In this document: positions 1 through 64,000 of the stretch, one piece after another
Position numbering within the stretch: position 1 is the stretch's first letter
Layout: every line of letters starts with the position of its first letter
Source: Perna viridis
Taxonomy: Eukaryota
Assembly: GCA_037379345.1 (NCBI GenBank)
Contig: CM074512.1
Span: 9,982,001-10,046,000 of the forward strand
Length of the DNA: 64,000 nt
Direction of reading: 5' to 3'
Notes under the pieces: model-generated
What the model saw: the letters and a program-made list of their open reading frames with translations, nothing else
What the model was told of the DNA's origin: nothing
Database searches by the model: none
Translations under genes and position numbers: made by a program

Positions 1-59
1 AATAAATGCATGATTCAAGTAAGAAGTAAAATTTCAAAACAATCTACTTTTATAATGAT

Positions 60-610
60 AAAATTTACTCTGTGTCTACAAATTATATCTAATTATAAGG
101 CTGCACGTGATGTAGCTGTAAAGTTAACAAGTCTGAATATTCTTCTAGATGAGACGGGTTGGGAGACTCAAAAAGATAGACGAACAAATCACAAGCTTAT
201 ATTATTTCATCTGATGGTCAACAATACTGCTCCGGCATATCTCTACTTTGGTTCCTACATATTTGGCAATACTCATACATATCGTGCTCGGAATGCCAGC
301 AATTCAGTTAACATACCTTCAAAGACTAGCTACTATCACAACAGCTTCCTGCCTTCGTTCAATAGATTGTGGAATTAGATTATGTAATGAACTTAAAAGC
401 ATGTGACTTCAATACTTTGTATATCTGTAATAGTGCTTGGTCATCACCTATTTGTTTCATACATAATTGTCTATACCATTTCTAATTATCTTTTTCTTGG
501 GAGAGGAGTTTGTAAAAGTGTTCGACACTTATTCTCCAATCCCAAAATTGCTTATATTCACTTGCTATTGATATGTAATATTACTGAATAAAATACTGTT
601 TACACAAATA
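60..610 (+). mobile_element. 3' remnant of a CR1/L2-group LINE (post-RT C-terminus and 3' UTR)
   Basis: ORF 10-378 contains GWETQKDRR..HKLILFHLMVNNTAPAYL..HTY..RN..YYHNSFLPS, typical of CR1-group ORF2 ends; tail AATAAAATACTGTTT near 587 resembles the tails at ~36185 and ~53243. Confidence 0.65.
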
Positions 611-699
611 ATAAAATGTAGAGAAAATTATGAAGCCGATAGGAATTATCATAAAAAAACGAAATTAAAAAATAGCTTTTGATAAAAAATGTAAAACTC

Positions 700-925
700 A
701 TTAAAATATTATAATAAATGAAAATACTGATACTAGATCAAAATTATATACAATAAAAAATATCCATATCTTGACCTTATAATATTCAATAAATCTGAAA
801 TGGTGCTAAAATATCACAGATGTGTTTTCCTGCGTTTGAACATGAAGTTCAATGTTTTTGCTAGTAAAACCTGGACATCATCTGTCTTCATAATATAATC
901 AAATTTATCATCTGAGTTAATGTTA
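700..925 (-). mobile_element. 3' end of an older RTE-X-like LINE, split off by the Kolobok-like insertion
   Basis: Joined across the TTAA to the flank at 10605 it reads ...QCSFDNSFNNINSDDKFDYIMKTDDVQVLLAKTLNFMFKRRKTHL*, a plausible LINE ORF2 C-terminus. The left boundary is approximate. Confidence 0.65.
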
Positions 926-2276
926 TTAAAGCTGCATTAGCTGCCAAATTTGTTCAGTTTTTATTCTAATTTTGCTGATAAAATGAAATAAGATTGTGGT
1001 AACGCAATTGAAGAAATAGCTTCCGATAATACCTACAGAATATTGTGAAAACGTTTTTTTAATCAAAGATCGATAGCTCAGATCTAATTATTTTTCGCCA
1101 TTACTTCCGAAGATTGCCGACAGGACATTAACCTGGGTTAAAAATACTTTAACCTAGGTAAAAAAAAATTACAATAACGGATACACAGGTAAGCACGTGT
1201 CTTGTTTACATTTCATTCCATTTATTTCTTGATTAGTTTTCAAATAAATAATGACAGTTACTGACCATATTTGTGCCACATTATATCGCAATTCGTAAAT
1301 TTCAAAAGGATCCTTCGATTATATTAACTTTTGTTCTTTTACGGCTTGAGTCCGACTGTCTTCCTTGTCATTGATTAACCACTTTCGCTTTACAATCAAA
1401 TTTGTTTTTAAAAAAGCGACTCTTACAACACAAGCGTGGATTAAGGTCACCAGAAGTCACATGCATACGAATTTATCTAGGTCGATTTGTATCAAGGAAG
1501 TCTATTTATAGACTGAACTTGACTTAGAGATCGTCGGCAACCAAATTACGTAACCAGGGTAGACATTTCAACATATAACTACCAAAACAACAATCCGCGG
1601 GTTATTCTACTTGCAAAGTTTGCATTACGATATCGCTCCGCCGCCGATCATACCCAATTTCAAACGTGATGTTTACTATACGTAGGACATGGACGTGTAA
1701 CGATATTAAGGCTATTTAATATGTGTAGAACTGCAAGATTTCAATGATTATATGATATTAACTATTTAAATTTTGACGCAGAGAGCTGGACTATTTTGTC
1801 AAATTGACCCGAATATTCACAGGGAAGAAAGCTCAATCGAGATTTACAAATTTATTTCTCTTAATCTGGCTCTTTTAATGAAGATGTCGGGAGCTTCTAA
1901 TGACGGATTTTCGGAACTGCAATGTACACTTTTTGTGTAGTAAGTATAGATTACAATGGCGAATCCAGGGGAGGGTGCATGGGGTTGGTACCCCTCCGGT
2001 CCGGTGTTTGCGCATGACAAGATGGACGACACTGTTTATCATAGCAACATAAAATATGGAATTTAATATTGTTCTTTATGCGTATGTACTTTTATTTTCG
2101 GGTGTATGGGACCTGTTTGATGCGTTTCGTCCTCCGCCCTACTTCAATTTATGGGAGTCCAGCTGATTTCATGTAATTTCAACACCTGATGGCCCTATCC
2201 ATACGTCCTAGATTTTGACATTTTAAACTTTGAATTGGACAAAATTTTGAGGGTCTCGAGGAGTACCTTGACTAAA

Positions 2277-3257
2277 ATGGCAAATCGGAAAAAGACTGAA
2301 CAGAAGGCAACTTCACAAATTCTAAACGAGACTAGGAATGTTTTATATGGAGATAATCAAGTGAATGAAAGCGGTGGTATTGAAGCAGTCCTCGGTAACT
2401 TACTTGCAGTGCTTGGCCGTATGGACACAAAATTGTCAACCATCGAAAAAAACACGAATCAGAACACTTCAACTTTAAAAGATATGAGTGATAAACTGAC
2501 GTCTCTGACTTCGAGAGTGATCACTGCCGAACATGACATCAAAGATGTAAAAGATAGAGTTTCAGAATTAGAAGCTAACACAGAAGGGACTGGGAACTTA
2601 TTTGATGAAATGAAAACAAAAACCGAGGACCTCAACAAAGCTGTCAGAGATTTAAGAGCCGATAAAATTGATCAAGAAGATGAATATCAGACGGTCAAAG
2701 AAAAACTTGATTTACTCTCGGCAGACAACAACGCCCTGAAAGAAAAACTTACGGATCTTCAATGTAGGCAAATGAAATATAACCTGATTTTCACAGGACT
2801 ACTTGAACAACCCGAAGAAGACTGTGAGGCTAAACTCCGACAATTCTTAGCACAGGAAATGAACATAACACAGCATGTTGAATTAGGGAATGTCCATCGC
2901 TTTGGCAAGAAGTCGGATACCTACAATAGCCCACCACGCCCTATTGTAGCAAGATTCATATATTGGCGAGATCTTGAAGCGGTAAAAAAGGCAGGAAAGT
3001 TTTTGAAAGGGAAACATTTCGGCGTTAATGAACAATTTCCAACCGAGATAGAAGACCGTAGGAAAAAACTGTATCCAATCATGAAGGAGGAGAAAAAGAA
3101 AAAGTATAAAGTCGTTTTAAAACGAGACAAACTATATGTTAACAACGAACTTGTTGTCCCAGCAGACTATCCTACCGGTAATCGTGTAGAGCCCCGCTAC
3201 AATAGACAAGAAAGAAAACGAACACGAGTGAGTTCTACTCCCGATAGAGAAACATAG
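2277..3257 (+). CDS. LINE ORF1 protein (coiled coil + L1-ORF1/Transposase_22-like RRM and CTD)
   Basis: ATG at 2277 (AAAATGG); heptad-rich N-half; motifs NLIFTGLLE, VHRFG, PRPIVARF, VNEQFPTEIEDRRKKL, KRDKLYVN. Confidence 0.88.
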   Translation: MANRKKTEQKATSQILNETRNVLYGDNQVNESGGIEAVLGNLLAVLGRMDTKLSTIEKNTNQNTSTLKDMSDKLTSLTSRVITAEHDIKDVKDRVSELEANTEGTGNLFDEMKTKTEDLNKAVRDLRADKIDQEDEYQTVKEKLDLLSADNNALKEKLTDLQCRQMKYNLIFTGLLEQPEEDCEAKLRQFLAQEMNITQHVELGNVHRFGKKSDTYNSPPRPIVARFIYWRDLEAVKKAGKFLKGKHFGVNEQFPTEIEDRRKKLYPIMKEEKKKKYKVVLKRDKLYVNNELVVPADYPTGNRVEPRYNRQERKRTRVSSTPDRET

Positions 3258-3267
3258 GAAGACGACC

Positions 3268-6200
3268 TTGAGAGACATAAACCTGACCGATAAATCATCT
3301 GATCGTAACGGTTTTACAAATGACAATAGTTTGAATATCTTAACATTGAATGTTTGCGGATTAATAAGAAGAAGTCAGTACCCAGAATTTACTGAACTGA
3401 TTGATAAATATGATATTTTGTGTCTTGTTGAAACTAAAACAGACGATAAAACTGTTATTGATTTAGAAAATTTTAATGTTATTATGAAAAATAGATTTAT
3501 TTTCAGAAGGGTACGTTCTGGGGGTATTATTTTGGCTTTCAAGAAAACAATTGAAAAATACATTGAATATATTGAATCTGATAGTAAATATGTATTGTGG
3601 TTTAAAATTAAGAAGGGCATTTTGAAACTAAACGATGCAATTTTATGTGGAATTATATACATACCGCCTGAAAACTCGGCATACTGTGTTGGTAGTCCAT
3701 ACAATGAAGTTGAAAATGAATATTTACGTTTCAGCAACAATTACGAATATATTTGCCTTATGGGCGACTTCAACGCAAGGGTTGCAGAAGCTAACGACTA
3801 TAATGAAATTGTTTATGACGAGTTCTCGGGCATGTTAGAAAGTCAAACTAATGGTTCAGAAATTCTGAACGAATTGAATGTACCATTAGATAGAACTAAT
3901 TGTGACAAAATAAGGAATAATTTTGGTAACTCCCTACTAGAGTTCTGTAGAAACAACTCATTATTTATAGTTAACGGTAGAGCTGGAGATGATAAAAATG
4001 TTGGAAATTTTACTTGTAAAGGAACTAGTGTTGTAGATTTTGTTGTTTGCTCTCCAGTATTTTTTAGCATTATAAATGAGTTTTCAATTTTAGATTTGAG
4101 TAAGTTATTGTCTGATGTACATAATCCTATCCATCTTGTTTTGAAATGTATTAGTAAACCAAATGAAATGGAGCAAGAAAACGTATCACTGATCAAGAAA
4201 ACTAAGAGATGGGATAATGAAAAAGCTGGCGACTTTCAAAATTATTTAAATACTCAAAATATTGATATTATTTTGCAAGAAATAGAAAATGTCAACATGA
4301 ACAATATTGACAAAAATATTATAAATGGGCTCGTTCAGAAAGTTGGTGAAATTCTGACAGATGCTGCCGAAAATACCTTTGGAACATATATTCCTTCTAA
4401 TAAGCAAAATAAAAAGAAGAAAAATGATAAACCGTGGTTCAATGCTGATTGTAAATTAGCTCGAAGGCGTTATAAACGTTCAAAACGTCAATTTAGAAGT
4501 ATGAAAACAGAGGCTTTGAAGAATCAAACAAAGCGACTAGAAAAAGAATACAAATCCACTTTGGATATTAATATAAAATTACACAGGCAGCAGTTAAAAA
4601 GGAAATTAAATAATTTGAAAACTAAAAACCCAAAGGAGTATTGGAAAATTATAAATGGTTATAAAAAGAAAAAGTCACCAGATATTCAAATAGAAAGTTT
4701 ATTTGATTTTTTCAACACCCTTAACATGAATCCACACAATGATGATTTTGATCTACCCGAGGTAGATGTTGTAAATGAACAAATTAATCATACTATTTCT
4801 TATGAAGAAATAGAACAAGCTATAAAACGCTTGAAAAATGACAAATCGTCAGGTGACGATAATATTGTAAATGAATATTTGAAATATTCATTCTCTATCA
4901 TGCCTAATGTATATGTTAGATTATTTAATATCATTTTTGATAGTGGCATTGTTCCCGATGAGTGGCTTCTTGGTAATATTATACCAATCTATAAGAACAA
5001 AGGAGACCAATTCGATCCAAAGAATTTTAGGCCTATTACTATTATAAGCTGTTTTGGAAAATTGTTTACCTCTGTCTTAAACTATAGATTGAACAAATTT
5101 TCAGAAGAAGTGAACCTGATATGTGAAAATCAGGGTGGGTTTCGACCAGGATACTCAACGATAGATAATTTATTTGTTCTGAATTCCCTTATTGATCTGA
5201 TAAGACAATATAAGAGGAAGAGATTATTTTGTTTGTTTATTGATTTTGAAAAAGCTTTCGATAAAGTTCGGCGTCTTGGTCTCTGGAATAAAATGTTACC
5301 AAACAATATAAATGGTAAAATGTATAATATTATTTTCAACATGTATAGTAGTATTAAGTCGAGAATTTTATACAATGGTAGTATGTCTGAATACTTTGAA
5401 TGTAATATTGGTGTTAGACAGGGAGAAAATTTATCTCCTTTCTTATTTGCCTTATTTTTAAATGATTTAGAACAATTCTTCGTAGAGACTGATGTTAGGG
5501 GGTTGAACAGCCTATCTGATGAGATAGGTGATCAACTCAACATATTTATCAAACTATTTTACTTTTATATGCTGATGACACAGTGTTATTAGCAGAGACA
5601 AAAGAAGATTTACAGTTTCAAATTGATAAATTTTATGAATATTGCACTCAATGGAAACTGTATGTTAATACTAATAAAACAAAAGTAGTCATTTTTTCTT
5701 CAGGTCGCATACCTAGAAATACACATTTTTCATATAACGGTAATGCGATTGAAATTGTTAAAGAATTTTCATACCTCGGTCAATTATTTTCAAGATCAGG
5801 CAGTTTAACATCAGCGAAAAAGATGAATGTTAAAAAGGCTACCATAGCTATGTATGATGTTCTTAAAAAGGGTAGACTACATAACCTGTCAATACGAGAC
5901 CAATATGACTTATTTGACAAGATAGTAAAACCTATTCTTTTATATGGTTGCGAGATATGGGACCATACTAACTTAGACATTATTGAGAGGGTTCATTTGA
6001 AATTCTGTAAGCTATTGCTTAACTTAAAGAGGAGTACGCCAAATGTTATGATATATGGTGAGCTCGGTGCTTACCCTTTAGCTGTTCAAATTAAGTCTCG
6101 TATGATGGGATATTAGTCTAGACTCGTAAATGGCAAATCCAGTAAACTTTCAAATGTACTTTATAGATATATGTATGAACTATATATTCAAAACATATTT

Positions 6201-6764
6201 GAATCTCCATGGGTTAACATGATTAAAAACACTCTAGATAATTGTGGGTTTGGGAACATTTGGCACATTCAGTTTGCGGGAGGTTTTCATTCAGAGTGGT
6301 TTACAAAATCTATTAGTCTGCGATTAAAAGACCAGTTTCAACAAACATGGAGATCCGACGTAGAAAACTCGCATAAATGCTTTTGTTATAAATTGATTAA
6401 AGAAAAATTTGAATTCGAAAACTATTTAGATATTTTACACGAAAAGGATGCTATTACTCTTTGTAGATTCAGAGTAGGCAACCATAGACTACCAAGCGAA
6501 ACAGCAACTTGGCAAAACTTTGATAACTCAAGTTTATGTACCTTATGTAATAATGGAGAACATGGAGATGAGTTCCATGTCATTTTCCAATGTCTCCATT
6601 TTTCGGACACGAGGAAGCAATTTTTAAACAAAAGATATTTAGAGCGAGTGAATGTTCTGAAATTTAAAGATCTGTTTCAGACAAAAAACAAGCATGAATT
6701 ACGAAACCTATGTAAATTTGTTAAACTCATCGAAATTGATTTTAAAAATGTTTCTCAAGGTTAG
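3268..6764 (+). pseudogene. LINE ORF2 (AP endonuclease + reverse transcriptase + C-terminal CCHC finger) with one frameshift and one nonsense codon
   Basis: APE motifs LTLNVCGL, LVETK, MGDFNAR, SVVDF, SDVHNPI; RT motifs NFRPITI, QGGFRPG, FIDFEKAFD, GVRQGENLSP; YADD restored by adding one T to the run at 5557-5560; in-frame TAG at 6114-6116 (probably TGG); CTLC..DEFHVIFQC near the end. Joins ORFs 3268-5592, 5583-6116 and 6171-6764. Confidence 0.9.
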
Positions 6765-7384
6765 TCCTCTACAATGCCACTATCTGAAATTTGTCAAAAT
6801 GTGTTAAAATGTTATTTACTTAATCTTTTTTTTCTGTTATCTTATTATAGTTTCCACAATTGTCATGCGCTGAATATTTATGTATTAACTGTATTGTCTT
6901 CTCTGTACTGTAATGGTGTTTAGAGAATAAAAGAATCTGAATCTGAATCTGAATCCTCCTTTTTATTGGAAAATTTTATGTGTGATTAATTTGATCCCAG
7001 GAATTTAACTTCTGTATATGAAATGCAAGCACTGTGTACATGTATGCTGATTAATACATGTGCATGTACATAAATAATATAAAAATGGTAAATACACATG
7101 TACATACATGAAGCAAACAAAGAAGTATTTAAAATAGAAAATAAATAGAATTGTTAAATTATTATGATTTCAAAGCAGAGATATAAACAATGTCTCTGTT
7201 TCAACGGTAAGGATGAAAGGAGGTCATGTGGCATATTCATCACATTCAGTAGGTAATCTTGAACTATCAAAAAGGGGTATCCAGTGAAATAAAGTATTGT
7301 CCTTGGGACACCAGTGGACACATGAGCCATGACATTACACATACACTTGTACATGTACATGTTCCTAAAATCCAAACTTCCACA

Positions 7385-8025
7385 CCGACCATAGACCTTT
7401 ATCGCATACCCTATATCACGCCCATAGACCTATATCGCATACCCTATATCACACCCCTACACATGTATCACATACCGTATATCACACGCCTAGACATATC
7501 TCATACTGTATATCACACCTCTAGACCTATATTGCATTCTATATCACACCCCTTGACCTATATTGCCTTCCATATCACACCCCTAGACCATTATTGCCTT
7601 CTGTAATTCACACCCCTAGACTTATATCGCACATCCCTAGACCTATATCACATACCGTTTATCATACCCCTAAACCCATTTCAAGTACCCTATATATCAC
7701 ACCCACAGACATATATTGCATACCTCATATCACATGCCTAGACTTATATCACATACTGTATAGGATCTATATCGTATTCTCTAAATCACACCATAGACCT
7801 ATATGGTATACCCTATATCACACCCCTAAACCCATTTCAAGTACCCTATGTATCACACTCACAGACATATATTGCATACCTTATATCACACACTTAGACC
7901 TATACTGCATACTGTATATCACACCCATGGACCTATATTGCATTCTCTAAATCACACCCATAGACCTACATGGCATACTTTATATCACACCCCTAGACAT
8001 GTATTGCATATCATATATCACACCT
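7385..8025. repeat. Degenerate minisatellite, ~32-bp unit (ATATCACACCCCTAGACCTATATCGCATACCCT)
   Basis: About 20 recognisable copies; explains the repetitive ORFs 7259-8063. Confidence 0.9.
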
Positions 8026-8084
8026 TGCACAGAACACCATTGAAGTATATTTTGTATAGATAAAATATAAGAAAGAATGAACAT

Positions 8085-8212
8085 GACATGCAAAAATCAG
8101 TTAGATATGCAGTATCAAGCCTCGACAGATATCATCCTGCGAGCCAGTGGCCCTTTAGTTGATACAGGAGTCTCCTGTTGATACTGCATGTGATACAGAT
8201 TTTGGCATGTAC
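8085..8212. mobile_element. Small inverted-repeat element (MITE remnant)
   Basis: CATGCAAAAATCAGTTAGATATGCAGTATCAA ... TTGATACTGCATGTGATACAGATTTTGGCATG imperfect inverted repeat. Confidence 0.5.
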
Positions 8213-10604
8213 TATTCAGTATGGAATTTATAGAAATAGTAATACAATGTACATGTGTATTAATGTAAGTCATAACTGATTATCAATATGGTTCTTTTTT
8301 AGTACATTGTCAAGATATACCATATACATTTATTAAGAATGCAGATCATAAAGTAAGAAACAAGATTTTCATGACACAAGAAAGACACAGTTGTGTAAGA
8401 AATTCTGTGGCCATGGAAGTGCATTGAAAATGTGTTGGATATCAAGGCTACCAAAAGTAGACCTTTTCTAAGAGCTGATTTTCATGGACATTCTTACATG
8501 TACAATGTACTAGGTAAGTGTCGAAGGTATACATTATTTATTCCTATACTTTGTATGTACACAGTTATTTACAATTTTCAAAACTGGTGATTGGTACACT
8601 GTTTTTATTGCTAGTGTAGAACATTGTAGTCATATTTCTTAGTAAAATTTGCAGTTAACATTTGTATGTCTGTGAACAAGAAATATACACTGAAAACTAC
8701 AAAAATACATGTGCATACACTCTAACTATGGTTATTGGCGTATGCAGTGCAGTATCAATTAAAGATTTCATACATGAAATTATGATTTTTGTGATATAGT
8801 AATACATGTATCTAATTTGTTCTCTACTTTACAGTGTGATATTAATTGCTCATAGATAAATCAACATTCAGGGATTGATCCAGAGATTTTGAAATGGGGG
8901 TCCATACATCATTATAAATTAGCAGGTAGCTAAAATCATACATGGAAAAAGCCCTAAAGCAATATCCTTAGCAAGCTTTCCATTTTCTGTATTTAGAAGG
9001 TTTTTGTCTCATAAATGAAATGACTTTTAAACTCGTCTGGTTATGAGGGGATGTTGTTTTAACAATGACAGGTGAAAAGTAACCTGCTGTACTCTTACTT
9101 ACATGTATGTTACCTGTTAATACTTATTGAAACAAAGATGTGCTTATGAAATACACTGAACATTTTTGTAAAGTTTGTTATGTTATCTCAGATAAACTTG
9201 AATTATTTTAGAAAAAGAAATGTTTATTTGTTCTTAATTAATACAGCTGATAGAGATATTAAAAGAATAAAACCTAAGAACACTGAAATATAGCAGATAT
9301 ATACTATATTAACATTTTTAATGTAGGGCAAAAACTATAAATAATGAAAGAAATATTGTTTGCATATTTTTAAAGGACCAATTTAGATCACTGTGGGAAT
9401 ATTGACCTGGTGGTTTAAAAACCAGTAAAAACCCGGTACTGTTATAACAACCCAACCTTTATTTTTGCCCGAATTTATGAATGATTTGCACGAAATTATC
9501 TCTACATGTAACAATATTTCTCAACAAGAGGATGTTTCTCCATATTATATGGTTAAAATGCATATCTATTTTCATGATTTTACATTGTAACATTTTGCAT
9601 ATATCAGACACTGTTATGATTTTTATTTTCCTTGATTTCTTTTCAGTGGTTATCACTTATAAGTTTCACTAGATGAAGTGAGAAGAAAGCAAAAGTAAAA
9701 CAGACCATTTCTGTGCTGGGACACTATTTAAGCATGAAACAAAGTTCATGATTCTCAAGTGCCGGCACATGTATGTGTAGCATGAAGCAGCTGTAAATGT
9801 ATATGTCAGCATCTCTTAATAAAAAAAACTAAAAAAAACACATGAAGCCTGATTTCTAAGCACTTATATATTTGCAAAACATAAGTTACTTGAATTGTGA
9901 TCTTATATATATTTGTGAAACAATCATGCAGAAAAAAAAATGAAAGAAATGCACATACATTATTGAAAGCAGACAGGTATAAAACACTCAGCAAATAGTG
10001 ATTCATCATAAAAAAAGTGGTACTCATGGGGTATGGGTTCACTGGTAACTTTTTTGTTCAGGAGAGAAAAAAAAGATGGATTTATACTCAAAGTCTATGT
10101 GTCAAGGTGTGGGTCCATTCTTACTTAGAAAATTCATCGAATATTGATAGTCAGTGATTCTCAGTGGAATTAATATTTTGTAAGAAATGCTGATTTAAAT
10201 ATTAGGGCATTTGAGGACATCAACGTACGTGTACAGCCAGGAATACCAAAAGCAATAATACAAAAGAAGATCAAAAATACATATTGATGAACGGACTGTA
10301 TAAATATACATTGCGTTAAAACAGATGGTGATTCTTTAAAAAGACTAAGTTTTGATCGGTTTATTTAGTTTCAATTTGGTTACATGAATATTTTGATTGC
10401 TTTGAGGTCTTCCTTGACTCAGCGCCTCAGCACTTTGATTTGTCTTGCAAGACAATAAATATATAGATGCCTATTTCATGTATTTAACAAATTTTATTTG
10501 TGGATATTAAATGAAATTATACAATTTGGTAGAAATAACTCAAAGTTAAGGCATATTTCAACAGAAACAAAAAATTACGAAAATGACAGCTAATGCAGCT
10601 TTAA

Positions 10605-11582
10605 AAGAATTATCAAAACTACATTGATAAGTAAAAAATCCCCCCCCCCCTAATATCGGAAAAAAGCTCACATTCTATTAAAAATGCTGCTCTGTCTCTA
10701 CTTGATTTCTCTCACAAAATGTACGAAGTCATTTAATGGCGTAGTTGGCTTGGTGTATCGTCCGGTTTCCACTGCCAGTGGCAATGAACCACTTCTAAAG
10801 TCAGATAAAATGCGACGGATCACGGTATTTAACAGTTTTTACATAAGAGCTTGTTTCAAGTCTGTTTTTATATCTCCAGAATGTGCTAAGCTTATTTCCA
10901 TTCTCACAAGTTCTGTCATTGAACACTTCAGTTATCCACTTTTCTTTATCAGTGTCATTAAGACTATTCCGAACAAGATTAATTTGTCGAGTCGATATTA
11001 TTGTTTGTAGCAAAATACTCCAGATTACAGTTTCTCAGCAAAGTCAATGCACGTGAATACCATGAACGACTTTTGGTTTTCTTAGCATGATGTATGACCC
11101 ATACAATTCTATCGTGTTTTATGTTTGACAATTTAAAGAACAATCTTGTAACTTCAATGTTCTGTTTCGTTTTCACGCTATTCCATCCTATATCTCCGCG
11201 TACAGCCTAATTTAAAGAGTTTTCGGAGGCACCTAAGAAGCATCGTCAGGATCTATTTTGTACTGTCTCTAGTTGTTTGTTTTCTGATAAACCCCATATA
11301 CTTGATCCATATAATAGAACCGGCTGAACAAGACTTTCATAAAGTTTCTCGAAAACATTCAAGTCCATTCTACCACAAAAATGAATTTTGTATTTATTGC
11401 CGATAGTGCCCGACTTGAAGATTTTCTTACTCCCCTAACTGTAAACTTCCAATCTAAATGTTCTTATCCACATCCCAAGATACCTATATTTTTAGTATTA
11501 TATTCAACTTGCGAACTTCCACAGTAAAAGTTGAAGTCAGATCGTCGAATTGAAGGACATCTGAAATGTACTATACTTGTAA
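10605..11582 (-). mobile_element. 5'-truncated, decayed RTE-X-like LINE (post-RT region)
   Basis: Minus-strand peptides TSIVHFRCP, LYESLVQPVLLYGSSIWG, AVRGDIGW, FRSGSLPLAVETGRY, VETEQHFLIEC with frameshifts; continues at 925 on the other side of the Kolobok-like element. Confidence 0.8.
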
Positions 11583-11604
11583 TATAGTCGATTTGTCAAT
11601 TTTA

Positions 11605-12281
11605 TATGGCAAGCCGTTGTGGAATTTATTCCCCATTTATTGATATTAATGAATATTCAATAACATGTTAATAAATATTTATCAACATGTGCATAAATGC
11701 TCTATTGATATCAATAAATAGATGAATATTAACATGTTGATAAATCATTCATCGATATCAATAAATTGAACGAATTATTAACATGTTAATAAATATTATT
11801 TCACATGTTATTAAATCTTATTCCGGATTATGCATGCTGGGCAATATCCATTAATATAAGCAATTACAAACACTTTTCTGTCCACGATTAAACCATCTTT
11901 AGTGGCACCCTCTTTATCAACACGTTAATAATTCATCTTGGAGGCCTTATGCGACTTCTGGCGCGGAGAGATTTAAGGTTAAGGTAAGGTAATAATTCAT
12001 CTATTTATTGATATCAATAAATGATTTAATAATATGTTAATAAATATTTATTAACGTGTTGGTAAATCGTACAATTTATTGATATCAATAATTAATTATT
12101 AACATGTTGATAAATCCTTTATTGATATCAATATTTATTTATTAACGTGTGAATAAATATGTTATATTCATTGATATCAATAACTGACAATTTATTGATA
12201 TCAATAATTCATTTATTGATATCAATAAATGACTTGTTGATATTAATTAATAAGTAATAAATTCCACAACGGCTTGCCATA
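11605..12281. mobile_element. Non-autonomous IS3EU-like TIR element with internal AT-rich palindromic repeats
   Basis: Perfect 26-bp TIR TATGGCAAGCCGTTGTGGAATTTATT (11605-11630 / 12256-12281); ATTTTA direct repeat at 11599-11604 and 12282-12287; interior tiled with TTATTGATATCAATAA / TTATTAACATGTTAATAA. Confidence 0.8.
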
Positions 12282-12648
12282 ATTTTATAACTTATGCAAC
12301 TGAAATCCTGAATAATTTCTCTTTCTCCACTGTCAAATGTAAATCTTGTATGCTTTAAGGTTAACCAGTATAAAGACTGGGGATGCACAGTTATTTTTAC
12401 ATAGACATTTTTAGGAGTGACCGGTGCCTGTAATATCAACTCCTTGCATAGAAATGAACAGGTACTGATAAGAGGTTAGAGGTCAATTTTTTAAAATTTT
12501 TATAATACAAACCAAATTAACCAGCATATTCAGTTCCCAGTAAAAGTTGTTAATTGGGGTTCGTTTATCCACGTAAATAACATGGAATTTAAATTTGATA
12601 GATTGAATATATAAAGTGGACCAGTGAATTAAATATAGTCTACTTAAC

Positions 12649-12794
12649 AATTGGCTATGATAAAAATGTTGTCTATTGAAAAATAACATAAATTTTCCAT
12701 GTGCATATTGTTTATTGTGCGAAGTGCAATAAACAAAATATGCACATGAAAAATTTGTTATTTTTCAATAGACAACATTTTATCATAGCCAATT
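12649..12794. repeat. ~146-bp near-perfect palindrome (fold-back element)
   Basis: AATTGGCTATGATAAAAATGTTGTCTATTGAAAAATAAC... mirrors ...GTTATTTTTCAATAGACAACATTTTATCATAGCCAATT; centre GC-GAA-GT at ~12719-12725. Confidence 0.85.
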
Positions 12795-14412
12795 CTTATA
12801 AATTAATTTTAAACATATTTTTATTTTTAAACATGAAAAAATTAGCTCTGAATTTAAATGAATAGGGCGTGTCAATATTTTTTTTTTATCCATTGAGATA
12901 TAACAAAATTATTTTAACTAATCAGTTTACAGTATTTACCTCAAATTAATTTATTATAGTTTACTATAGAAATCATTGAGTGGACCCCTGAATTGAACCT
13001 AACTATCTGCATTTGAATGAGAATATTATCCCGCGGTAGTGTAAAATAATTGCAGCTGTAAACAGTCTTTACAAATCGCTCTGGCGACTTTTTATTTTTT
13101 TTATTTTTTGTTGGTTGGGGGATTTTATAATATAATATAATAGAAACCATATAATTACAATGTAACTTTGTATATCAACGGATTCTGGACGCAGGCCCGG
13201 TTCAACAAGAGTCTTTCCGTTTTTCGGGGGGGGGGGAGGGGTGATGGTTAAATAATATAATAACAATAAAGTTGAAAACGATAGCACTTTCCGTATATCC
13301 GTAACATCCTTCATTTCGTGCATTATAAAACTAGAAGAGCGTTGCTTCAAGGGGATAATCGACTGTCTTTGTGGATTTAAACCACTAACACCCCCCCAAA
13401 AAAAAAACCTTTCGTAACACAGTGTTAACCAATTATTTGCATGATATGTGACGCTGACAATCAGCTGACTGTTCCTATGCTATACTTGGTTTAATTTTAG
13501 TTTTTCATGCTAACATATGGGCTAAAAACCACTAATTCCACTTCCCACGCATAGGCTTCCATGCTAATTTCACAATATTCAATGGCTCCTCTGGACTTTA
13601 CCTTAACTTTAACCTGCAGAGGACTATATATCAGCATGGTTCTACGTATGTCAGCTCACAATCCTCAGAATGGCATGTGGGGTTAGCAGACTGGCAATGC
13701 AGTAGTGGTCACCGGAAGTGAAGGGTCTATAAATAGCATGGGAAATCTCAGTGTTTTCACAAGATAGGGGTATATTTAGAAACCATTATGGAGATTTGGC
13801 TTCACATCACAAGAAGCAAAATGCACCTATAAAATGTACAGAAATGTTTTCCTTTCAGAAACTGTTTAAATTTTTTAAATAAGATGAGAACTTTTTTCAC
13901 AGCACTATGAGGAACAGGGGTAATTTCTGCGTAGGACTATTTTTGCCTACGTTCCAAATGCTCATTGGTTGAATTGGTAGTCTGTAACCTATATACTCAA
14001 TTCTGATAGACCCGGTTTGCACTCATATGTATAATACACGACGGACTGAGGTGTTTTTTGACGTCCTTGGCTATCGTTTGGGGTCTCTCAAGGACGGCGT
14101 AAAGCTTCAAAGCTTTTACACAATCATCGGGCATAATCAAACCCGTGATTGTGGGTCATTGTGTAATCGGGGAAATTAGTTGTCATGTGACCACGTTCAT
14201 TCAATAAAATTAATGCATGATCGCGTGATTTAATGTTGTTCGGTGATCTAATAATTCAATTTGTAATATGCACGGTTTATGCAGCATTGTATAGCGTACA
14301 GCAACATTTGCAGAATCTTTGACCCAGCAAAATACTTTTAGAGATAAAATAAACACTTTCCAGTGCATGTTAGACAGATATTGGTGCATGCCAGTTAATT
14401 AGCGAGAATTTC

Positions 14413-14828
14413 CAAGGCCAAAAAAAGTAATGTTATGTTTCCGACCACTATTGTAAAAATTTGTAGGGTCGGTATGTTAGGTAGAGATTTTTATTTTCGT
14501 TTGATATTTTTGAAATGAAATAAGTCAAAAAGATACAATGAAAACCACATATGCAAAGACTAAACATGTAATAGTCTACAGCCTAATCTCTTTTGGGATT
14601 GGGCGCATGAGTAATTTTTTTGTTTTGACAGAGGTGGTAAAAACAAAAAATATCTCAAGTGCCAAATTTCGAATGTTTTTCGTTAAGTATATGACTGTAA
14701 GTGGGATTTTTTTCCATTATGCAGTTGTATTCTCCTTTGCTAGAGAACTATTTAACTTGTCTAATGTAAAAACAAAGACATTATAGATGTAAATTCTTAG
14801 CAAATCATACATTACTAATTGGTCCTAA
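14413..14828. mobile_element. Degenerate non-autonomous TIR element (Kolobok-like)
   Basis: Ends AGGCCAAAAAAAGTAATGTTATG / CATACATTACTAATTGGTCCT are imperfect inverted repeats; a related left end occurs at ~27085. Confidence 0.4.
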
Positions 14829-15337
14829 GGAAGAATAATTGACAGGCTTTTTAGGGAATTGAAAATGGAGCATGTCCAAATCCCGAATTTGCATGTGTGT
14901 GTGTGTGTTATATATTTAATATAATAGTGTCACCGCAAATGGTTCTAACAAGACGTCATCATTGGCGGCGTCCGTTCGTGATTTTTAAATGGTTATGGTT
15001 GATCAACTGTTATGAAATTTTGATATGATTTTACTAACTACTAATTAATTGTTCCTATTTATTTATTTTTTTTTTTAGTTTATGGCCCTTACCATTTTAA
15101 AATTAGGGCCATCCATGTAACTGACAGATACCACACTGTCGGTTTCTGTTAATCTAAAAGAAAAAAGCTGAGAGCCAAGAATTTTATCAAGCTAACCTAT
15201 ATAAAGTGATATGCCCAATCCTTATTAACATGTCATAGCAAGTTAAACATATTTATTGATTTCAGTAGATATTTAGTAACACAAGTTAATATGTATTTAT
15301 AAGCATGTGCATAATTCATTTATTGATTTCAGTAAAT

Positions 15338-15575
15338 GGAGGAGTTTTCTGGATGATGCAAACACGTTCACCCTACCGGTGTACCTGAGTCATGCTTCCA
15401 GTTTTAAGTGGAGTCCGAGTTTCTCATTTACTTTTGTTACTTTGTATATATTATTTTAGTTACTTTATTGTTCATTGTTATGTTTGTCTGTTTTCCATGT
15501 GTGGTCTTCAAGTTGTCCCTGGATTACATTCCATTGATTTCCTCTAGAATCTTGGTTCCATTGGTTACTCTTTCA
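15338..15575 (+). mobile_element. 3' non-coding end of a Penelope-like retroelement
   Basis: Collinear with 24000-24232, which directly follows a PLE RT C-terminus. Confidence 0.65.
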
Positions 15576-15749
15576 AGACAAAAGGTATGTAGATTCAAAT
15601 TTGCTCTTTGGGCAATACCAGTCTGCGTCCGTACTTGCCTCTCGGGCAATATCAGTCTGTGTCCGCACTTGTATATAGTTAAGAAAAATAACTTGTTCGT
15701 CCGTTATTAGGAGTTGTGACAACCACTTTTTCTTTGGTATTTCACACGA

Positions 15750-15830
15750 TTCGATTTCCGACTTCCGGTTATGCAAAAATTGAGATCCTCTCGCTCTGAC
15801 TGTACTCGGAAAAATAACAATAAATAAGAA
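15750..15830 (+). promoter_or_regulatory. Likely ACTR10 core promoter/5' UTR with ETS motif
   Basis: ACTTCCGG at 15761-15768, 70 bp upstream of the ATG, in a CpG-retaining patch. Confidence 0.45.
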
Positions 15831-15907
15831 ATGCCGCTTTTTGAAGCGCTAAGTTATAGCAGTGACAAGAATGTTGTGATCTTGGACATTGGAGCGGTGT
15901 ATACAAA
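15831..15907 (+). CDS. ACTR10: ACTR10 exon 1
   Basis: [26 protein letters not shown]; donor GTATGA. Confidence 0.9.
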
Positions 15908-18900
15908 GTATGATTTCAATTTCTTTCACAGGAATTAATGTGAATTTTCAGGGACTGTGAACGGTGCTCTTCTGCTTTTCATTATAAATGAACTGAAAAC
16001 TCTCTGATACCATGCAACTACTTTGACTGATTGAAAACCATTCACTTGCCGGTGCTGGTAGTCTCTGAAATTATGTCAAACTTGTATAAGTTTTCTTGAT
16101 TGATTTGTCTGTTCATATTCTATACTAGTCCGAATTTCCTCTGGCTCTGATCCTGCAACCCTCCTCTTTTTTATTTGGATATTGATAACCCGACATATCA
16201 ATATCCAAATAAAAAAGAGGAGGGCTGCAGGGTCAGAGGAAATTCAGACTAATTCGATACATGCAGTGATTTGGATTGGAGCCAATAGAAGGGGCCGATT
16301 GCTTTTTATCCCATTTCTGATAGGCCGTGGCTATTTAACCGGACCTGGTTTGATAGCAATTCCATTATTTGTAGGCTATTTGATGGGATCTGGTTGAATA
16401 GCCTGTCAGCGGTTTAATTGCTCTTTTTTGTTCTTGATGGGTTGGCCATTCAACTGGATTTTGATGGACTTAGTAAAATTTTGTGATCAATCATCATTAA
16501 TATGAGGATGGTGAAACATTAAATGATCTAGAAGAAACATATGAATTCTTAAATGCTCCCGAAAAAACATGAATTCAAACACCTAAGTCCTTTCATAATT
16601 TTTTATAGTCCTGAAATTTTTAACTTCAAAATTGGTAAAATGTGTCATGTATATCATATATACGGTTTTATTGCCTGCATGCATTCTCCTATTGTCAAAG
16701 TCTGAAATATGTATGGGTCGAAATGTCCAGATTTGGTAAGGAACTGTAAGTTGTCGTAGTCTGAAATGTCTTTGGGTCGAATTGTCCAGTATTGATAGCA
16801 TCATTATCTTAGAAAAAACTCAGATTCAATTTATATTTAATTACTGAAGATAGTTTATGTTTCCTTCACTAGTGTGGTCCTCAGTCGTATTTACCAAGTA
16901 TACTGTTTTCAAGTTCCTGATTTTACATGCGCAAACCGGATATTGATGCTTTTTCTGCTCATAAGTATGTAGAACCCAGTTGATAATACAGCCATTTTGT
17001 AGAGAGCAAAATACAATGTAATTAGAAAGAAAATCTGTAAACAACTTTATTGCATATTGAATTCTTAATTGATTACACAAAATGAAAAATCAGATAACTG
17101 TACATTTTGTTTGTATCTTATGTATACAATATAATACAATTCTGATTTATCTGAGTTCTGCATGTAAGTGTCCTAGAGAGCAAAACAAGAGAAAGAAAAT
17201 CATAGACTAAGACATGCTGGGTCAAAGGGAAGTCATAATAAGGTTTATTTCAAACATTGTCCACAATTAGCAATGAATGTGAATTTTGATTCCTATGATG
17301 CGGTCCACAAAACATGTGACAACATGATTTGTCTAAAATTCTACTTCCAAATGTTTGTTTGACTCGCTTTGCTTGGCATTTAATTCTATTTATGCCCCTA
17401 ATACTGGATCCGCAAATGCACAATCAACAAAATCCTAAAAGTTCAATAACTTACTCAGAAGATCACAACTTTTACATCAGAACACAGGGATTGAAGTTTA
17501 GAATTTTTTCCACTAGCTAAATTTAGCAAGTACTGAAAATTTACACTCACTAAATTTAAGTTTTTGGGGTTATTTCTGAACTTTACCTATATGAAATATA
17601 AAATTCCACTAGCAAATTTTAGCAAGTGGAAATAATTTCTACTAGCAAAATTGAATTTCAACTTGCATTTAGCAAGTATTTCCCCTTAAATTTGATCACT
17701 GGAACACAGGGACTTGAGGTCATGAGATAGATCCTTTAAATGGGCAAAAATAGTACTAAAGTGCAGTTTAAACCTTTTTTTTCATTAACTGTCCATGGCC
17801 ATACACTAATGATCTATCTCGTGCCTCCAAGTCCCTGTATGTCAGAGAGCAATACTGAGTAACTTCAGAACAGAATGAATTTTTTAGAAGAATTGTACAA
17901 ATACTGGAGTGTGGGTACATTCAGTCAGATGTAATTCTTTTGGAAGTTGTTGAAATTAAAGATGCCAAAAGTGATAATGATTATGTAAGTCTATGTCTGC
18001 ATCAGCATCAAATAATAAAAATGATGATGCAGTTGAAGTTTCCACCTCATCCTGATGTAGCTTAGTGCTCCTTTGCAATGTTTATTAACTAACAATACCC
18101 TAATTGATTTAGAGACACAAATTCCAACAGTTGTGTGGATACATATGATGGTCCTGATTTTAAGACACACGTTTTACCTCAGTAAAGAAAAAGAAGTGGA
18201 CGACCAAATGGGACCACAGAGACTGTTGTTGAATTGCCCAGTAAACGAAGGTGTATGCATGACAGTGGCAACATTGTCAAACTGATCCTTTCAACCTGAG
18301 ATCTTTCAAGGAAATCTAACATATGAAACTTATATGGTTTGTCAGGCAAAATTAGCTGCCATATATAACATTGTACTTATTCCAGTGGACAAAGTTGGAA
18401 CAAATGTTCCTTGATTTCAACATAAAACTGGTAATAAAGTACAATGTACTGCACTGAAGAAGCATGGGGGGCTGTTAATAAAACACACAGTGAAAAAGTT
18501 GCTAAACATCTGTTCTTATGTAATATTCACCAAAAGACGCAGAAAAAAGCACTGTACCATTTGTGTTTAGAATAGGTTCATTTGCCACGCGTCTGGTTAA
18601 AAAAGACACTGAAGTCAAAGTACTTGTACTGGTTTTGCTCTTGTGAGAAGTAAAAATTTCAGAAGCATATTAGCAGCTATATAAGTAAACTAATGTTTCC
18701 AAATGATATCAGCAGTGTATATATTAAAGAATAATGATATCAGCAGTGTGTATGTTAAAGAATAATGATATCAGCAGTGTATATGTTAAAGAATCTTAAA
18801 GTAAAGAAGTTCATTAAAAATGGTCCATTTTAATCCCAATCACTGTACATGTAGTCATTACTATTTTCAATTATACATATACCGGTAGTTATTAGATAAG

Positions 18901-21900
18901 ATAAGAAAACTTTACTTTGATTCAGTGTAAGTTAACAAAAAACACTAGCTCAAAGGAGCTTTTAAACGAAAATTTTAACTTAATTTTTATTTAAAAGTTA
19001 TTTATTTATTATATATATTTATTTGCTAGTATAGAAATGGAATTGAGGACTATTAAACTTATCTTAATTGTTTATTATTTTTAAGACTACATGAACATGC
19101 CTATTAAGATACAATCTCATATTAATATAATTAATTTTATATAAGTACCATTTCTATGTGTTCATGGAATCCTAGATTATGTCCTGGTTTTAAAGATTTA
19201 AAAAAATAAATTAATGGATTTTGAATAAGCTTTTGGGATTCTACGTAAGTTAAACAAAGGCATTTATGGAATGTCACCTCCTTTATCAGAAAGTGTCCAG
19301 AGAATACATATAAAAATACCCAGGAAGTAACTAAAAATGACTGTCCTCATATTTCCATAAACCAAACTAATAAAAATATAGTTAAAGAATATGTTTCAAA
19401 AAATTAAAAATAATTTCATATTTTCTTATACTCTTCCTTATCCATGTTATCAGTTGCCTAAAAATGTGCCTTTTTTACATCACAAGGGATGTGTAAAATC
19501 TGCCATTTGCAGACAGCTGTTATATTTCCAGAATCTGTTCTTATGAATAACATGGAAATTTCAAAGATAACAAAAAAAATTTTATCCTAAGCACTTAAAC
19601 TTAAAAACAATATGATGGGGAGCATCTTAGAGGGGCAAAAATGAATTCTTAGTTTGTCAGAGCTCACAGTGCTCACTTATGTAAGCAGTGCCTATTTGTT
19701 ATCAAAAGACTATAAATTAATGTTAATGAAAATGCAAAGGTGGATTCAGTCAGCCACTAGCCCTTCTGTTTTTCAGATGAAAATGGTTTAAACTTTAAAT
19801 GATAGAAAATTACTTAAGTGTGATGGTAAGAGGAAACTCGCTGAAGTATGATATTGCCTGTGACCTCACGTTCTTCAGTTCTCATGTATTAACCTAGAAA
19901 TGTGTAGCATATGGTATCAAATTGTTTTCATTAAATCTTTAATTCAAGATGTTGTTTTTATAATAATTTGTCTATCAATAATTGTTTGTTTGTTTTGTAA
20001 ATGCAATGCAAAAAAAAGTTTCATAAACACTTGTATGCACTGCCAGTTGTGAGGTAGGTGTAAGCTAGAGAGGCCCTATTGAAGGATAAGCCACTTATCA
20101 TAAGTTAGTGATGTATTAGACCTAGGTCTTAGTGGAATGGGACATCTTGTCGCTGAGACACCCGTTTTTGAAGGCAGAAACAAATTTGAATTGCTACATT
20201 TATCTACATATGAAGGAGTTAACTCAACTCTAAATAATATATAAATCTTCCTTTTGTTAAAAATAAAAACGAAAGAAATTCCAAAGTACATGTGCCAGGG
20301 TGATTAAATGTTTTCAAGTGACAAACTTATGACTTGATATACAAAATCACATTGTAAAATTTCAAATTATATCAATAAATTGTGGACTTGTTTCTTTATA
20401 ACAATTTGATTATTTAACCAGATGTGGCTTGGCAGGGGAAACAGGACCAAGGTGTATTGTACCAACAGAAGTTAGAAGTGACAAGACAGACAAGGTAGAA
20501 TTAACATATGTTATATATTTATGATGTCATCATTCGGTATCTGTCATTTTCTGTAAACATTTTTTACCATAAATGTGCCTTGAATATTAGTTCATCTTTA
20601 TATACACGTAAAAGCAAAAGTAGATATCAAATGATCGTGTTTTCAAAGAATAAAACTTTTTAGAAAAACTTGTACATTGTACATTTTTCCCAACTCGTAA
20701 CAAATTGCAAGATGAAAACATGATCGTTTTGAAGAAGGGGTAATCATAACCTTACTATTTACTTATAGCTCTTTACTCTAATTTTTTTTAAATAAATGAA
20801 AGTTTAACAGTACACATGTATGCATCTAATTCATTCTGAAAAGATCAAAAAAGTTGAATTTAATTAATGAATCTTAAAATTGGCTTGATCTATTATTATG
20901 AATATTTGAGCTGAATGAACAGTGATGTCTAATCTTTACAATAAAAGCTACCTACACACAATAAGTTCATTACAATTGACAGCTATTCAAACTTGATAGT
21001 GTCACAAAGATCACACATGTGTTCAGTTATTATGAAGTAGCACACACACACTGGTATAATTTAGTAGGGCAGATTTCTACCTAGAGAGCTATTTAAATTA
21101 CTCAACAGCCTACATGAACCTAGATTTGTGTTGAAATTTGAACCAGTCATTTTTAACTTGCTGTAATAGAAAGCAAGAATTTTGTATCAGGAAATAATAA
21201 GATGATGTAAAATTTTATTTGTTGATTCATTTATTATGTACATGTATTTTTTTTAATATCAGAAGGTGAAAATTTGGGAGTTTAACAGCACTGAAGAGTT
21301 GTATGAAAATTTGAAGAACTTCTTATTTCACTTGTTCTTTAGGTAAGGTTTTGTTCATATTAATGTGTCTTCTTAAGTTGACAGGTTTTAATAAGGCCAC
21401 ACCAGTTTGATTTCTTATTCTTTAGAATTTTCATTCCAGAAAATGGAGTATGTGAGTGATTTGAATTTGAAAGGAAAAGTTATTTTGCAAATGTAGCCAA
21501 AGCTTGAAAAGATCAGGCATGTGATTATAACTTCAATTTTTCTAAACATAAACCATTGGATCTGAAAATGTTGATCCAAACAAGATTTCTTACAACTGGA
21601 TTAACTTCTTGCACATGGACATTTTCTTGTGGTATGCATTGAATTTTTTCATCTGTTATAGTGTTTTCACTTTAAAAGATTTGAAATGTCCATAAAACCA
21701 ACATTATCAGTTATGAAGTGTGTTTTCTAACTGCCAGCATTCTGTAAATGTTTGAAGTTTTTCTGGTAATAACCAAACAAATGGATTGTTGACAAAAATG
21801 GACATTTTTTAAAAGTGGCTACAGGTCTATCATAGGCCTTTTCTTCACACATCAAACTGTAAATTGAGAAGCTCTTTTACAATGGACTTTAAACTTTACA

Positions 21901-24900
21901 TAATTGTTTGTTATAATGGTCTTACCATCTGTATACTATTTGGGAAAAAAATGATCTTTAGTTTCAGAGTTATGGGACTTTTTCATATTTTTTGGGGCCC
22001 CATGCAGGTCCAGGTGTTGAAAGAATAGGCCTGCAGCAGGGCTAAGCTTGTCGTAAAAGGCGACTAAATAGTGCTCAGAAACCTAGCCGGGGGCTAGGTG
22101 CTCTGCCCACAGAGCAACTGGGATGTGTGCCCCAAGTGGTGGAATGGGGTACCCCTGGCATGTTACATGCTGGGGTTGTCAGGCTATAATACAGAAAACC
22201 TGACTGCAAACCATAGTAGTGCACCGTGTTGGGAAAGATGCCACGTTCCTTGCAGGTTAAAGAACCCTACTGTGGTATTCTCCAGGAGTAGGAACCTTTG
22301 CGCTTCGCCACAGGAGGCTAAATTGCCCGACCTTACCCATCCTTCCCTTTTTCTAGTGGCAATCAAAATTTATCGACCCTATTGTCCTTGTGTCCCATCC
22401 CTTTTTTTTTCATTTCATCATCATTTCATGTCCATTTTATCATCCATTTCATGTTCATGGTCTGAATATAGATGAAATATTGCTGCTCGGACATTAAACC
22501 CCAACCATCAATCAATCATATTTTTTGGGGACATTTTTTTCATACACTATAACTCCATCATGGGCAAGTTTTTTTCAGACATGTAGTACTGATCATACTA
22601 ATAAGTGGTATTGGTTTTCCAAAGTTTGTGATTACCTCAATATTCTTCTTTGTGAGGCCATGTTAGTTATTGCTAAGGCATCTTAGACAATTCAAACACA
22701 AAATAAGATTGAAATTAAGTCGATTTTTAGGATGAATAACAGACAACAACTATTGACAATAACTCACCCTATCTCAGTCAGTACCCTGGATCTTTAAAGA
22801 CATTTTGAGGACAAGCAATAGACAACAACTGATGACAATAACTCACTCCGACTCAGTCATGATTATGTATGAAATATTTAAGAAAGGAAAAGACAGAAGT
22901 GGTAGATTGTGGATTAAGGAACAAAAAAAAACTAGTGCAGTGGAAAAGTATGCATTGAGTTAAAAGAAAGAAAACGAAAAAACAATTGCAGTAGGGTGAA
23001 AACACAGAACAAAGAAACAAGTGTGGAAGAATATAACAGAGCACTTTAATAGTGTGAATTGAGCAAAAGAAAGAAAAAGATAGGGAATTGTAAAAATGTG
23101 GGTAGGCAAAAGAAAGGGAGAAGACAGAATGGTAGAATGTAGATTAAGGAAATGGAAAAGGAAAAAGCAAAGCAGGAAAGAGTGTTGAGGTGAAAGAAAT
23201 AACAGACAAGCACTGTAACAGTGAAATGAAGGAAAGAAAATAAAAGACAGGGGTGATAAAGTGTGGATTTAGGAAAAAAGAAAAGAAAATAATAGTGTGA
23301 ACGATTGTTGAATGAGGAAAAGGGGAAAGAAATAGAGAACTATATCTATATGAGTGGATTGAGAGAAAGAAAAGAAAAGAAGGCAGTAATAAAGTGTAGA
23401 TTGAGAAAAAAGAAAGGCAAAAATTATTTAGATAGAGCAAAGACAAAGAGGAAAAGAGTGTGAACTGAAGAAAAGGGAAGGAGAAAGGGACCTATGATAG
23501 AACATGCATTGAGGAAAGGGATAAAAAGTGAAGACCAGTGAAAGAATGTAGATTGAGAAGAAAGAAAGAGACAGAGTATTGTAAGAGTGTGGCTTGGGGG
23601 GGAAAGAGAAAAAAAAGGAAGAGAGTAAAAGATTGTGGATAGTGGGAAAGGAAATGAGAGGATGGGGCAATACAATTCAGAATTGTCAACTTTCCTTTCA
23701 TCTGTGGCAACATCCCTTCAGCACCTGGAGTGTTCATATCACAACTCATACGTTATGCCAGAGCTTGCCGAAACTACACAGACTTTTTGTATCACCCTAG
23801 AACTCTAACAAATAGGCTTCTGGAACAGGGTTATGTTGCTACAAGATTGAAGTCATTACTACAGAAGTTCTATGGTCGTCATCATGAACTTGTGGATCGT
23901 TATAGTGTATCCATCTGCACCATGAAAACTGATTTATTCAACGGGTCATAGTTTTCCTTTCCTCGTTTGTCTACCCCGGACTTGACCTTTTATGAGCAAC
24001 TCAGCGGGTGTTTCTAGAAAAGCAGAGGATGCTTACCCTACCAGTGCACCTGGTCCATGCTCCCAGTTTTTAGTGGAGTCTGAGTTGCTCATTTGCTTTT
24101 GTTACTTTGTATGTATTATTTTAGTTACTGTATGTTCTTTGTTGTGTATGTCTGTTTTCCATGTCAGGTCTTTGTCCCTGGATTACATTCTTTTGATTAC
24201 CACTATAACCTTGGTTCCCTTGATTACTCTTTTACATAGTTCTTTATGTGAAAATTATTTAAATTCTTTATTAAACATGGGTTCATTATGCAAATCTGTT
24301 TGTCCTGGCCTTTTTCTAGCTGAATGATTTTATATTTGGTTTATGGCATTGACATGGTGTATTGACTGACTATACTTATTTCTCTGATCATACTTAGAGT
24401 GTGTTGTAAAACAAACAAAAAATGTCACATTTTTTAGCTGAGAAAGGAAGAGGAAAAGACACAACATAGCATGGATCTAGAGAAATGAAGGAAACAACAA
24501 AAAGAGCAATGTTTCAATCTAAAAGTCGAATCAAAATCCTTTATAATTGAATAAAAATTTGGGAAAGATTTCACTAGTCAGAATAAATTTAATTAATGTG
24601 GGACCACAGTCACATATTGTTTATATATTAAAAATCTTCTTTTTGTCAGGAATTTGTTAGTTAATGCCAAAGATAGAAGGATAGTGATATGTGAATCCAT
24701 GTTATGTCCATCTCAATTTAGAGAAACATTAGCTAAGGTTCTATTTATTCACTTTGAGGTATGTAAACCTTTAATGTTAGGTAAACAATGAATTTAAATT
24801 TGCCAGGCTTTATAAAATTCTATAAAGTTTGTACACAGGAGTGTTGTACTGATCAGTCTAAAATTTTGTCACACCTTAATTTTTACTTGAAAAAAATATT

Positions 24901-27900
24901 TGCATAAATAGTTTATCAAATAATATCATGCTTCTTTGTGTTATTCTAAGATACATTGATGTCAGGTATATTATGGATGATGTGAAATTTTGAATTAGTT
25001 TTACTCACTAAAACCTTGCTTTTCAAAGTATCTTGAACAGTTCACCACTTAACATTACATTTTGTAGTAGGATTACAACTTTTACTATGTATATTCTTTT
25101 TATTGCACAATGGCGGTATATATCACCAAGACAAAAAGGCCTTTTTCATCAAAAATGTACTTTTCGGAAGTACATGTATGTCAAAAAAAACTTGATGGTC
25201 TCACCATTCCTTATGTTTTTATTAGTTAACATGTTACAAAGGCATTTTATTTCATTGTGAATTCCAAAGATAAAAGAATTTTTGCATATCATTGCAAAGC
25301 TTGATAACAAAAAGATTTTGAAACCATTTTGAAATGGTGCATTGTTTGAAAAATTTGGCCTGAATAAATGATACTGAAAATCCACATTTATATATTATGT
25401 ATATTTAAAAAAATATGCTCATGTAATGGTATTGTGCTTTTATCGTCCATAGACATTTCATGTGATGTCTGGACAATAACTTGAGTGTACTATTAGTAAA
25501 TAGATCTGTATAACAAGTTGCCATACCACTACTAGGATGACTTTGATTGATTTACTGGGTTGTGACTTGAACCTTAAAGGAATTAAGGGCCCAAAGGGGC
25601 TGAAAACAAGCATTTTTTCTGGAAAATAAAATCACCATTATATTAAGTGAATGGATCTCTTTAAAAATTATACCACTAGGTACCATACCACAAAAAGACT
25701 ATGCTGGGATTGATTTTGATGGTTATTACCGGAACAGCTTAGGAATTAGGAGACAAAAAAGGGCCAAAAACAAGGATTTTAAACATGTCTGGTCCACAAC
25801 TTGACTATATTTTAATTCTGGTCAAACTAAGTCTTAATGGCCCTGAAAATTCAGAGTTGTATCAAGCTTGAATGGTGTATTCATAATTGCCCCAACTTTT
25901 CAGAATTCGACCTCTGGAGTTGTATCAAGCCGAGTGTGCATTTTTTTGCTAACTGACAGAAAATTACTGGCACACTGTTAACAGTATTTATATACTTTTA
26001 TAATAAATAACAAATAATCTTATAAGTGATAATGAATTTTACATTTTGTGAGTTTTCTCCCTGATCTATTTCATTCATCTTATGAAGCTTTAACAAAAAT
26101 GACAGTCATTCATGTTTTTGAATAAAATTTTTTTTTTTTATTAGCTCATCTGGCCGAAGGTTATGTGAGCTATTGCCATCACTTGGCGTCCGTCATCGTC
26201 ATTGTTAACAATTTTTCAAAACTCTTCTCCTCTGACAATACTTGGCCAATTGAAACTGAACTTGGTATGAATGTTTCTTGGGGTATCCTGCATAGAACTG
26301 TTGTGGGGATTTTTGATCCATCAAAAAACATGGCAGCTGTTACTAAAAATAGAACATAGGGGTCAGACAGTAGTTTTTCCCATATATCTCCAAAACTATT
26401 AGGTTTAGCTAAATTCTGACAGGGTAAAAGTGTTCAGCATGATGAGATCTATCTGTGATCGACTTTTCCTATTAATCTGTTAAGCTATGTTGGTGTTATT
26501 GCCATTTTTTTTTTATTATAAGGCCTATAAAAGGTCTTCAGGGATAAATGTTGTCAGACAACTCCTTGTAAGAGTTATTGCCCTTGAATGGTGAAAAATG
26601 ACTAAGTGAGAGATTCAGGCTCCTGGGAGCTTTTTGTGTTAGATTTGTATATCATTTATGTGGTGTAGAATTTTTTTCACAGAGTTGAGAACAGAATAAA
26701 CAAAATTACCTAATCATCTATGGCTAATTCTCTTATCATTTCAGGTATCCTCAGTAATGTTTGGAGCTAATCACTTATTAAGTCTTCTTACTCTTGGTAC
26801 CAATACAGGCCTTGTTATCGACTTGGGACATACTGAAAGTATGGTAATACCTGTATCCTTCTATGTACTCATGGATATCTTACTCTGAGGGGAGACCTTG
26901 GTACCATCACAGACTTACAGATCTTTTTTTTTACCAGTAATGGTACCCTGGTGGTGATACAGACTTAAAGATCTTTATATTTCAATAATAATCCTTCCTT
27001 TGGGTGAGTTCCTGGGACTAACACATAACTTTTTAGCATACCTGCCAATGTGAATTTACCAATATTGAATAAGTGTGATTTGCATTAGACCAAAAGAGAT
27101 ATGTATGTTTCCTATTACACTTTCAATCAAAATAGGGTAGGTAAGTAGGTAGGAGTCTTTTATATTTTACTTTAAAGGGAAGGTTTCAAATACTGACTTA
27201 TGATCTCTAGATCATATCTATCACAGAAGGTACAATTATAGACTTAGATCGTATAACCTCTCACATAGGGAGGGACTCTTAATATCCTTATTGACTTTGA
27301 TCTTGATCTTAGTAAAAACTGTTACCAAGGGAGGGACTCTGGTACTAAAATTGAGTTACCTGTATCTTTATTGAAAAACCTATTACTGGTGCCTAGGGAG
27401 GGTCTCTGGTACCATTATTGACATAATGTTCTATCTTAAAGTAAAATATTTTTACCTAGGGAGACTTTCATGTTTTTGAATATATATTAACTTATATCTC
27501 TACACTTTCACATAGAGGAGGTTTGTGGTATCAATATTAACTTAGACCCTTATCGTTGGATGAAGAACTCACTTCAACAATATAGGCTTAGATCTTTATG
27601 TTATGATAAACATTCTTTCCTTGGTACCATAATGGTTCAAATAACATTATAAACATGATTTAGGTACTTTAAATTTTTTTCTCTTTTAAGTGTTCGACCC
27701 CTTTGCCACTGGAATTTTTGTTATCCTCAATACTATTGGGCTTTGGAAAAGTCGAATTTGAACATTGACTTAAAGTTACTTTCAAATTTTCCTGAATATG
27801 GATTAGATTTATGAAGGTATCCCAGTAATGAAGGCCATAGAAGCCATTCCTGTTGCTGGCAAGGCTGTACAGAGGTTTGTTTCTACTGAAATACCAGTTG

Positions 27901-30900
27901 TTGTTTTTTTTTTTTTTCGACCGCAAAAAATTCGCAACACATAATGGTATGGCAATGTTGTCTTCATCATCATCAGTAGGCACTTAGTTTTATAAAGTTT
28001 ATCTATGAACCTCCTGTCAAAAACATATGAATGTCTATGATATTGCTCCACAATATTCAATACTACAAAGATCAAGCAGGGATTAATATTGGAGTTATGA
28101 CTTGAACCAAGTGGGAAGTAGGGGCCAGAAACAAATGTTTTCCTGACAATAACTTGAGTTTGAGTAAGTGGATCTCTTATAAATTGTACTTTAAGAAGCC
28201 ATACTTCAAAAGGAGACTTGAGATTGATTTTTGGGGTTATGACTATAGCCAATTAAGAACTATGGGCCACAAAGGGACCAGAAACAAATTTTTTTCTGAT
28301 TTCTGGAGTAAAAATGAATGGATTTCCTTGAAACTCTATCACAAAGTACTTTCCTCCCAAAGAACGGAAGGTTGGGTTTGATTTTGTAGGGTATGTCTTG
28401 ACGTTTTTAGGAATTAGGAGCCCAAAAAAGGTTAAGTTCTTATCATGTGTCAACTTTCAGATCACAAGCAGAAATCAAAGCTGTATCAAGTTTGAATGGT
28501 GTGTCAATACTTGCCCTGGTTGTTCAGTGTGTGACCTCTGTGGTCATATCAAGATGCACCACTCAAAGCATTTTATTCTGTAGTAAAATCAAAATTAATA
28601 TGAAAAGAACACAGTTAATGGGATACTGCAACTTAATTTTTGTGAAGCTGGCGGCTTGGAGCTCTTAATTAAACAATGGATGTCCATGTATGAAGTGGTT
28701 CCTCAGTTGTTATACTAGCTCTGAAGGAGAGGAGGATGAGATATACTGTTTTACCCTTGTCCAAGTGACAATGTATACTGTAACAATTTATTTTGTTACA
28801 CTACTCTCAGCAGCTTTTTATCACAGCAGCTTGAAATTTTAACATATTCTTCCTGTAGGTATGTCATATGATGGGATTCATTTTCAGAAAATTCCACAAC
28901 AACTTCCTGTTTTCCCTGGACTTTGTTTATTTTCCATATATCTTGATTGAAAGCAGGGGTATCACAAAGTGAGCCTTCGCTCACAGATTTTTTGTTTTAG
29001 TAATCGAATGCAATTTAACTATGAATAGATCTACAAATCAACAAAACACTGTGACTAGTATGTTCATGTATGTTGATTGAAAGCCTTGGATGAACCTCCA
29101 ATTTTTTATGGATTTCCTTCAAACTTTCTTGAATGCTTTGTAGCAATTAAAATCTTGGTTCTTGCAAAAGTGGGCACGAGAGTTTAAAATTGTGAATGTA
29201 GTCACTAATGTTTTTAATTTATCATGATGTTTTATCAATTATTTGAACATTTTCCCCTTTTAGCCTTTAAATATGTTATTAATATTTATCATATACATAA
29301 CAGGAGAATTGAGGAATTGTTAAAGTCTACTGCCACAGTTAGTGGGGAAGATGGGCAGGAGAAACCAGTATCCTCAGGTATGTATTCAAAGAGGACTAAA
29401 AAAAGATTCACTATCCAAGATAAATCGATAGGAGAAACCATTATCCCCATGTATGTCTCCATAAGTGATAGGAAAAACCTGTATTCCCATGTATCTATCC
29501 ATAAGTGACAGGAGCAACCAGTATCCCCATGTACGTATCCATAAGTGGTAGAAGAAACCAGTATCCCCATGTATATATCCATAAATGACAGGAGAAACCA
29601 GTATCCACATGTATGTATCCAAAAGTGACAGGAAAAAACACTTTTACTACAAAGGTATTCATAGAAGTTTGAGAGAAAAATCCCAGAAAAATATTCATAG
29701 AAGTTCGCGAGAAGAATCTCAGATAAGTAGGGGAGAAACCAGTACATGTTCCAAACCATATAGGGTAAATTATCTACATTAGTAATACCTACATTTGTAT
29801 TTTACAAACATTCTGTATATGAAGTTTGGACTGCATGAAACCAGATGGTTTAGAAGGAAGATAATCCATCCAACTTTATTTAAATGTTGTTAGTGTCTTG
29901 TTAGAATAACTTTTGATAGCAGTTTGTTTTTATCACATCTTTGAATAAGTGTGTTTTGGTATCTTTTATGCAATATGGTTATTATCCTGTCCTATTTTGA
30001 TATTTTTGTGGGCAGGTTTATACCATGAAATACCTTATATTTCAGAATATTTGACAGAAGACCTGTTGGAAGATATTAAAGGTAGTTATTGGAAGATTTG
30101 AATTGAGTTGTGATAACCATAAGAAGACTTATTCCATATTGTTTAAGTAGTTGGTACTCTGTGTCAGTTACACTGTATTTTCAAAGTTGTATAGTAAGGT
30201 ACTTGTTGTTTGGTCAAAACAGGAAATTTCAGATTTCATCAAAATGTAAGTTTTCCTTTGTTTGCTGTGTATGATATCTTTTTGACTTTTACAGAACATG
30301 TAGAGTCTAATAGCGAATGATATCATGTCAACTTTTACAGAACATGTGGAGTCTAATAGCGAATGATATCATGTCAACTTTTACAGAACATGTAGAGTCT
30401 AATAGCGAATGATATCATGTCAACTTTTACAGAACATGTAGAGTCTTATAGCAAATGATATCATGTCAACGTTTACAGAACATGTAGAGTCTAACAGCAA
30501 ATATGCTGCCATTTTATGCATTATCTTCCCAATGTTTATATCATACATCAGTTTGCAAAATGCTACATCTCTACCTATTGAAACTTTGAAATGTAGTCAA
30601 AACACCTGCAAAACAAAACATAAAAAAAACTGACATGTTATTTGATTGGAACTCCACAAACATATAAAAAAAAAACTTCAGGTTGTGGTAAAACAAGGCA
30701 TTTTTGGCTGAATCAGAAACTGTTTTACCTCCTCATATCATAGGGTACCCATCTTACCTTCCATTTTTCTTACTCCTCCTACACTACTGAACTGAATTGA
30801 ATGTAATTTTCATAGAATCTTTTCAGGGCAAAAGATGCATGTTATCAAATGGATGAGGGGGGTTTCAATTTAGTGAGAATTTCTCACAGTTTTGTAGTTT

Positions 30901-33457
30901 TCAAGGTGAATGTGGTTCAATCAAAGTATTGATTCAAATTCTAAAAAAAATCATCATTGGAGGAGCTATGGTACTGTTATGAAATGCATAAAATCAGAAC
31001 TTCCTTAGTGAAAGAAATTTGGCCAACCACAAAAACTTGTATGAAATTAAAGTATTTCAGATTGATCTTAATTTTTGTAGTGAGATGTTGTTTTGTTACA
31101 AACATTAAAAGAGCCAAACAGATTCATGATGTCATGATAAAAGGTGACGACAAAAGCAAGGTATTTTTCATTAATGTGGTTATGTATAAGTTGAGAAAGA
31201 AAATTAATAAATGACTGGGGAAACATTATTAGTAAATATACAAGAAACTGAAACCCTGTTATCCCCACCACCAATCCTTAATGCAAAGATTTTAGCAGAT
31301 TAACAAATAACAAAAATCTGTTAGAATGCTCAGAATCAGAATCAGAATGCAGTTATCAAAAAGTTTACCTCTAGAAATTTGGTAATGGTTATTTGTTTGA
31401 GTAAGTAATAGTGCTTGGATATTGCTTTTTCTCACAATCCAGTTCTATTTTTCAGAGTACTTTTGAAACAATTAAATATGATTAGTTAATTGCTGAGTTC
31501 ATTCTTATCATAACAGTTGTTATTGTCTTAGCCTAACACTCTGTATTAATTATACACAGATTTTCATTTTTTTCTGATGAACATTTATAGAAGTACAATG
31601 ATTTTAAGTAGTTACAATATAATCCTATTTATCATTTTAGTTACCAACTCCTCCACCCAGTGTTAAGTATCCACTTGATGGAGGAAAAGTCTTACATATA
31701 TCTGGTGAAATCAGGTTAGATTTAATACTTAGGTCTGTTATTTTATGTAATAAGAAGTTGGTTTGTTACAAGTTACATAATATAGAAACTACACTATAGA
31801 AACCATGAAAACATTAAGAGAAGAAAACTAATGCTCTTCATCAAAAATATTTTTGTGAGGTTATTTCAGTCATTTAAGATAAATTTTTTAATGACCCAAG
31901 TTTTATGAATTCCTATGACTGAAGCTCTTTGGTTAAACATATTACAACAAAACTCCTTTTATTAGTGATGTTTTTGTAGGGAACATAGTTGTGAAGTATT
32001 GTTTGAACAAGATAATGAAGAGGTTTCAGTATCAACTCTTCTCCTAGATTCCATACTCAAGGTAAATACAACTATTTAAGGAAAACTAGAAAACAAAAAA
32101 AGAAAGGGAGCTTCTCACAAGAAAACAAACATTGAACCAAAAAAAATATTAAAACCCTTGAAGCATATAATGACATGAGATGGACAGATTGACTGGGTGT
32201 AACATAGTATGTCCTTCAAACAACATGGCTTTTATTTTATGCATGTTTATTCCATCTGCTAATACAGTACCTCCTAAAGTAGGATTTAATAATATTCTAT
32301 GTAGTGCAGAAGCTTGGTTTATGTCCCTTTGTATGCCCCCAGCATGTATCGTGGAAATCTTACATTCCATTAAGTTAAACATACACTGTATGATTTCCCT
32401 TTTTTAAAATAGGACTTGGACCTCTTTTGTATTGAGTTTTCTTGGGTCATATGGAGTTGATAAGGGGTCAATTTGGAATTTGATTATAGCAAAATATAAC
32501 AGCCTTTCCTTAAATAATTGTTTATTTTTTAAAGTGCCCCATTGACATAAGAAAGAGTTTGGCTGAGAACATTGTGATTATTGGTGGTACTTCAATGTTG
32601 GCTGGATTTCATCACAGACTTAGATCTGAGCTGTATGACCTACTGCAAAAACCAAGATATGAAAAACATTTAGCCATTAAAGAGTTTAGATTCCATCAGC
32701 TTCCTGCTAAACAAAATTATGCTGCATGGCTGGGAGGTAGGTTTTCTCTTAAATCACTTTATTTTTCTCATTGTCATATTCACTATTTCAGTCTTTATGA
32801 TGGCATATTATTTGGAAACAAATGTGTGTGAAATAATTACAATAGAAAGTTGTGTTTTGCCTGCATTATATTTAATATGTACCCCTATTCTACTTGAATA
32901 AAGTTAACTAGTCACATGGGAATAAATATGTCATTTACAATGTTTCAAACTTAAAAGATATCCAAACACTCCAGAAGAAAAGACATCACACAAAACAACT
33001 AAGAATCACATTGTCATGTAATCAATATCTCCAATAGCCAAAAACATCAAACTTCCATCCAACTGTAAAAAAAGTATATCTGAAAACACCTGGATTAACT
33101 TTTTTTATAAATGTATTACCTTGATTACCTTCCTAGAAAGGTTCAATCTGTACTCTACTTCTTACAAATAAGTGCAGACTTTTTATGTTTAGAGCTCATT
33201 GTTGCACTTGAAAAAAATGGTTATGTTTTCATTGTACATACATTAAAAATACAGGTACCAATTATTCAGGTAGATTAAACTTGATTAATTGTTGTTATCT
33301 TCATGAATGTCTTCATAGGTTTTTAAGCACTTTTTCCATTTCAGGGGCTATGGTAGGAGCTTTAGAGACTTTGCCTAGTAAATCTGTATCTAGAGATCTG
33401 TATATAATCAATGGGCATCTAACAGACTGGTGTTCTATTTCTCATGAAAAACAATAA
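15831..33457 (+). CDS. ACTR10: Actin-related protein 10 (dynactin Arp10/Arp11), complete 13-exon CDS, 391 aa
   Basis: join(15831-15907,20422-20494,21263-21342,24650-24758,26745-26852,27807-27874,29304-29377,30046-30081,31081-31160,31641-31714,31980-32061,32535-32736,33345-33457) = 1176 nt, all GT-AG, phases consistent. Peptides [97 protein letters not shown] match ACTR10. Confidence 0.95.
16126..16251. mobile_element. Hairpin MITE, AcademH-like (TAG...CTA ends, 9-bp TSD)
   Basis: Arms of ~55-62 bp around an 8-nt loop; flanks ATTCTATAC (16117-16125) and ATTCGATAC (16252-16260). Confidence 0.7.
17485..17837. mobile_element. Two adjacent MITEs (17485-17701 and 17707-17837)
   Basis: CAGGGATTGAAGTT...AAATTTGATCACTG, and CAGGGACTTGAGGTCATGAGATAGATC...GATCTATCTCGTGCCTCCAAGTCCCTG inverted ends. 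Confidence 0.55.
18702..18794. repeat. Tandem repeat, 31 bp x3
   Basis: AATGATATCAGCAGTGTATATGTTAAAGAAT repeated. Confidence 0.85.
20422..20494 (+). CDS. ACTR10: ACTR10 exon 2
   Basis: [24 protein letters not shown]; CAG/GT boundaries. Confidence 0.9.
21263..21342 (+). CDS. ACTR10: ACTR10 exon 3
   Basis: [27 protein letters not shown]; CAGAAG tandem acceptor; donor GTAAGG. Confidence 0.88.
21998..22515 (+). mobile_element. Non-autonomous retroelement (SINE-like) with perfect 15-bp TSD
   Basis: TCATATTTTTTGGGG at 21983-21997 and 22516-22530; GC-rich head with GCTTGTCGTAAAAGGCGACTAA; central GTTAAAGAACCC..GAGTAGG; tail GAAATATTGCT..TTAAACCCCAA..(TCAA)n. Confidence 0.85.
22870..23672. repeat. 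Purine-rich degenerate repeat tract
   Basis: ~800 bp strongly A/G-biased on +, with recurring GTGTRGATTGAG followed by A/G runs. Confidence 0.75.
23678..24232 (+). mobile_element. 5'-truncated Penelope-like retroelement (RT thumb + 3' UTR)
   Basis: [52 protein letters not shown]; stop at 23951. Confidence 0.8.
24650..24758 (+). CDS. ACTR10: ACTR10 exon 4
   Basis: [36 protein letters not shown]. Confidence 0.92.
25450..25950. repeat. Dispersed repeat with internal ~150-bp units (related copy at 28060-28575)
   Basis: Shared ACAATAACTTGAGT..TGGATCTCT..TTGATTTT..GGTTAT..AGGAATTAGG..GTATCAAG blocks. Confidence 0.5.
26139..26637 (+). mobile_element. Non-autonomous Helentron-like (HINE-type) element
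   Basis: Starts TTAGCTCATCTGG..GTGAGCTA then (GTC)-rich; ends GTGAGAGATTCAGGCTCCTGGGAGC; same family as 47212-49019 and 51255-52144 in the opposite orientation. Confidence 0.65.
26745..26852 (+). CDS. ACTR10: ACTR10 exon 5
   Basis: [36 protein letters not shown]; followed by GTATCCTT donor. Confidence 0.92.
26853..27806 (+). other. U12-type (minor spliceosome) GT-AG intron 5 of ACTR10
   Basis: 5' site GTATCCTTCT; branch-like TTTTCCTGAAT at 27787-27797 close to the AG; no polypyrimidine tract. Confidence 0.85.
27807..27874 (+). CDS. ACTR10: ACTR10 exon 6
   Basis: [23 protein letters not shown]. Confidence 0.92.
28060..28575. repeat. Dispersed repeat related to 25450-25950
   Basis: Same unit motifs and terminal GACCTCTG..TATCAAG block. 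Confidence 0.5.
29304..29377 (+). CDS. ACTR10: ACTR10 exon 7
   Basis: [24 protein letters not shown]; phases fit exons 6 and 8. Confidence 0.85.
29425..29755. repeat. 39-bp minisatellite derived from the exon 7 end and splice donor
   Basis: Unit AAGTGACAGGAGAAACCAGTATCCCCATGTATGTATCCAT vs exon end GGGCAGGAGAAACCAGTATCCTCAG|GTATGTATTCA. Confidence 0.85.
30046..30081 (+). CDS. ACTR10: ACTR10 exon 8 (36 nt)
   Basis: [12 protein letters not shown]. Confidence 0.88.
30285..30502. repeat. Tandem repeat, 46 bp x ~4.7
   Basis: ACTTTTACAGAACATGTAGAGTCTAATAGCGAATGATATCATGTCA, nearly identical copies. Confidence 0.9.
31081..31160 (+). CDS. ACTR10: ACTR10 exon 9
   Basis: [27 protein letters not shown]. 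Confidence 0.9.
31641..31714 (+). CDS. ACTR10: ACTR10 exon 10
   Basis: [25 protein letters not shown]. Confidence 0.92.
31980..32061 (+). CDS. ACTR10: ACTR10 exon 11
   Basis: [27 protein letters not shown]. Confidence 0.92.
32535..32736 (+). CDS. ACTR10: ACTR10 exon 12
   Basis: [29 protein letters not shown]...AAWLG. Confidence 0.93.
33345..33457 (+). CDS. ACTR10: ACTR10 exon 13 (coding part)
   Basis: [37 protein letters not shown]. Confidence 0.9.
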
Positions 33458-34197
33458 CTAATTCTTACATGTAATATATGTAAATGTGCAATATTTTGTG
33501 TATTAGTTCAGGCCATGCTTTTTAATTTAAAAAGCTATTTATTTTAACTGGTGACTTCTTGGGATTAGTATTATTATTTATATTTACATCATCTATGCTA
33601 TTATTGTACAGATTGTTAACTTTCTAAGAACAGTATATACCGGTAACTGTTTAATTATGATTTCTTGTCATTGTTTCATCAGGCTTTCATGTATATATAT
33701 ACTGTAAATTCATAAACTATTGCAAGGTTTTTATGAATGTGAAAACTAAGGTCAGGGAACTCTTAATGTTTGATGTGAACATTTTCTTAAAATAGTAGAA
33801 ATTCGCATTGCATTTTTGACAAAAAATGACAAAATTCCAATAATTAACATCCAGTTCCTAGTTTTTTTTTGTTTTTAAATCTATTATTTTTTATTAATGG
33901 TCTACAATTTTATGGTGATGTCATTGTTATTAGCAGGTTTTGTAGACATTTTGTCTCTGGACAACAACTCCCTCAAGCTTATATACTGTGTCTATACATG
34001 CCCTACTATTAGGGGTTAAAGCTCTGGGGTCTTACCAAACTTTTCCCTGTGCAGTATTTTATTATTGCTGAAATTTCTAGGTATGTTATTGTATGCTGAA
34101 AGTATATGACACTAACATGTGATAATTGTGATTAATTGTCTGTTTTAGGAATCAATGGAGACATCTTGTTTACGTATTAATCACTTTATTAGAATGA

Positions 34198-34203
34198 AAT
34201 AAA
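34198..34203 (+). terminator. Candidate ACTR10 polyadenylation signal
   Basis: First AATAAA found downstream of the stop (~740 nt), followed by T-rich sequence. Confidence 0.4.
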
Positions 34204-34790
34204 CAATAGATTGTAGTAAGAACAATCTCTTTCCTTAGTTATTAAATTACAAAATGTGAAGTTACAATATGTTTCTTATTTTATAGAATCTATATGTGTA
34301 CATAGCCACTACCTAATCCTTAGAACTTGTACTGCTTCAGTACCCTCTTCTTTATAATCAGGTGTTTATTTAAAAAAAAAAATCAAATAAAAAAGACTTG
34401 GGGAAAAAAACTGATAAAAAAGACATGAGTAGACATACATTCATGTAAATTTTAGTGTTATTTAAAAATAAAATCAGAATAACAATACCACTTCATTGGA
34501 GGGTAGATAAACCAGAAAAATAGGAATTTAAGGGAATGCTTTGCATGTTTATTTTAAAAAATTTAAAAGGTCCTAAATATGTTCTATGTTCATGAAACAG
34601 GTGGATGCAAAAAGACAGAAAAATAGTAGGAAATATGACTTCTATTGTAGGTTTGAGTTTTATAATCTTTGAAGAATTGTTTCTGCTATAGATCCTTTTT
34701 ATAGTATATAGAACTGTGGAAAATATTTCCTGGTTCTATATTTCGAGTGTCTAGTATCTTAATAAACCTGATCATAGTAGAAGTCTATAT

Positions 34791-34915
34791 GTATCTATAT
34801 GTGTGGGGTACCTGCCAGTGATTTGGTATCTATATGTGTGGGGGTACCTGCCAGTGTTTTGGTATCTATATGTGTGGGGTACCTGCCAGTGATTTGGTAT
34901 CTATATGTGTGGGGT
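34791..34915. repeat. Tandem repeat, 35-36 bp x ~3.5
   Basis: GTATCTATATGTGTGGGGTACCTGCCAGTGATTTG. Confidence 0.85.
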
Positions 34916-36204
34916 CAAATTTTAGTAAGTTAATAATAAGTTGGTAAGTGATCCAAATAGATCTCCCTATCGGTGATCATGATAGGTCGATGCTGATTTT
35001 GAAGGATTTAATTCTGCTATTGAAGAAGTAGACTAGAATTCTTTTTGGAGTTCTTTGATTAGTGTTGATGAAATGAGTACTAAATTTACTGAGAAATATA
35101 CTCAACTGGCTAGAGGACATATTACTGATATTCCTAATTCAAACAAGATATTGACTGGGAACAGATTCAACCTTTGATATTGAAACAATATCTTGTAGTG
35201 AAATTAAGTGTCGAAAACGAGGAAGCACGTATTGCTGCTGGCCTTCCTGGATTTGCAAGTACCGAATCGCTTTATTTCCAAAGTGGATGGGAAACCCTTC
35301 AAAACGGAAGGAAAAGAAGAAAACTTAACTTTGTTATATAAAATCCACACTCAAAAGGCCCGAAATAATTAATCGATTGTCTGCAAAATGTTATTCAAAT
35401 AAACACTAACCATAACTGGAATAATCAAAACGATTATAGAATACCATTAACAAGACTTCAGTTATTCTCTAATTCATTATTTCCATCAACGATTAATTTC
35501 TGGATTGGTCTGGATAACAGTATCAGAAATTCCACATCTCCCAATTCTTTCAAAAATAAAATCCGAATAACCTCACCAAAACCACCAAAATTTTAGGATT
35601 CTGGCGATCGGTACTATAATGATATACATACAGGACTTGGACATCGATCGAACAATTTTGTCCTTTTTCGTGTTGGATTAAATAGTGTCCTAAATGTGAA
35701 TGGGTAGAAGATGCAATTCATTTTTTTCTGGAGTGTCCTTTCTATTACCGAGCTCGCTTAATTGTTTGCAATACATTTATCTATGACGGCGAAATGAATA
35801 TTGAACATGTCCTTTTTGGCAATGATTTACTTATTCCTGATAAAAAAACACTGCTTAACGCGGTATAACACTTTGTCCAGCAAACTAAATGTGTTTAGAT
35901 TCAACAGTGTTTTTTTTTACTCTTTCAAACACAGTGTTATCATTTCTTTGCGAGTGATTTTCAGTATAAAATACTGAACATTATGTTAGATTTGACTGAT
36001 GTGTATACAAGATCTGACTGATGTGTATATAAGAACTGACTGATGTGTATATATCTAATTTTATATGTATATATTTTTGTTGATGCATGTTTGTTGTATG
36101 TATGATATATTTGTTATGTTGATCATGGAGAAGGAATCATTACAAATTGGTATAACTTTAGTCTGACCCTTTGCTAATATTGCAATAAAATATGTTTAAA
36201 CTAA
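34916..36204 (+). mobile_element. Decayed, internally deleted CR1-group LINE
   Basis: Remnant peptides VENEEARIAAGLPGFASTESLYFQSGWETL, EDAIHFFLECP; tail CAATAAAATATGTTTAAACTAA at ~36183-36204. Confidence 0.65.
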
Positions 36205-37262
36205 TGAAGATATAGCCCGGATGCAATGTTTTATTGATATAGACATTATGATAATCTAGTTTGAAAGATGTATTTAACAAACACAAGACTGAATTAACAA
36301 AAAGAAAAGACAGATGAAAGATATTCCATGAAAAAAAAAAAAACAAACAAACAAACAGAAATTAACCCTTCAGTTTCAGTGATCATTTATAGTGCTTTCA
36401 GCTCTCATCTTGAGTATAGGTTATTGAAAATGCGAATCTGTCTTTTTTGCATCAAGAAAAAAAATACCTTGTCTGGGAATTCAAATTTCAAGTCGATAAA
36501 TCTTTTAATTAATAGGGATGCTAGGATATTTTTATTCTAGAATCTTCCGCGGTAATTTTGGTTGTGATTGTTAATTGAACACTTTTGTAACTAGACAATA
36601 CATCTCGTTCTAGTAATTTATTTCACTGATGAGATGTAGAGCACTTCTGAAAATTTCATTTCAGTTTGTTGAAATAAAACTTATTTATAGCTCCCATAGA
36701 TATATAATTTGTAAATCCTAGAAAACTCTTATGAGCATTGGTGAATATAACCATAAAATCAGTAGCCACGAGTTAATATATAAATAAGTGTGCCTTTTCA
36801 TAACTACATGTAACTGCAAAATAGTGTGTATACTGGACGTAAATGGAGAAGGTGAATAGAGGCAAAAGTGAAACAAAATAATATAAAACCGAACTACCTC
36901 TTTCTATTAATCTCTTCGCCGTTTCAGTTTCTAGAGTATTTGAGAAATTATTTTCGTAAGAAAAACAACCAAGGAGGAAATCCAATGCGGCAGGGTACTG
37001 AAAGGTTTCGGATGTTTACCATTACATGTATTACATCTATGTGTACTACATACTAATACACCCACCAAATTTACACTAAACTAGAGCGGATCTGTTTTGT
37101 AATTGACATAGTGCACGATATGACTATTTCACTAGAGCAGACGTTCATCGACAAAAATATGATTCCAGTGAGTTGAACAACGGATTCATAATCCGGTATG
37201 AAGTATGGTAATACAAAACAAAACTTCCGTCGTGAGTTTATGAATTTAATTGCTACCATTAA

Positions 37263-37634
37263 TCATAATGATTCATCTAGATTTTCTTTCAGCGTCATCA
37301 CGTTGCACTGAATCAACTCTCCTGTAATGTTATAACTGTAAGACACAGAGAAAGCATCATTTCCCTGGTGCCAAGTTCTCCTTGGTTTAATGGGAACAAG
37401 CTTGGGACGCTTATATGGAAAATTACTTGAATGCACAAACCTCGTCTCCTTCCCTCCTGCTTTGTTAAACGTGATTTTTTTATTTGATTGGTTTGTTCTG
37501 GAATTTTCATTGACCAGATTACTGCAAGAATGTCTATTACAAGTATTTTTTTCTAAAGTATCTGCTGCAGTTATTGGTGTAGATTCTTTTTCTTCCTCCA
37601 CGACAACCTTGTTGGTGCTTGCTGATGAACCCAT
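37263..37634 (-). CDS. Uncharacterised 123-aa protein with predicted N-myristoylation motif (MGSSAST)
   Basis: Good Kozak context GCGATGG; hydrophilic composition; KRPKLVPIK motif; head-to-head with the 312-aa ORF. No family recognised. Confidence 0.55.
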   Translation of the reverse strand: MGSSASTNKVVVEEEKESTPITAADTLEKNTCNRHSCSNLVNENSRTNQSNKKITFNKAGGKETRFVHSSNFPYKRPKLVPIKPRRTWHQGNDAFSVSYSYNITGELIQCNVMTLKENLDESL

Positions 37635-37705
37635 CGCTTCCCGCCGTATCCAAGATAACTTTGTGACGTCATTGACGTACTATAACAACGCAATGTTTGG
37701 GAAAA
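37635..37705. promoter_or_regulatory. Putative compact bidirectional promoter with CRE sites
   Basis: TGACGTCA at 37664-37671 and TGACGTAC at 37673-37680, near the middle of a 71-bp CpG-rich spacer between two ATGs. Confidence 0.55.
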
Positions 37706-38644
37706 ATGGGCGTAAATGTAAGTAAAAAGGAAGAAAAACAAACCAAAAGAGCAAACGAAATAGATAATCTCATCAAAGCAGGTGAAAGTTGCAATTCGTC
37801 ATCAAGTAGTTCACCTGATAGTTCAATATTTAGTAGCAGCAGTTCAAACAGTGAGAATCTCGAAGAGGTTACACAGTGTGAATCAAAGAGCAATGAACAG
37901 ACATCAGAAACAGGTCAGTTGGAAGTACAAGATGTACCTTCAGAGGAATCTGAACTACCGTCATTGAGTAACCAGGTCCGTAAGCTACCTAACACAGACA
38001 AAACCGAAAAATCAAAATCTGATATATCAAGGCCAATTAGTGATGCTGAAAAACGACTTCGATTGTATGAAAATGAGATTAAAGCAACAAACTCAGAACC
38101 TTCACAGCGACAATCCACATCGTCGGCCAACGGTGGTGAAAACAGAAATCCTGACTATCCTTCGGTACTTAGAAAGACTAGGCCTCATATTTTCCTAAAA
38201 AATGATGATATTCTTAAGGTACGTAGAACTGGAGTGTTTGCTAACGACCCATTCCAAAGTCTTAGTCCGGTGTCGGCAAAAAAACCAGGACAAAGTGATA
38301 TTTTGTACCAACTTGGCCAAGAAGGAATAGTCAAACCAATGACAACCGAAGAAAGGACTATAGGAGAACTTCGTTCAGCAGGGATACTAAATCAAACAAG
38401 TGATGATAGCTTATCAAAGAAAATATACCCACGATTAGCGCCATTGAAGGTAGAAAGTGTCTGGGCTAAGGTCCCTGAAGCTAAGTTAGCCGCACCCTGG
38501 GAAAGAAAGGACTGTCTTCGGGCAGATAGTAATGAGGCATTACCGGGATATGTTCCATCTGCAAGTGAACGCGAAGGACAAGCGCTAACTAATAACGAAT
38601 CTACTAAGTTAAAGCTGAAGATGATGAATATGGATTTATTATAA
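37706..38644 (+). CDS. Uncharacterised intronless 312-aa protein, predicted N-myristoylated (MGVNVSK), with STMND1-like motifs
   Basis: 939-nt ORF in AT-rich DNA, AAAATGG start, Ser/Glu/Lys-rich disordered N-half; QSDILYQLGQEGIV and TIGELRSAGIL resemble the DILEELxxxGII motif recalled from STMND1; PRLAPLK. Confidence 0.78.
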   Translation: MGVNVSKKEEKQTKRANEIDNLIKAGESCNSSSSSSPDSSIFSSSSSNSENLEEVTQCESKSNEQTSETGQLEVQDVPSEESELPSLSNQVRKLPNTDKTEKSKSDISRPISDAEKRLRLYENEIKATNSEPSQRQSTSSANGGENRNPDYPSVLRKTRPHIFLKNDDILKVRRTGVFANDPFQSLSPVSAKKPGQSDILYQLGQEGIVKPMTTEERTIGELRSAGILNQTSDDSLSKKIYPRLAPLKVESVWAKVPEAKLAAPWERKDCLRADSNEALPGYVPSASEREGQALTNNESTKLKLKMMNMDLL

Positions 38645-39609
38645 AATAATAGACATTTTCAATAGTTTTATATAATGCATGTCAAGACAACACTAAAAAA
38701 AGGATGCAAATGATATTTCTAGATATAATGGGAATTCAAATTGCTTCTAAACGATTCGAGAATACATGTTGTTATTTATATTTCTGTTTTCAATTTTTGT
38801 TAGTTTTTTTTTTCTTTTTGCGTTCAGCTCACCAACCGTCGGAAGTTTCAGTCCCAGGTGGTAGCTCTCTTGAACTAAAATCGGATTCATTTGTAAAAAA
38901 AAAAGACCTTTTAACTATAATATAGAATTCGAAAGTTTCAGAGAGGAAATTTGTCCAAAAAATTGAAGTAACGTGTAGCAGTGGTTAAAATTTCAGTCAG
39001 GTTTTACAGTGACCTATAATCTTGAAAATCAGTGAGGTTCTAAATATTAGTATTGATCCTGAAGTAATAATGATTTTACTAATTTTGATACCGCTGCCGT
39101 GATCTTCTTTTTTAACCTACTTTGGAATGAATTAGTATGTACGAGGTTTTTTAAGTTGGTCAAAATCTATTGTTAGATGTTAATTGTAGAATGTCATAAA
39201 TCTTGATGCTTGTTGATCTAAAATTGAAATGTGATCCTGATCCTATGACCTCCTGAAAAGTACATTTGTTTGACCAGTAAAATAAAAGCAATGGCTACTA
39301 TATGGTTTTCTCGTGCAATGTGGTAAGAGGGACTTCAAGGGAACTAGGGTTCAAACGGTAATAAAAAACCATAATCATAGGTTAAGGACTACAGACAAAG
39401 AAAATATGAAATAGTCAATTATACTGACTTGAGTCACTGAAACTTACACATTTTAATAATATGGTGCATACCATTCGAGACAGAACTAGATGATACCTGA
39501 ATAATAAAAATCCAATAATTTTAACTTTAGTTCAAAGGTCATGGTCAAGAATGTATGCGACATCGTTTAATGGTAATACACCCATGTGCCGAATTTGGTA
39601 TGCCTTTAA

Positions 39610-40145
39610 AATGTAACGTCTGGGATAGCCAAAGAGGAAAAATATGTAACGGGGGAACAAATCGGTTCCCATGGTGCAGATGGACACATCATAACGATCC
39701 ATAAAACTATTGTGAATACTTCGGTCTTGAAGCAACAAAGCCTAATTGTAAGAAGTCTAGCACGGTACAAAAAGTCTGGGTAGTTCCAGGCAAGCTGTAG
39801 CATAACGAGACAGCGATATAGGCAGGTGCGGAAGGGATATTTCCACAGATGAAAGATGAAAGGAAAGTTGACGATATGGAACAGTTCATCGCGTTTGTCG
39901 TATAGTTTCCTTTCCATCGATTTTCAAGAGTAGGTCAAGATAAGAAGCTAATTTTATAGTGTCATAACAAAAGTTGTTTTCTTTCCATTCTTTAGTATAG
40001 ATGAATCTCTGTTTCTTCTTCCATAAGATCAGCCTCATAAGAGTTCAGGCATACGTCAGTAAGTAGCGGGGTACAATTTTCCCACTGGAATGCCGACCGT
40101 CAGTTGAACACTCGACTTATGTATCGATAAAAAATCCAGCATTTA
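39610..40145 (-). mobile_element. Decayed Penelope-like RT fragment
   Basis: VGIPVG.NC.PLL, SYEAD, SYLDL, KLYDKRD, IVNFPF, GNIPSAPAY with frameshifts; same family as 23678-24232. Confidence 0.75.
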
Positions 40146-40429
40146 TATCTAGTATCTTACTTTGGTCATGGTATACAAAGTAAGCAGAATCTCTACGCTA
40201 TGTAGATATGTATTTGTGTATAAATGTTTCATTTTTTCCTTACAGTAACAACGATGAATGTGCATTATATTTTTGAGCACGGGTAATAGTAGTGTAATGA
40301 GATGAAAAATCATAGACCTTGTTGCTATAATAAACAAGAATTGAGAGTTCTCAAAAGCTCTTTCGAGTTTTTAGGATCTACATGGACGAATCGTAGTAAC
40401 CATAAAAGTAACAATCACAAAAATTGGTA

Positions 40430-40790
40430 CTAAGATAAGGTTGTAAGTGGCTCCCCCAGACACTAAGATTAAGGATGTAGGCATGCTGTGGGCTCTCCCC
40501 CCAGGTAGTAAGGTAAGGTTGTAGGTGTGTCTGCCAGGCTCCCCCCCCCAACCAGACACTAAGATTTAGGATGTAGGCGTGCCTGCCGGGCTCCCCCAGG
40601 TACTAAGATTAGACAAAATGTATACAGTATCTGCTAGGCTTCCCCCAGATACAATATACTTTTGTTTTCTTTCATTTTTGAGTTCACATGCATTTTCATT
40701 TTTTACACCTTTCATGTATCTGCTGGGCTCTCCCCAGATACTAATTTCTGAAATAAGTTCGTTTTCTACAAGTAGCCCCCAGACTGCCAA
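40430..40790. repeat. Degenerate ~45-bp minisatellite
   Basis: Recurring GGCTCCCCCAGA(C/T)ACTAAGATT..GTAGG. Confidence 0.75.
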
Positions 40791-42137
40791 ATTATGTTTT
40801 TTTGTTTTGTATTATTGAATATTGTGTTTATGTAAATATTTTGTACTGATGTTTTACTTAGTTTTAATGTAGTTATTGTAATAGATTAATTAACTTCATG
40901 TGTTTGCGTTTGCAAAGATGTTAAATGTTTTGACTGCATACAAACAATACTATGAAGTCAGAACTGTCTGAAATTTTATTAGTTTTTAAGAAAATGAATG
41001 TGGAGCTGCCTCCTCCTTTTTAATCATCTATGCCAATTTTTTTTAATGAAAGTCTTGTTTTGGGTGATTTTCTGGTAACATTCACTTCTCGCTCTAAAAT
41101 ACCAAATGAAAGTGATAAGTAAGTAAAAATTTTCAGAAATTTGAATTCTTATACTTCGTACGGAAGTAAAACAAACATTCTAATCTGAATAAATGAAACC
41201 TCAATTTTTTAAAATATTTCCTCCTTCTACTTGTCAAATACTTAACATAGCTAAATTAACAGATATTACTACAAGCAAGTTAAAAGAACCATCAGAAGTG
41301 CAATGAACTACTTACTAAAAAAGAAAAAGTACATTTCATGTTCTTGGAAGAAAATTTTAAAAACTATATTTTGGACAGAATTTCAATTGTGCATCACTCC
41401 CTAGCCACTAATGTGAATTCACTTAGGCTCTAATACTAACTTCACTAAGTTAAATATGTTATGGACCTTAAGTTTAACATGAATTAGTAAAATTTTAAAT
41501 CAAAAGATGAGACAATTGTAGCTAGTAGAGAATTTGTACTCGTTACATAGATAGATGTGATATTTGTAAAGGTAAAGAAGTGTAGAATGTAAGTTATAAA
41601 TTATCTGATAGGGCACCATTTTGCTCTTTCTACTGTACAGCTGAATAGTAGTCTACAACAAAAATCCTTGGTTGAGGCTACACCAAGACTCTTACAGATG
41701 AAACTTCTATTTGAGAAAGAAAAACTCTCTTCATAGTCCAACTATTTCTGAAAATGGATCAAACCATATTATATGGCATACTTACAGGAAGAATGTGTTA
41801 AAATTTCAAGCTGCTGTGATGAGTAGTTCCCGAGAAAATTGACAAAAAAATTTTAAGATGGACCAGGATAATACAGTATACTCCCCTCTCTTTCCAAGAG
41901 AAGGTATAAAAAATAGTGATCTTAACCTATGAAATACATATATGCATGTTAGTTTGACTTTTTTTTTAGAAATAAAGAAGTTGATTATGTACATACCAAA
42001 TTGTAACAATAATGTTTCTTGTAGAAGGTCAACATTGATACTGTAGTCATGGACTCGCAATAATAGAATTTATGTTGATGACCTTCAGGTAAAAAAAAAA
42101 CAAACCAAAAAAACACTACATTTTGAAGTAAAAACAA

Positions 42138-42143
42138 TTTATT
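42138..42143 (-). terminator. Candidate TDRD9 polyadenylation signal
   Basis: TTTATT on + (AATAAA on -) ~2.1 kb past the stop, followed by a T-rich tract on the minus strand. Confidence 0.35.
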
Positions 42144-42254
42144 CAAATAAGAGAATCAAAAACCTCATCAATAACAATACCTTCAAGAGCTCCTCTTTTG
42201 GAACAATTACCAAAAAAAAAAAATACATGTGTCATCATAAGTGCTGTAAAAGCA

Positions 42255-42685
42255 TCATACTGTCACAAATACTCTCATACAACAAAAACATCTGAGCTCT
42301 GATGACCCACTCTCTCATACAACAAAACATCTAAGCTCTGATACTGTTATAACCCCTCTCCCATACAACAAAAACAGAGCTCTGATGTCCCACTCTCTCA
42401 TACAACAAAACATCTAAGCTCTGACACTGTTATAACCCCTCTCTCATACAACAAAAACAACTGAGCTCTGATGTCCCGCTCTCTCATACAACAAAACATG
42501 TAAGCTCTGATACTGTTATAACCCCTCTCCCATACAACAAAAACAGAGCTCTGATGTCCCGCTCTCTCATACAACAAAACATCTAAGTTATGATGCTGTT
42601 ATAACCACTCTCATACAACAAAATATCTAAGCTCTGATGCTGTTAAATTACTTCTCTCTTACAACAAAATATCTCAGCCCTGATT
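42255..42685. repeat. Higher-order tandem repeat (alternating ~35/~43-bp monomers)
   Basis: Core CTCTCATACAACAAAA recurs ~11 times with alternating spacers GAGCTCTGATGTCCC and CTAAGCTCTGATACTGTTATAACC. Confidence 0.88.
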
Positions 42686-44228
42686 GGTTAAAGCTACACT
42701 GATTGTTGAAGATAGTATAGTAATTGTCATATATACTTTTTGTTGTTAATTGGCACTGTTACACTTTTAACCACACTACAGAGTAACATTTTGGTAATTT
42801 ATGGCTACAACATGTTGACACCTATTTCCCTCTAATTCCTGGTTATGTTTGTTCTATGTATGTTATACAAGATTTACTTTTCCATGTTCCATGCCACATC
42901 TTCCCTCATTATGGATTATGTTGTCAACTTAATGTGACCATAACAACATTTTCTCATTAAAAAAATATACCTATTCAAATTAAAGGTTTGCAAATTACCC
43001 GAGTTTTTGTAATTTTCATTTCTTAAAAAAAACCAAAAAACAAAAAACAAAACAAAAACAGGTAATCACACACATGTAAGACTTGATAATCTTGAAAAGT
43101 TTTTCAATAAATTTCAATGGAAGGTAAAGAAAAAGTCATTTGAGTGGATCTCAAGCAAAGGATTAAGTTACATAACACTGCATAATAAAGTATAGTGCAG
43201 ATTGGGTCCCCGTCATGGGAAATATTGCTGTTCGAATTAAGTTTCATTTGAGATATTCCATTGGGTTTCTAAGTTATATGAATCTTTAATGTGTTCCAAT
43301 GAGAAGATAATATCCTTAAACAAGTATATTTTTAAAACTTGCCTACTGGTTCTCTGCAAGAATGATATGATTGAATTTCCTCAGTGACAATAAAATATTT
43401 AATATGTTTTACACAGGAAAACTTGATTAACATTTCCAACTATATATGTCTAAAAACCATGTGAAGGGTGCAAAGTTTATACTGACACACTGCCATGATA
43501 AAGGATGTTAACTCCAAGATATAAACCCACAAGAATCTTATTGAGCATGTTCACATACCAAACACTTCCCCCTAGAAAGCGACCCCTTAAGAGGATTTCT
43601 TATAAAACCAAAATCCAGGCTTTATAATAACTAACTCTTCACCAACATTTGATGGAAATCTGACAAAAAACATAAGGCACTATTCAGACAAAACATATAA
43701 ATTTATGATTTTCATTAAACAATCTTTCTAGAAATAGTGATTCCCAACAACCAAGTTCTGTGAAAATCAATCTTATCCTAGCATTTATAGTTACCAGCAC
43801 TTCATCAAATTTTAAAAAGGAACCTGTGAAAAATTGAAGACTGTCCAGGGATAAAATAGAGACGGCAGACTGTAAGAGACCAGTAAAAAAACATTATACC
43901 TTCTGCGACTGTTGGATTCTACATTATTATAATGGGACCATTAGTTACAATAAGACTACATTATGTAAAACACAGTAAAAATATTACAACATGACTAGAG
44001 AAACAAACAATATAATTAGTAGTAAAGCGTAGACCATTATCATATCACTTGACTCAATACTCTGTGTATATAAGATCTGGATTTCAGATCTTGTCACAAT
44101 AGAATAAGCCAATAAGTTCTGTTCTGACAGGAATGAACAAATCTTCAAAACAGATCTTCTTAAGTCATCTGTATGGTCACAACAGGGGACCTTGTAAGCT
44201 ACACCAGGATAAACACAATGATGAGTCC

Positions 44229-44358
44229 TCAATTTGCCTGGTAGAGTGCTGCGACTTTATCCTGGTGACGACGCGTCTCTATATGCACTGCCAACAACTG
44301 TGGTGTAAGCCAAGTCATATTACATACCTCACAGGTAATAGGGTCACGCTTGCTGAAG
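44229..44358 (-). CDS. TDRD9: TDRD9 last coding exon (C2H2 zinc finger)
   Basis: FSKRDPITCEVCNMTWLTPQLLAVHIETRRHQDKVAALYQAN*; TTTTGTAG acceptor in the right phase. Confidence 0.82.
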
Positions 44359-47300
44359 CTACAAAATACAGTATGTTACATTGTAATAAATTAAGTTGCT
44401 AGTAAATAGTACATATCTGTTAACCTTCTGGATCCTCTTTGCAGGCAATCTCCTACAATTCAATTTCCATTCATTTTTGACAAATATTTTGTATATATCA
44501 TATGTGTATATACAAGTTAGTATATATCTGAATGAATAAGTGCTTAATATTTAAATGCAATTTTAACTAAAAACTACAAATACTAATCCCTAAAGCAAAG
44601 AATGGTCAAATCTGTGCTGTTAGCACTGGAGATTTTTTATTCTTGTGAAATTGTAACATAAACAAATTTCAAAGATTACATGATGTAAAATAAAACTGAT
44701 TATACATTTGCATTTTACATATCATTATGAACTTTTTTTCCCCCAACATGTATAAACTGAAGGTCAATCCAGACTACTGATCCAATCTCCCACACATTTA
44801 TGAATTTTGTTTCATGTCACCTTTTTCCCAAATTTTTAAACCTGTCCAAAAGTTAATGTGCATTTACATTCAAAAACTATATTAACAGAGTATTTATCCT
44901 ACACTGTAATTACACTCAAATGAAACAAATGTTAGCTTCAGAAATTTTTTTTTCTTGATGAACAGAAGATTTTCAAAAGCAAGACACTTTTATCAATTTG
45001 AATTTTACCACTTATTTTACTTGGTAAAATATTAGTGATAGGATGGAGAATTCAACTGATTAGTGTGTTAAATGGAACATTCTTAAAACATTTTACAATT
45101 CTTGACACATTACAGCAAGAACTAAATTCCCGAAATGCAAATTTATTACTAAATATCTTTCAAGGTCAAAAAAGAGTCCCTCAAATCTTCAGCTGATATG
45201 AAGACCAGATCTTAGTTTTATCTGCAGATATATTACAATATTTTTAGGCCGAATAAATGCAAGAAACATTTACTGGTTATAAAAGAGGTATTGAATGATA
45301 TAACAGAAAATACATTTAGACTATATTTTTGTGTAGTGTTCAGAACTAGTAGGGAAGTTCCAGTAATGGACTGGTGACATAAGGTATTTTGATCCAAAAG
45401 GATAAAAAACTCCAAAATTCTCTATACAAAACAACAAGAGTCTCCCAGGAGCCTGAATTGCTCACCTGGTAAAATATTTGCCTTTCAAGGGCAATAACAA
45501 GGAGTTGCCTGAGAATTTTGACTCAACAAGACTTATCATAAGGACTATTTCAGAAAAACTACTGTCTGATCCCTTTGTTCTATTTTTAGTAACAGTGGCC
45601 ATGTTTTTCGACAGATCACAAGTCCCAACATCATTTCAATGCACATTATCCCAAGGAACATTCATACCAAGTTTAATTCCAGACAAGGTTACCAAGTACC
45701 TTTTTTATTTATTAGTTGATCATCATAACAAATTGTCTTGTTTTAAAGATTTTTCAACGAATAAAACTTCCTTGGCTGTTTCCGCCTTTTTTTTAAAGAG
45801 TAAAACTTTGTAACATAGAAACAAAAAATTTGACATTTATACAAATCTGAAAGGAGCTTACATCAATAGATATGAACAATTCACCAAAGTTTCATAAAAG
45901 TAGGTGAAAGTGTTTTTGAGTTATTGTCCGAAAACTTGAAAATCTCCCTTTTTTAAGTATAAAAATTGATTACACAGAAACAAAAATCTGAAATTTATAA
46001 AAATCGAAAGGGTGTTTATATCAATATATATAGACAATTCACCAAAGTTTCATAAAAGTAGGTGAAATTGTTTTTGAGTTATTGTCCAAAAACTTGAAAA
46101 TCACCCCTTTTTATTAAGTAAAAAAATTCATAACATGGAAACGAAAAATCTGAATTTAAAAAAAAATTAAAGGGGAGCTTACGTCAATAGATATGAACAA
46201 TTCACAAAAATTTCATAAAAGTTAATGAAAGTGTTTTTGAGTTATTGTCTGAAGTGTGGATGACAGATGGACGGATGGACAACGGTATACCATAATACGT
46301 CCTGTCTTTGACGTACATATAAAAATGTGACCAAACTGTTTTTGGATGAACAGATGGACACAGTGAGCAGTATGGCCCACCAATTCTGGTGAGGATATTA
46401 ATATAAATGATAAACTTACTCCTTGGATACTGTGTTTAACCATTCAGCATGTTTTTTTAAGTACTCAGGATTTGACTTATCCACTAACATTTCTTCTTCC
46501 AAGATCTGGGCTTTGTGGAGATTCAAAAGTTTAGAATTGGCTGGAGTGTTCTCTAATGATGTTTCCAATAAATCATCTGGATCAACCTATGATCAAAGAA
46601 AAATTACTGGTTAACAACTAAAAAAAACCAGAGTATGAAGGAAATATGATTATTATCAGTGGACTTATAAAAAAGGGAAATAATCCAACTTCAGGATTTC
46701 ACATGTTTAAACCTTGCAAGTGCTATTGCTACTAAACTACTTGTTGGGATTAAAAACTTAAAGGAAGATTGAGATTATCAGATATACAAAATGCAACTCT
46801 TTGTAAGTGGTTTTGATGAATAGACATTATGGGAATGTTTTTCTCTTGATCAATATAATCCACACAATTCTTAAGATTCTCCAAAAATGTTGGTGACCAA
46901 ATCAAGTTACATTCCACTGACTTGCTTCAAAGGAGAAAATTTCTTAAGAAATATAACATATGAAGTGATGACTTAAGTTTATATGGACCCGAGAACTTCA
47001 AAATTCTATTAGTTGTTTACTACAAATGTGTAAGTTGTAAGGGGGGGGGGGATAAAATTTATTCATGATTCATGTCCATTCTGTGAAAATTTCTATGTTC
47101 AATGAACAATTAATACATAGAATTTTGAAATTGTGATTTTCTAACTTAGACAACTGTATGCATCCATATGGTATCATTTTTCACAGTAATTAACAAAAAA
47201 GAAATTTAAAATAAGAGGCTCCCAGGAGCCTGAATCACTCACCTGGTTGAATTTTGCCTGTCAAAGGCACTAAATTTAACAAGAAGTTGTCCAATAATTT

Positions 47301-50300
47301 TGAGTCAAGAAGTGTTTGGTAGGACTTATCATAAGATCTTCTCAACAACTGAAAGTTTCTTTAAATCTATCATAGTTTTCAAGACATATACTGAAAACTT
47401 TTAAGAAAAAGGTCATTTTTCCTCTTTGAAGGGCAACAACTCTTTCATCCCTGAAGATTTTTGTAGTCCTAATACATGTAATATGAATCATTTCAGCTAT
47501 TGAAAGAATTTGGCTAAACCTAATGGTTTTGGAGATACATGGGAAGAACTATTGTCTGACCCTTATGTTCTATTTTTAGTAATGGCTGCCATGTTTTTTG
47601 ACAGACCAAAAATCCCCACATTAATTCTGTGCAGGATACCCCAAGGAACTTTCATACCAAGTTTGATTTCAATTGGTCAAGTAGTGTCAATGGAGAAGAT
47701 TTTTGAAAGAAATAACATTAATAATAGCAAAATTCGTTGAAAGAGGGCAATAACTCCAACATAGCCTAACGGATTAAAACCAAAATTTGACCACAGATAG
47801 ATCCCATCATGCTGAACACTTTTTCCCCTACAACAGAATTTAACTAAACCTAACGGTTTAGAAGATATATGTGAAAAACTACTGTCTGACCTCTACGTTC
47901 TATTTTTAGCAACAGTGGCCATGTTTTTCGACGAATCAAAAATCCCCACATCAGTTAAAAAAATACCAACTTTCATTAAATTCTGTAAAGTAGTTTCTGA
48001 GGAGAGGATTTTTTAAAATAATAACATTATAAACAGCAAAAAACATCCAAAAAGGGCAATAACTCCAACATGGGTCAACAGATTTTCACCAAATTTTGAC
48101 CACAAATAGATCTCATCATGCTGAACACTTTTATATCAGAATTGAGCTAAACCTAATGGTTCTGGCAAAAACTACTCTGACCCCTATGATCTATTTTCAG
48201 TAACAGTGGCCATGTTTTTCGATGGATCAGAAAACCCCACTTCAATGCTATGAAGGATACCCCAAGAAACACTTATAACTAGTTTTGTTTCAATTGGTAA
48301 AATAGTGTCAGAGGAGAAGATTTTTCAAAGAAATAATATTAAAAATAGCAAAAAACTTTAAAAAAGGGCAATAACTTCAACGTGGCTGAACAGATTAAAA
48401 TGAAAATTTGACTGCAGATAGATCTCATCATGCTGAACACTTTAACCTGGTCAGAATTGGACTTAACCAAACCGTTTTGGAGATATATATGAAAAACTAT
48501 TGTCTGACCCCTATGTTCTATTTTTAGAAATGGCGGCCATGTTTTTCAATGGATCAAAAAACCCTACATCAATTCTATGCATGATACCCAAGGGAACATT
48601 CATACAAAGTTTGGTTCCAATTGGTCAAGTAGTTTCCGAGGAGAAGAGTTTTGAAAATTGTTAATGACGATGACGGACGCCAAGTGAAGGTAATAGCTCA
48701 CATGGTCTTCGGTCAGGTGAGCTAAAAATGGCAAAAATCGTTGAAAAAGGGCAATAACTCCAACACGGCTTAACAGATTTAAACCAAACTTTGACCAGAG
48801 ATAGATCTCATCATGCTGAACACTTTCATGTCAGAATTTAGCTAAACCTAATGGTTTAGGAGATACGTGTGAAAAACTACTGTCTGACCCTTATGTTCTA
48901 TTTTTAGTAATGCAGCCATGTTTTTCGACGAATAAAAAATCCCAACATCAGTACTATGCAGGATACACCAAGGAACATTCATACCAAGTTTAGTTTCAAT
49001 TGGTCAGGTGAGCTAAAAAGCTTATTTTTCAACATGTAAGAAGATGAAAATTTTAAAAGTGATTAGAAACTTGAACCCAAAAGAGACTGTAGTAGGCCTT
49101 ATGGATGGATTTCAGGTGAACTTATTTTTGGTTACAAAACTTAATAGTTTAAAAAATATCTCCCTAGTTGCTTTTCACAAGTTTTACTGTCCTGACATTA
49201 AAATATGAAGACCAAATGCTAGGAATTGTATATTCTTCAGTCTGTTATTCACATTGCTCTTTTATATTCTTAAAGAAATAGTTGGATAAAGAATAATTCA
49301 TGAGAGTGACTGCAGTTAGAACCTTCATGGCCATCAATTGTATGGTAAAATTGATTTGTGTATGGTGCTAACCTGGTTCCATGTGTAAGGTCTGTCATAA
49401 TGGACTGGTTCAACTGGTTCTCTTCTTCTTTGGGCTATTACCCTATTAACAAAAATGAACTATTAATCTAAAGTGCCAATGGCAGTTTTAAATTTCAATT
49501 CAGATCTGTTTATGAACTAAATTGCATCTATATATTTCTGACTAATGTGTCATTTATTTAACACATACAATACATAATTTATATAATAACATGACAGCTA
49601 TTACAAGCCTTAAAGCAATAAGCTTGATTAATTTTAATATATTTGTGACTAGAATAGACCATAAAACATTTCAGCAGGACACAGCTTGATACTATTGCAG
49701 TTAATTTTGGCAATTATAGACAAAACTGTAAAGCTTGATATATATTTGGATTATATTTAAAGGTTTAAGTTTCTGAACAGAACAAAGTGATAAAAGAACT
49801 TTAAAACTTGTAATTAGACATATAAAAAAGTACGCATTTTATGAAAAGTCAGAAAATGCATTTCTAGTAAATAGCAAGATATTTCATTTCCCTCTGGACT
49901 TTGTTTTCCTTATTATCAGAAAAAAAATTTTACTGGTTTTCTGTAATAATACAATATTTGTGAAAATGGACAAAAATTTACTACAACATAAACGGCAGTA
50001 TTGTAAAAATATTACAATATTAGATGAACTAATTTATTTCAGATGATGAAACTTACTCTAAGAGTTTCTTTCTGGAAGCTTCTTGTATTCTATAGATCGC
50101 ATCAAGACTCCATGTAGATACTTTTTCTTCATTACCGATTGCCAGATTGATAGCAGCCCTAACACCATTGATCTACAATTATATCATTATACAACTTCTA
50201 AATGTACAAAATATACACAAACAATATCATAGGGGCATTGTTTCCCAATTTCAATACAAATGAATTATCCCTAATTCAATTTTAATTTAAATTCAGGAAA

Positions 50301-53300
50301 TGAGAGTATTTTATGAAAAGTATTGAAAGCTGCATGTTTCATAAACTTGAAAATAGCAGTCATGAAATTATTCATTATATAGATCAAATTAGTGAAATAA
50401 ATTTCCATAAGTAGAAAACAAAAAATCAGATTTAAAAAAAAAAAAAAACCAGAAGGATGGACAAAGGTAAAACATATGTTTCCAACCTTTTCATTGCAGG
50501 GACATAAAAAAAAAAACACACTAAAAAAAAACAAGCAAATAAAAAATATTGTGTCAATGATTCTCAAAAAGTTAGTCAGTGTAATAGAGCACAGCATTCC
50601 ATATTAAAATTAGCTAAATTCATAATCAGTAATGACAAAAATATTCTATTGTATGTGTTACATACTGTAGATATGTCTTTATTAGTGATTTTAACATCAA
50701 ATGTTATTTCCATGTCATGATCAGGAAAAGCAGAATGTCTACCATTTATATCTGGTCCTAAGCCACACACAGCTCCAATGTACCGCTTGTTCTCCTTGTC
50801 ACGTCTGTTAACCAAAGTAACCGTATAAAAACTTATAACAGAATACACATGTAAAATATCATTTGAGAATTTACGGTGAAAACATAAACTAGAAAAGGAA
50901 ATCAAGGGAACCAGGATTTAAACAATAATGAAAGGAAATAAAACAGGGATAATGACTAGACAAAGAAAACAGACACACATAACAAAGAACATGAAACTAA
51001 AATAATATGCAAGTAAAATTGTAAATGAGAAATTTTATAAACTGAAAATGAGTTTCCAATAATATAAATAGTCAATTCCCCTATGTATCATTGACATTGC
51101 TGCAAGGGTTTTCAATTTATAGTCTGAAAACATAAAATCACCACATTTTTGTATGAATAAAGTCGCAAAAATCAAAAACTAATAAAAGCAGACATTTATA
51201 AAAATCAAAAGGGAGCTTACATCAATAGAAAGAAACTATTGATAAAGTTTCACAAACAAGAGGCTCCCAGGAGCCTGAATCACTCACCTGGTTCAATTTT
51301 GCCTTTCAAAGGCAATAAATTTAACAAGAAGATGTCCAACAATTTTGACTCAAGAAGTCTGTGGTACGACTTATCATAAGATCTTTCCAACAATTGAAAG
51401 TTTCTATCTATCATAATTTTCAAGATATTGACTAAAAACTGTTATAAAAAAAGTAACTTTTCCCCTTTCAAGGAGTCATCTGACAACTTTTATCCCTGAA
51501 GACTTTTGTAGTCCTAATAATATGGATCATTTCAAGTATTGAAAGAATTTGGCTAAACCTAATGGTTTTGGAGATATATGCGTAAAACTACTGTCTGACC
51601 CTATGTTCTATTTTCAGTAATGGCTGCCATGTTTTTTGACAGATTAAAAATCCCTATACCAGTTCTATGCAGGATACACCAAGGAACATTCATACCAAGC
51701 TTAATTCCAATTGGTCAAGTAATGTCAGAGGAGATGACTTTTGAAAGAAATAACACTAAAAATAGCAAAAATCGTTGAAAAAGGGCAATAACTCCAACAT
51801 GGCTAAACGGATTAAAACCACAATTTGACCAAGCGTAGATCTCATCATGCTGAACACTTTTAGCCCTGTCAGAATTTAGCTAAATTGTACGGTTTAGGAG
51901 ATAAATGCCAAAAACTACTGTCTGACCCCTATGTTCTATTTTTAGTAATAGTGGCAATGTTTTTCGTCAAATCAAAAATCCCTACATCAGTTCTACGCAG
52001 TATCTCCAAAGGAACATTCATACCAAGTTTGGTTCTAATTAGTCAAGTAGTTTCAGAGGAGAAGATTTTTGTATAATTGTTAACGACGATGGACGCCAAA
52101 GGATGGCAATAGCTCACTTGGCCTTTGGCCAGGTCAGCTAAAAATGGATGCAGCACTTTTAAGTAATTGTAGGAAGTGTGAACAAAGGATAGACACTAGT
52201 TTTAATATAATTCTTTCCTTCTAGACAGTTGGGCATACAAAAATTGGTAACATGGACCAGTTTTTAGAAGAAATGTATCCATAGGACATATGTTCCTGCA
52301 TCTCTACAACTAAGAACAACAATTAAAAAATTTAATTGGATAAGCACTGAGCAAAAGTCTAAAACATTTGAAAATTGAATAAACTGAAGCATAAATAAAT
52401 TTTAAAGCAATGAATTTGACTATCAATTCCAAATGAAATCAAACTCATAAAAAATTACAAAACTATATAAATAAGCCACAAAACTGTTCAGGCAAACAGG
52501 AAGTACATGTGATACAAAGCAAAAACTCTTACACGAACTAAAACATCAAGATGAAGCAGAAAAATTTGCATCGAGCATTGCTGAGATTTTAGCAATGAGT
52601 TAATGGGACAAATATATCAACATATTATGCCCAACATTCCTATAAAATTTAATCCAATTCCCTGAAGTAGTTTAGGAGGAATTACTTACATGTAAAACCC
52701 TTAATTTAGATTATCTCCCTTTTGAGTCCTTTGACAGTAATTATATTTCTTCATGCACACCTACATGTGATACCCAACCATCATATAAAATTTTGTCAAA
52801 ATTGCTTGAGCGGTTTAGCAGGAGTTGTGCTTCAAGAAATATGGACTGACAGGGTGATTCTTAAATACCCCCATACTTTGTGGGGACATAATAATTGGTG
52901 TCAAAGATTGATGATCTTTATGTGAAAAAAACTCATTGTGAGCAGTAAAACACAATGCCTTTGACATCTAAAGACAAAGGCATAAACATTTTATTTTATT
53001 CCTTCGTTAAATGCACTAAGAGATTCCTTATTGCCTGAGCTGAATTAGTACACATTACATCACATCACATCTCACCACATCACCTAATGTTATATTTTTA
53101 CTATCTCCTCTTAACTTTGTAAAACATAAATAACACTAGTGAATTTGTATGCCTATACTTTATTGTAATTATCAATATCTCAGGAGAAGACTTCATAGGT
53201 ATGTTATTTTACTTGTGTCTGATCCATTTTGTTCATTACAAATAAAATATGTTTAAACTAAACTTACATTTTATTTTTTTACATGCAAAGTGATGGAAAC

Positions 53301-54567
53301 AGTTAAAATGGTAAGTGAAATCTGACGTACAGCTCCATCCAAAATGAGATGTTTGTTGGTCTTACCAAAAGGCTCAATTTGAAAGTTTTATTTTGTTCAT
53401 CAGTGTTCAATATATTTGATAAAAACTGGTGACCAAATTTGGTAACAATCCATTCAGTTTAGAAAAGTTGACCATGATGAAATCGACATACACATGCTGA
53501 TTACAATGGCTCACTTGAACCAAAGGTTAAATGAAAAATGTTCAGAATAGCATACACTAAATATACAAAAGTTACACAACATGTAGTACATGTAATAGAT
53601 CAAATAGACTTCTAATAAAAACAAAAACGAAGTTAAGAAAGGAAAGAGGAGGCAAAATTGTGATGAATGAACAAACAATCAAAACGATGGAATATAATAA
53701 AGCACACAATATACATCTTGAAATTCAACTACGACCTGAAATAAATGGTAAAAAATTACTTTCAAATCATTTAAAAATCTTGTTTAGCTTCTTGTGCTGC
53801 AATATTCAAAAACAGGGGGACTAGTTGATTCCTCAATGAATTGGGTTACAAAACCAGTAGACAAAACACACCTATCACTTTATACACCTAGTTATCAAAT
53901 TTAAAGAATCAATAATGCCACAGTGTATTTACCTGAGCTCTGCAACAGGACAAAACATGAGTGACATCAGAGATGGTAAACCTGGAAATGCTGGTAAGAT
54001 GGTTGTATCTCTAGCCACCATTGAAGACTGCGATGGGTTCAGATTAACAAATCCTGCTATCATTAATCGATCATACTGGTTCTCAGGTTCAGCATCAACA
54101 GCCACAGAGTTCACACTGTCTGGGTCTAACTTTACAGATCTGAGATAAACATATCAAAGTAGATGTATATTACTACAACAGTAACCACATAATCAAATGT
54201 CCTCACCCTGAAATGCATGAAATTTTACAGCAATAGGACATAAAAGCACAATCAATCATGTTTTAAAGTCAAAACCTAAGATAGCCACTTGAAGCAGTTT
54301 TGTTCAATCAAGTAAGTAAATCATGTGTAGAACTCCATCCATATAACTTTTTTTCACGTTTGATTAAAATTTACATAGAGGTTTCTGAGGATTTTAATTT
54401 AAAGATATCAGCTCAGATGGACCTTGGGTACAAATCATAATTCCAATTTGTACTACAATGTATTCCTGATCCCACTGATTTGTAACATAGACTTACCTTA
54501 ATCTTCCTACACTTGTCATACTGGAAAACATCATTTCATATGGATTGTGAGGACCATTAAGTTTTTG
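44229..54567 (-). CDS. TDRD9: ATP-dependent RNA helicase TDRD9 / spindle-E, 3' seven coding exons (5' part outside window)
   Basis: complement(join(44229-44358,46420-46586,49373-49442,50057-50172,50666-50804,53933-54139,54497-54567)), GT-AG, consistent phases. Peptides LNGPHNPYEM, DSVNSV, RDTTILPAFPGLPSLMSLMFCPVAELR, YIGAVCGLG, FPDHDMEITFDV, INGVRAAIN, PYTWNQVDP, LHK match the TDRD9/Spn-E C-terminal region. Confidence 0.92.
45434..46325 (-). mobile_element. Composite of Helentron-like fragments with three ~135-bp internal repeats
   Basis: AACAAGAGTCTCCCAGGAGCCTGAATTGCTCACCTGG end; three copies of AAAGG..TACATCAATAGATAT..ACAATTCACCAAAGTTTCAT; GACGG-rich tract then CCATAATACGTCC..ATAAAAA. Confidence 0.6.
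46420..46586 (-). CDS. TDRD9: TDRD9 exon
   Basis: VDPDDLLETSLENTPANSKLLNLHKAQILEEEMLVDKSNPEYLKKHAEWLNTVSK. Confidence 0.88.
47212..49019 (-). mobile_element. Helentron-like element with internal ~300-bp tandem array
   Basis: AAGAGGCTCCCAGGAGCCTGAATCACTCACCTGG at one end, CAGGTGAGCTAAAAA at ~48714 and ~49005; about five copies of GGGCAATAACTCCAAC..GATCTCATCATGCTGAACACTTT..CTGTCTGACCCCTATGTTCT. Confidence 0.75.
49373..49442 (-). CDS. TDRD9: TDRD9 exon
   Basis: VIAQRRREPVEPVHYDRPYTWNQ. Confidence 0.88.
50057..50172 (-). CDS. TDRD9: TDRD9 exon
   Basis: INGVRAAINLAIGNEEKVSTWSLDAIYRIQEASRKKLLE. Confidence 0.9.
50666..50804 (-). CDS. TDRD9: TDRD9 exon
   Basis: RDKENKRYIGAVCGLGPDINGRHSAFPDHDMEITFDVKITNKDIST. 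Confidence 0.92.
50892..51017 (-). mobile_element. Short 3' tail fragment of the Penelope-like element
   Basis: Reverse complement resembles 24105-24232 (TTATTTTAGTT..TGTTCTTTGTT..GTCTGTTTTC..GGTTCCCTTGATT). Confidence 0.55.
51255..52144 (-). mobile_element. Helentron-like element (two internal units), nested in another repeat
   Basis: Same termini and unit as 47212-49019; interrupts a copy of the 135-bp-unit repeat at an A-run. Confidence 0.75.
53933..54139 (-). CDS. TDRD9: TDRD9 exon
   Basis: SVKLDPDSVNSVAVDAEPENQYDRLMIAG...MFCPVAELR. Confidence 0.92.
54497..54567 (-). CDS. TDRD9: TDRD9 exon
   Basis: QKLNGPHNPYEMMFSSMTSVGRLR. Confidence 0.9.
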
Positions 54568-54925
54568 CTGAAAAGAAATTTCTAGTAAAATACAAACAGA
54601 ATGTTGATGAAATTCTGTGATTGTATTTAGACTATTATTTTCATACCCCCTACTTGAAAAGTGGGAGGTATACAGTGATCATTCTATCCATCCAACCGTG
54701 TCCAAAAATGGAAAACATGGTTACTTCAAGTACATTCACTTGATGTTTGGTCATTTGTTTAATTGATGCAGTTATGTACCTTTTATTGTTACAATTCATC
54801 TATGAGGAATGCCTCATTTTTATTTGCTTTTTACACCATATATAATTAGACTCATATTCAGATTCCAAGAACCACAACTGTGGAGGTAAAAAGTATAATG
54901 TACTTAACTATATAATAATCTATCA

Positions 54926-55079
54926 CAGAGCATGAAATAAAGGTTAACGGTTCAAAGAGCATGAGATAAAGGTTAACGGTTCACAGAGCATGAGATAAAG
55001 GTTAACGGTTCACAGAGCATGAGATAAAGGTTAACGGTTCAAAGAGCATGAGATAAAGGTTAACTGTTCAAAGAGCATG
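54926..55079. repeat. Tandem repeat, 29 bp x ~5.3
   Basis: AGAGCATGAGATAAAGGTTAACGGTTCAC. Confidence 0.9.
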
Positions 55080-55297
55080 TAATATGTCTATTACTATTTG
55101 AAGAAATTATATCAGTTTATATAGGTCAATTAAATAGTTAATTCATACATAATCTGCACTCGTTGTTTTATCATGTGAAATGATAGAACAAATTACAAAC
55201 ATGAATGTATAAATCAATCAACTGTGCACACAAGAAATCTGTTAAAGTTCAAAGGTAACAGCTTTTTGAAATCAACTAAAATAATTTATCTTCATGA

Positions 55298-58200
55298 CCC
55301 TTTGCCTGCGCTAAGGACACATATGTCCTTCGTCGGCTGAATGCAGTAAGGATATATGTCCTTTGTCAGCTGAATGCAGTAAGGACATACATGTCAATCA
55401 GGAAAGAAAATTTCTTTACAAAAATAAATTACAATTAAGACCAATAAAAAGACGAAAAATTACAGTTTTGTATTTTTAACAAGTTGCTAAGTAATTTTCA
55501 TAGCAAATCTTGATGTCATGAACATGATGATGTCATATGTGAAAAGACGTAATGAAGTGTTTGACTTCTTAATCAAAATGGACGAAAAATTTGACGATAA
55601 TGGATCAGATATCAGCCTATACGAGGAGAGTGATGAAGAAACTGACAAAGAAAATTATCAAGATTTAAACCCTGAACATTGCAGGATGCTGACAGTTTTG
55701 AATTTCCACATGATATTGAACCTTTTGCGGACCAGTTAATCCTCCCCTGTTAGAACTTCTGAACCACTTGAATATTTCCTTTGGTTCTTTTCTAATGACA
55801 ATACTTTGACATTCTTGTAAGAAACAAATCCGTATGCCAATAAAATTCTGAACACTAACAACTTCAAACCAAATTCAAGATTAAATAAATGGGAAGATGT
55901 TAATCATGAAGAAATGTCTGCTTTTCTTGGACTTTGGTTGTCCATGGGCATTATCCATAAACCCATTTTGGCATCTTATTGGTGTGAAAGTCAGCAAATC
56001 TGGTTATACAATACACCGACATTTCCTAAGGTAATGTGGCGAGTTCAATATTTTTGCAATGTTTACAAGCAAACAATAATGCAGGTGCTTTACCCAGGGG
56101 AAATCCTAACCATGATCCTGCTCACAAGGTTTGCAGAATTTTTTATCTGACAAATAATGTTTTTAAGGAGAAGTATGCAGCACGATATTTAACGGTTGAC
56201 AAGAGTATGGTTGGACATAAAGATCAAGATTACACAGTAAAGTATATGCCAGCTAAAAAGGCCCATCGGTGGGGTGCTGAATTGTGGGTGCTTGCAGTCT
56301 GACACAGGCTACAGTTGAAGCCTAGATCTGTACACGGGTATGTATATATATATCAACAATGTCTGATTTTGTATGAACAATTATACTATAATGATATTTA
56401 TAAAAGAGTTCAATTTATTGTGGGAGTAAGAAAGTAATTTGATAAGGATACTGACTGTGTATTTATCAAAATGCAAACCTAAGCCCTTTAAATTAAAATA
56501 AATCAAAAATATATTTGTATGACAAACAATCCATTCATTACTTTGCTGTATAGTTTCCTACATACAACTTATAAAACCATTCGACCAAGAAAAAAAGATT
56601 ACCCAAATTGTGACACCACTTGGTCTAAAATTCCCAGATATTTTTTCCTGGAATTTCGATTGAATCCAAGCGTATAAACATTCAAATTGACTCCTCATGT
56701 ATAAATTATGTTCACCATATATATGTACGTCTCTTGCTGTTGAGAATTTCTTTTTCTTATCCCTCCCCCAAAGAACTTTTTATCATTGTATGCACTTGAA
56801 TGAAGTAATCATGGTTTATTTTAGGAAAGCAAAACATTGTGCAGAGAGAAACGGTGTACATAGATTTGGATATGATGTCGTTACCAAGTTGGTCGAACCT
56901 TTCTATGGAAAATATTATCATGTAGTGGTTGACAATGGTTTTACGAGCCCAGTTTTAAGCCATGATCTGTTTGGTAACCAAACCTACTTGACGGGAACAG
57001 TGAGGAACACAAGATGGAACATGCCAAGAAGCTTCAGAAACATGAAACTACAGAAAGGTGAACGAATTGTGTGACAGTCCAGTGAAATAATGGCTCTAAG
57101 TACGGAGATAAGATGGTGTGCCTTTTGCCTACTATATAACCTCCAAGGTAATCCTAGTGCACTTATTTTTTGTCTTAAACAAATAATTCAGTCACAAAAT
57201 ATAGTCTTCCTTATTATACATTGTACATAAGTGTAATTTCAAAATAACAAATATCATACTTCTTTCAGTTTGGAAAATTATACAATTAAGAGGCGTTGAA
57301 CACGATGTTCCAAAAGCAGTTGTCATGTATAACAAATTAATGGGAGGTTTTAATCTGGCAGACAAGATGCTGACAACTTATGACCCAAATGTGAAGTCTG
57401 TAAAATTATGGAAGAAACTTACGATGAACGTACTTCTTAGAATTACCGTTAAGTTTACCGAGATTTTTTTAGTGGGAAAACATATTGTTTTGGCTGCGCT
57501 GGTCTGTCTGTCCGTCTGCCAGTCACAACTTAGTATGCGCAATTCCTTGGAATTTCATGAAACTTTGTAGGTAGTTTGGACGATAAAGATGTAGATATTA
57601 CCTCCTATTTTACAAAAAGTCATCATATACCGGTAGAACTTCAAATTAATATTTAGAGCTTTTATATCAGGACTAATTTACTATCAGTTAATATCAGCTA
57701 AAGGAATATATGTATGTACATCATTTGTATTTCAAAATGAATATGACATTTCAGTAAATAACTACATTGTATAACTACAAAATTGAGGGCTTGTGAGCAA
57801 AATGTCAAGGCTGGACTTTACAAGTCAACTATACCAGGGGCTAATTGGAGATTTAAACATGCACTCGTCATTGTCTTTTTATGACTCAGACCGTCAATTT
57901 TATACATCATAATTGTGTCTGTTATAAAAAATCAGCATCCAGATCATTATTTAGTCCTGGCTATAACTTCTTTAAATAATTTGCATATAGCTCAAAACAG
58001 TAAATTGTTTACCAAACAAATATCTACGAGGATCTCTAAACCATGGCAAAATATTTGAATTATCTCTCACGATACAGCGCTCAGAACTAAAGGTACATTA
58101 AAATAACATTGGAGCACATGTACAATATATCTAGAGGCACTGAACATAATTCCATAACAGTTCTTGGTATACTTATGAGACTGGAATGAAAACTTAACCA

Positions 58201-58400
58201 TAAATCTTCTAGTAGTCAAACATTTTACTTTTATTTTGCCTATTTTGCCATTCACGAAGAATTCTCTCTATACATTTTTTTTCTTTTCTAGATAAAAAAA
58301 CGTAAAGTATGCAAAGAAGAAGGTGTCCTGATGATGTGTGTAACGTTGGGTTATATTTTGGAGATTGCTTCCAATCATTCCATACAAGGGTGACACAAGA
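55298..58400 (+). mobile_element. Decayed piggyBac transposon (PGBD4-like transposase pseudogene, apparently intron-containing)
   Basis: CCCTTTGCCTGCG left end; acidic N-terminus; EEMSAFLGL..MG, LTVDKSMV, YMPAKKAHRWG, HVVVDNGFTS, GTVRNTR, YNKLMGGFNLADKM, WKKL, terminal CNVGL..DCFQSFH; many stops and frameshifts; right TIR not identified. Confidence 0.85.
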
Positions 58401-59899
58401 ATGATTGTACTATGTAAATGTAAATGGAGCATTAAATTAAGAACAAACCATTATTTGTAGAGAAAGAAAAGATCGCAAAATATGTCTGATTACACAATCA
58501 TCATTGAAATTCATGTGGACAGATTGATGTATTTAGTGGTCAAAAATTTATATAAACTAAATATTTTTCACAGAAGATTTGTCAATAAATGAGTATAAAA
58601 AGCTAAATTAGACTTAATTTTACTATAATGATTGATTGAAGATCCACAAAGGTTAAAAAATCATTAGTGTGTCATCATGAGATGTTGTGGGGCTATTAAA
58701 ATCCCCACAAAAATTACAATGCACAAACAAACCTGTTATAAAGAGCACAATGAAAATAAACATAGCACATAACAACTGATAAATTTGAAAACGTGGCATC
58801 AAAAGAAGATATCTCCTCACCAAAAAAAAAAAAAAAAATCAACAAAAATACTGCCTTGTCTAAAAGGATCAATTTATTAAGAAAATTTTTTTCATGACTT
58901 TTGATTTAAGACAGAAGTATGAAACAACAAATATTATATTTGTCTTTCTAAGGTACTATCAACCATACAAAATACAACTGCTAGTTATAAGGTTCTGCTG
59001 GCTTGTCATAATGATCATTTCGTCCATTTCAAGTCTAATACGATCTTATGGTTTTCATGTGAAATAAGGGAAGGTTTTTTTTTGCATTTTTAGAGGATAC
59101 TGAATACCACATTTTGGTGAGTATAATGCATATTTATGTTTTTTTACGCAGTGCAATTTTGAAGGTCAAAATGAGTGAATTTTTTTTTTTTTTAAGACAC
59201 AGATTGCAGTATTTCCTACAAGAACGTGAAGGAAAGAAATGTATATTCACACTAAAACATCATGTAAAGATGGATGAAATGGCTTATAAAACAAAATTAA
59301 AAGTCGCGAAAGTCAGACATTTCCAGTTTGGCTGTAACTCAAATTTCATGATTTTTCATTTTAAAATGTGCCTTTAAGGTAGAAAATTGTTAGAAATAAT
59401 CCAAATTAGTTTCAAAATACTCATTTTTCGTGGCCTGGCTCACCCACTAAAATCATGAAAATTGGTACCCCACAAACAATAGTACTCTCACAGTATTTAC
59501 CAATCAATTTTTATATATTAATGCATAATATGCAACCCCCATACTCTGGAAATGATTTCTATGCAAAAATATGTGCATTATACACACCAAAATACAGTAA
59601 CTTACAACTTAACTTTGGGGCCTTACGAGGGGGATCATTTCACCTTATTCATAATGGGTACAAAAAATCAGAATACAGTAAAAAGGGACATTACTGGCTT
59701 TTCAAGGACAACAACTACCATAAGATGTTATATAATTAAATCTCCACAGAAACTATATTAGGCTTTGTCAAAAGGTTCATTTCAACTTTGAAAAAATTTT
59801 CTTATCTTGTACAGATCAAATAACAGGACCTCAAAACTGCAAAATTAGTTGTTTTATCTTCAAAAGATTGAGTTAAACAACTTTCACCAAATGCAGGCT

Positions 59900-62800
59900 T
59901 TCGGTAACTTTACAAGCTGATTAAGAAAGGTTGCCAGGTAATTGTGAAAAAAGGAGGATGGCAAGATGTTCAAAATGGCTTTACTCCAAAACTGCATCTT
60001 GGAGGTTGTAGGTTCTGTGGATAGTAATAGAGTAATCCCTACTTTAGGTACGGTAACTCTTACAGTATCTAGGCCAGTAGACACCATGGGTTCAGTTTCC
60101 TGTTCCACTGGTGTTTCTATGGGTCTAAATTTACCTGGTTCAAGACCTCCACTTTCTTACTGTGGTGTTACTTTGCCATCCTCGGCTAATAACCTCATGC
60201 CTTGGTCAAGACATCCCTGGCCACAGACTTACCCTTACCCAGGTTTTCCTGGTCAGGTTTTTCCAGGTTTCTGGCCTTGTGGTCCTCAATGCACTCCTAG
60301 TTTGTCAACCCCTGCTCCTTCTGTAGCAGTGCCTTCTAATAGTGTTACTATACCTGCTTCTGTTAGGTGTCAGTCTAATCAGGTTACTAACTCTGCCCCT
60401 CATTATAGTGTTTTAGATGACTTTCATCAATCCATATCTTCTGAATTTGTTGCTTTCTCCAATCACCTCGCAGCTTTGGAGAAAAATACCAACCAAACCA
60501 CACCTAGCTCCTCTATGACTCCACTTCCTACAGTTCACAACCCTGAAAGTGAACACGAGGATAGTGATGATGAGGAATGCTTTTCAGTGGCCCCCAGGTA
60601 GTCAGGAAGGTAATTTTTCTCTGATGAAGAAGGTGAAATTAGGGATCAGGTTCCTCAGAATGTTTCTGTTTGTAATACTGCTCCTTCTGTTATTGGTCGT
60701 TCTCTTACCAATTTCAACAAGGCTGCTTAAAGTGAGGATACTCCTTCTTTGAAGGATCTAAGAGATTCAGTTTACTCTATTATAAAAGATGTCAATAAGG
60801 TACCTTTTCAGTCGTCTCCCAAATCTCACTTCTTGTGGTATGTCTAATGACCTACCTAAGTCTCATACTAGTTTCCCAGAATCCTATCACATGTCTACTT
60901 CTCTTCAGATTATTAATGAAGGTATCAGAGCCAACGAGTCTCACTTTTCAAAGGTAAGTGGTTTTGGTATAAATTCCTTTAATGATCATTTCCGATCTAG
61001 GGATTATGATATTTTCAATTGTACTTTGGGTAAGTTGGTTCCTTCTTGTGATAAAGCTTGTTCTTCTTCAATTAATTCAAGGCCTGTGGACGGACTGTGT
61101 CTTTTTCAGTCTGTCTGGTCTAAAACTGAGAATCTTCTTAGAAGTGCTTCTCATGTAATAGGTACAGCAGAACATTATTTGTCTGCTGTAGCCCCCTTAC
61201 TGAAAGATATTGCTCTTCTTCCTGAAGTAAAACCATTTTTACTGCAGGTTGATGAAGCTCTAGGCTCTTCTCAGCTCTTACTAATGGGAAGTTTGGCAAA
61301 CTTTACCTTATCCAAAAGGTCTGAGGTCTGGATAAAGCTAGAGTTTCAGACAGCATGAAGGATTCTTTATTGAAATCTCCATTGGACGACAAACCTTTTG
61401 GTTTGCCTCTTGATGAGATTCAGAAACAGCTCAGTCATGCTCCAGCACCAGTAAAGGTGAACGTTTCTATCTCAGGAAATAATTCAAAGAGAGGTGGTTG
61501 TTCTACTGGTGGTTCTTCCTTTCTTTCCACAGAAGGAGAAGGAAGGTTTTCATTGAGGGTGGTATGAAAGGTGGTTCTAAGAAAACGGTTACTTAACACC
61601 AAACAGGTAATTTTACAGGCGGTAAGAGGTCCGATCCTTCTACCTAGGAAGTTGCCCTCCTGTACATTACTGACAAAACCCAATCCAGAGGTTTTTTTTA
61701 CAAAACTCCTCTTTCTCAAATCTCAGTAGAGGGGAGGTTAACTCATTATCTGTCGATATGGAAAGATATTACCTCAGATTGTTGGGTATTGTCAGTAATT
61801 AAGGGGGAATAACTTTAAACTTCAAGGAACTACCACCTCTTTCACCAGTTCCTATTCCACTGTCCAACACGACTCATCTGCAAAATAATCTCTTCTATCA
61901 GCAGAGATAGATTGTCTTTTGACAAAGAAGGCAATAGAGGAAAATCCTGTAACATCAATAGATCCAGGTTTCTATTCTTGGATTTTCCTTGTTTCATAAA
62001 AAACAAGAGGAATGAGATCAGTCATCGAGCTGTCCATTCTCAACCTTTATCTGGTTGTTCCCCATTTCAAGATGGAGACCAATCGTTCTATCAGAGCTTC
62101 AATACTTCCAGGTATGTGGACCACTTCCCTGAATTTGACAGAGGCTTATTTCTATATTCCAATACGTCCTTCTTACTGAAAATTTCTTCGTTTTGTCTGG
62201 AACGAGGTTTACAAATTCAGAGCGTTCAGGCCATTCAGATTCATTTTTATCTAGATGATTCTCTTTTGAAAGAACTTTCTCACGACAAGCCTCTAGGGAA
62301 TACGAATCTAGTCATCAAACTGTTTCTTTCCCTAGGGTTCCTCATTTCTTGGAAAATGTTAGATCTGATTTCTTCTCAGGACTTCAATTTTCTGGGAGAA
62401 CATTACCTGACTCATCTAGGACTACTTCTACCTCCTCAGGAAAAATTTCAGAATCTCAACTTGAAAATTCATCAGTTTCTTTCCCAGGAAACAGTTTCTG
62501 CTCGACAATTTTCTCAGCTACTAGGTCTCTTGAACTCTTAAGCAGATGTTGTTCCTCTTGGTCGACTACATATTTGACTTCTCCAGTTTTATTTACTTCA
62601 ACATTGGTGCCCTTCTTCTCAGAATTGAGAATATCAAATTCCAATTATTCCTCAGGAATTGTCTCCACATCTTTTATGGTGGACTGTTGAAGAGAATGTT
62701 TTGAAAGGCCAGCTTCTGTCCTTTCCAGCTCCCAATCAGACTGTTTACAGATGCCTCCAACCTCTGTTGGGTGGGGGGGCATATCTGGAAGGACATTCAG

Positions 62801-64000
62801 TATCAGGGGTCTGGAGCTCAGACTTACTGAAAGAACACATCAATTTTCTGGAGATGAAACCAAGGGGAACTCATTGTTTCAAGCTATTTCTTCTTGCAAA
62901 AGAAATTCTTCTTCTTTGCAATCAACTTCAGCTTCAGCTAGTAGTTCGTCATGTTCCAGGAAAACTCAATGCCTTAGCAGACTCTCTATCAAGAACTCTA
63001 GCCCCAGTGAATACAGAATGGGAACTTCTCCAGTCAGTATTTCAAGCAATAACTCTTCATTGGTCTCCTCGTGTAGACCTGTTTGCAACAAGTCTCAACT
63101 TCAAACTTCAATTGTTCGTGTCTCCTGTCCCAGACCCAGAAGCTTATGCAGTAGACGCCATGAGTTTTCCTTGGGAAGGAATGTTCGTATATGCATTCCC
63201 TCCATTCAGATTTCTGTCTGCAGTTCTTTGGAAGATTGCTTCGGAACAATGTCTGATCATTCTTATTGCTCCAGCTTGGCCCAAGCAAGCTTGGTATCCA
63301 GATCTTCAACTATCTTGTGTAAGACACAATCTTCTTTCCCAGTTCAAAGGCAATATTCATCCCAAGCCCGAGAATCTACATCTTTTCACGTGGCTTCTCT
63401 CAGGGACAGTTTCAAGGAGAGAGGCTTTTCTGAGCGAGCAGCCAGACATCTCTTCTAAGCAGTCAGAGACTCTACCAACATTGTATACGATGCTAAGTGG
63501 ACAATCTTCAGTTGTTGGTGTAGTGAGAAGGAAATTTATCCTCTCAAAATTACTGTTCAGCAGTTAGCGGAATTTCTTATCTATCTTTTTGAAGATAAAA
63601 ATTGTCTCCTTCCACAATTAAAGGTTATTGTTCTGCTATTTCCAGAACTATCCACTTGTCTGGTGGTCCTGATTTTGTTAGTAATGAGCAAATTTCTCTT
63701 TTAGTTAAGAATTTTACTCTTGAACGTCCTAAACAAAGGTTTTAAATTCTTCCTGGAATTTAAGTTTGGTTTTATTATCTTTAAAAACCATTTCTTTTGA
63801 ACCAGCTGAAGAAGTAGATACCAAATTTTTGTCATATAAATGTTGTTTTCTACTGGTTTTAGCTTCAGGTAAAATAAGAAGTGAAATACATGCTCTTTCT
63901 ATTTCTGATTCATGTCTACGGCTCAATAGAGATAAATTTTCAGTCACTCTTTTAACTGACCCAGCTTTATTAGCCAAAAATCAGATTCCTAGTAGAGGTT
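59900..64000 (+). mobile_element. Decayed DIRS-type tyrosine-recombinase retrotransposon (gag-like, RT, RNase H, methyltransferase-like, YR); continues past the window
   Basis: RT: PGFYS, HFKMET, YLDDSL, LGFLIS; RH: TDAS, HINFLEMK, HVPGKLNALADSLSR; MT-like: VDLFAT, AVDAMSFPW, YAFPPF, IAPAWPKQAWYPDL; overlapping YR frame: GFSERAA, YDAKW, STIKGY, WNLSLVL, FLLVLASG..RSEIHAL. Confidence 0.9.

What the first reader, a model, noticed from the sequence alone, without database searches (positions are those of the whole stretch)
37263..38644. Head-to-head pair of intronless, putatively myristoylated proteins sharing a 71-bp CRE-containing spacer
Seen: two ATGs in good Kozak context 71 bp apart (37634 on -, 37706 on +); both proteins begin MGxxxS (MGSSAST, MGVNVSK), both are hydrophilic, and both carry a basic LxP[IL]K motif (RPKLVPIK, PRLAPLK); TGACGTCA and TGACGTAC lie near the middle of the spacer. 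Established: MGxxxS is the N-myristoyltransferase consensus and TGACGTCA binds CREB/CREM/ATF. Inference: a compact, co-regulated two-gene membrane-anchored module, possibly cAMP/CREM-driven in germ or ciliated cells and possibly derived from an old inverted duplication. Such compactness is out of character for this intron-rich region, and no TE termini were found around it. This is the best candidate for an undescribed system here.
Basis: partly seen in the sequence, partly recalled or inferred. Interest (0 to 1): 0.8.

Follow-up and report, generated by a model that had tools for sequence, protein, structure and literature searches.

The report
Conserved divergent pair of myristoylation-motif genes
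Two small intron-free genes sit back-to-back on a 71-base shared control region carrying a conserved cAMP-response element; the pairing is also found in a scallop, so it is a real, old, bivalve-restricted gene pair whose function is unknown.

Summary
A 123-aa ORF (37263-37634, minus) and a 312-aa ORF (37706-38644, plus) start 71 bp apart. The window's only TGACGTCA (37664-37671) and a TGACGTAC (37673-37680) lie between them.

- **Real genes.** Both are single-copy and open in a related species (dN/dS 0.26 and 0.23 at dS about 1.1). Both are covered by unspliced contigs in two runs that behave like RNA-seq, with the spacer uncovered.
- **Old arrangement.** In the scallop Mizuhopecten yessoensis, the long gene's orthologue is an annotated hypothetical protein. 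It also lies head-to-head with an intronless gene that starts MG and shares the short protein's core motif. That spacer holds the only TGACGTCA in 13 kb, and the upstream neighbour is the same.
- **Protein character.** All 13 family members fit the N-myristoylation pattern. Both proteins have no Pfam match and are predicted to be mostly disordered.

Three parts of the reading are not supported or not shown:
- The two proteins show no significant similarity to each other, so an inverted duplication is not supported.
- One lineage kept the long gene while the short one decayed.
- Germ-cell or ciliary expression and physical interaction remain untested.

Verdict: a genuine, undescribed but conceptually ordinary bidirectional-promoter gene pair.

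The parts
37263..37634 (-). Short gene: single-exon CDS, 123 aa, starts MGSSAST. It has a conserved core (KETRFVHSSNFPYKRPKLVP) and a predicted C-terminal beta-hairpin at residues 95-113.
   Evidence: The ORF is. A 49%-identical orthologue, P0007, was found. dN/dS is 0.26, and 0.14 in the C-terminal half. Only this frame stays open in both species. The scallop head-to-head partner matches at BLASTP E 3e-5 and 1e-6. RNA-like contigs cover 37218-37402, 37386-37604 and 37426-37611. The AF2 model has mean pLDDT 54.5.
37706..38644 (+). Long gene: single-exon CDS, 312 aa, starts MGVNVSK. The N-terminal half is disordered and Ser-rich. The C-terminal half holds the conserved motifs: NDDIL.VRR, DIL.QLG.EGIV, GELR..GIL, RLAPL, APWE and a K.KMM..DLL end.
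   Evidence: The ORF is. Homologues P0002-P0005, P0010, P0011 and P0013 were found and aligned as A1 and A2. dN/dS is 0.23. One 1044-nt RNA-like contig, 37701-38744, is fully colinear with the genome. The AF2 model has mean pLDDT 49.6 and only short helices.
37635..37705 (.). 71-bp spacer between the two start codons; inferred core bidirectional promoter.
   Evidence: It is 77% identical (49 of 64 ungapped columns) to the 64-bp spacer of the related species, against about 40% identity at synonymous sites. It is not covered by the RNA-like contigs of either run.
37664..37671 (.). Palindromic cAMP-response element TGACGTCA.
   Evidence: This is the only copy in the 64-kb window. The related species has TGACGTCG at the same position. 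The scallop spacer carries the only TGACGTCA in its 13-kb locus.
37673..37680 (.). Second CRE-like element TGACGTAC, starting 9 bp after the first.
   Evidence: It is identical in the related species. TGACGTAA or TGACGTAG lies 25 nt upstream of the long gene's ATG in the L007/L008 lineage, and TGACGTTA lies in the scallop spacer.
37638..37645 (.). Conserved TTCCCGCC block next to the short gene's start codon. It is E2F-like by consensus, which is a lead only.
   Evidence: Seven consecutive identical bases with the related species, which reads TTTCCCGC. It was not seen in the scallop spacer.

Best explanation
This is a conserved divergent gene pair: two unrelated, intronless, lineage-restricted protein-coding genes transcribed in opposite directions from one very short shared promoter.

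Shown:
- Both ORFs are under purifying selection.
- Both are covered by unspliced contigs in runs that behave like RNA-seq, with the spacer left uncovered.
- The head-to-head layout, the upstream neighbour gene and a TGACGTCA element in the spacer are shared with a scallop.

Inferred:
- The two start sites flank the tandem CRE-like elements.
- A CREB/ATF-class bZIP factor bound there drives or gates both genes, so that they are switched on together in particular tissues or stages. A pKID-type gene exists in this genome.
- After removal of Met1, both products are N-myristoylated on Gly2 by the genome's N-myristoyltransferase. They would then act as largely disordered, peripherally membrane-associated proteins working through short conserved linear motifs.

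My odds:

| Claim | Probability |
|---|---|
| Both are real protein-coding genes | about 0.9 |
| Shared bidirectional promoter | about 0.8 |
| CRE is functional | about 0.6 |
| Both proteins are myristoylated | about 0.7 |
| The two proteins act together | about 0.3 |
| Germ-cell or ciliary role | about 0.25 |
For: **Genes**
- ORFs and spacer geometry.
- Single copy in the genome.
- Orthologues found.
- dN/dS 0.26 (short) and 0.23 (long) at dS 1.05-1.25.
- Only the coding frame of the short gene stays open in both species.

**Transcription**
- Run X10 has one 1044-nt contig, 37701-38744, at depth 19.5 and fully colinear with the genome. It also has a contig at 37386-37604.
- Run X12 covers 37218-37611 and 37705-38690 in pieces.
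- Both runs leave 37612-37700 and the flank 35988-37169 uncovered.
- No joints or loose ends occur at the gene starts.
- Two raw RNA runs, X23 and X24, have almost no reads here.
- The share of words held varies from 0.00 to 0.80 among runs of the same studies.

**Arrangement**
- The related species keeps the layout with a 64-bp spacer.
- Scallop locus L017 has two single-exon genes head-to-head. The partner starts MGASVTK and carries KESIFVETSEFPYARAKLV.
- The last exon of the upstream actin-domain gene is conserved at window 33341-33454.

**CRE**
-.

**Machinery in this genome**
- A pKID gene and an NMT gene are present.

**Myristoylation pattern**
- Met1, Gly2 and Ser6 are invariant in alignment A2 while neighbouring residues change.
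- All 13 members fit the PROSITE-type pattern.

**Disorder**
-.
Against: - The two informative runs are labelled only 'RNA?'. They are unstranded assembled contigs, so neither the strand nor exact 5' ends are shown.
- The long-gene contigs begin 1-5 nt before the ATG. The true start site is therefore inferred to lie further upstream.
- Tissue of expression is unknown.
- The short gene is not universally retained. In the L007/L008 lineage it has three in-frame stops, and L007 has also lost the ATG. No partner was called within 2-3 kb upstream of P0010 or P0014. L016 shows an unrelated ORF upstream.
- The orthologues P0003 and P0007 read MMG, so myristoylation there needs initiation at the second ATG.
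- The window's short protein is acidic after the MG start. A second membrane signal is therefore lacking.
- No binding, lipidation or interaction data exist.
Confidence: 0.7

Rival explanations
1. The genes merely share a promoter and have no functional coupling. The two genes are independent, and the compact CRE promoter fires in both directions as many promoters do. The shared MG start is coincidental, because myristoylation motifs are common.
For: The two proteins have no detectable homology to each other. The short gene decayed in one lineage while the long gene stayed intact. No adjacent partner was called for P0010 or P0014. No interaction evidence exists (tool unavailable).
Against: The layout is conserved between the window species, a related species and a scallop, together with the upstream neighbour. 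Both partners keep the MGxxx[ST] start in every intact copy. The two genes appear together or are absent together in the four runs laid.
Confidence: 0.3
2. The pair arose by an old inverted duplication, and the two proteins are diverged paralogues.
For: Both start MG followed by small residues. The distant long-family members P0010 (MGSSSSA) and P0011 (MGAAAST) resemble the short protein's MGSSAST. Both proteins carry an R.L.P[IL] motif.
Against: Profile-profile comparison aligns only 12 N-terminal residues, with probability 0.7%. BLASTP gives E 0.064 for the motif region only. The conserved cores (FPY.R.KLV against DIL.QLG.EGIV and APWE) do not correspond.
Confidence: 0.08
3. The short ORF is not a gene. 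On this reading, the coverage over it is a promoter-upstream antisense transcript or a 5' extension of the long gene.
For: The contigs are unstranded. A 97-codon stop-free antisense run overlaps it in the window.
Against: dN/dS is 0.26 at dS 1.25, with the frame intact. The antisense frame is not open in the related species. The scallop orthologue is at the same position with the MG start and core motif. The spacer is uncovered in both runs, which argues for two separate transcripts.
Confidence: 0.04
4. The pair is cargo or a relic of a mobile element or virus.
For: Both genes are intronless and compact in an intron-rich, TE-rich region. A LINE lies at 2235-6764 and a piggyBac-like fragment at about 56.7 kb.
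Against: Both genes are single-copy in 723 Mb. Neither has a TE or viral domain. Microsynteny with the scallop is conserved.
Confidence: 0.02

Closest known systems
Mizuhopecten yessoensis hypothetical protein KP79_PYT10769 (OWF35725.1) and its unnamed head-to-head neighbour on NEDP02076711.1
   Same: These are the orthologous pair. Both genes are single-exon and divergent, and both products start MGxxx[ST]. The model's annotated start for KP79_PYT10769 lies 36 codons upstream of the conserved MGSAAS. TGACGTCA lies in the spacer, and the same actin-domain gene lies upstream.
   Different: The spacer is 341 bp between the MG codons, against 71 bp here. The partner is 302 aa with a long C-terminal extension and a strongly basic N-terminus. 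Identity to the window proteins is only about 29-36% over parts of them. Both scallop genes are annotated only as hypothetical.
CRE-containing bidirectional promoters of mammals, e.g. murine Catsper2 (PMC9714369)
   Same: A short promoter is active in both directions and contains a CRE. In Catsper2 the CRE is bound by CREM-tau and is needed for activity in a testis-specific gene.
   Different: In Catsper2, binding and activity were measured, and the promoter is a CpG island with CTCF sites driving spliced genes. Here nothing has been measured, the spacer is 71 bp, both genes are intronless, and the tissue is unknown.
N-myristoylated, intrinsically disordered membrane-associated proteins (Src-type N-termini, MARCKS, BASP1; established knowledge)
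   Same: They share the Met-Gly start with Ser/Thr at position 6. The long protein and the scallop partner have Lys just after it. The chains are largely disordered with short conserved motifs.
   Different: There is no sequence homology. Lipidation is untested. The window's short protein lacks a basic or Cys second signal.
TEX33/CIMIP4 (PF15400) and SPATA6 (PF14909), vertebrate sperm proteins
   Same: These were the nearest named clusters by language-model features for the two scallop orthologues (scores 0.79 and 0.75).
   Different: Both scores are below the tool's own noise level: shuffled proteins reach 0.8 a third of the time. Pfam scans at E up to 10 did not hit either family. This is a lead, not a relationship.

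Membership tests
N-myristoyltransferase substrates | Met1-Gly2 start with G-{EDRKHPFYW}-x-x-[STAGCN]-{P} (PROSITE PS00008 type), Ser/Thr preferred at position 6 | tested here: met
   All 13 members (10 long-family, 3 short-family) fit. Met1, Gly2 and Ser6 are invariant in A2 although residues 3-5 differ between lineages.
N-myristoyltransferase substrates | The enzyme is present in the organism | tested here: met
   NMT_C (PF02799) exons lie at G000 C11:26.35 Mb, above the curated cut-off.
N-myristoyltransferase substrates | Covalent myristate on Gly2 | not testable with these tools
   This needs metabolic labelling or mass spectrometry. The MMG starts of P0003 and P0007 are a caveat.
Bidirectional-promoter (head-to-head) gene pair | Two genes on opposite strands with their 5' ends less than 1 kb apart | tested here: met
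   The start codons are 71 bp apart. In orthologous loci the gap is 64 bp, 94 bp and 341 bp.
Bidirectional-promoter (head-to-head) gene pair | Both genes are transcribed divergently from start sites within the shared region | tested here: inconclusive
   Both gene bodies are covered and the spacer is not, in two RNA-like runs, and no upstream exons are joined. However, the contigs are unstranded and the 5' ends are not mapped.
Bidirectional-promoter (head-to-head) gene pair | Co-expression | tested here: inconclusive
   Both genes are present in X10 and X12 and both are near zero in X23 and X24. That is four runs only, with tissues unknown.
cAMP-response element (CREB/CREM/ATF site) | Palindromic TGACGTCA, or a TGACG half-site, in a promoter | tested here: met
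   TGACGTCA lies at 37664-37671 and TGACGTAC at 37673-37680. The octamer is unique in the window.
cAMP-response element (CREB/CREM/ATF site) | Conservation in orthologous promoters | tested here: met
   The related species has TGACGTCG plus TGACGTAC at the same offsets. The L007/L008 lineage has TGACGTAA or TGACGTAG. The scallop has TGACGTCA, unique in 13 kb, plus TGACGTTA.
cAMP-response element (CREB/CREM/ATF site) | Bound by a CREB-family factor and needed for activity | not testable with these tools
   A pKID-domain gene exists in the genome. Binding needs ChIP or EMSA and reporter mutation.
Paralogous pair from inverted duplication | Significant sequence similarity between the two products | tested here: not met
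   hhalign gives probability 0.7% over 12 columns. The best BLASTP E-value is 0.064.
TEX33/CIMIP4 (PF15400) or SPATA6 (PF14909) | Match to the Pfam model | tested here: not met
   There is no hit at E up to 10 for the window proteins or five homologues. The Atlas scores of 0.75-0.79 are at noise level.

The most novel reading that the evidence does not exclude
The two proteins could form a conserved, bivalve-specific, myristoyl-anchored signalling pair. It would be switched on by cAMP/CREB-type input in one cell type, for example spermatids or ciliated cells. The short protein would act as a dispensable regulator of the long one. That would make the locus a self-contained lineage-specific module with its own promoter logic, preserved over deep bivalve divergence.
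Probability: 0.12. Interest if true: 0.55.

Novelty: new member of a known kind. Interest (0 to 1): 0.36.

Why it matters
The result adds two uncharacterised, bivalve-restricted protein families. Their only named member is a scallop 'hypothetical protein'. Both families have testable properties: a lipid-anchor motif that is invariant across the family, and a tiny promoter whose key element is conserved.

A 71-bp bidirectional promoter with two CRE-like sites would be a convenient minimal system for studying bZIP-driven divergent transcription in molluscs, where few promoters have been dissected. The locus also gives a natural experiment. The long gene persists in a lineage where the short partner has decayed, which bears on whether head-to-head conservation reflects shared function or only a shared promoter. 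Beyond that it is ordinary biology rather than a new kind of system.

Tried and rejected
- **Pfam.** Scans of both window proteins and five homologues at E up to 10 gave nothing meaningful.
- **PDB.** A profile search of PDB sequences gave only E > 1 noise.
- **ESM Atlas.** It could not take the window proteins because the machine was busy. The scallop orthologues gave only sub-noise leads, TEX33 at 0.79 and SPATA6 at 0.75, and structure matches with TM below 0.3.
- **AlphaFold2.** Both models have low confidence (pLDDT 49.6 and 54.5), so no fold search was run.
- **Paralogy.** Paralogy of the two proteins was tested and rejected.
- **TE origin.** Rejected on copy number and domains.
- **Source organisms.** A search of papers for the run and assembly accessions, to name the source organisms, found nothing. 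A paper search for bidirectional promoter plus myristoylated plus intronless also found nothing.
- **Earlier scan notes.** They held nothing on this locus.
- **DNA for the P0010/P0014 lineage.** It could not be fetched because the file was too large, so the absence of a partner there rests on gene calls only.
- **Cluster look-up.** My look-up of the scallop partner used a range that cut off its start codon and therefore found nothing. That result says nothing about the partner's annotation.
- **Motif ideas.** I considered RPEL, WH2, RVxF and DXXLL readings by eye. None is conserved across the family or supported by Pfam, so I dropped them.

Full report
**1. What is in the sequence**

- A 123-codon ORF runs on the minus strand from the ATG at 37634 to the stop at 37263 and starts MGSSAST.
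- A 312-codon ORF runs on the plus strand from the ATG at 37706 to 38644 and starts MGVNVSK.
- The 71 bases between the two start codons (37635-37705) contain TGACGTCA at 37664-37671 and TGACGTAC at 37673-37680.
- Both ATGs have a purine at -3 and G at +4.
- TGACGTCA occurs once in the whole 64-kb window, and that one copy is in the spacer. About 0.41 copies are expected in the window.
- GC rises to 0.39-0.41 over the two ORFs, against about 0.30 around them.

**2. Both ORFs are genes**

- Each is single-copy in the 723-Mb assembly. Neither has a Pfam match, TE-related or otherwise.
- Both have homologues in public assemblies.
- Three DNA contigs of the same species (L001-L003) reproduce the locus at 99.9% identity.
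- Two contigs of a related species (L004, L005) carry orthologues at 61% and 49% protein identity.
- Between these two species, synonymous sites are close to saturation (dS 1.05-1.25), yet both frames are intact. dN/dS is 0.23 for the long gene and 0.26 for the short one, falling to 0.13-0.14 in their C-terminal halves.
- In the short gene only the proposed coding frame stays open in both species. The 97-codon antisense run seen in the window is not preserved.

**3. Transcription**

I laid four runs on 35200-41100.
- Two runs recorded only as 'RNA?' (X10, X12) behave like RNA-seq. Depth is zero over 35988-37169 and is confined to the two gene bodies and to repeats further right.
- In X10 a single 1044-nt contig spans 37701-38744 at depth 19.5. 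It aligns end to end with the genome, so the whole long CDS is unspliced and no upstream exon is attached. A second contig covers 37386-37604.
- In X12, contigs cover 37218-37402 and 37426-37611 (short gene) and 37705-38690 (long gene, in pieces).
- Both runs leave 37612-37700 uncovered. That is what two separate divergent transcripts with poorly covered 5' ends would give.
- No joints or loose ends occur at either gene start.
- Two true raw-read RNA runs (X23, X24) have almost nothing here. Within single studies the share of the locus's words held ranges from 0.00 to 0.80. Expression therefore depends strongly on the sample.

Limits of this evidence:
- The informative contigs are unstranded.
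- The exact start sites are not mapped.
- The tissues are unknown to me.

**4. The arrangement is old**

- The related species keeps the head-to-head layout with a 64-bp spacer. That spacer is 77% identical to the window's, against about 40% identity at synonymous sites. It contains uninterrupted identical runs over TTTGTGACGTC and TGACGTAC.
- A profile search of 1.84 billion representatives and a word search with the enlarged alignment found only a handful of further relatives of the long protein.
- One of these relatives is named: hypothetical protein KP79_PYT10769 of the scallop Mizuhopecten yessoensis.
- At the scallop locus (L017) this gene is a single exon. Immediately upstream, on the opposite strand, lies another single-exon gene of 302 aa.
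- That partner starts MGASVTK and carries KESIFVETSEFPYARAKLV, which matches the core KETRFVHSSNFPYKRPKLV of the window's short protein (BLASTP E 3e-5; 1e-6 with P0007).
- The scallop spacer is 341 bp between the two MG codons. It holds the only TGACGTCA of the 13-kb locus, plus a TGACGTTA.
- The gene upstream of the pair is also shared. The last exon of the scallop's 1388-aa actin-domain protein matches window 33341-33454 on the plus strand at 64% identity.
- The pair, its orientation, its neighbour and its CRE therefore predate the split between the window's lineage and scallops. I cannot name the organism.

**5. What the proteins look like**

- Neither family matches Pfam, even at E up to 10, or any PDB sequence.
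- AlphaFold2 with the available shallow alignments predicts mostly disorder. The long protein has mean pLDDT 49.6 with four short helices (113-128, 166-172, 199-205, 214-224). The short protein has pLDDT 54.5 with one C-terminal beta-hairpin at 95-113.
- The Atlas's own models of the scallop orthologues are equally poor.
- Conservation in the long family is concentrated in the first seven residues and the C-terminal half. The conserved motifs are NDDIL.VRR, DIL.QLG.EGIV, GELR..GIL, RLAPL, APWE and K.KMM..DLL at the end.
- Met1, Gly2 and Ser6 are invariant even where residues 3-5 change between lineages (MGVNVSK, MGSSSSA, MGAAAST, MGSAASI).
- All 13 sequences of both families fit the PROSITE-type N-myristoylation pattern. 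The genome encodes an N-myristoyltransferase.
- That selection keeps Gly2 and Ser/Thr6 is what the sequences show. That myristate is attached is inference.
- The long protein and the scallop partner have lysines just after the motif, a plausible second membrane signal by established knowledge of Src- or MARCKS-type anchors. The window's short protein is acidic there, so stable membrane anchoring is less likely for it.

**6. What is not supported**

- The two proteins are not detectably related. hhalign aligns only the 12 N-terminal residues at probability 0.7%. BLASTP gives E 0.064 for the LxP[IL]K region. The inverted-duplication idea therefore has no support.
- The pairing is not obligatory. 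In the lineage of contigs L007-L009 the long gene is intact (P0004; P0005 has an internal deletion). The short gene's region is still recognisable (MGSIPSK..., SSNFLL, KKETRFVY...HPRLV) but carries three in-frame stops, and L007 has also lost the ATG.
- Next to the more distant homologues P0010 and P0014, no partner ORF was called within 2-3 kb. The DNA itself could not be fetched.
- Germ-cell or ciliary specificity could not be tested. The only hints are language-model neighbours TEX33/CIMIP4 (0.79) and SPATA6 (0.75) for the scallop proteins. These scores are below the tool's stated noise level and are contradicted by the Pfam scans.

**7. Most likely mechanism**

This is a compact bidirectional promoter whose conserved core is a tandem pair of CRE-like sites starting 9 bp apart. 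I infer the following.
- A CREB/ATF-class bZIP factor binds there. A pKID-domain gene is present in the genome.
- Transcription starts on either side within the 71 bp, giving very short 5' leaders.
- The two intronless mRNAs are produced together in particular tissues or stages.
- Both products lose Met1 and are myristoylated. They then act as disordered, peripherally membrane-associated proteins through their conserved short motifs.

The murine Catsper2 promoter (PMC9714369) is a worked example of a CRE-dependent promoter active in both directions in a testis gene. It is an analogy for how such a promoter can work, not evidence about this one.

The main rival reading is that the two genes share only the promoter and not a function. 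The decay of the short gene in one lineage gives that reading real weight (about 0.3).

**8. Novelty and score**

- The two protein families are undescribed. Their only named member is a 'hypothetical protein', and nothing relevant was found in the literature searches.
- The kind of thing is familiar: a divergent gene pair on a bidirectional promoter, and myristoylation-motif disordered proteins.
- I class it as a new member of a known kind, of moderate interest mainly to molluscan genomics and promoter biology.

- The reads call used 5901 letters.
- No N runs were involved.
- No spliced model had to be joined, and no step needed referral.

Noticed in passing
window 33341-33454 (+): This is the last coding exon of an actin-domain gene, ending ...[11 protein letters not shown] then a stop. 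It is orthologous to the end of a 1388-aa scallop protein with Actin plus faint LRR hits that lies upstream of the scallop pair. The microsynteny is therefore conserved.
   Followed up: partly
window 2235-6764 (+): A LINE-type retrotransposon: a coiled-coil ORF1-like ORF, then endonuclease (Exo_endo_phos) plus reverse transcriptase (RVT_1) and zf-RVT pieces split over several ORFs.
   Followed up: no
window 56697-57074 (+): A fragment of a piggyBac-type transposase (DDE_Tnp_1_7, E 4.5e-12).
   Followed up: no
window 39731-39927 and 40519-40715: These short stretches have the highest depth in all four runs, with many loose ends, variant letters and odd joints. That is the behaviour of an expressed dispersed repeat, probably SINE-like. 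L001's end also matches window 23895-23992 at 74%.
   Followed up: no
window 37695-37697: An out-of-frame upstream ATG lies 11 nt before the long gene's start, giving the reading MFGKNGRKCK then a stop. It lies upstream of the first bases of the RNA-like contigs (37701 and 37705) and is deleted in the related species' spacer.
   Followed up: partly
window 37638-37645: TTCCCGCC lies next to the short gene's ATG and reads TTTCCCGC in the related species. By consensus this is an E2F-type site. It was not seen in the scallop spacer.
   Followed up: partly
P0012 (144 aa; source contig not fetched): This called ORF joins, on one strand, a remnant of the short gene (KKETRFVYINTMASSYTHPRLV) to a piece of the long gene's N-terminal region (KITKVKVVATGVDVNRTETHKSIDSG), which are on opposite strands in L008. 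It suggests a rearranged or duplicated copy in the L007/L008 lineage.
   Followed up: no
L017 6001-6108: The scallop gene model for KP79_PYT10769 starts 36 codons upstream of the conserved MGSAAS. Comparison with P0011 (MGAAAST) suggests the annotated start is too far upstream.
   Followed up: partly
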